Assembly (NCBI RefSeq): GCF_000002075.1
Contig: NW_004797656.1
Location: 73,308 to 137,307, forward strand
DNA: 64,000 nucleotides
Direction: 5' to 3'
Source of the DNA: Aplysia californica
Taxonomy: Eukaryota
The notes under the pieces were generated by a model. The model worked only from the letters and a program-made list of their open reading frames with translations. It did not search any database and was not told the DNA's origin. Shown here piece by piece: positions 1 through 64,000 of this stretch (its first letter is position 1; each line of letters begins with the position of its first letter). The position numbers were made by a program, and so were the translations under genes.

Positions 1-656
1 CCGAAATCACAAAAGAGTTCCCCTACCGGGTCTGTATACTTCGTGACTTTGTTCCCGGTTACCGGGTCTGTATACACTTCGAAAAGTATATCTCAGCCCC
101 AGAGTCTTGTCAAGGCGAGACTCCGTTTCTAAAGACGCTAGGTTGGCGCTGGCTTTTCCCGACGAGTCAGGGTGGAGCGTGTAAGGGAATTCGCGGGCGA
201 GCTAGGGTGTAGTGTGTTCAACAGTGTACTAACAACTTTCTCGCACCTGTTTGTCTGTGCGCCCATGGTCGCGCCCCGCTCCAAAAGTGATCGCGCTGAC
301 GGCATGCGGTCGCACCAAGGGCAGAACATTAGAATGTTAAAATGCGAAATCTGCGAATGACGTTTTGGAATGAGTGACGATATCACGGTATAAACTGAAG
401 TTGACACAGTGAAGCGGCCCTGAACATGGATTGCCTGACCTATTTTTCCGACAGACCGCTGAGAAGCAAAATACGACAAGTGGTCGCGGGTTGGGCCACC
501 TACTGTAGATCTATATCTAGGCTTAAATAAGGTGGGTGGGAACTACGGAAAAAGCACCGTCAAGTCTATTAGATCATGATTGTAATTGTAGGCTAGAAAT
601 CTAGTTGGGGCTCTTTGGAAATTGCCTTCCCGTTTGTTTACATAACCGAAGTGACT

Positions 657-1532
657 ATTCGGACTCGAGTCCGGATATGAAAAAATGTTATTCGGACTCT
701 GATTCTTGTCCAGCATGACATCACTTCCAACTTCCTGTGACTCGTGAATCCAGCTTCCTGTCCTGCCTCACCCGTGACTCGCCTCAGGCTGGGTAGAGAC
801 CGGGATCACTTCGGGCTAAAAGGCGTTTTGTGCAGGAGCTGAGTTTTAATCTTATGATGAATTTAAGGCCGGCCTGAAAAGTTATAGCGCTTCTAATAAA
901 TGTTTATTTGTCAAGAGGTCATCAGAAGTAATTAAAGATGGCTCGTTAGCGTGTGTCGGGGTCGGATGGGCAGCCTGCACACGTGTGGCTGTGTGCGTGT
1001 CGGGGACGGGGGTGGGGGGGCACTATCGGTCCGGGCGTTGAACGTCACATACGCGTCAGTCTTTTTGCCCCCGGCAACTGATCATTAAATACAATAATAA
1101 GCTAGTCTTGACGTAGATCTACGTAATGAATTGTGTGCTGGTCTATGGAATCAAAAGTTGCCGTATGCTCAGCTCTACACAGCAACACAACTTTTTCTTG
1201 GTAAACAATCGATATGACACAGGCTTGTGTATTTGAACGAATCTGTCTTTTTTTTTTTTTACCCAGCTCATAATATGCAGGTGCTAGGTGGTCTGCTAAT
1301 CTTCAATTTTACCTTTTTCTACAACAAAGAAAGTGGGAAATATGTGGGGTGGGGGGGGGGGTATCAATGAGGCGGCGGGCATCGGATCGGCAGAAAAGGT
1401 GTGGGGGGAACTAAAAAATGGCGGAAAATTGGAAGCACTGAACGTTAGATCTATAGAACGAAGACACTTCCTTTTTTATTCGGACTCGAGTCCGAATATG
1501 AAAAAATGTTATTCGGACTCGAGTCCGAATAA
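657..1532. repeat. Repeated palindrome TATTCGGACTCGAGTCCGAATA, probably transposon subterminal repeats
   Basis: Perfect 22-bp palindromes at 1477-1498 and 1510-1531. A near copy with the same ATGAAAAAATGTTA spacer is at 657-700. Confidence 0.7.
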
Positions 1533-1705
1533 CGACGGCCTTACATAACAGAATTAACTGATTGCCAAGGACAATAGTGGCCATGTAGGCTGAGTGAACC
1601 CTACCACATTAGCCAGTACAGTAATATTTTTCTGCCTTTTTTGTATTAAAGATATTTTGGCCAGATTGAACTTTGGTGGAACCACCGTGTTTACATGTGT
1701 ATTAA

Positions 1706-2594
1706 CCCTGGTCCTGCGGGGGCCGGGTTTATGTCGCCCGATAAGCCTTGTACCGATAAGCCTTGTAGAGATTTCGGCACCTCGCCTTCGTTCTGGTCCA
1801 GCGTCTGTCTGGCACCTGGCTCAGCGCACGCGCGCCAAGCATCATCTCCCGTTCAATTTGGGTCCCGCGTCGGATCTGCATTCACGCTGCTCAAGTGTGT
1901 GTGCGTCAGTCTGCTTGAGTTTGTGTGCGTTTGTGGCCTTCTTCTAGAATCGCCTGCGTTGGTTCATAACCGAGGCATACGTCTCATTCAAAACACGCCA
2001 AGTTGGTAGCTCTAGATGTTTGTCCAATGAAATTACAGAACAAATTGACCCACTTAGACATATGAGCTCGAAAGGATCTAAGTCAGGAAACAAGACTTCC
2101 ATTTTTCTATACCAAATTTTTCAAATGAGCTTGATTTTGTATGAAATGATAGTACTCGATAAAAAATAAGCTTGTTTGATACTTTTGAATACCATTGTGC
2201 AGGTACAAAGAACAATTTGAGGGCAAAACATTCGGAAATTGACCTATATTATCCCCTTTCGAACCCCGGGTCATTCATATTCATAGCAACGAGAGCCTCT
2301 AAAAAGGTTATAATAAATTCGAATGGGCATAACTACTCGTAATGCCTTATCAGCTTCTGGGTTATTCATGTGTTCATAACACTTTATAATAAGTAGAAGA
2401 AAGCTATAAGAAGAGTGTTAATTTCATCATCAATTAACACACTCCCAGGGTATTCCTGGCGAAAGCACACGTTTCCAGGCGTGCTTGCTGTACACCAACA
2501 GTACACACTGAGTGACCCTGGTGGCCTGCCCGGAATGTCCGACGTAATCGGTTGCTGATAAGATTTGCATCTCTGCACAGACGAAAGACAAGAG
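1706..2594 (+). mobile_element. Non-autonomous piggyBac-type MITE (family P1), copy 1
   Basis: TTAA at 1702-1705 and 2595-2598. Imperfect TIR CCCTGGTCCTGCG / CGAAAGACAAGAG. Colinear homology with 18637-20516. Confidence 0.75.
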
Positions 2595-3523
2595 TTAATG
2601 CGCACTAGCCTTAATAGTGGGGGTTTGAGGGGGGCGTGCCCCCCTGGCAAAAATAATAAATTTTTTTAATACTTCACGTTTACATGGCAAATTATCAGTT
2701 CCAAAACGGCTGCCAATGGAACGGGAAGGCAATTTCCAAAGAGCTACGGCTAGTTGATGATCTAGATCTAGATCTATAGCCGAATGATTGTAATTTCTAG
2801 AATCTAGATTCTACTGAACTTTGAACTATGAATGAATATTAAATAGATTTAGATCTATTACTATGACTTTGAATTATGAATGATAGACCAGCCTCATGCT
2901 CAGATATAATTATTTTAGTCAGATTAAAGTCACGGCTTTTTGCAGTTTGGGCCCTAATTTAGGGCTCTAGGCCAAGAGTAGCCTACTGGATATTGATACT
3001 GAATTACTCGCAATGTTCTTTTCAATTCAAAAATGAGCAGAGTAATGTTTGACTTTTTTTTAATTAAGGGTGGGTTTCAGGGGGCATGCCCCTTTGAATT
3101 TAACCATAATTAATGATAATTTGATATTTCATAAAGTTACAGGTTTGTCTCTTGCTTGCTTAACGTCTAACATCATCATCACCACGCTCATCGAAAAGTA
3201 ATCATTTAGAACCAGATGTAGGCTAATCGTTGGTGGGGCCAAAACCCACACTCTATAATTGTTGGGGCCAAAACTGGATGCCATTAGAAGTTTTTAAAAA
3301 GCAAAAGTGGCTATTCTCCGATGTCACAGCGGTCAATAGATCGAAGCTACTCTCTGGCGTCACGTATAGTTGCACATGTTGCTTCTCCACAGATTTCCAT
3401 CTCCCCTGTCAGCACGGTTTCAAGAGAAGGGAAGATTGCTTGCCATATTATTGTGATTAGATTTGTTACAAACATTTATTAGGCATGCAATAAATAAAAC
3501 TAAGCTTTGTTCTATTTCCTCAG

Positions 3524-6500
3524 AATGCATCAGAACTGCAGCAAGTGGGGGCAACCCTAACTTCAAATGCTGAGAATCTTGGAAATAGTGTAAGTTTTAT
3601 TGATGATGTGTTTAATGCAATCTTGTAAAGTAAAAAATATACAGTGTCACAACGCGATGGAATCTGCACTTGTCAATTTTTGAGCATCTGAAGTTATTCA
3701 TTCGCATTATCTTGTCATTTGGTGTGCTTTTTATGAAAAAAGTACCCTTCTATTTTGAATAGAGAAGTCTAGATGTTTGCAATTGTAGGAAGTTCTGGTT
3801 TCCGAGGTAAAATTATTGAGAAAATGGCCGCCAAAGTTAGGTGACTCCCTTGGCTAGAGCGTCCTTGGAAAATGGAAAGGAAGTGGCTATTCTCACCCTG
3901 GGTGAGACTTACCTGCGTTGGTTATTCTCACCCGGTGTGAAACAAGACCTTTTTTTTCTAATTTCTGAACACTGTCTATGGGTGTGGGTGATCAAATTGG
4001 CAAAAACAAAGGAAAAAGTGATGTTATAGCAAAGAAGTAAACTTATTTGGTCGTCTACAAAGATGCTATGGCTACTTCACTGTTCGGATCGAGCCGAACT
4101 ACGCTGGTTGCCGTGCCGTTCTGTTTTGACCAGAAGTTCTTGCTGCTCCTTCTCTCCCTCTCTCCCCTATCTCTTTCTCCCCACTCCCCCCTCTCTCTTG
4201 CTCTCTCTCTCTCTCTCACTGCCCGCTGACTAAATTGCCCGCTTTCAACACAAGAGTGCTGGAACGTTTGTTTACACTGACAACTCACAAATATATACAT
4301 GAATATTAGAAGATTTTTTTTTTGTAAAGGGGTTAATCAATATTGAATAGTATGGTATCATTATATTATAATTGTGCAGAAAGTTGGGTTGTTTGTTTTG
4401 GTTTTTTTAATGATCAGCATTTTGTTGATAATTAATTTAATTAAATGAACAATTTGTGTGCGAATCTGCTTTTACAACTATATAGCTTTGATGGGGGTTT
4501 AGAGCTAACGGTAAGCACATGCTATGCTTTTAAAAACGACTTTACCATTTTTACCCATAGAAGATCTCAGAAATTAGTGATTTTGGCTGCGTGGAGCAAG
4601 CAGGGAGTGCTGAGATTTTGATTGAAAGTTTTGCACTGAACCGTGAGTGCAATTTAAAATTTTGTTGCACTTGTTGAGCATTTGTGAGACATCATGGTAA
4701 AATCAGGCGCTTGTCAAAATTATGAAATTGAGGAAACAGACATTTTTCCTCCAGTTTAGCAATTTTTGTCGAATTTTTGTTTTTTGACTCAATATCTTTT
4801 ATGTCCATATAAAAATACATTTCCATGTGAATTTTACTGAAAAAAACGTTGATTAATGGCACAAATAATGTATGTTTTCAGTTTTCAAGGACTCTCAAGC
4901 TATATATAACGTACAACTATCGTCCTTATCTCTCTTCCTTCTTTTTTATGTTTGTTACTCTCTTGTAACATCTCTAATCTTCTCCACTTATATATGACCT
5001 ATTTGTGTTGCATGTACCGTAAAAGCTCACTAAAACAAACACGGAAATAAGGGCTATGTATAGAAAATGCTGTGAACAGGGTTGGTGATTTTTTTGATTT
5101 TTTAAATAAAAATATAAAAAATCGATTTTTTAAATTTAAATCGGATTTTTTAAATTTAAATCGGATTTTTTTGATTTTTTTGATTTTAAAAAAAAATGTC
5201 GACACAGTTTGGGATTTTTGGTGGCTAAAAGTATGTTCTTTTAGTGCAGAATGCATTGTCTTTATTTTAACTAATGATCAATATAAGCAACTGCGAAAGA
5301 AAGCCTTAATCTGCTATTATCAGTGAATTATGGCTACAGACAAAAAATGAAGAAAATGTCAGTCTAAAAGGAAAGGGGGGGAGGGGGTAATTATGGATAG
5401 ATAAACTTGTATTTTATTACAGTGTGTGTGTGTGTGTGCGCGCGCTTGTGTTTGTCTAAAAAGAAAAAGAAAATGCTAATTTCAATCATGAAAAAAAANN
5501 NNNNNNNNNNNNNNNNNNNNNNNNNNNNNNNNNNNNNNNNNNNNNNNNNNNNNNNNNNNNNNNNNNNNNNNNNNNNNNNNNNNNNNNNNNNNNNNNNNTA
5601 TATCTGTTTTATAAAACCAAGGAAAGGAATTCTGAATGTTTAAAGACGTAAAAACAATACATTTTTTAAAAGTGATTTAAATCACTGAGTTTTATTTTTA
5701 AAATCAAGTTGATATAAATTTAAAAAATCAACTGATTTAAATCGACTTGATTTAAATCAACCCAACCCTGGTTTTCAATTATGAAAAGAAAGAAAATTGA
5801 ATACTGTTACACTGTATTATTTTACAGTGACAGGGGGGGGGAAGCAGACTTTTAAGCATTATTATATTAGTCTACTAAGCCTTATATATGTTAAATAAAA
5901 CCAAGGAAAGGAATTCTGAATGTTTAAATATGTAAAAACAGAATACATTTTTAAAAAAGTGATTTAAATCACAAAATCAAGTTGATTAAAATAAAAAAAT
6001 CAACTGATTTAAATCAACCAAGCTCTGATTTCAATTATGGGGGAAAAAAGTAAATTGAATACTGTATTATTTTACAGTGAAAGGGGGGGGGGAAGCAGAC
6101 TTTTAAGCATGATTATATTAGTCTACTAAACCTTATATCTGTTTTATGAAACCAAGGAAAGGAATTCTGAATGTTGAAATATAAAAAAAACTGAATAAAA
6201 ATAAATTTTTAAAAAGTGATTTAAATCACTGATTTTTATTTAAAAAATCAAGTTGATTTAAATCAACATGATTTAAATCAACCCAACCCTGCCTGGCTGT
6301 GAATAAGACGATATATTTTGCATTGTTTCTATCAGTAGGCTGTGTGTTTTGTTTGATACTTGCATAAAACATGTTTCTAACACTACTTTCATGGACTGCT
6401 TTTTTTTTTTATTTATCTGAAGGCTGACGTGGAAATGCGCTGGGCAATGAAGGCTATGGAACACGCAAATGTTCACTTCAATGTAAGCAATATCATCAGA

Positions 6501-9500
6501 AACCGGTTGTTTTACATTGTAAATATGTATATATTATAATATGTCAAAATATATAATGTACAAATTTGTCCTCTGCTGTGCTTTCCTTTCATTACAAGAT
6601 ACTATTTCTCAGTGCTGAAGAACTTTCATAATATTCTTTTGAAAGGGAAAGAACAGGAGGGAATCATGAACCCACTTAGACTGTAACTCTGTATCATATA
6701 ATAATGATAATAAATAGCATTTGTATAGCACGTATCCCTGCTCATCAGCAAGACCTATGCACTGTACACTATTAAATATGGTTGTAGTCCAATGTTTTTT
6801 CAGAGTTCTAGGTTAAGGCAAAATGTCCATTTACTCATCATTCAAGCTGCACATTTCAAGTGCCATTGTACCACAGAACATGCCACATTTACAATCTGAG
6901 ATGGAAACTTCTCTCCTTCCTCTTTCCACCTACCTTACTTAGAGCTGTCAGTTTGGACATTTTAAAAATTCATTTCTAGTCATAAATTTTATGCCATCGC
7001 CTTGGATTTAGTATCTGGATCTGAATTTTTTCAGCAAAGTACAGCTCTTCTCTCCCCCCGTCTATATTCTATATTGGTTTGAGAAGGAATTTTGCTTGTT
7101 GTTTTTTTTTTGTTTTTTACCCTTTTTTTATTTGGTTATTTTTCAGCTTATTTCTGCTGTAGATGCTTCTCAACTGAGACTCACAAAGGTGGATGATAAA
7201 ATCTATGAACATTTTCGGGCAGAATTTCCCGATTTCAGTCTACAAAAGATATCTGAGGATGATTTGAAGACCCCTGAGTCAAAAGAGGTAAAATGGATAT
7301 AATGGTTATGAATTATTCAAATTTCATCTTCAAGGAGGCGAGAAGAAAAATGAGAAAAGGCCTACATAGCGCAATGGACTATGTCATAGGAATAGTTTTT
7401 TTAAACAATGACAGATCATTATGTTTGAGGCAACAAAATTCTGAATTGCAATAATCTCACAGTCTTGAAAAAATTAGGCTCCATTTCTATGTTATACTAA
7501 TTGTACTCAGTTAGGTCACCAGGCCCTAATGCTGACTGTATCGGTATGGAAAATGTTGCTCTCGTGACCGAAAACACAAATTTTGTGTGAAGCTGACTGT
7601 AGTCTAATGGGAAGAGTAACCATTTTTCGTTTGAAAACAGACTATGACCAGAAGTGCAAGCCCAAATTTAGAGCAAAGAAAGCTATATATTTGTGAACCG
7701 TGTAAGGGGGGGGGTGAAATTTGAACTCACTTCCTTTCTTCGTTTTTTGTTTACTTTGTGACTCTATAGACCTTTTTTTTTACGGAGTATTGCATAAAAA
7801 CCATAACACATTTTGCCTTCAAATTTTCACTACACACAAATAAATTTTTGAATAAAATGTATAGTAAATTTGGGTAGAATATATTAGAATTTCCTTTTTT
7901 TTCAATTTTTCCAAAAAGTGTTAAAAATCTCTAGGGAGAGCTGACAATCCGAAAGTGTAGGCCTAGGGTTGAGTGAGTTTAGATCAATCCAATAACTCCT
8001 TATGCGCAAAATCTGGCAAGCGCCTGATTCACGCAACACATTACTTTTACTTTATTAGCTAAGGAGAGCTCAGTTTGTATGTTTTTTGGTCTCTTTCATT
8101 CTCACTTCCTAATTTTATTATTTTTTATTTTTTTATTTTAGAAATGGCGAAACTTTTGTGAATCATATAAGGGAGAAGTTGAGGATTACAATCAAGGCAC
8201 TCTGCTGCGGCTGGATTGTGAAGGAGACTATACACCAGAGAACACAACTCTCAGTAAGTATTTTTTGAGTCTATGAATCTGAGCTTTTGAAGTTTTCCCC
8301 AACTGACAATGTCAAAATGCTTTATGTTTACTTTTTTTCTTAAGTGTCACTATATCACCTTGTCTCTGCGACTTGTGATTTCATGTTTCGTGAGAACTGG
8401 TCTTGTGAATGTATTCCTTTTCATTTATCTTCATAGAAACAAGATTAGTTGAGCTTTTCCTTTTGCTATATGAACTGAATGAACAAAAAACTGATGCATA
8501 TTTGTGTGCTATCATGGTGAAAAATAATGCTTTTTGTCTGTTTGGTAATCCTATTGCGTTGTGAATGGGTGCTTGTAATCATTCTAATACTTTTGAGTAC
8601 ACCTCGTTTAGAATATTTTGGGGGGGGGGGGAGGGGGGTATAATTTGTATTATCATGCTTCTGAAAGTTGACTCCTGTTTTTTTCATTCCTGATTGTTTT
8701 TCGAATATTTTTCCTGTTACTGTTTGACAAACTTCCAGTTGTAGGTCCTGTTCTTTTGTTCAAGTAAGGTTTTATTTTTTTTAGGGGGGGGGTGGGTTAT
8801 GTAATTTGATCTAAGTTGTTATGGGCAAAGAATGCACATAACCAGAGTTTATCACAGGTCTCCAATAGAAGTTAAAAGGAAAAAAATGATATGATGTACT
8901 GTGGGGTTACCAGGTGGGGAGCTTTGTTATTGGTCCCATGTCAACAGGTGCTACAGAGAGGAGGAAATACTGATTTCACCACTTTATCAAAATTTAAATC
9001 GGCACTTAAAACGCATTTGTTTCAGTCCAGCTTCAATCTGTAATTTCCGACATTCCCAATACAATTATTATATATTCTCTCAGTATCTATTATGTTCTCT
9101 CAGTATCGTTTATTCATGCTGTTCTGTTCTGTAAGAATTTATGACTGTGTGAATTCATCAATGTGTGGGAATGTGTCTGGGTAAGCTTTGTGGGATTGTC
9201 TTTACTCAAGAATGTACTGGAGAGAGGGAGAGAGAGAGAGAGAGAGAGAAAGAGGATTACTATAGGAGCTGTGCGCTTCATATGTTCTTTGTATTATTGT
9301 ACAGCGCTTTGAGCACTTCTTTGTGGAAATGCGCTATATAAATGCAATTTATTTATTATTATTATTTACTTTCTCTAATCAGTCAGAACTTGTTCAGTTT
9401 GGTGTTTTATACTGCAGTAGTTAGAGCAAGCAGAAGTTCAGACTCAGTCCTCTTGTGAGGTTCATAAAAAACTCTGATGTTTTCTTTTTTCCATATATTG

Positions 9501-10634
9501 TATATTTGGTTAATCTTCACCTTGTGTGTGGTGATTTTTTTTTATCATCTGATACAACGTTGATGAAATATGTTAGTCATTAGGCTGTAAAAACATTTTT
9601 GTTTGAATTTATTCAGTAAGCATAATATATAGAGTACATTTGTGTTGTGGTCTAGGAAAACCAGGACTACTTATTCATCGGACACTAGTCATATATGTAT
9701 AATCAAGCCTTCGGCAAACTCCTATCAGTTTGGTGTCACAGGCCTAAGGAATAAGCAAAAAATGTCAATTTCCAATGTTTTTCCTTTCAAATTCTGTAAG
9801 CTTTCCAAAACTGATGGCTCTATTAATTTTGATTATTGTGCTTCCGTCTTCAATTCTTATGCAATCTAATATTGTGAAAGCAGCTTATTCATCCCTTTTC
9901 TAGGTAACATTAGACCAGAGCTAAAATATTGGTATTCTGTGTTTAGTAAGCATATTACTGCTTTGTAACACAATTAGGTTATATTAGTGTCGAAGATTAG
10001 AGGTGTTACAAGAAAGAAACAAAGGAGAAATAAGTTCGATAGATGTTTGGTAGGAAAGATGGAGCAAACCACATCGGAGTACCCGCCAACCACCCACTTA
10101 AACCTTTGGTAGAGAGTATTCCATACTGTGTAAAGTAAAAGGAAACTAACTGGTCTGGAGAAAGGAAATTGGTAATGGGAAGCAGGTAGGACAACTATTG
10201 GAATTGTATTTATTGTTTGTTATGTAAAGTTTAGTGCCCTGATTTTGTTTTTCGCGCTATTTNNNNNNNNNNNNNNNNNNNNNNNNNNNNNNNNNNNNNN
10301 NNNNNNNNNNNNNNNNNNNNNNNNNNNNNNNNNNNNNNNNNNNNNNNNNNNNNNNNNNNNNNAACACTTTAAAAAACCGTAACATATTTTTGAAAAAATG
10401 AAATCTACATTATATTCAGGAAGCGAAGTTTTTGACAAGGCTTTGGTTTTTCTGTGCCACCACTCATTTGCTGTTTGTGGATTTTAAAAAAAAATGATTC
10501 TGAAGTTGTAAAACATGATGTCTTTTTTTTTCCTTCCAGGTGTCAGAGCCCAGTTCCTGGCAATAGAAATTGCAAGAAACAAAGAAGGATTCAATACACC
10601 CCTCTGTAGAAAAAAGACTGATGATAAATCCTAG
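3524..10634 (+). CDS. PBDC1: Polysaccharide biosynthesis domain-containing protein 1 (PBDC1/CXorf26 family), 5'-partial, 5 coding exons seen
   Basis: Exons 3524-3589, 6423-6482, 7147-7287, 8142-8253 and 10540-10634 all have AG/GT boundaries and consistent phases (0,0,0,1). They splice to NASELQQVGATLTSNAENLGNS-ADVEMRWAMKAMEHANVHFN-LISAVDASQLRLTKVDDKIYEHFRAEFPDFSLQKISEDDLKTPESKE-KWRNFCESYKGEVEDYNQGTLLRLDCEGDYTPENTTL-SVRAQFLAIEIARNKEGFNTPLCRKKTDDKS*. Motifs E-x-x-WA, LTKVDDxIY, KWR, GTLLRLD and QFxAIEIARN-x-EG match the PBDC1 family as recalled. The ATG exon was not located. Confidence 0.93.
5077..6295 (+). mobile_element. hAT-type non-autonomous element with tandemly triplicated right end
   Basis: TIR CAGGGTTGG / CCAACCCTG. 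8-bp TSD GCTGTGAA at 5069-5076 and 6296-6303. Subterminal GATTTAAATC repeats. Right-end copies finish at 5770, about 6027 and 6291. Contains gap 5499-5598. Confidence 0.8.
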
Positions 10635-10857
10635 CATTATTTGAAATTTTAATTGTGTGTCATGTTGTAGATATTTTCGGTAAAAGAAAAAACCTTCTAT
10701 ACTATGATGACTCCTTGGGATAGAACAACTTAAAGAAAAAGGAGTGAGAAGACTGTCAAGCTTCCAAACGTAATTTTATTTTAACTGATTGCCTACTTTT
10801 TAGCAGAGGTTTACTTTTTTTTACTTATTGTGGCAGCAGCTTGCAAAAGCCTCAACA

Positions 10858-10863
10858 AATAAA
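10858..10863 (+). promoter_or_regulatory. Candidate polyadenylation signal of PBDC1
   Basis: AATAAA about 225 nt after the TAG stop. Position is plausible but untested. Confidence 0.35.
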
Positions 10864-11969
10864 GTAGTGTAAATCTGAATTGTGCTATTATTATACTGAA
10901 TCTGCTATTATACAATGTAAATGATAAGTCAAAACCATATTTAAGTATTTGTCTGGTGTCACAGGAAATTGAAAATTAGTGGACATTGATTGGCTGTCAT
11001 GTTTGTTTCAGATTGGGTTTTTTGTGTATTTTGGAGTTGCTTTTTTTTGGGGGGGGGGGGGGGGTTTGTGTGTGCAAATCTTTCCTTTGTTGCCTTTCCA
11101 TTCAAAGTGTAGGGTCTGTGCTGGCGGCACTGGTTGAAAGTTCTAGCTTGGCACGAATCTTTCGAGAAAAAATTCTTTTTACTGGGCATTGGTTTATTTC
11201 AAAAGTGGAATAGAGGTACAGTTGTATCAAGATACAGAAACATGCTTGTGATCTGGCTACACCAGGCTCAGAATATTTGCATTATGCCCCTGTTCTTTTT
11301 TAAATGTTGTAGGCAAGGTTTTCTATTATTTTATTTTTGGAATGCTGACCCTGTTTTTATAATTAAAATTATCTAAAGAGAAGGAAGAGAATACAAATGA
11401 GTGGACTTATTCTGTTTTGTTGTGGAAATGAATGTATCGGTAGTGGTCTTGCTTGACATCAGAACCCAGGTGGTGGAAGACTAAACCAGCTGGCTCTTAA
11501 ATGGATGGGGCCTTATGGGGGTTTCATGGAGCAGGACTCGACTCCTTCTGGTTAGCTTCCCAGTATTTATTTGTTGAAATTTTCACATAGGTGATGCTCA
11601 TTCCAGAGGAAAGATGGAGGTTCTCTCCTTATTCTTAAAAACAAACCACAGTAGCACTTGTTCTAGACAGCCATCAGTTGTTGAGGAAAAAAAATGGTAA
11701 TCTCAGATTGTCTCCTCAGATAGCATCATCATAAAAATAAAAACAGTGATGTCCACCTAACCCCAAGGGAAGCGAGCTTTGATTGCTGTTAGGTGAATGG
11801 TGCTGCCGATTGAATTTTCCAAAGGGGGTGTTCTGCATGCAACCCCCACTACACACACACGAATCCTGGCTGCAGGATGGCTTATTACACTTGTTGTTAA
11901 TGTTATTTTGGTAACTGAGAAAATAGGCGGTGTCAGCAGCCGGAGATTCCACCAGGGCTAGTCCTCTTT

Positions 11970-12400
11970 AATGAGCCAATGCTTGATCGCATGGCAGTAA
12001 TGTTGTGTATTGTGGCCAAAACTTTTCTACCCATCTGGGAGACCCTTGCTGGAGGGTATGAACAGAGCTCCTATGCTCAGTGTGGTGTAATTTTGGACCT
12101 GAGCAGATGTTATGAGTAGATAAACGAGAGAGGGGGGATGCACGCACACTATAGTGCGATAAAAAATGCATTGCGCAACTTATTGTGAAATATCTCCTTA
12201 CGTATCGAACATAGATTCTCCAACTTTTGCTGGACTTTCAAGTTTAAAGTCCATTCGAAAGGACCGAGCCAAAGGGGAAATTTGTGTGAAGTGCCTTTCC
12301 CAAGGACACTTTGGACCGAGCTGAGGCTCAACAAACCAGCAAAACCACAATCTGTCGATCATGAGTCCGGTAGCCCAACCACTACACTACCAACACCAGG
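11970..12400 (-). mobile_element. tRNA-headed CORE-type SINE
   Basis: The minus strand has a tRNA-like head (GTAGTGTGGTTGGGCTACCGGACTCATGATC) and a CORE-like GTGTCCTTGGGAAAGGCACTT at 12289-12309. Confidence 0.55.
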
Positions 12401-14120
12401 TACCACTGTACATGACCCCCTCCCCCGATCATTTTTGCAGGTGATTGTCTTGGCCAGGTAGCCATAATAAGAGCAAGTTTGACTAAAATATGGGTGTCTG
12501 CATGTGTGGGCTATTTGTTGTTTGGGGTCCCAGTGAGAACCAGTTGCTTCTGGCATCTTTGGGAATTTCCATAAATGCAGCATTGTTGTGGTGATTGATA
12601 GCATATTGAAACTGAAACGGAGCCATTGGCAACACAGTGTAAGTGAAGGGAAAGAAGGAACAGTGAAGGGGCCAATTGTTATATTTACTAATTGCAAGCT
12701 TTAACCGTGTAAGACTAGTAAGAGGAACAATTAGTACAATTGGAAAAGTTTATTGCCCTTTGCTCAAATCACGCCCTTGTGAGGATTTATTTAGAATGGG
12801 TTCTTATGCAAAAGGTGTTACAAGAGAGCAACAAACATAAAAAAGAAGAAGAGATTTAGGATGATAGCTGTTTGATGAGAAAGAAGGAGCAAACGACTCC
12901 GGAGCGCCTACCAACCACCCACCTTCATGAATCTCAGGAGGTATGACTATGATATAATTGTAAACATTTTATGCCCACATTGACTTAATTTTGCATTTTT
13001 TTATTTAGAAGGTGGGCTGCTTCAACCCAACCTGTCAGGGTCAACTCAGGCTTAGAGAGATACAGTGTCTAGGCAGGCAGATGGAGTTACTCGATAAAAA
13101 AAACTTCACAAAAGATTTGCACTCACAGCTTTTGTAAGTGTCTGTTAAGAGCTTGAACATTATCCCTCAGACTCAGATGTATTATTTAGAGAAACTTCAG
13201 TGAATCAGGATGAGTTTCAAGATTAATTGTTTCATTGGGTCTTATTGCGCTTTTGAATTCACTGTCATTGATATTCTGTTTTTTTAATGACTTGAAAGGA
13301 GGAAAAAAAGTCTGAAATATTATTTCTTATGTAGTGAGTGCCAGGTTTCATTGACTTCCGAATCAATTACTGCTCGTTCACTGCACATAGTGTACATAAC
13401 CTTGAATACCTTTCTTTCAAAACCTGTCTCTAAGCATGCATGTTCAGAATACACACATGGAATACATAGCATTGTAGGATGATATTGGATCTGACCACAT
13501 TCATGCAAGCAAAACACAATTATGAGGCCTCACTATCACACACTACACAGAGAGGGAGAGGTAGGGAGACAAACATATGTAAAGAATAAAAAGGTCTAAA
13601 GTTTAGATTCCGAGAGTGACAATAATTAGTCAAACGAAAGACATGAAACAGTCAATGTTTAATATATCACTCAAAATCAGTTCACATGAAGACCCCTGGC
13701 TGGCCAGGGGAGATAAAAAGTCCGTTATCACACCAACAGAGGGCACAACTGTGCTAGTGGAATGGAAGTCCTACGCCACAAGCTTCTCTGTAGTCAACAT
13801 CGGTCCTGGTGTCTTTTCTGCATATATAAGTTCACTTTGTTATTTTCTCATCCATGTCCATTTGTCATCAGAAGGTCTGGCTCATCACAACAGATCCTGT
13901 AAATCCCACGGTGCCAATCCCACCTTCAAATGACCAATGTGGTCTCACTGGGCATTAAAATTTGACAGAAAAAAAAAAAAATTCCACATAGTGTACTTTC
14001 TGTGGACTTATTATTTGTAAAAAAAAATTTTGTCATTCAGCAGAGAAGTTGATTCATAAAAATTATCAAAGAATAGGGGATGCAATTTACACAGAACAGT
14101 TCTACTGCTCGTATCAAAGT

Positions 14121-17100
14121 TCATTTGGCCTCAACAGTAGGCAGGACGACCACATGGGGCTGAGTTGAAGGTCGACTTTGATCACCACAATCTTTTCCTT
14201 TTCTGAAAAAAAAAAAAAAAAAAAAAATGTGAGGCATTCTGGTGAAATCGGGTGCTCGTCAAAATAGTGAAATCAGAGAAATTTAAGCATTTTTCAGCCA
14301 GTCTGGAAATTTTTTTCTTATTTTTGTTTTTTGGCTCAACACCTTGTATGTCCATTCAAAAACACTTTTTTTTTAAAGTGAGAATTTTGTGGGAAAAAAC
14401 TGATTAAAGGCACAAAAAAAGTAAATTTGCGGTTTCCAAGGACTCAGGTATGGAAGTCACCAAACTTTGGCGGCCATTTTCTCACTAATTTTACTTCTGA
14501 AACCAGGCGACATCATCTCCTTCAATTGTAAATATCTCGACTTCTATTCAAGAAAAATTGATATTTTGTTCACCGAAAGCAAAGCAAATGAACAACTGTT
14601 AAGGTGATTCTAATAACTTCATATGTCAAAAAATTGACGATCGCCTGATTTCACAGAGTTGTGATGTGACAAATATATTTCCCAGTCTACTCAGTACTTT
14701 TGAAATAGCATGTCAACTTCCTGATGGATAAGGTAAGGAAATTAATAAATAATAATAAATAGCATTTATACTGCGCATTTCCATTTCCTAAAAGATGCTC
14801 AATGCGCATTACAATGAAAAAGACATCACATCTTAAAAATTAATCGATACAAATGTGTACGTAAAACAAAGTATTATAAATATAATATAAATGCATATGT
14901 GTAAAATTTTATACCAGAAAAACAGTCTCGTAGTGAGGTTGAAAATGTGTTCACTAAAAATATACAATGGAATAAAAATTCACGAACAGTCAAAATAAAG
15001 TTGAAACGTGAGTAACTAGAAACATTCATTAAAACATTAATTCTATACAGATAGAAAAACATTTCCGTTCTATCTCTCTCTCTCTCTCTTTTCTCTCTCT
15101 CATTCTCACTCGCTATTTCTTCAGTCTCATAGTCTGGCATACACATGCATATATATCACAGTACATCATTATGACAGGTATGCTTTTTTCTGAATAAAAA
15201 ATGCTTCAGCTGATTTTTGAAAATGGAAATTGTTGGGGCAGATCTTATTTTATATGGGAGTTCGTTCCATACCTGGGGACCAAAGAACAAAAAGGAACAC
15301 TCGCCGTATGTTTTGTAATTTTGTTTTAGAGTTTTAAGAATTAGATTGTCAGAGGCTGATCTAAGGGCTCTAGGTGGATTATATAATTCCAGGAATGTTT
15401 TAAGATAAAAAGGTGCACTATCATTTATACATTTAAAACAGAGAACGGCAGTTTTGTATTTAATCCTTTCTTTTATTGGCAGCCAGTGTAGTTCTTTCAG
15501 TCGAATAAGTATGGATTTTTAAACAATGTAGGTATCTTGATGCCTCCCATGAACACAAGTTACATAATAATCATAATTTAGGAGGCAAGCCTCCAGCCCA
15601 GCAAAAAGACAGAGATATTCGTTAAAAATTCTCCCTACTCCATTATCAACCTTGGGTCTCCTGCATGCGACAGTGAAGCAGACTAACCGCTGCACGTCAG
15701 ACAGTGACTATGGATGAGTTGATGTCATTTCAACATAGTTTGCATATGATATACTTTTATGGAAGGATGGAGTGAACTATGCGAAATCTACAAGCACAAG
15801 TGTAATACTATTACAGTGGAGTCCACTTATGACGAGTCCTGAAATAACGAGAAGACTGTTATAAAGACACTATTCTAAAACCCTATTTTTTCCCTTCTTT
15901 ATCTTTGTAAATAAAATACTGCTATAACGCTATCAGACAAACAGGTGAGTCGGTTATAGCAGAATATTGTTGCTGCTGTGCACAGCACATAGGCCAATTA
16001 TAAGATGTAAAACCTTGCCAGTTGAGAAACTTAAATGGTGATCTAGCGAAACAAAGAATGGGAGAGCCCACTTGTGCCAACAATGAAGGCCGAAGCGAAT
16101 GAGTAGGCAGGGAGTGGCATGCGCAGACAAGCAGAACGCATAACGTGACAGGCCAGCCCAGTGTAGATTATCTAGGCGTACCATGCCTCTCACTTTTCCG
16201 ATGCGGGGATGGAGAGGTCACAGCGCTGTGATGGATGGAGCGAATGTGTGAGTGTGACGTGCGCAAGCAGACAGAACGCACAACTGGGTGTGGTGTGGTG
16301 GGGTGGGGGACAGCACAGCGGGCGAGTCAGCCTAGAGCTAGAGCCCCTTTTTTCTAATCGCCAACACCGAATTGTCAACATCACATCGCTAGCGCAAGAG
16401 AAAGAAACCCGATTTGATTTTTGATTAAGTAAGACCGAGACACTAGAAGTCATGTTGAACAAAACCATCATCAGGGGAGATAAAAAAAAAAAAGAAAAAC
16501 ACAGAACACCAAACTCATAGATTAGGCCTTCTTTATTTTTTGCCTTCAATATATTACTGGATCCCTTATAACAAATATCCTGCTATTCCCTCTCGTTATA
16601 ACAGGATTCCACATTTGATGTGTCTCAGTAGATCTAATGCTGAATACTGACCATATGCACGCAGGCCTGTTCCTAGGCAATCACATTTATATGGCAGTGT
16701 ATGCAAGTAAAATTATCCAATTAAATTCAAATGGCACTGCAAAAGAGACTAATTAGTAGAAGGTTTACTTGTTGTCTTGAACGCTGTGCCATGCCCTTCG
16801 GCCTTACTTATAGAAAGAGGAATCCCCCATGCACAGTTAGAAATGAACTTTCAAAATCAGTTTGATTTTATTTGAATTTTGAATACCACTAAGACGGGGA
16901 AAATCTTGTGTACCTCAGAAGAAGTGCTTACCTGGATGGTTGCTCAGGCAAAGGCTCCATTTCGGGTGGCAGCAGATCCAGCTCATTGTCTGACATGATT
17001 TGATTCTCTGCAAAAAGGTGGAAATCATATGAAGTCACAGATATCTAGTCCTATACATGACTATAATACAGTGGAAACCCAGTATACATCTCATTCTCAA

Positions 17101-20100
17101 TCTCCCCCATCCCCCACACCCAAAAGAAAAAAAACGATACCACCAGCCCCATCTACCGTCAAGTTTTGCTAACGCATATAAAGAGGAATGCATGCAAGTA
17201 TTACCATTCACCACATGCCTGAGATGTTCAGACCCTACTAAGCTAATGTAAATTTGCCCTGCGGTGTAAACTGGCCACCAGAGATAGATTCACACAACAA
17301 ATGGAGTATGGTATCCATTCCACAGCTTCACAAGCAGTGATAATCTTCCTTTCTCTCACACACAACTTTGTGACTGTGAGCTAGTGCTGGTCGTCAATTC
17401 CCTCCCTCCCTGCCCATCCCACCTCCCCACTTTTTGTCCTTCCGGTATGGTACTTGTAAATTTCAAGCAGCATGCATTTGACAAGTCAGTAGTTCATGTA
17501 ATTTTTCAATTTGAATTTATATGGTCATGACTAATACAATCAGTTGGAGATGTGAGGAGTTTATAACTGCTTTCCCTGTATGCATGGCAATTGCAGAAAA
17601 TAGATGACATGAAATTTACCTCAGTTTGTCTCTATAGCCCGTTCACTTTCGTCTGACCACGGTTAAAACAGGATAAATAGGCCTACAAATTTTCTGGGTC
17701 TTTGCATGCGGGTCTAAAAGTTAAGCAACCAACAGAATCTAAAAGTCCATTCATAAAAGTCACAGCAAACTAAGGTTCCGACACATTTTCTTTGATGTAA
17801 GCCTGAAGCGGGTAAAATAAATAGTAGGGGATTTACAGCATACACCTTTAACATTGAAAAGTTGACATATTTTCCTCAACACAACTCTTTAACCTTTGCC
17901 TGAGAAACACAATTCAAGGGACGGAGAGAGTAATTTTCGAGACTCATGTGGAGACGTCTAAACAGCTGAGGGATGAAATCTACAACTTTACACTGAAATG
18001 TGGGGATAAGGCGGTGTAGCTGTCTCAAAATGAAGAATTTGAAGGCTACATTACTGTAAGTCATTTATTTTAGTGATCCTGCGTATGCATCCAAAAAGTG
18101 GTTTTTAATATAGGACCCAAAGAGAAAAACTTTTTATTTACTGGATCAAGATTTTTTTAAAATATTTTTTCATTTGGTTGCTGGTTTGCAGAAGTGCAAT
18201 GCAAAGTTAGGTGGGCATAGGTAAATTAGCAAAATGAGCTAGAATTATTTTTTTTACGTGGTCAGACGAAAGTGAACAAACTATACCAGTCTTTAACACA
18301 AACCAAGGCAGAAAAGCAGGCATGCTTGACCAGTCAGGAAAAGTAAGAAATTTGGAAACATATTTGAAAACATGGCCTTCTAAAAGTCACAACAGCAAAT
18401 CACCCTCCATTTCTCTGCAGCTTGGCAGAAGGCAGTAAAAGCTTCTCATGATAATGTCCTTCATCTAGTATCGTAATTGCAGAATCCGTTCCATTGATGA
18501 TGGGCACTCAGTGCTGTTTAGCAGAGGACCTTGTTATACTGCCTGCCCCACAATACGGCCAATTTCATGCTCATTCAAACGGAAGTGGTATAAAAGGGTT
18601 TGGCAATACATTCAAAGTGGGTGCATACTGTATTAATCCTCGTCCTGCGGGGGCCAGGTTTATGTCGCTCGAAAAGCCTATTTTGACACCTCGCCTTCGT
18701 TCCGGTCCCATGTCAGTCAGGACCCTGGCTCAGGGCACGGGCGCCGAGCATCATCTCCATTCAATTCGGGTCCCGCGTCGGACCTGCATTCACGCGGCTC
18801 AAGTGTGTGTGCATCAGTCTGCTTGAGTTTGTGCGCGTTTGTGGCCTATTTCTAGAACCGCCTGCGTTGGTCTTAACCGAGGCATACGTCTCATTCAAAA
18901 CATGCAAAGTTGGTACAGTAGTCTCCGCCTAAACGCACGGTGCTCGGGAGGGCTCCTTAGTGTGTGTTTACACGGAGCGTGCATTTACATGAACCTTTGC
19001 AAGGGATGAAGGGACACAGTCATCTCAATTCCTAATTACTCTAGCAATCTCCCTTGGAGGAGGGGGTCATTTAGGCAGATAAGGTGACGACACGTGACTG
19101 TTTTGTGAAGGGTTCCCCAACAGGGGTTAAAAATACAAAGGCGTTGAATGGGGGGGGGGGGGGGGGGAACAAACTCAAAGTAATGAATATGCACCATAAA
19201 CATCGGGAACAGATAGCCTATGACTATGAGGAAACGGTTGGTGATAGTCATAGAGTCGACGGACCAGCCACGTGACTTTCCAAGCGACCGTCCCCGACCG
19301 TAAATTCATGCAGAATCATCCTCGAGAAACATTTTCTCTTGTGATTTGTTGAACAAGTACGTAATAAGTTCTTTCAGCGCAGCTTATTAGGCTTACTTGG
19401 CTAATCTTTAATCATATAGAGGCCTGTCTAGTGTTTTACGGCGTTTTCGCATTTCGCGCATCAGGTTAGATCTAACTAAACATTACACGCAGTCACTCAA
19501 ACACCAGTCTGAAACCTTCTCTCAAAGATTACATTTCCAGTGACCAATCAAAAAACATTTCAGTCCCCCCAATCCCCCCCCCCCCCCTCCCCCAAACATT
19601 TAACCGACCAGACCGAGATCGAGACCTATGCGTCAGTGGAAAGTAGGGTGTGCAAACGTTGTCTATCACTCGCTTTGTCCGGCGTGAGGGGCACTCTCAC
19701 CAAATATCCGGTTTTCTAGTAAATTCTAGGCTTGCCGTATGCAGTCTGTGCAGGTTGTAGTGAAAATTTCCCCTTGCCAAGCCTTGTCGGCGTGTTTCGC
19801 GGATCGGAGCGTGCGTTTAGAGGGAGTGACCGTGCGTTTGTACGTCTAAATTATATAGAAAAAAAACCGTCAGATGACGAAAGCGTGCGTTTGAGCGGAG
19901 CGTGCTTTTGTATGGCGTGCGTTTAGACGGAGACTACTGTAGCTCTAGATGTTCGTCCAATGAAATTAGAATAAATTGACCCACTTAGACATGAGGAGCT
20001 CGAAAGGATAGTCAGGAAACAAGACTTTCATTTTTCAATAAAAAATCTTTCAAATGAGTTTGACTTTGTATGAAATGATACTACCTGATAAAAAATAAGC

Positions 20101-23100
20101 TTGTTTGATAGTTTTGAATACCATTGTGCAGGTAAAAAGAACAATTTGAGAGCAAAACATTTGGAAATTGACCTATATTATCCCCTTTCGAACCCCAGAT
20201 CATTCATAACAACAAGAGCGTCTAAAAAGGTTATTTGAACGGGCGTAACTACTTGTAAGGTCTTATCAGCTTATGAGAGGGGGTTATTCCTGTGTTCGTA
20301 ACATTTTATAAATAGAAAGCTATTATAAAAGAAAGAGCGTGATTTTCGTCATCGATTAACACCCTCCCACGGTATTAATGGCGAAAACGCATGTTTCCAG
20401 GCCCGCTCACTGTACACCAGCAGTACACACTGAGTGACCCTGGCAGCCTGCCCGGAACGTTCAACGTAGTCGGCTGCAGATACGATTCCCATCTCAGCAC
20501 AGACGCAGGACAAGAATTAAGAGAAGGTAAATCATGAAAGTTGAAGAAATGAAGCAAAATGACACTCAAAGTAGCCAAATTTTTTTCAATAAATGGCTAT
20601 TGCATTCTTAACAAGGATAGGAAAGATTATACAGTTAAGTTTAGGCTATTGAGCACACCTGTATATAAGCGCAGCCAGTAGATTTGTTAAAAATCGAAAT
20701 TTTTTTCACAAATATGCCGCAGATTATACAATACAGATTAAATACATCACGTTCATTCAGTACTATCATCTTCATGTCTGCTGAATCCACGGCAAACTTC
20801 TTCTGGTCTTCCGAGTTGGAGTTGAACAGATCAAGCAGTGTTGCGGAAAACATGTCAACTTTATAAGTTGCATGCTAAAATAGATGAAGGAGTGATGCTC
20901 CAGCAAATGCAAAAATCTGCAAATAAGCCTCGTTGCTGTTTTAGCAGCAGGGTTTAACACTTTGCCACAACATCTCACCGATCAGCAAGAACACCGAACT
21001 TCCACTCTCATCACAAAACACCGATCGGCAATGTTTACCACCCAGTTTCTTCGGATTTCCTCTAAAATGCTTGTGATGGCATGGGTTTTTACAATATGAG
21101 CCTAATGATGACAAAGTGTTAAAGCTGAGAAAAAATATTGCAGCTTATAATCCAAACTTTTGAGTAAGTAATCTTATACAGCTTACCATCAGCAGAAAAC
21201 ATAGCAGTGCCCCGTCCACTGGGAGCAGAAACAGTGTAAGAAATGTAATCCCGCTCTTGTGCCTGGTTTCCAGTTTTGCTGCCTCTCCGAATCTCAGGCT
21301 TGGGGGGACAAATAAACATGAATTACAATTAAAGCATGGACATGAAATAAGATCTGGTGCAAATATTACATGCTCTAGGGTATGTGTGCAGCANNNNNNN
21401 NNNNNNNNNNNNNNNNNNNNNNNNNNNNNNNNNNNNNNNNNNNNNNNNNNNNNNNNNNNNNNNNNNNNNNNNNNNNNNNNNNNNNNNNNNNNNNNNNNNN
21501 NNNNNNNNNNNNNNNNNNNNNNNNNNNNNNNNNNNNNNNNNNNNNNNNNNNNNNNNNNNNNNNNNNNNNNNNNNNNNNNNNNNNNNNTTATTGTACTATC
21601 TCTACTTAATTGTATGTCTCTTTGCTCTTTGTCTATCTACAGACAACACTATCTGTCCAATCTTGGACTCATATCACTAGTATCGGTCAAAATAAATGGA
21701 ATAAAAATGAGTGGGGAATTCTCACTGTGCATGGAAATTATATATATATTTATACATTTACTTGTCTTTTTGGTAATTCTTTATCGGCTTACACATACTC
21801 TGTGTTTGTGTGAGGGGGGGGGGGGGGGGTTATGAAAAGATAGGACTTATAGGGTATACAGGCAGTCAAATACTCAATTTTTTTAAATTAAATTCTCCAA
21901 CAAAATCATTTACTCTTTTTGACTATAAATGAATAATTAAACAGTAGACAGTTAATGAGTGCAACCAAAACTCACAAGTGGCTTTTTACTAGGACTTGAT
22001 GCTGGAGCCTTTGTGGGCAATACCCCGGAGGGCATATCAGTCTGGAGAGAAAGAATGGTTGTCATGTTGATTTTGAAATTAAAATATGAAGCTAACTAAA
22101 TGTCAAGCATAGGTCTACAAGCACAATAAAACGGGCATGAAGGTACTTTAAATGGAACCAAGAAGTCAGCATCACAAAACACAATAAAGGATCTAAAGTC
22201 ATCTCCTGAGAATTCAAGGGACTGTACCTGCACAGAACATGTACAATCCTTTGTCCCAGTAATAGAGGTGATAGTAGTGAAATTGTACATGTACAGGTTT
22301 GTGGCCTTTACTTGCCAGGTTTTCCTAGTCTCAATCCTTTTTTAACATAATATGTGAGGCATCATGGTAAAATCAGGCGCTTGTCAAAATAATGAAATTG
22401 AAGAAACATGCAAATTTTCGTTTTTTGGCTTACACCTTTTATGTCTATTTAAAAACACATTTATGTGTGGATTTTATCGAAAAGCGTAGACTAAAGGATC
22501 AATTTTTTTAAATGCAAATTTTCGGTTTCCAAAGACTCTAAAGCTACGGAAGTCACCAAACTTTGGTGGCCATTAAGTTGTACCTCTTAAACCAGGCGAT
22601 ACCTATCTCCTTCAATTGCAAAATATCTCGACTTCTGTTCACAATAGATGGGGGGGTGGGGGAGTTTTCATAAGAAGCAAAACAAATGTTAATGAGCAAG
22701 CTTTAAGAAGATACCAATAACTCTGAGTGCCCACAACTAGACCGGCACCTGATTTCACTGCGTCGTGATACATATAGGCTCCCTATATATGGTAAAATCA
22801 TACAGTGGGTGTCGCATTCAATGAGAAGTCAGCTACAACAAGGAAATCCTTAATCCCCGATTTTTCCTCTATATCTCTTTGTAAATGTACGTCAGCTCCA
22901 ACAAGGTTGCAAACAGACAGAAGTCGCTTTCAACGAGGTCGCGATAACCAAATAAAAGCAATTAGCGGCCCCAAAGGCCAAGAGTTTTTCTCCTTTCTCT
23001 CCATCTCACACGAAGCACAAGGCCCATCCTCGATTTCTAACACACTGTATTGCTAGATCTAGTGTGCCTCCTAATAATATGGGCCCCAAAGCCAAGAGGA

Positions 23101-26100
23101 TGGGCGAGGGTTAGCCTACGGTACAGATGGGGTGGGAACGCGATGCGGTCAGTGTGGAACTGGATGAACTCTGGATGGGTAGGTCTAGATCGAGACCTTC
23201 ATATTGTTAAATTTATTTTTTTTCCCTCAATCAGGAAATCCAAGCTCTGGCCTTTTACTTTATGTAGGTCTAGGCCTAGATGTGAGAGGGTATGTTTCCA
23301 CCTGAAAAGTGTTCCGTAAAAAAATATATTTTAAAATGCAGAAATGACGGTCTAAACACAGCTCAAACACGCGCACACTGATGCTGTTTGAGATTTTCGT
23401 CGTCAGCGGGAACAACTGTTCTAATTACTGGTATTGGTACATCGAGTAATATAATAACTTGTCTCCTTTCTTTTCTTCAGCCTTAATCACATTCAATGAG
23501 AGATCGGATCCAACGAGGACAACAAGCCGGCCCCGGCAACCTCGTTGAATGCGACACCCACTGTATAACTTTCCTGGACACCACAGTCTATTTGTTAGCA
23601 ATGCTTGGAGGGTTAAGAGAAAAGATGCATCTTGAAAGCCAATGGTCACTGTAAACTAGCAAAGTGACAACGCTAGTAAACCTTGTGAGTTAAGAAAAAT
23701 GTTATCCTCTAGCAAGTTCTAGTGGACATTCAAATGGGGGTATTTTTTTTTTTGGGGGGGGGGGGGGGGGGTGGGGGTTNNNNNNNNNNNNNNNNNNNNN
23801 NNNNNNNNNNNNNNNNNNNNNNNNNNNNNNNNNNNNNNNNNNNNNNNNNNNNNNNNNNNNNNNNNNNNNNNNNNNNNNNGGGGGGGGAGGGGGGGTTGGT
23901 GTTTTTCACAATAAAAGTTACCTGCTTTTGTTTTAGTTGAGTGTGGATCTTTGAGTTCAAAACAAATACCGGTATTTCAAAGTTTAACTCTGATCATTTT
24001 CAAGTATAAAAGCATCCAAAAATATTGAAACATTTATCACAAACATCTTCACTAACAATGTTGTATACTGAAATATTTCATCTACATGACAAATACTGGC
24101 CACCCTATCACAATATGCCCAAGGCCCAGGAAGTTGTCCCACTAACAAAGCAATCCTCAATGTCCGGATCGGATGTGGGAACAACTTTACATGACACAGC
24201 TATGACCAAACCATACAAACAAAACATGCTTAACTCACCGAGTAGCTGACGGCAGCGTGGTGCAGTTGAGCAGCCTGTCTTTGAAGTGTTTGTCTCAAGT
24301 AACTTTCATCTTTTAGCGCATGCATGCTGTTGAGTAGGAGGCATTGTTTTAGTTTCATTAATGGAAGACGGAAAAAGGTAAAAAAAGCATAATATATAAT
24401 ATAAATGGGGGAAAATTACAAAAGATATCAACAAGATTATCTTTTCGTGAAATCAAATAGTATAGTATCAAAATCCTTTGAAAACAGGCCCATAAAACAT
24501 ACAGGACCTGTGCACCTAAACAACAGTATTTACACCTTTTGTAAGGAAAAGTTAAGGTAGTATTTGCTAGGGTCTGCGTTTAGCTAAAAGGAATTGATAA
24601 TAATATCAATAATAATAACAATCACATTAAAAGCAATCACATTATTAATAAATTGCATTTACATTGCTCATTTTCAGCTCAACAAGGTCCTCAAAGTGCA
24701 TCACAATAAAAAAAAAAGTCAAGGCATGGCCAACACATGCACAATCAAGAAAGAATAAAAGTCTCTACTAAAAATTACACCTTACCCCATTACAGCATTC
24801 TGTACAGCGCCTAGCTATAATTGAGCATCTACAGCTCAAAGCATCTTTATAAAAAAAAAGGAGTCAAAATCAATTAACTCCACAAAAAGGAAGAAGAGGG
24901 AGTTGGAGGCAATTTTTTAAGGTACATCCTTTCTTGGGACGAGATATGAACAGTCTTACATTTCAGTAATATGATAACATCCTTCTTCTCCTCTGTCCCC
25001 CACCCCCACTCATACTTTGGCATGACACAGTAAGAGTTTAAAGCATCCAGTTTGTCTTTTAACTGGTTGAGCCCCATAGCATTTGCAGAAAGGAGAAGAG
25101 TTGACACAGAATTGCGACAACAAACAAAATCCGTAGTAAGTGATCAAATGTCAGTTGAGATTGACTTTTGTGTCGAGTGAACATTTTTAAAGCGAGAACT
25201 CCTATTTGAAGACAGACTGGATAAAATTGTAGAAGCACCAACCTTTACATTACAGAGGTATTTTGCAGATTATTTCACATGGGTAATGCATCATCCGTAA
25301 AAACTGCAAGAGACACCGTCTTATATATCGCAATGGAGCTGACAGAAAGTCTATAAAAATAATTACCTTTGTTGAAGAATGGCAAACTTTTTCTCCCAAG
25401 TTCTGTGTGCCTTTTCTACCTCTGCTTGTAGCCTGAAATGAAATAGCCCAGTGCTTTCAAACCAAAATGACAATCTACTATTTTATGAAATACAGACTAA
25501 TCACTCTCTCGTCATGCCAACTAACATACTAAATTTGAAATTTCACTTAAAGTATAATTCTTAGTCATTCTAAACATTAACATTTTTCCTAGATGGAACA
25601 GAAAATTTCAATACATTTTTCTGACCTAGGCTGAGTATTTGATTATGAATAACATTTCTATTTATCATTTACTCAAACTTATTTTGAAATTAAAGTTACT
25701 TTTTCACAGAACTGTTGCTTATGACATCTTTAGATGAAATTAACATAACTGGCGGCATAAGGTCCTTACCTAAGGATTTCAGTTTTCAGTTTGTCTTCTG
25801 ACTCTTTCAACGTTTTTGAGCTAATAGAGTCCTGTGTAGCAGAGCTTGACTTTTCTTTCTCCTGAAAAAACACCAAAAAAACAGTAACATATAAATATAC
25901 ACAGGCACAGGCACGAACATTCAAAACTCAAAATCACAGACAGCCTGTACAATATGCCATTCCCCTACTGAACCGCTATGTTTTCTTTCTGTTGGCAACA
26001 CTTTTCTCAAAGAGTTCCCAAAGCTCCTCTTTAAAAAAAAACAATCAAGTTTTTCATACAACTGTCTTGAATTCAAATCACACTGCTCACACAAGGGAAA

Positions 26101-26339
26101 ATAACACACCTATCGTCACTGAGAGCAAGGTTACATGAGCGCACTGCACTCACCCTCGTACAGGGTGATACGCACACTGCTGACTGCTGGTATTGGGACA
26201 CATCTTTGCCTGTAGTGTACATAAAGCACTAGGATTTTCTTGAATATAGTCATGTGAATGTGAGGGTGGATGCTGGGTGGTGGGGTGAGATCGGAGATAG
26301 ACAGTGTGGTGATGCGTTGAGCTGTATGTGTGTGCATTA

Positions 26340-26383
<44 letters not shown>

Positions 26384-29300
26384 TGTGTGGTTATTGAAGA
26401 TATGAATCGGGAAGTGATCATATAGATTACACAAGAGGGGTGAGAAGAACAACGTCATGGTTTCGACCTGACAAAAAAGCAATTTTATTTTTGTCATTAA
26501 GGCTCATCAGCAATACTTTCTTGCTTTGACATCAAACAAAGAACACGCATGACCCATCCTTCTATTGTTTTATCAAAAACGGGTACTTTTCATGATGGAA
26601 GAGAAGAGAAAATGAAATTGTCTGACAATAGAAACCAAGCATCACATTGTAGCAGCGGTTGTCAAGAAGTCCTGTACTAAGACAGAAATTTGTCAAAGAT
26701 TAGATATCCCAAATCAACACTTTCCATGTTTCTAAAGTCGAGAAAAACCCAAAAACACCGCATTGGATGTCAACCCGACAGAAAATGAGCGGGCTTTTCC
26801 AAATTTGAAAAATCAGCAAGCACATGCAATGCCTCTTCCTATCTCTGATGCAATTCATAACACTACATCGAAAAGATCCCAAGCATTGCAGGAAAAAAAA
26901 ACCAATAATAAAGAAAACCATGATCATAGCGTTAGAAAACAACAGCAAAAAAAGCTCGCTAACTAAAACGACAGAGTGAGATACTTACCTTTGCCAGCTT
27001 TTTCTCCAAGTCAGCAAGCTGAGATTTCATTTGTTTCATCTTAGACTGTTCAGCAGTGGAGGCCTTCTGTGCTTCTTCCTTAGCTTTCTCCACAGCCTGG
27101 CATTATAGCAAGACACAACAGTTTCATATGAACAATTCATTCATTAAAGAAAAAAAAAGAAGAAGACGTAAAAAACCTGACATAAAACCGAGTTTTTCTG
27201 CCTGTTCTTCTTGTTTTTGCTTACTTTGACTCTCCCAATCTTATGATCTGAATAAAAAGTATAGCACACCTAGAAAGTACTTCAGCCTGCATTCAAAATG
27301 TTCCCTCCAAAGCTATTTGATTGATAAAACGATCAGGAAATAAAGAAGGCCTCCGACTTCACGAAATATTTGTCTATAAAGGGTGTAAAATGGAGTACCG
27401 GTACTAATTAATTTCTGCAACAACCCTGCACTCCTCCATAGCACATTGTCTACTACAAGAGGAAAAAAGGTTAAAAAAAAAAAAACAAGAAAAGACAAAA
27501 GCTTAATTGTATCTTAAGAAATGGAAAAGGTCAATACGACATAGTTGGGAGCAGAAATGTTCAAATTTGTAAACGCCAAACAGCCCCCTTAACTTCACTC
27601 GCATCTCTCCACATCTCTGTGACTATAGCATGGTAAAAATGGTTGTTTTTGTTGAGGTCACATGGGTGCCTTGTAATCTCAAAGTATTCATTATAGGTGT
27701 ATGTCGGTTCATAGGATAACCTCATCAGAGCAAAGCTTTCATAATAAAGTGGGTGTGCCAAATAGCTCAGTCGTTATCATCATGTTCAACTACTGTACAC
27801 ATGTGTGTGATCCAAAGTTCTTATCCAAGAAAGTTACTTAAATTCATAATTATGAAATATTGGCAGTTGCAATTTAATACATCATGATGCAAGCATGCAA
27901 GGCAGAGTGCTCAAGCTATAGAAGATAAAAAAGTATACACTCATCAGAAAATGGAGCTGAAAGAAGAATTCAGAGTAATCCTATTATTCATGCAACATGC
28001 TTGATTCTATTGTTATTATTTGGTATGGTGTGCATTTTAAAAATAAATTGTTATTCATATGAAACAGCATTTATCTTACAATAAAAACAAAGAATTCGCT
28101 TTGTTGTGTAAGAACAAAACCGTGCCATTTTCTTACAAAAGTATAAAGAAGAATGATGAACCAAGATAAAAACATTTTTGTCCACATTTGACGCTATTCA
28201 ACAGAGTTCACTCTGGAGTTGGTATAGAAACCAGATGACAAATTACACGAGTACCTCCTCTTTTGCAAGGCGCAGCTGCTCATCCATCATTCTTTTCATC
28301 TCCTCTTTCTGGTGGCCAAGCTAAAGTGAAAAAAATCTTCAAATGTTTTTGAAGTGCAAAATTAAATAGCTGAAAAGAACTATGCATTTATAACGTGTTC
28401 AAAAGGAATAGGCAAAATAAACTAACTACAAAAACATTTTAAAAACTTCATATTTACCTCACCACAGAGACCTGAACACAAAGTCATGAATACTAAGCCT
28501 CATACAAAGGGTTAACTGAAATAATGGCATGCAGCAATGTTTGTTCCATTACTTAAAAAAAGAACTGTCAATTTGGAATCATAAGAAAACTGAGTAAAAT
28601 ATTATAGACTGCTGGCTACTGTTAAGTCCATATCGAATGTGACTTTTTAAAAAAATAATCTTTGTGTTACTGTGAGCAAAACTTTGAAATCTGACCGTTT
28701 TAAGGGCACAAATTAAAAGCATAGTCTCTGATGATCATGCAAAGGGTTACCTTCTATAAATTTAGTAGGGCAATTTCACTTGACCTGACGATATTTGGTA
28801 GATTTTGTGTACACTGGTATATTTATGTTTGCCAATACATTACCCTCTAACTTTTTTGAGAAACCAAAAGCCCTGTATTTTAGGGATCATGTCCGACAAA
28901 AAAATCTTCAGAATGTGGATCTGAAAGAATACTAATAGCTCATAACAGGTTCTTGCTGGGCTAAAATATGTTCTGTATAAACAAACATAAAATTAAATAC
29001 TTTTATTGCTTTGTTTTGTATCGGGTACTGTATACCTAATGGCAATTTTAAAAATTTATAATTCTGGAAATTTATGTTGTAGCTGTGTATTCAGGTAAAA
29101 TAGGGAAGTGTCCATTTTTGTTTTTAACTACTCAAACTCCCATTTTCTACTTAACAAAAGAAAGGAAGATGACATTGTTCTTCTAAAGAAGTCTCTGGAT
29201 TATGCCATTATGTAAGATGAGAAAGTTCATGGGTAAATTCTATTTTGAAGCACAGACTGTAAAAAAATCTTCTTAACAAGCCGTCACTATCAACAAAGCT

Positions 29301-29998
29301 TCTTTTGACTGCACATTAATAATCCAAATAAGTCTGACAGCTTTGCTCCGATTTACTTAAATAATATCCAGTATGTGACTGACAAAGACCCCAATAAAAC
29401 TGTGAACTGCAGATAAAGCTTCAAAAGAAAAGGAAGACAGAACCATCATAAATCATACCATCAGCTTTCCTAAAGGGCTTGAAAATACAGTGAAATGAGA
29501 TAAATCTTTTAACAAAACAATAGCCTTATGTTCATGAAAATGAAGGCTTGAGGTCATTAAAACCAACTCCACTCAAATAGAAGGAAAAAAGTCCTTCACA
29601 CACACAAAAAAACTTATTTTTTAAAAAAACATGCAACGTCTTTGAAATCACAAGTCTAAAGGAAAAAAAAAAATTTGAGGTAAAACAGATTGCAAGCACA
29701 AGATAGAGGAATGCAGAGTAAACAATAACTGAAAGTCATGGTGGACCAAAGAAACCACCAAAATAAACATGTTAAACAGTTAGATATATAGTCACACAAT
29801 TATCATATGCAGCAAACAATTCTGTGATTATATATGTTTTTCAAAAACTTAAAAGAAAAGGCACACGAAAGAAAGAACAGCATAGGAGACAAAATGGCAT
29901 GAAAGCAAAGCACAAGATGGTTCTTTCATACAAAGGCCTATCATTAAAGAAGAAATTCAATTTATTTGTATTTTTTGTGCAAGAGAGAAAGAGAGAGA

Positions 29999-30049
<51 letters not shown>

Positions 30050-33000
30050 CGTGAAAAGTTAGTGTATCTGTGATAATATGCGTGTGATTGTTAGATAGCG
30101 CATAAGATGCCATGAGGGCTCAAACTTGTCTTGACAACAGATAAAAAATATCTGCAAACATTTTTTGTTAAAAATATGAAGGAATAACTGCCATCGTAAA
30201 TCCCTGGGTTATGTTCTGTACTACAGCTGCACATTTTAAGCAGCCTGACACCTTGCCTATACAATGATGTGGGAAAGAATCTAAGAGGAAAAGTAAAACC
30301 AGGCGTACATAATTAAAAAGATTCCTGTTCTGCAGTTTCTCTTTATATTATCAGCTTCAATTGTACAATCTTTACAGTAATCATTTGTTGCCCTGCAAAA
30401 TACGTAATTTTTTTAAGATGCAGAGATGTATAAATGATTAAGACGAAGAGATAATCACATCAACAAAAAGGAAGGAAGGAATGCAGAAAGACTTTTTGCC
30501 TCTTATGAGTTGGGTGGCATTTAGCATTGCTGTTATATTCTTGTTGTAATAGCAACTGCTCCCCCCCCCCCCCCCGACTCTCATTTTACCCCAACCTTTC
30601 AAACAGAAAGAAGAAACAAGAGTAATACCCACCCACCCCAAAAAATCAAACTGTTAAAAAAAATATTAAAAAGAACAAAAAGAAAAAAAGAAAGAAATAC
30701 ATGAATAAACAAAAGTATTTCTTTAACCCCTTCTATCTTCCAAGAGGAAAAGAAATATAAAAACAAAAACAGAAATAAAGAAATACAAATATAATAGATA
30801 CAAATGTGAAATCAGTTTCTCTACATTTTGAGTAGAAAACCCAAATACATATCTGAGAAATTAAGAAGACCCATCTCATAAAAATGCCAATGAAATGAAG
30901 TGTACACAAAACTTTAGCAAGCTTAGCCCATAAAAATTAAAGCACTGTATAGGCCTACTCTTTCAACCCCAAATAACTACAAATGCAATCCCATGGAAAA
31001 CTCTCAAGAGACCAGACACTTTGGGACACAAAAAGGCTAAACCCTCATCATGCTATATATTTCTTTAGCCTCCTCCAAACAATGAATTTTGTACACTGCG
31101 AGAGAAGGCACGAACAATATTATCTAGCAAGAAGAAGGTAAAAAATACTAATACATCTATACATGCATGTCAAAGACTGTAAGAAAGAGTACATTTTCAC
31201 TCATTAATATCATGGCATCACTGGTGAATGACATGTCATCAAACAGTGAATAAGTAAGCACATGACAAGCATTTCATTTCTATTAAAGAGTTTACCAAAT
31301 CATCAGCCTGAAAGCAAATAAAACAAGTTAAGTGTCAAGTGCCAAATTCAGTAATATATGTACATTCACTCTGAAAATAAGTCACTTAACGACGGAAAGT
31401 CATTTTGAAATGGCGATATGTATCTCTTACTTAACACTGTGCATCCAGTTCTAAATACCACTAGTACTGTGTCGCTGAGTAACAGACCGGATGTAAAAAG
31501 AAAAGAAAATCCTCTGTTGCTGAGAATGTGGACTATGTTTCACTGCAGACAATTTAAGTCTCTGTTTTTCTTAAAGTTGCAATTGTTGCAACATACGATA
31601 TTCCGACAAATAACCATCACTTATCATTGGAATTATAAGACTCTAACTAACAGTAAAAATGAAATGTAACAAAGAAGCAGCAGGAGTGGCAGCTGCAATG
31701 CAAAGCCCTTTACAGGCAAATTTTGAGTCTTATAAATAAAACAAACAGGCGTTCAAAGAAAAGAAGGTATCATCCACAAAAACAAGAGAGATCTTAAGAC
31801 AACGTATATAATTATATTTCTGAAATAAAAAATCAAGGTCATCTTGAGAAATAAGAAACGATCAGTATTTTTGAATGACTCTGCTTGCTGAGCAACTAAG
31901 AGTGTCATGGATATTAAGATAGCTGAACTTAATATCATGGCAATATGACTTCATTTTCACATTTGTCATGCATATCAAATTTGTAAAGCACTTTAAAAGG
32001 CACGGAGGCTACCTATTTAATACAATCAACTAAAAAGAATTCTATGTATTTGTAGTAACCTTCATGGCCTAGAGTGGTTAAAGAGGTTAGAAATGACAAG
32101 ATGCATGAAAATAAATGTTGTAAATAACACAAAGCTGGAATGATTCCAGCTGTAAAAGAAATGACTTTCTCAAAGAATAAAATCAGCCTTGCTACAATCT
32201 CATTAAAGAATCTGAGAAGACTTTATCTTCACTTAATTTGTAAAATAATATTTCTTTCCTCCACAAAGGCTGTTAGTGACAAAAAAACATAGCTACAATC
32301 ATACATTTTGACAATCTCTCTGTCCTCTACCACAGTCCCACACTCAAATGGTACCATGGAAAAGATATGATGCATATGAGCCTGCTTTGAATCTTTGATG
32401 AGACATTTTTGACTCAATATTATCTGAGCACAATGAATAGCTGTCTCCACTGTACTGTTAGAGATCGACATAAAATCAAGGTCTTGCCATTTGAGTTTGT
32501 TCTAACAGAGTTTTACGGCACTTGCAACACAAAAAAGTCATATAAGTGCCGAAGATTAGAGGTGTTACAAGAGAGTAACAAACATAAAAAAGAAGGAGGA
32601 AAGATAAGGACGACAGACTTTTTATAGGAAAGAAGGAGCAAACTACTCCAGAGCACCCATCAATCACCCACTTGGTATTGGAAACATGGCATTATATTGT
32701 AAGTGGCAGTAAAACTGCACTATACCATATCATCCTAAACAATGCCTGAAGAAACTAAAACATGTATAGAGCCATACACACCATTTTCTTGGTCGTCTCT
32801 TTCTCCTGTGCAGCTGCCTCCATGAGCTCATTGTGTTCATGCTTTAGCTGTAGTCAAAATAATTTTATTACAAACACATTCACATTACGCTTAGGAAATT
32901 TGTCCACACAACCATTTTGAAACAAAAGAGCAACTTTGTATACATTTCCAGCTACTTTCAATGTGCTGTTACACCTAAAAAACCATCAGGGGTCAGATTT

Positions 33001-36000
33001 AAACAAGAACAAAAACGTCTGACAGAGAGTTAACGCAGCCAATGTGTGGCTTAAAAGGTAAAAATCATTTTAAAAGTGGAATAGGGGTTTCTAGTACAGT
33101 GCATTCGACATGTGCAAGGAATAAGAATCATAACCTGGTTCATAAGGTACTAAAGTAGTAATTAAACCTATAGTGGTGAGAAACGCAGGTATTGTGTGCA
33201 CACTTCTAATGAAAAAACTATCATGCATAAAAAAAAAGTGTAACATATATGTCTTTATGCAAAGTTAACAAGTACTAAAGTTGTAAGACATGAAACCATT
33301 AAAGTGGACTTTCCCTCCATGTACTAACATTTGCATTCATTTGGGATAATAGACGGACTTTGGTAATGTGTAAAATTCTCACCTGCTCCACCATGATTTC
33401 ACTTCTCTCCTGTTGCTCTTTCATAGCATCCATTTCTTTATCTGCAAACAAAAATGCACATCATTTATATATATGTCAAAGTTCATGTCGAAAATTTGAT
33501 GACTTATTTTAAGCTTTGCGTCCCATATCGCAGTGACATTATATCATCTAATGACGGAAATCAGAAACAAAATTGAAGACACTTAAAATTGAAAGTGCAT
33601 TAAAGCTAAATGTTCCTACTCCAAAGGGCATTAGCATGATTGTATGCCCTCTCTCTTGGCATACTGCAATTTTTATACGTATGATTTTGTGTACACTGGT
33701 TAATCTACCACATACATACACACTAGTGCTGTGCGATTTTGAGGAAACAAAAATTCATCCAAGCATCGAAGCATGAGCTCAAAATTCATGCTATTCGAAT
33801 AACTCTGTTGAATGTTTTTTTTCTTGTATACGATAGGTCCAGACCTAACTTCCGCTATTCAACATTCACTTAACTATTCACAGCCCCGTCGAATGGTATT
33901 TTCTTATACACAATAAACCCAGCTCTAACTTCCGCTTTTTGAAGTACCATCAAATGTTTTTTTCTTATATATACGCTACGCCCAGATCTAACTTCCGCTA
34001 TTCGAAGCGCCATCAAATTGTTTTTTCCTATACACGATAAGTCCAGCCCTAACTTCTGCTATTCAAAGCGCCGTCGAATTGTTTTTCTTCTACATGATAA
34101 GTCCATCACTGTCACAGCACCAGTCACTGAGCGCGCGTGTGTTGTTGTCACAGACAGTGCGGTGTGATGACATGACGTCACCGTTCATAACACTTCTAAT
34201 TTCAAATAGCCTAGGGGAAGGGGAGCTTATTGCGACAGCTAACTTCAAGAGAAAAAAAAACATTCACTGCGCTTCAAGTAAGAGTCAACTGCCCTTGCTT
34301 GAGCTATACATGGTGTGACGAGTGAATATAAGGGATATTCTCTAGAGGAATATTTTATATCTCTTTTTGGCTCCTCCTATCACTCTGTCTCGTAACCATC
34401 AAATAAACGGTATTTCTGAAGGCTATATTTATCTAAATTATTTTAAATATACTATGCTCTAATTTTACTAAGTTTAAGAAAAATGAGATGAAAATCCGTT
34501 ATCTGTTTTAAAAAAAAAAATCACACGGCATTCAAATTGCTCTGCCACACTTCATATAGCTGTGAATAGTGCAAAAATCATGAATGTCGAATAGCAAAGT
34601 CGAATGGGCACAGCTCTAATACACACTTCTTTCTATCACTCAAAAATACTTTACAATTCAAGGTGGCAGTTCAACTTTTTTTTTTTACTTCAAAAGTTAA
34701 AAAAAGATCTCAAAGCATTCTTACGAAGAGTCAAGATTTCTTCATCCTTGATATCCAAAGCCTCTTCCAGTCGAGAAATCTTTTTGTCTGACTTTTCTAG
34801 TTTCTGAGTCGCTTCTTCAAGCTCCTCTTGTGCTGTATTCAACTGGTCTTGAAGGGCAGAGTCAACACGAGGCTGAAAATTTACAAACATTTTGATGTTG
34901 AAGAAACTGAAATGAAATCAGCACTAGAACAATGACAAGTGAGGGGACCCATACTTTTCTCTGCAATTCCAAACATGGCTATTCACTGATGAAATCAAAC
35001 AAAATTTACAAAAAAGAACAAAATCTGAGAGTAAGTCAGACACTACAAAATGAAAAGTCTAACAGGGGTGGTTTACAAATAATATGGTCAGAATCCTTAC
35101 ATTACTTTCATCTTTCAAAATTTTGAAAGGGAAAAAAGTTTCAAAAGTCACAACACTGAATTTAAACAGGTTCCAATAAAAATGCCAGTGAATAGAGAAT
35201 CTGGGGCAGATAAATAATTTTAAGAAAGTATGTCAGAAGAAATCTTTTGACTGATTATTGGGATAACAATATCAAGGAATAGAAATTCTTGAAATAGCTG
35301 ATATTGTGTGACAGTAGAAATACTGGTTCATGTGAAGCCAAGTGTAGAAAAAAACAAAAACAATATGAAGACATTGAATTTCAAATAAATCACACCATAC
35401 GATGAAATGATTCAGCAAATTACTTCGTACTTTTGTACTACACCCTCTGTTACAGTTTTTTTATGGTGAGATTTCATCTTGGATATTACCTTTCTAAATT
35501 TTTACTCCTTTTCATATTTTCTTATTTCCTTTATTGAGAAAAAGGGAAAGGGAAGGGAGAGATGTAGGCCTTGGCCCGAGTCATGAGCAACTGCTCAAAC
35601 TCTAGAGAGCAAACATTGCTTAGTAGGAAGGAAACTCTCTACAGAAGCACAAAACCATAACATATTTTAACCCTTTCAGCACTGGGCTATTTTCGTCCCT
35701 CACTTCCCTTTGGCCGAGGTAATACGGGAGTCCTTGACCTCTCAGGCCTAGCCAATGGCGACTGTTTGGCGACTGTGTCTGCCATTTTTTGCAGTCAATT
35801 TAGGAGATGACATGCAAAATATTTTTTCAGAAGCAATTGGACGGATAATGGTAAAAATACCCATTTGGGTATGAAGCGGCCAGTGCCCTGTAAGGGAAAT
35901 ATATATGTGTCACTATGCAGTGGTATCATGCGCTCGTCAATTTTTGGGCATATGGAGTTATTGATATAATCTGAGAGCTGATTTATTTGCTTTGCTTCCA

Positions 36001-39000
36001 ATGAAATAAATAATCCATTTATCTCGAACAGAACTCTACATATTTTCTTTTGAAGGAAGTGAGGTTGCCTAGTCACAGTGTTGAAATTAGCGAGAAAATG
36101 GCCGCCAAAGATTAGTAACTCCAATAGCTAAGGAGTCTTTGAAAACTGAAAAATGACATATTTTGAGCCTTTATTCACTGTTTTTCAGTAATATTCACAT
36201 GGAAATGTGTTATCATATGGATATATAATAGGTTAAGCCATACAAAAAATTCAATAAAAATGTCCAAATTGGCAGAAAAATGCCTGTTTCTCCGATTTCA
36301 GTATTTTGAGGAGCGCCTGATTTCACCACGCTGCCTCACATGTGCAACTGGGCTTGTGGGAACAAAAACTTGCGAGAGAAATACACATGACTGGGCCTGT
36401 AACAGTTATTCGAAAATAAGGACATTGTATCCTCCTCTTCGTCTATGGAACATATAACATGATATCAAAAGTATATATTCCGGAACAAACCATATTATGC
36501 AGAATTACTTCAAAACTTGATAACTCCTTATCTCCTGAAACAGCCAAAAACAAGTTTCTTTGACTGGGAGTTCTTTCAATGCATGAAGAACTATCAAAAT
36601 AGGTACATTTGTTTGGATTTAATAACTAATTTGAGTTATGGAAGATACTGTAAAACAAATAATAGAGGATGATTCGACAAATTAAAAATGCATACCATGT
36701 AATCTCTTCTTTTTAGTCAGATAACATAAATTTAGTTAGTTGAATGTTAGACAAACAAACAAAAACAAAAAAGTCAGTGGCATACACAAAGACAATTTTG
36801 TAGTGACTTCAAAAAGTAATGTTAAAAAACATATTACATACAACAACAACATCAAATATAAAACAAACAAAAAGCGAAAGACAAAAAGTTCCAAAGTTCT
36901 CAAACAGCATGTAAAGAAAGCAGATATGCAGCAATGCTCAGACAAAGCTATGTACTCTCAAGCTTTTTGCAGTGATAATCTTTACCAGAAGAGCTGAGGT
37001 ACTTCTTATGTGGGCAATTCTTTAGAGAAATATAATGGCAAGCAAAAATGGCTTAAATTATGGATTTGAAAAAATTCAATGTGGTAAATGTTTACGGAAA
37101 TTTTATTTTTATCACCTTAAATTTTCCGTCTGATTTTATTCAAGGCATAAAAACAGACCTTAAAATCTTTTACCATTACCAAATATAAAAGTATGAGCAC
37201 ACAAATTGAGGACAGACACGGCATGATGGGAAGATATAGTGCAAATGTGGGGGCACTCTTTCACTTATAGGCATAAAGCAGTCAAGCAGCAAACAGCAGA
37301 CAGGAGTCCTCTGTGATAATAGCATCTTCATGTAAGTACTGCAACGTTTTTCTATTTTTTTTGTGATTCACAAGGTGAGGAAATCATGTGTCAATGGGAT
37401 GGAATGATACTTGAAGGATTCATTTTGTGGCCATAAGTGGAATTCTAAAGGGCAACTTTTAGTTCTGCATAAATAATAGGGGAACAATGTGGGCATTCTA
37501 TGAAAGAGAGATAAAAAGGTAATACTTTCTTATTCCTGTGGCAAATTTTAGGTGGTTTTACAACTACAAAAGATTGAATAATCTGTCAGAAGATGATAAA
37601 AGAACTTCATAGGCCTTACTCTCTCCTGCAAACAATGTATGTTCTGATAAAAATGATGGACAATCCTCCCGCTCATGATTCAGTATTATTCAGGGGGGGG
37701 GGGGGGGGATTTTCAAAAGAGTGAGAAAATGTGCAGTAAAGCACAGTGTGGCACCACAGAAGAATAGCACAGGGAGAGTGCGGATGGAATGCTTTGTGGT
37801 GTGCATACTACACAGAAGAGATGAGCAGTTTTGTCAAAAGAATCCATACCCATGAGGTAAGGGTACTTTCAAAGGGTATTTTGCATGTTTTTATTAACAA
37901 CCAAAAATATATTATTGTGGAAAAAAGAAAAAGAAGAACGTTGAGTCAATTTCAACCAATATCCCGAGAAGTAAACATATTGGATTTTATCATGACCATT
38001 TTTAGTCTTTTTGTTTAAAATGAAATTTTGTTACATGTTATTATCCATCACAATGTTAAAAATATCCATTTGTTCAATATATTGTTATCTTAAATCTTTA
38101 AGAACAAAAATATGTTTTATGACACTTCAAAAAGAAAAACAATGTTTTCCAGTCACTTCATCACCCATTAAAGATTAAGAACTCATATCCAGAGAAACTG
38201 CAAGATAGTTTACCACAACGGGAGATCCAGACGCTCTTGAAGATTTGCTTTTATTCGACTGGCAAAAAATAAAAGTAAAATAAATCAGAAAGAATGGTAA
38301 TATGATTTCTAAACAACAGATTTAATACTGACATTTTGAACAAATGATACCATAATAAGCCGAAGCAAATTTTAAGTAATAGCAAAAAATTGAAAGCAAA
38401 TTGAACTAAATTGAAATGGAAATGTGTAAAATTTGCTAAATCTATACTTATGCTTGTAAAAATGTAATAAAAATGAAAAAGATATGAGAAAGCAGATTCA
38501 AGGAATATTGTCCTCATTCTACAACATACAGAACTCTCATCCATGACAAATCGTCTCTCCATGAACCTCTCATCATCTTCCTCTTGTTGCTTCATTTGCT
38601 GCTGCTGCAGTTGAGTTTTGAGCATCTGGATCACACCTTCATTGCGAAGGATTGTAGCTTGCATTTCCTTGAACTTTTCCTCTTTGTCGGCAAGGTCACT
38701 CTTCTGTTTTGTTCTCTCCCTAACAATTTTTGTCTGCAGATTTTTCTGAAAAGAAAAAAATTAGTAGGTAAAATAAATAACAAGTGGTCCTAAGTATTCA
38801 CTTCAAATACTGAACTCACAGTCAATATTTCAAATTAAGTATCTTCTCAGTTTTTCATTCTTATATTACACAGTACTCAGTGAGACACTCCTACTTTCAC
38901 GCTGTTACTTGTGAGTGGAAAATTGGACAAGCAAGCTAAAAAGACAATGTCAACTCATGGAACTCCTGCATCACATGAACTAGTCAATTGTGCCTTCTGA

Positions 39001-42000
39001 TTTTCATTCTTTAAGAGAAAAAGGTCTTTAACTCGTTATCTCAGGCAAGTCTTCTGCTCAGGCACATTCTTTTACGACTTCAGCATCAAATTACTTTTTG
39101 GCAATTTCCAAAAACAGGTCTCTTGTATGAGGTGTTCATTCGTTAGATGAAGAACAACCAAAATAGTTCACTTGTTCTGATTTAATAACCCATCTACTGA
39201 TGTTTTTGCCATTTTTAGGTTTAGTACCAAAACAGGGCCCTGGCGTTATGGGTTTACCCCCCTTGGAGATAAAGAGTTAAGAGTAACTAGAGCAACATAG
39301 TGAAGCATACGCCAGCGATAAAAAGGGAAATTTTGGTGGTTTAGAGTACAGCAGATCAAACATATCTGCTTCTCTATTGATAAGAAAGCAGTGGATTAAA
39401 AAGCAACACTAAACCACACACAGCATGGCTACAGTGAAATCTGAGTTGAACTCAAGAAGCCCTGTCAATTATGTTCTCCAGTTAGAGCTGTGGAGTCAGA
39501 GGGATTTCCCCCGTTCCCCTGCAGTCACCCACACACACACAGATTCCACGAAGTTTGATATATATGTGTGTCTGGAGAAATGTCCCAGTTGTCAGCAAAA
39601 CTATTTTTAATTAATAAAAGGAGTGAAAAGGCCAAAGGAGTGGTACCTGGTAAAAAATTAAGCTTTATCAAAAAACACACATTTAGCCATTTCTTACCAA
39701 CATATTGAAAAGACTTTATGATATCTTAAGTGTATATTTTTTGCAACGCGTTGTACTTCACCATAGGTTAAGTCACTCAACCCCGTGACCGAGATATCTC
39801 GGTCAGCTCGTGGGCTGTGTTCAATCCAACAATCGAGATAACTTGGTTCTATAATTTTCTTCCCTATACTAGTGGGAACGGGTATTTGACTAAAACAAAG
39901 AAAAACAATAACAGTATATGTGTTTGAGCATTTGGAAAATGGTAGTTGGAAAAAATGCTCCACAGGAAACAGAGAATGTTTTGGAATATTATAGCATCTG
40001 TCTTGATAATTAAAAAAACAACATAATATGCATTTAGCCTACTTTATAGATAAAGCAATCTATTATCTATAATATCATCCCATTAAAATCCTAATAAAAC
40101 TTTTTGTCCCCAAAGCAAATACTCCAGTTACAGAAAGTAGCACTTGCACTCAGTGTATAAATCACTGAAAACCAGGTCTCAAGTCTCTGTATTTTTTTTA
40201 TGAAGGTATTTTTACACCCACATTGAAACAATTTAAATCATTTAAGAGGCAGGATTCCAACCCTGCCAGTCAGGGCCAACCCGGGCTGGTAGGGGTACAT
40301 CCCGGCAGAAAGACAGAGACAGTGATAAAAATGTTTTCCCCATGCGGGAATCAAACTCAGATATCCCATGTTCTGTGTTCAGATTCATGATGGCTGTCCC
40401 AGCCTAAACCAGCATCTCCGAGTCAGGGTTTACTTACACTGAAGTGGACAGACAGTCTTGCTATGGCATCTGCAAGTTGTTGTCGAAAAGCTTTCCGCAA
40501 AGAATTTACCCTCTGTAGGGAAAAAAGGTTGATTTCATTAATGCAGAAGAAAAGAAATAAAGAAGGCATGTGCATTGTCCTTTGTTCTCTTTGTTTTATA
40601 GTAAACTGTAAGCCATTACCTTAACTACTGAAAATGTATACTGGCAACAATTATAGTGTATATAGGTCTATTTGAAGTTTAATTATTTTCAGGTTTTAAA
40701 AAAAGCAAGAAAACTTGTCCAGACCAGAAAGGTATTTTCTCAAATTCAGAAATAGTATTTCTAACTACAAAATTAAAGCTTTCATAATATTAATCATATA
40801 ATAAGGCAATATACTCAATCATATACTGTGTAATACTTACATCCTGATGCATTTTTTCCAACTCCACAACTCTTTCATTGATCCGACAGTATCTAAATTT
40901 GACCCAAAAAAATTGTAAAAGTCAATCAAGTGTTACAACTTTTTTCCCCATATTGTCACAGTACTATAGACTATGTTGATAGTGCATTGTACTTTTGTTT
41001 TTGAAAAAGAGTAACTTGAAAAAAAAATTATTTCTTCCATGCCATATTAATTGAATATAAGCATCTTAGGTTGGAACTTTCTAAATTAAAACATTTTCAC
41101 GGCAGCAGAGATCAGTACACTAATTAAATTAAAACAATTAAACAAGTCAAAGAAAAATTTAACAAGTTGCAAAGGATGGCGTTTCATGTGAAAACTATAA
41201 TGTTAATTAATTAAATCTTAACTCACAATTAACAGTTGGCCATTTATCTATGACACACAAAGAAAAACATCCAACACACTGCAGCAAAGAGAGAATTTAA
41301 AAAAAAAAAGAGTTGCAGTAATTATACTGTCTTCCCAATCAAAGGATGACATAGCAGAAAATACATTTTCACACATAAGGCCCCACAATGAAGAACTACT
41401 TTCATAAATTCATACTTATTCAAAAATTTATATGACTAGAAGAAATAAGAAAGTATGTTCTTACAGTTCAAGGGATTTCTCTTGAAGCTTTGAATCATGA
41501 TCTGCTTGCATAACATGCTTTGTGAAATTGATGTCTCTTCTAAGGTTTGCCACATCCTGCAAATAAGAAAGCATAGTAAAAATGTCACTGGCAAGTATTT
41601 TATTGTAGGATATAATGGGAGTAACACCTTCAGTGTTAATGCCAATGTTCGATAAACAAAAATATATATAATGTATCAAAGTCGAAGATAAATCCTAAGA
41701 ATTGCTTTCTTTTCCGAAAAATGCAATTATCCACTTTTAAAAACTGGAGTAAGTGATATTTTTTCACAAAACGAGGCATAAGCGATCTGCCTTTCTTAGC
41801 ATATTGCAGAAAATCTTTTGCCCATCAAACAAGTTATCTATCCCCAAGTGCATGACGGTTTGTGGTGGACAAAAGTTTGTTGGTGTAGTGTAGCTGTTCC
41901 ATCCCTCACTATTCAAAGTCAAATTATAGGCTTCAATGATTTAGATAACTAAAATGTGCAATATTTTGATAAATCATTTATGTTAACTTTGCTATAAAGC

Positions 42001-45000
42001 CCATTGAGAATTCATATAAAGGAAATACTGCAAAATACAGTCCACTTATAACGAGTCCCGAAATAACGAGAAGTCTGTTATAAAGACACTACTATAAAAC
42101 CCCGTTTTTTTTCTCTTCTTTATCTTTGTAAATAAAATACTGCTACAGCGCAATCAGACAAACATGCGAGTCAGCTATAGTGGAATATTGCTGCTGCTGT
42201 GCACAGTGCATAGGCCAATTACACATAATGTAAAACCTCGCCAGTTGAAAAACTTGTTGGTGATCTAGCGAAACAAAGAATGGGAGAGCCCATATGTGTC
42301 AACAATAAAGGCTGGAACGACTGAGTAGGGAGGTTGTGGCATGCGCAGACAAGCAGAACGTATCACATGATAGGCCAGCCCAGGCCTAGCCTAGATTATC
42401 TAAGCCTACCATGCCTCTCACTTCTCCGATGAGGGGATGGAGAGGTCACAGCAATGTGATGGATTGAGCAAATGTGTGACATGCGCAAACAGACGGTAAC
42501 GCACCCCAGAGTGTGGTGTGGTGGGAGACACCACAGCGGGTGAGTTAGCCTAGAGCCAGAGCCCTTTCTTTCTGATTGCCAACGCCGAGCTGTCAACATT
42601 GCTAGCGCTAGAGGAAGAAACCTGATTCGATTTTTGATCAAGTAAGACCAAGAGGTCACGTTGAAACAAAATCAACATCAGGGGAGATAACAAAAAAAAC
42701 CACCCCCACTAAACTCATAGACAGGACTCCTTTATCATTTCCCTTGAATTCATTACTGGATCCCTTATAGCGAGAATTCTGCTATAACAGACATTTTGCA
42801 CTGGTCCCCTTCCTCTTGTTATAACAGGATTCCACTGTATAAATGTGTTCCATAATCATGATAATCATTATTTTTATCATCATTATTACAATTATTATTT
42901 TAAAAACACAATTACAATCATCATTGCATTCATTGATAAAAAAGATATGTGATACATGTCCAAAGCAATTTACCTGCGAACACTTTTTTGTGTGCAAATC
43001 TTTCTTCTTATTCATAAAAGTAAAATTCAATTAATGGCACTTTCTAAACCTTCTTTATTCATAAAATCCCATTAAACTTTCATCTTTTCAAACACAATAC
43101 CATGTGGCCTACGTTATGAGTACCGTAAGAAGAAAGCAAATGAAAAAGAAATTCACCTGCAGTAGTATCTGCAAAACTTCTGTCATCTCTTTGAGATCAA
43201 CAATTTCAGTGACTTCTGTCTGAGAGGCACTATCGAGGCTGAAAAAGCCAATCTTGGCATTGTCTGCCAAGGCTGGCCTGTTGAAAAAGAAAACCAGAAA
43301 GAGGACAAAAAAGAAAACAAGTTAAATTTGAAACATCTACAAGTTTCACAACCATAAATGTGAGGCAGCGTGGTGAAATCAGGCGCTTGTCAAAATAATG
43401 AAAGAGAAGAAACTGGCCTTTTTTTTCGCAGGTTTGGGAGTTTTAATCAAATTTTAGGCGTTCGGCTTAACACCTTTCACGTACATTAAAGAACATATTT
43501 CTGTGTGGAGTTTATTGAAAAATGTTGATTAAAGGGGGTGGGGGGGGGGGGGGCCTACACCTGAAAGCTATCTCGCTTATTACTGGACCTAATTTTACCA
43601 AATTCCACACATATAACAAGCATAGTAAGGAGTCTTAAAATCCGCAATCAAATTTGAGAAAAAAGTTTCGTTTCCATGGATACGGTGGCCATATTGGATT
43701 TTGTTGACATGTCTTACGTAATGAATACCGCACTTATCATTCATGGTAGTTGATTGTTTTTTTGCATGCGTGTTTATAAACATTAGATCTAAAAATTTGT
43801 CTGTTGTTTGGTTTTTTTTCCTAAACGAATTAAAAAATTTTTAATGAATTTTTTCCTGAGGTAGCATTCAAGTTATCGAAAAATCTGTGAAAATGCACAC
43901 TCCAGACACCACCACCAAAAATCTATTCCGTATATAAAAATTTCAACATATAAATTTTTAGTATTACATCTTCTCTTCATTCTGAGAAAATTTCATGAAG
44001 ATTGGATCAAAAATGGTGGAGTTATTAAAAAAAAGTATAGAGAAAAGCCATGTTTTGAGAAAACGGCTGATAAAGAAAAATATAATACTGACTTTATGAG
44101 GAAATGGCGGTGACAAATACGCCCAGTATGGGAAAAAGTACGGTTTTTGGGGGTTCTTATGCTATGAAATAGTTGTAGGAGGGGCTGAGGAAGCTAAAAA
44201 TGCCTACAACTCAAATTCCATAATTTTTAGCCGAATTTTGATTTTGGGGGTGTAGGCAAAAAAAAAGTAAATGTTCAGTTTCCATGGACTCTCAAGCAGG
44301 GGAAATAACTAAACTTTGACGGCCATTCTCTCGTTAATTTTACGTCTGAATCAGGGCGACCCTCACCTCCTTCAATCAACAATATCTCGACTTATATCCA
44401 AGATAGACGGGCATTATTATCATTGAAAGCAAGACAAATGAACAAGTTTTCAGATGATACCAATAACTCAATATGCCCAAAAATTGACGAGCGCCCGATC
44501 CGACCGTGACATGACACAAAAATATACTTTTTAAGATGAATGTATATGACTCTATCAGTGGTTCTTAAGAACTCATGCTCTTCTTATAAGCATTTTATGT
44601 ATTCAGTTATTTGGGGACCTACAATGTCTGATATACTCTGATAATACAAAAATGTCCAGTAATAGTTTAAATAGTGACAAAAGCTGTTTAATAGACAGTC
44701 ACTAGAGGGTTCAATTTTAAACACAACATCTTTCCAAAACACAGATGACAATGTGAACAAAGGCTGTGGATCGTAAAATGGAATTGTAGACTAATATACA
44801 ATCAACAAAATTGTGTATGACATATACAACCAACAATATACAGTAATATACATTATATTTACATTGTTACAGCAGTGCTGATAACCCCAGAAGGAAAATA
44901 AACAGGGCCCCTACAAATTCTCCATTGCTATATATTTTCTGATCCATGTATAACTCAATAAATTGTAAATAGGTCAGCCTAACTTGTTGCGTCTTTATTA

Positions 45001-48000
45001 GAAGTATACATTTAGATCCAGTTTTCTGGGTTTACTAATCTAAATATAAACAATATAGAGACCAATCAAATCAATAGAAACTCAAGCTAGCTATTACTAT
45101 TTCGCTTAGATTTATTAAATAAATCAGATCTGACAGTATTTTTATAATGAATCATAATTATCAATCAAAAGCCTATTATCTTCAGACAGTTTGGCCATAG
45201 AAATACTTTTACCACTACTACTACTACTGCTACTTCCTTAGTGTAGTGAAAAATTCAGATCAATATTTTTTATAAACACTCATTAGCTGTATTCTAAAAA
45301 ATTCCTTAACTTTTTATCTCCGGCAATCCGCTCCCAGCGACTCGCGGTCGGAACCACTCTGCCGGTGAGCCGCTGGCAGCGGCTCCGACACATTCCTTTA
45401 CAAAGACTTTGACATTAATTTAAAATTACTTTTCGGCAATTGCTGAAAACAGGTCTCTTTTATTGGGAGTTCATTCATTAGATTAATTATGACTATCAAA
45501 ATAGGTCGACTTGTTTTGATTTAATAACGCATTTAGTGACATTTTTGTCATTTTTAGACCTAATACCAAAAAGGGGGCCTATTTCGTAGTGGGTTTACTC
45601 CCCACGGAGATAAAGAGTTATTATACTAACTTAAATAATCCACAAGCTTTCTACAAATCTTAAACAGGTTTATAGCTGTGGCAAAAACGTCACATCTCGT
45701 CAATCGGCGATGTTATACTAGCCAGTTTCTTCGGATTTTCCCCAAAATGCCTGTGCCTTTGATAGCAAGGGGTTTTACTATATGAGCCTTATGATGGCAA
45801 ATGGTTAAAAGCAAGTCGTTCATATTTTTCAAATCATGACGCTCTTTATTGAATGCATGTTTTGAGAACCTTTAGTATTTTCATGAAAAAAAAAACAGTG
45901 TTCACAATAAAATCAAGTTCTTGTAGTCAAACAAGCTTTGTCACTGGTAAACTGTGACATAGGCCGTATGCGTATGAAAAATGTGTGTGAGAAGCGGGAA
46001 GTGCTGTGAACAATCCCATTTTTCTTGTGACTGAGATTTATGGTATTTTATATAAATTGACAAACATACGGTAACTTTTTAATCTAGCCTCAGTTTTTGT
46101 GGAAAAATATGATTAACTCTTTCCGGACGTATCGTCGATATATCGGCGTGATCCACACCCCTTGCGGATATATCGCTGATATATCGGCTATGATGAGGTA
46201 CCTCAGTTTACTTTCATTTTAACATGATCCATTATCTATAAGTACTTTTTATTGTAACTGAAAACTTGGAAAGGGTTTAGGAAACCAAAACATCTAGTTT
46301 CACTTTGTCAAAGCGTCCATCTGGCGAAAAACAAGTGAATTAGTTCTTGAGTCAACAAAACGATCTAACCGGACTCAGTGTGAATATCATAACTCAAACA
46401 AAAATGGGAATATTGCATTCAAATAAAAAGCTGCACATTCAGAAGTTTACGGAAGCTGCTCTTGGCCTGTATATGATAAGATAGCTATGCTGGTTCGCTT
46501 TCACATTTTTAGTGACAGTGTGTGTAATTTTTTCCGTCAAAATATATTTTTCTCACCACCATCGCCATTCCTAACCCTTGCAATGCATACTTATGTTCAA
46601 AATTAATCCTCGAATCATAATATGTTGGAATGTATTCCTTATTCAATTTCCTTCAATTTGATATATCATATGTTACATTTTGAGCGATGGTTATGCTTGT
46701 ATGAAGCTATTTTGTACATCACCTGTGCAGCCGAATCGAGTCACAAGTTAATTACGTTTTGACCCCAAAACAATTAGCCTATGTCCGGAAAGAGTTAAAT
46801 TAAGACAAATTGATACAAACTGCTGTGCAAAGTATGGATGACATTGATTCACCCGTTAAAGAGATATTTAACGAAAAGTTGCACCACGAATGTTTGGCCG
46901 CACTAAAATCTAAAATTTAGCAGGGCCTAGAATCTAGATCTAGTCCAGTAGGTTTAATTAGGCTATAGTTTATAGTATATAAAATAGTTTATAAGTAAGA
47001 GTAAGCACACATTTGTGGGCACTCCTGTACAATTGCGCTCCCGCGTTAGTTCTAGCACAAGGAGCTTGCTCTAGCACTAAATCACACAAGGAAAGACTAC
47101 TGGATATCGATACTGATATAAACATTCGGTATTGATGTTTTATCGGTAGATCTAGCCTACAAAATGAAAAGTGAATTTCACTTGTATTTAACAAGGCAAG
47201 GGGGGTTTCAGGGGCCCCCCTGACCACCGGGAGGACTTCCGTAATGAGTGACCACTAGGACCACTATTAAATCTAGATTATACTCAATGGCTTCCAAAAT
47301 CATGATGGGAGACCGAAAGCCACAGTATAGAATCTGTTCATGACAAAATTACGGTAGTTTGCCCATTTTTAGGCCCAGTTCAGTTTTGAAGGTCTGAGTC
47401 TGGGATTAGTAGACTTGAATCAAGGCGCAGCAATTGTTGACCCCACAGATTTTATCTACTTCCGTTGTTAGGGAGCGCTGAGTTGCCAGGTTTTCTTAGG
47501 TTTCTAACCAAATTCTCACCGCAATTAATTCTAGCAAAATACATTGTATTATTATTTCGCAACGAGCGACCAATATGAAACTGAGAAGAATAGAGAGTTG
47601 TTAGGGTTAGGGTTCAGTTTAGGGATAGGGTTAGAGGTATGGGTAGGGTCTGGGGTAGGGGTTGGGATAGGGGTATAGGTTTCGGGGTTGGGATAGGGGT
47701 ATAGGTTTCGGGGTTGGGATAGAGGTATGGGTAGGGGTAGGGTCTGGCCCGGGGTAGGGTTTGGGGGATAGGTCTTTCCTTGTGTTTGATGAAGGTCAGG
47801 TGTTGGGTTGGGAGGGGGGAGGGGGTAGGGTTAGGTCTTTTCTTTATTGTGTTTTTTTTTAGGGTTAGGGTTTGGTGTAGGGGTAAGGGTAGATCTCCTC
47901 TCTTTTTTGTTGTGTTGCTTGAGGGTTAGAAGTGGGGGTGGGAGGGAATAGGCTTAGGGAATAGGCTTAGGGTTAGGGTAAGGCCTCTTCTTTATTCAGT

Positions 48001-49674
48001 TTGTGAAGGGTTTGGGTTTGGAGTAGGAGTAGGAGTAGGGTTTGTGGAAGAGTTAGGGTTAGGATGGTAGGGGTGGGCTTAGGGTTTGGGGTAGGGGTAA
48101 GGGTAGGTCTCTCCTTTATTTTCTTTGTTGAGGATTATTAGGGTTGGGGTAGGAACTTGGGGTTGGGGTAGGAATTAGGGGTTGGGGTTAGTGTTGGGTT
48201 AGGGGTATGAGGTCTCTTCTGTATTGTGTTTGTTGAGGGTTAGGTTTTTAGGGTTACGGTTGAGGTAAGGGTGGGGGTAGGGGTAGGGTTAGGGGCTGGG
48301 TCAGGGTTCGGGTTAGGACTCTTCTTTATTGTGTTTATTGAGACGGTCGCTCGTTGTGGAGGGAATGTTTTCTTTTCTTATAGTGTAATTGGTGGGGTGG
48401 GGTGGGGGAACGGGGGGTTCAGGACGCAGCACTTCTTTTTTTATGAGGGGGGGGGGGGAGAGGGAGGGGGCTTGCCTTCTTGATTAAGGTAAGTTTTGGG
48501 GTTAGGTTGTTTTTTTTTCCTTTTCTTCTTCCGTTCAAAACATGTGCGTAGTGAAATCGTTATTAGTATAATTTTTCGCTTCATCCTTTACCATGACACG
48601 GGCGTACAAAAAGAATGAAATACAAGTAGACCGGTGCGGAGAAAGCCGCGCTTGTTCACGATGGCAACTCAACAAATGGAAGTCGTTTCTTTTATATATA
48701 TGAAAATGAGGTAAAATCGACTCAGAAATTTACTCTTTTTTTTCTTTCTTTTTTTCTGTTTTTTTTAAGCAAATCGCATCAGCTTTCCTAATTTTGTGAA
48801 GGAACCTCGTCAAAACCCTTCGAGGTAAAAAATAATTGCGTTTTGAGAATTTTGAAAGGCGATACACTCCCACTTAACTGAAGTAGGTATATAATTTAAC
48901 TTTTTTTTACTCATTGTTACACCAGCTTTTGGCATAGTGGTAATGCTGCTGGACTACTAATCATGTTTGCTTTCCTCACTCACAGATTTGAATCACGGCC
49001 ACGAGACTTATTTTTCTAATCATGTCATATTACTGTGTATGCTTTCAGATATTAACATGTCACTAATAATACCCATCAGGTGAAGAGACAAAGGAAGGCA
49101 AAAAGAACACAAAGTAACACAAACTCAGTTTACTTTCTTTATTGCCCAACCACATACTAAACCCTATCTTTTACGTAGCCCACTCAAAAGTCCCTTCTTT
49201 ATTGCGTAGGTTGGGGTGGTCACTCGTTACGCAAGTCCTTCCTGACCACCTAACAAAAACATGGGGAGTTTAGTTTCAGGGGGGCATGCCCCCCCCCCCC
49301 CCCCCCCCCCGCCCTTAATTTGACCATAATTTGAATTTTCGCAATTAAGTTTGATTGGCTATGTCTCCATAGGCCTATCGGCACGCACATCAAAAAGTAA
49401 TCGTTAAGAACCAGAAGTAATCGTTGGTGGGGTGAAAGCGAGTATCCCTACCTTAACGGCATAACCGGGACCGCAATTGTACAAGGAGTGCCCATTTGTG
49501 ACATAGATTAAGACATTTTACAGACCTGAACATGTCATTGTTGGCACTAGAGTCCCCATATATTGCTAATATATGATCCTGAAGGTCTTCTTCGGCTTTG
49601 TGATATGCATGTTGGTCATTCGGAGACTCAGATTCACGCCCGTCTTCAGTCCCAAGTGCGGGAGAATCCGCCAT
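14121..49674 (-). CDS. C10orf67: C10orf67-like (DUF4709-family) coiled-coil protein, about 592 aa, 19 core coding exons
   Basis: Minus-strand exons in transcript order: 49526-49674, 43157-43277, 41465-41556, 40841-40892, 40438-40512, 38530-38745, 38214-38258, 34725-34872, 33383-33441, 32782-32847, 28255-28320, 26989-27096, 25770-25861, 25367-25432, 24239-24326, 21976-22041, 21187-21298, 16932-17007, 14121-14202 (TGA). All junctions are GT-AG and phases match (1779 nt total). Translation includes RPALADNAKIGFFSLDSASQTEVTEI, LRKAFRQQLADAIARL and WEKKFAILQQSMHALKDESYLRQTLQRQ. These match my recollection of human C10orf67 (KIGFFSTDHATQTD, RKSFNQQLADAIA). The middle region is a long coiled coil. 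Confidence 0.85.
14228..14670 (+). mobile_element. TG...CA-terminated MITE family B. Other copies or fragments at about 3645-3870(-), 4682-4900, 22353-22770, 36050-36340(-), 43359-44518
   Basis: Shared start TGTGAGGCA...GGTGAAATCAGGCGCTTGTCAAAAT, internal GGCGGCCATTTTCTC, and inverted end TTGACG..CGCCTGATTTCAC...CA. Superfamily not assignable. Confidence 0.7.
14742..15500 (-). mobile_element. 5'-truncated L2-clade LINE
   Basis: The minus strand reads LKELHWLPIKERIKYKTAVLCFKCINDSAPFYL...PPRALRS...FLFFGPQVWNELP...FKNQLKHFLF, typical of the L2/CR1-group ORF2 C-terminus. It ends in the L2-like tail GCGCATTGAGCA...AAATGCGC..TATAAATGC(TAT)n. A similar tail is at 9298-9368(+). Confidence 0.85.
15814..16612 (+). 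mobile_element. pogo/Tigger-like MITE family T2, copy 1
   Basis: Starts TA-CAGTGGAGTCCACTTATGACGAG and ends CTCGTTATAACAGGATTCCAC (inverted). About 800-bp colinear homology with 42038-42837. Confidence 0.75.
18637..20516 (+). mobile_element. piggyBac-type MITE family P1, copy 2, carrying a nested insertion
   Basis: TTAA at 18633-18636 and 20517-20520. Termini TCCTCGTCCTGCG / CGCAGGACAAGAA. Homologous to 1706-2594 apart from the 1024-bp insert. Confidence 0.75.
18916..19939. mobile_element. Tc1/mariner-pogo (Tigger-like) MITE nested in P1 copy 2
   Basis: 24-bp TIR CAGTAGTCTCCG(C/T)CTAAACGCACG with one mismatch. TA duplicated at 18914-18915 and 19940-19941. The empty site GGTAGCTC is present in the paralog near 2004-2011. 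Confidence 0.9.
21043..21122 (+). repeat. Dispersed repeat end, second copy at 45722-45809
   Basis: CCAGTTTCTTCGGATTT...AAAATGC...TTTTAC.ATATGAGCCT.ATGATG.CAAA..GTTAA in both places, ending at TTAA. Confidence 0.6.
26344..26380. repeat. (GT)n microsatellite. Others: (GT)n 30004-30046, (CT)n about 4150-4218 and 54493-54532, (GA)n 9220-9249
   Basis: Directly visible dinucleotide runs. Confidence 0.9.
32551..32670 (+). repeat. Dispersed ~110-bp repeat. Other copies at 9991-10098 and 12812-12921
   Basis: Shared GGTGTTACAAGA.AG.AACAAA...GAAAGA.GGAGCAAAC...AA.CACCCAC in three places. Confidence 0.7.
33724..34618. mobile_element. hAT-type non-autonomous element with an internal ~60-bp tandem array
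   Basis: Perfect 8-bp TSD ATACACAC at 33716-33723 and 34619-34626. TIR TAG(T/A)GCTGTGC. About 4-5 copies of a unit TTTTTCTTATACACGATAAGTCCAG.CTAACTTCCGCTATTC at roughly 33810-34110. Confidence 0.85.
39032..39276. mobile_element. Short piggyBac-type MITE family P2, copy 1
   Basis: TTAA flanks. TIR CTC(G/T)TTATCTC. The 3' part is similar to 45310-45617. Confidence 0.7.
42038..42837 (+). mobile_element. pogo/Tigger-like MITE family T2, copy 2
   Basis: TA-CAGT(del)CCACTTATAACGAG ... CTTGTTATAACAGGATTCCACTG-TA. Homologous to 15814-16612. Confidence 0.75.
43359..44518 (+). mobile_element. Family B MITE carrying a nested ~700-bp element (about 43533-44257)
   Basis: Family B termini are present. 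The insert begins after TTAA and has inverted GCCTACACC / GGTGTAGGC ends. TTAA followed by a purine start is Kolobok-like (inference). Confidence 0.6.
45310..45617. mobile_element. Short piggyBac-type MITE family P2, copy 2
   Basis: TTAA-CTTTTTATCTCCG ... CGGAGATAAAGAG-TTAT. Same termini as 39032-39276. Confidence 0.65.
46117..46794. mobile_element. piggyBac-type MITE (678 bp)
   Basis: TTAA on both sides (46113-46116, 46795-46798). TIR CTCTTTCCGGAC(G/A)TA, 14 of 15 identical. Confidence 0.85.
47560..48356 (+). repeat. Telomere-like G-rich array (TTAGGG/GGGGTA variants) with a periodic spacer, bounded by 12-bp inverted repeats
   Basis: CAACGAGCGACC at 47560-47571 and GGTCGCTCGTTG at 48345-48356. 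Seven GGTCTCTTCTTTATTGTGTTTGTTGA-like spacers lie between the G-tract blocks. Confidence 0.8.
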
Positions 49675-50077
49675 GATTGTTGTATGTAGCAACAAGCCGG
49701 AAGAGCTAAGCCTTTAAAACTTTAATCTATTTTTAACGGTCAAATCTTAAACTTTGCAGTATTATAAAATATTATAATTCTTTTCATAGCATTTATAAAA
49801 CTGATTTTCCCAAAGAAAGTTGCACTTTAATATTTTTCAGCATCAGTGTAATTTTAGTCGTGTAAATGTAATTCCCAATTATTATTTCTTCTGCTTCCAT
49901 CCATATAAAAAACACTTTTGTACTTTCAAGATGGCTGCTACCATTGTATTTACAGTTTGTGTCATCACTGCGAGATCGAATTGAAGATAGATCCAGTAGC
50001 CTACAATAACTTATTGTTAAACCCAAAGAGTAAATTAGATAAATAATATCAGTCTTTTCAACAATTTTCTTACCGTG
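49675..50077. promoter_or_regulatory. Bidirectional promoter / 5' UTR region shared by C10orf67-like and LCMT2
   Basis: Divergent ATGs at 49674 (-) and 50078 (+). Contains an RFX X-box-like GTTGTATGTAGCAAC (49679-49693), an ETS/GABP-like CCGGAAG (49697-49703) and a YY1-like CAAGATGGC (49927-49935). Confidence 0.7.
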
Positions 50078-63056: not shown

Positions 63057-64000
63057 GTAAGTTGACCAGAATATATCATACTATAGAAACTTAATGACAT
63101 GCACTGTTTGTTAATAAAGTATGTTTTACTTCAAATTTCCTAACACTATGACTGGACCGTAGATAGATGTTATGAGTGCATTCAACAAACAAGGCAAAAC
63201 TTGTTTATAATGCCAACTATCTATAAGTTGCTTTTGAACTTTAGCAGGTTTGAAATGCAATTTTGCTTTACACATTTTGCCATTTGAAATGTATGTACGT
63301 GTACAATGTTCGTGTACCTTTTTGGTTTTTTGGTGGTAATAGTACTTTAACTCACTTCAGATGATTCCCGCAACAGTTGCGTGATCCCCGCTGCAATGAT
63401 TCCCGAAATCCTGCGTGATCAACTTTGGAATGTTGTTTTTTTTCGCTATACAAACCACGCACGCATCGCATGATCCATCTCGTGCCCTTGTTTGGCCAGT
63501 CCTGAGCTACTTAGACTTAGTTTCATATCTCTGTGGCCAATAGTTTTAAAGTAATTGAAGATGAAGGACCGTTTCCCCAACTGGGGTTGAACTGACTGGA
63601 ACTCGCGCTATGTTTTTTCGATACAACTGATAGTAATTTGACAGTCGTGTCGAAGTAACGGTCGAAGAAGTCGCATGAACAAGAATCATATAATTTCACG
63701 TTTTACTAGTTCTGGTGACTCAGAATATGATGTGTCTGATAGTTAGGACCCTGGATATGTTCCCGAACATGGCCCGAGTCGTAGTTTTAGGGCTAGATCT
63801 AGCACTAGTACTGGTTTACTGGTTCTGTTGTTAGCGCAACGAAATCACAACTTCGTGCCCTGCTTCTGTCTCATGTAATTCAGTGCATGGGTCTGAATCA
63901 ACGCTCAGCCCAGTTTTTGTATTTTCACCAAACACTCACACATGCATACAAATCAAAACAGAACACTTTGAACTTTTATTTTTGTGGTTGTTGCGAATTT

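Follow-up and report, generated by a model that had tools for sequence, protein, structure and literature searches.

The question raised by this locus is whether any of four short AG/GT-flanked units on the minus strand, found in one intron of a C10orf67-like gene of Aplysia californica, are exons, and what they would do to the protein. The window analysed is a stretch of 64,000 nt (contig NW_004797656.1, positions 73,308 to 137,307). An earlier note had read the units, designated A to D, as a co-regulated chain of microexons that together preserve the reading frame. Each unit was compared with annotated isoforms, homologous proteins, and the background of similar units.

The host gene and the flanking exons

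The coding span (14121..49674, minus strand) has 19 exons, or 20 with B. The 592 aa translation of the exon model is identical to XP_035827039.1 (P0001), isoform X2 of Aplysia californica, and its N-terminal part matches DUF4709 (PF15821 in Pfam; E=2.7e-37, 128 bits against a cut-off of 27). As this domain is followed by long helices predicted by AlphaFold, the gene is assigned to the C10orf67/DUF4709 family, and its earlier description as C10orf67-like stands. Five RefSeq isoforms, X1 to X5 (XP_005103756.1 and XP_035827039-42.1), were used.

Both 66-nt exons that flank the intron are phase 0, as had been claimed. The upstream exon (32782..32847, minus strand) is in all five isoforms. The downstream exon (28255..28320, minus strand) encodes 22 aa, made up of two 11-residue repeats, and is a cassette exon; it is skipped in two of the five isoforms (X4 and X5), which the earlier note did not mention, and is likewise skipped in isoforms of Littorina, Babylonia and Ostrea.

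Unit B is an alternative microexon

Unit B (31296..31307, minus strand) is 12 nt long and was assessed using RefSeq isoforms, inserts in homologs and its splice-site score. It is present in X1, X3 and X4, always in frame 0 and never with A, C or D, and is missing from X2 and X5. The proposal that B alone is in frame and reads ADDL was therefore correct, and the +12-nt product is found in annotated isoforms. All four include/skip combinations of B and the downstream 66-nt exon are annotated, indicating that the two are included independently. We defined an alternative microexon as one of ≤27 nt with AG/GT flanks that is both included and skipped in transcripts, the size limit being that given in the available text of PMC8378409; B, with 12 nt and a place in 3/5 RefSeq isoform models, falls within this definition. 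By splice-site score B ranked first among 388 candidate units, and B-like units were absent from the other introns in sense (29 kb) and from 33 kb of antisense sequence. Its score alone was equalled or exceeded in 26 of 200 shuffles. Judged on database gene models and conservation, B is a real alternative microexon. Both B and the skipping of the downstream exon are already in the RefSeq annotation, from which A, C, D and the related unit D' (see below) are absent; regulation and conservation are not covered there.

The RNA comparison comprised three raw polyA runs (X21-X23) and the contig set X8, of 24 data sets, over positions 30900-35000. In the polyA runs, exons were covered to a depth of 0 to 1.3, and the matches listed included no joint to A or B, an absence that carries no weight for or against inclusion at so shallow a depth. 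A high-copy repeat at approximately 32507-32660 dominated the read matches in these runs. One X8 contig of 1789 nt matches the exon at 34725-34872. A repeat origin of A, B, C and D was considered and rejected, as all four are in single-copy DNA.

Inserts at the same junction in other molluscs

The homolog set consisted of 191 proteins, 20 of them without the junction (leaving 171), and yielded 115 insert rows, 3 of which were misparsed. Inserts matching B are ADEL in Haliotis rubra, Haliotis rufescens and protein P0331, ADQV in Pomacea, ADDM or ADEM in further gastropod records, AEAL in Magallana, Crassostrea, Saccostrea and Ostrea, and AEEM in Pecten and Mizuhopecten. The pattern A-[DE]-[DEAQ]-hydrophobic is common to gastropods and bivalves, and on this comparison of protein records the B-type insert is conserved across both. 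The homologs conserve the ADDL frame and B is annotated only in frame 0, which argues against the dual-frame coding that had been suggested for it. Other molluscs have two or three apparently separately spliced in-frame inserts at the junction, with GSG, LGSG, NSD and MALE as putative separate exons. Those that vary independently are all themselves in frame. A second insert of 3-4 residues follows the B-type one and also occurs alone. Between lineages, insert lengths vary (3, 4, 7, 8, 10, 11, 13 and 15 residues).

No insert was recorded for Elysia (three species), Plakobranchus, Biomphalaria, Bulinus, Physella, Bradybaena, Nucella, Argopecten, Mactra, Mercenaria, Pinctada or Owenia, and the protein records of Littorina and Babylonia lacked one of the B type; each of these cases may be loss or missed annotation. 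A protein search with short fragments recovered two proteins, of which one carries ADEL; VSV, the peptide of D', is in neither.

Introns were compared using 26 metagenome loci, three of which (L005, L016 and L022) include both flanking exons. Two loci, probably from neither gastropods nor bivalves, share a matching 18-nt in-frame unit, and the rest of their introns cannot be aligned. The L016 intron has no B-like unit, the best match being a unit of 3 nt. Plain DNA alignment of the three introns with the Aplysia intron gave a 30-nt match to L022 at window positions 29169-29198 (0/200 shuffles) and an AT-rich match to L016 (2/200 shuffles). Neither match falls at A-D, and both are treated as unexplained or chance.

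The B acceptor and its candidate regulators

The acceptor region of B (31308..31368, minus strand) contains a 59-nt AG-free zone, a branch-point-like TTAAC at -24 with a weaker motif at -31 (neither an exact CUAAY), a pyrimidine tract, and UGC immediately before the acceptor. Among the 1672 intronic AGs of the gene, five combine the three features of this acceptor, and for the constitutive acceptors an AG-free zone as long as that of B was found in 5/18 and UGC in 4/18. As described in the main text of PMC8797185, the eMIC code combines an extended AG exclusion zone with a UGC close to the 3' splice site, a pyrimidine tract and a strong branch point (CUAAY). B has both the long zone and the closely placed UGC, so the acceptor is of the eMIC type and the UGC reported beside it was confirmed. 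The UGCAUG reported about 130 nt downstream of B is also present (31162..31167, minus strand); it is a putative Rbfox-type motif, and a 150-nt stretch would contain one or more by chance with a probability of 0.077. The whole intron contains five UGCAUG, against about two expected from other introns (Poisson p about 0.05, calculated by hand).

A search for the eMIC of Srrm234 at E 0.001 initially gave no match. However, on the minus strand of one Aplysia contig (G000:C323) a cwf21 piece is followed by two collinear SRRM_C pieces, covering positions 1-55 and 56-67, which join in frame across a GT-AG intron, and the larger piece exceeds the Pfam cut-off (28.3 versus 27 bits). On these domain matches, the Aplysia genome encodes an eMIC-bearing Srrm234.

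B thus resembles the bilaterian eMIC (Srrm234 / SRRM3-SRRM4) microexons described in the main text of PMC8797185 in being short, in frame and alternative, in its acceptor features, and in that the regulator domain is encoded in the same genome. It differs from the fly eMIC targets described there, which have short flanking introns, as the introns on either side of B are 1.5 and 3 kb. In addition, its eMIC dependence and neural specificity are putative. Molluscs are not mentioned in the main text of that paper.

Position of the insert in the predicted coiled coil

AlphaFold monomer models (pTM 0.27) predict a single helix, residues 255-404 with B and 255-402 without it. The helix is thus predicted to remain intact through the insert, though short inserts are easily modelled as helical, and the earlier view that the insert breaks the helix is not supported. 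Hydrophobic residues recur with a period of 3.5 over residues 255-331 and of 3.7 over residues 332-398, in both cases above 200/200 shuffles. As the junction is at 341, B sits at a predicted heptad-to-hendecad boundary. In residues 333-340, directly before the junction, conserved hydrophobic positions are scarce. The hydrophobic period suggests that the helix may pair, with itself or a partner, as a coiled coil.

In the available text of PMC7710910, a four-residue insert in a coiled coil is a stutter, a three-residue insert is a stammer, and the one-residue class is a skip. B, which adds four residues to a heptad-patterned helix and is predicted to stay helical, corresponds to a stutter, and the mollusc inserts mostly belong to these classes or are whole heptads. 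In contrast to the discontinuities described there, the one in C10orf67 can be switched by splicing, and the coiled coil here is a predicted one.

Unit D and the in-frame unit D'

Unit D (28458..28471, minus strand) is 14 nt long and frameshifting, with strong sites (acceptor 7.7, donor 8.1). Combining its acceptor with a second donor gives D' (28463..28471, minus strand), a 9-nt, in-frame, unannotated candidate microexon that encodes VSV and was absent from the earlier note. D' ranks second, after B, among 118 in-frame stop-free units of 6-39 nt. The strong sites of D are left unexplained by the explanation that we prefer.

It is possible, but rather doubtful, that B is real and the D acceptor is used as well, either for D', as the counterpart of GSG in scallop, LGSG in abalone and NSD in oyster, or for the 14-nt form as an NMD poison exon. 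The rank of D' and the second insert that other molluscs carry after the B-type one, or alone, favour this, as does a UGCAUG at 28533, about 60 nt upstream of D. The other introns in sense (29 kb) gave no D-like unit; however, the thresholds were derived from D itself, and 17 % of 200 shuffles yielded at least one such unit. Moreover, D and D' are in 0/5 RefSeq isoforms, though oyster and scallop RefSeq models include three-residue inserts. VSV resembles GSG and NSD in length, position and the middle Ser, but only 1/3 residues match. The D acceptor has an AG-free zone of 19 nt and no UGC, and the ASK insert of a gastropod cluster could arise from an alternative donor or acceptor.

Is the insert functionally neutral?

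B could also be real and nearly neutral, one of a number of short in-frame phase-0 exons that the helix accommodates at a polar, weakly packed point and that come and go without a tuned function. The lineage-specific sequences and lengths of the inserts, the paucity of conserved hydrophobic positions just before the junction and the many species for which no insert is recorded are in keeping with this. However, the A-[DE]-[DEAQ]-hydrophobic pattern has been retained in both gastropods and bivalves, as has the 18-nt in-frame unit between two loci with otherwise unalignable introns, and we regard neutrality as unlikely.

Units A and C and the four-unit chain

The coordinates, lengths (20, 12, 11 and 14 nt) and AG/GT flanks reported for A-D are accurate, and A+B+C+D does total 57 nt and is stop-free. 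A+C+D (45 nt), not listed in the earlier note, is also in frame and stop-free, and A, C or D included alone leads to an early stop.

Unit A (31431..31450, minus strand; 20 nt) has an acceptor score of -2.1, below all 18 real acceptors of the gene (leave-one-out minimum 1.0), and an AG-free zone of 8 nt, against a minimum of 14 nt for real acceptors. A 207-nt X8 contig, which may be pre-mRNA or DNA, crosses both of its splice sites unspliced. Unit C (29459..29469, minus strand; 11 nt) has an AG-free zone of 6 nt, again shorter than that of any real acceptor in the gene, and occurs at the background rate: antisense sequence and shuffles predict about 1.5-1.6 C-like units per intron. Neither is in any isoform, and both are likely to be pseudo-exons.

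AG..GT units of 3-30 nt that score at least as high as the weakest A-D sites number 25 in this intron (5.6 per kb), compared with 4.0 per kb across the remaining 17 introns and 5.2 per kb in antisense. As a set, A-D do not exceed chance expectation; B is a clear exception and D a less clear one. Functional sites above background were not found at every unit, A and C being under the range of real acceptors and D only weakly above background. Frame closure is not evidence for the chain, because a frame-closing, stop-free chain results from 942 of the 7054 possible combinations of four units (185 of the 1468 containing B) and the units were picked after the fact.

A, C and D are in 0/5 RefSeq Aplysia isoforms. 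Nothing like the 19-residue chain peptide was found in these isoforms or in the 171 junction-bearing homolog proteins, and 0/115 homolog inserts contain W or C. Co-inclusion of frameshifting exons in translated isoforms, the mark of such a cassette, was seen in 0/5 and 0/171, respectively, though protein records may miss A, C or D if these frameshifting units are included rarely and lead to NMD. According to the available text of PMC13247117, C. elegans has regulated non-triplet and dual-coding microexons, the class to which the proposed chain would belong; however, the C. elegans example tnt-3 involves one exon, supported by RT-PCR, whereas the frameshifting units among A-D are candidates from sequence alone. 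Hence, despite this precedent, the stop-free frame and the excess of UGCAUG, co-inclusion of the 57-nt chain, with dual-frame use of B and NMD upon incomplete inclusion, is extremely improbable given the poor A and C acceptors, the absence of the chain from isoforms and homologs, and the conserved frame of B, and the four-exon frame-restoring chain is likely to be a chance pick.

Proposed explanation and significance

We consider it highly probable that B is an alternative in-frame microexon, likely producing a register shift of one stutter, that A and C are likely chance sites and that the chain is likely not real. Inclusion of B would be promoted by the eMIC form of Srrm234, acting via the long AG-free zone, the UGC and the branch point; this would probably take place in neurons, perhaps with Rbfox. 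ADDL would lengthen the long predicted helix, likely shifting the register of the coiled coil by one four-residue stutter. The hendecad segment downstream would then be rotated by about 40 degrees against the heptad segment upstream, and this turn may tune partner binding or stiffness, the protein not being unfolded.

A broader version, in which this intron would be an ancient register switch controlled by splicing, is speculative and fairly unlikely. Two or three separately spliced in-frame microexons would then predate the split of gastropods and bivalves, and perhaps be lophotrochozoan-wide, with Aplysia keeping B and D', and the D donor would serve as a coupled NMD outlet. If so, combinations would add 3, 4, 7, 8 or 11 residues (stammer, stutter, heptad, skip and hendecad) at the boundary.

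The surprising element of the earlier note, the frame-restoring chain, fails, and B itself had previously been annotated. Literature searches, which covered few subscription journals, found no paper on an eMIC microexon program in molluscs, on microexon-tuned coiled-coil register or stutter, or on DUF4709, though supplements to the first eMIC paper may list mollusc microexons. Among the matches listed for C10orf67 none concerned splicing or invertebrates by title, and none on Aplysia microexons was found by title or abstract. The junction provides a natural series of 3-, 4-, 7-, 8- and 11-residue inserts in one helix, which is useful for the question of splicing-tuned register. B gives a concrete case, in a classic model of neurobiology, of a mollusc microexon that is conserved and has an eMIC-type acceptor; together with the Srrm234 locus of the likely regulator, it would allow an easy test of the bilaterian eMIC microexon program in molluscs.

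The host gene and its annotated isoforms

The host gene is on the minus strand, extends from an ATG at position 49674 to a stop at approximately 14121, and comprises 19 exons and 592 codons. The model is identical in sequence to isoform X2 of Aplysia californica C10orf67, as named by NCBI (P0001), and two of its N-terminal exons match Pfam DUF4709, bearing out the C10orf67-like assignment in the earlier note. In the 19-exon model, both 66-nt exons (32782-32847 and 28255-28320) flanking the 4.5 kb focal intron are phase 0. Among the five Aplysia RefSeq isoforms (X1 to X5), the peptide ADDL, encoded by unit B (31296-31307, 12 nt) alone in frame 0, is found in X1, X3 and X4 and is missing from X2 and X5. 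The next 66-nt exon is skipped in X4 and X5, with all four combinations of B and this exon annotated. RefSeq models of this kind derive from RNA-seq alignments. B is a real, already annotated, in-frame microexon that is conserved in molluscs.

A 45-nt phase-0 exon (38214-38258) within a disordered linker is probably a second cassette exon; isoform X3 is shorter than X1 by 15 residues, which matches this exon in a comparison of lengths only. The 66-nt cassette exon is followed after 8 nt (28247-28254) by an alternative GT donor that would shift the frame if used, and two UGCAUG motifs are found downstream of this exon, at 27994 and 27899. The intron after exon 26989-27096, with 13 weak units in 1.1 kb, includes a frame-shifting 56-nt AG..GTGAGT unit (26154-26209) that is missing from the 592-aa model. 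The first intron contains a degenerate, telomere-like, CCCTAA-rich tandem tract (47590-48330). Two plus-strand open exon-like units, at 13009-13133 (about 1 kb past the C10orf67 stop, tail to tail) and 57055-57163, are likely to be pieces of neighbouring genes. A high-copy repeat of approximately 165 nt (32507-32660), inside the focal intron, gave 4453 first-look candidates in the Aplysia genome, the best copies being about 90 % identical. It is very abundant in polyA reads, where poly(A)-like loose ends are seen, and looks like an expressed SINE-type element.

The proposed four-unit chain

Units A (31431-31450, 20 nt), B, C (29459-29469, 11 nt) and D (28458-28471, 14 nt) are in the sequence exactly as previously described, and A+B+C+D is, as claimed, in frame with no stop. 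A+C+D is likewise in frame; every other combination with A, C or D meets a stop. None of the five annotated Aplysia isoforms includes A, C, D or any stretch of the 19-residue chain peptide, and the proposed co-inclusion of all four units found no support there. Nor did the proposal that B is read in a second frame after A, as the annotated isoforms show B alone, in frame 0. NMD isoforms are usually left out of protein listings.

All AG..GT units of 3-30 nt were scored with matrices trained on just the 18 introns of the host gene, a small set. B ranked first of 388 units, and the A acceptor (-2.1) was lower than all real acceptors of the gene. The weakest A-D scores were reached by 25 units, with a similar density in other introns and on the antisense strand, and about 1.5 C-like units are expected per intron. 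AG-free zones are 8, 59, 6 and 19 nt for A, B, C and D, respectively, and 14-112 nt for the real acceptors. When four-unit chains were drawn from those 25 units, 942 of 7054 were in frame and stop-free, as were 185 of the 1468 that contained B, and frame closure is therefore weightless once units have been picked by eye. A and C are most likely spurious, and we consider it highly improbable that a frame-restoring four-exon chain exists. RNA reads aligned over the part of the intron with A and B were too sparse to reveal any junction, and A, C or D may be used rarely in NMD-targeted transcripts.

D also stands out, though less clearly than B. With thresholds set from D itself, the other sense introns (29 kb) contained no unit as strong at both sites, 33 kb of antisense sequence contained one, and such a unit was present in 17 % of shuffles. 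The D acceptor combined with a donor at 9 nt (D', 28463-28471) gives an in-frame unit encoding VSV, which ranked second of 118 in-frame units. The resemblance of D' to the GSG and NSD inserts of other molluscs is limited to its length, its position and a serine as the middle residue, and as a candidate microexon D' is a lead rather than a finding.

Potential regulation

In the eMIC code, as outlined in PMC8797185, microexons have a long AG exclusion zone, a UGC close to the 3' splice site, a pyrimidine tract and a strong branch point, and the eMIC domain, within Srrm234, is described there as arising in bilaterian ancestors. The B acceptor shares the first three features with these microexons and its branch point is a near-match to the fourth. 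This combination is found at 5 of 1672 intronic AGs of the host gene and is absent from A, C and D. Based on its acceptor, B is a candidate eMIC-regulated microexon. The focal intron contains five UGCAUG (Rbfox-type) motifs versus about two expected, a mild excess.

Judging from gene sequence, the Aplysia genome encodes the eMIC-bearing regulator Srrm234 (G000:C323:552694-603240, minus strand; L027, L030 and L031); the gene has cwf21 and an SRRM_C/eMIC domain interrupted by an intron. The two SRRM_C pieces are approximately 46-50 kb downstream of the cwf21 exon on the same strand and join in frame over a GT-AG intron, and the larger one exceeds the Pfam cut-off. If this intron is retained, the frame stops within a few codons, and its retention is a possible point of regulation.

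Inserts at the junction in other species

Of 191 proteins examined, 171 include the exon junction at the focal intron, many rows being multiple isoforms from a small number of oyster and mussel species. Inserts were found at the junction in 115 of the 171 (3 rows were misparsed). A four-residue pattern, A-[DE]-x-hydrophobic, recurs as ADEL (two abalones and protein record P0331), ADQV (Pomacea), ADDM and ADEM (further gastropod records), AEAL (four oyster genera) and AEEM (two scallops). The chain peptide was not recovered in homologues; unlike it, none of the inserts contains W or C. In the protein comparison, no insert was recorded for Elysia, Plakobranchus, four pulmonate genera, Nucella, Argopecten, Mactra, Mercenaria, Pinctada and Owenia. 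In oysters, MALE, AEAL and NSD vary independently, in seven combinations. Inserts are also independently present or absent in Haliotis (ADEL and LGSG), Pecten (AEEM, a 12-residue insert and GSG) and Mytilus (TDG and a 10-residue insert). Because they combine freely, the multiple mollusc inserts would be separate exons. The focal intron appears to be a repeated host of in-frame microexons.

The 66/66/108-nt exon layout is kept in 3 of 26 metagenome loci. In two, L005 (5106-5123) and L022 (404-421), the unit with the highest score in the orthologous intron is an 18-nt in-frame candidate microexon. These units are identical at 11 of 18 positions, each followed by GTAAGT, in introns that otherwise do not align, and no pair from 300 x 300 shuffled introns (pairs not independent) equalled this match. 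No such 18-nt unit was found in the orthologous intron of L016. The protein closest to L005 and L022, P0208, is on a long branch outside the gastropod-bivalve clade in a quick tree, where its placement is soft. Two other metagenome contigs (L001:6299-7873 and L002:4697-6271) carry a DUF4709-family gene of about 535 codons that is apparently intronless, which suggests a unicellular or compact-genome eukaryote relative.

Predicted effect on the protein

AlphaFold monomer predictions (pTM 0.27) place residues 255 to about 403 in a single helix whether B is included or skipped; confidence near the junction is 83-86 when B is included and 86-89 when it is skipped. The helix-breaking insert envisaged in the earlier note is not supported; the Gly-rich inserts GSG and LGSG of other species could be true helix breakers. 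Over 32 mollusc alignment rows, the conserved hydrophobic period is 3.5 upstream of the junction and 3.7 downstream, and the junction is therefore at a heptad-to-hendecad change. The skippable exon, at 22 residues, equals two hendecads. Coiled-coil insertions of four residues are described as stutters and of three as stammers (PMC7710910). Inclusion of B would re-register the downstream segment of the predicted coiled coil by approximately 40 degrees, leaving the helix unbroken.
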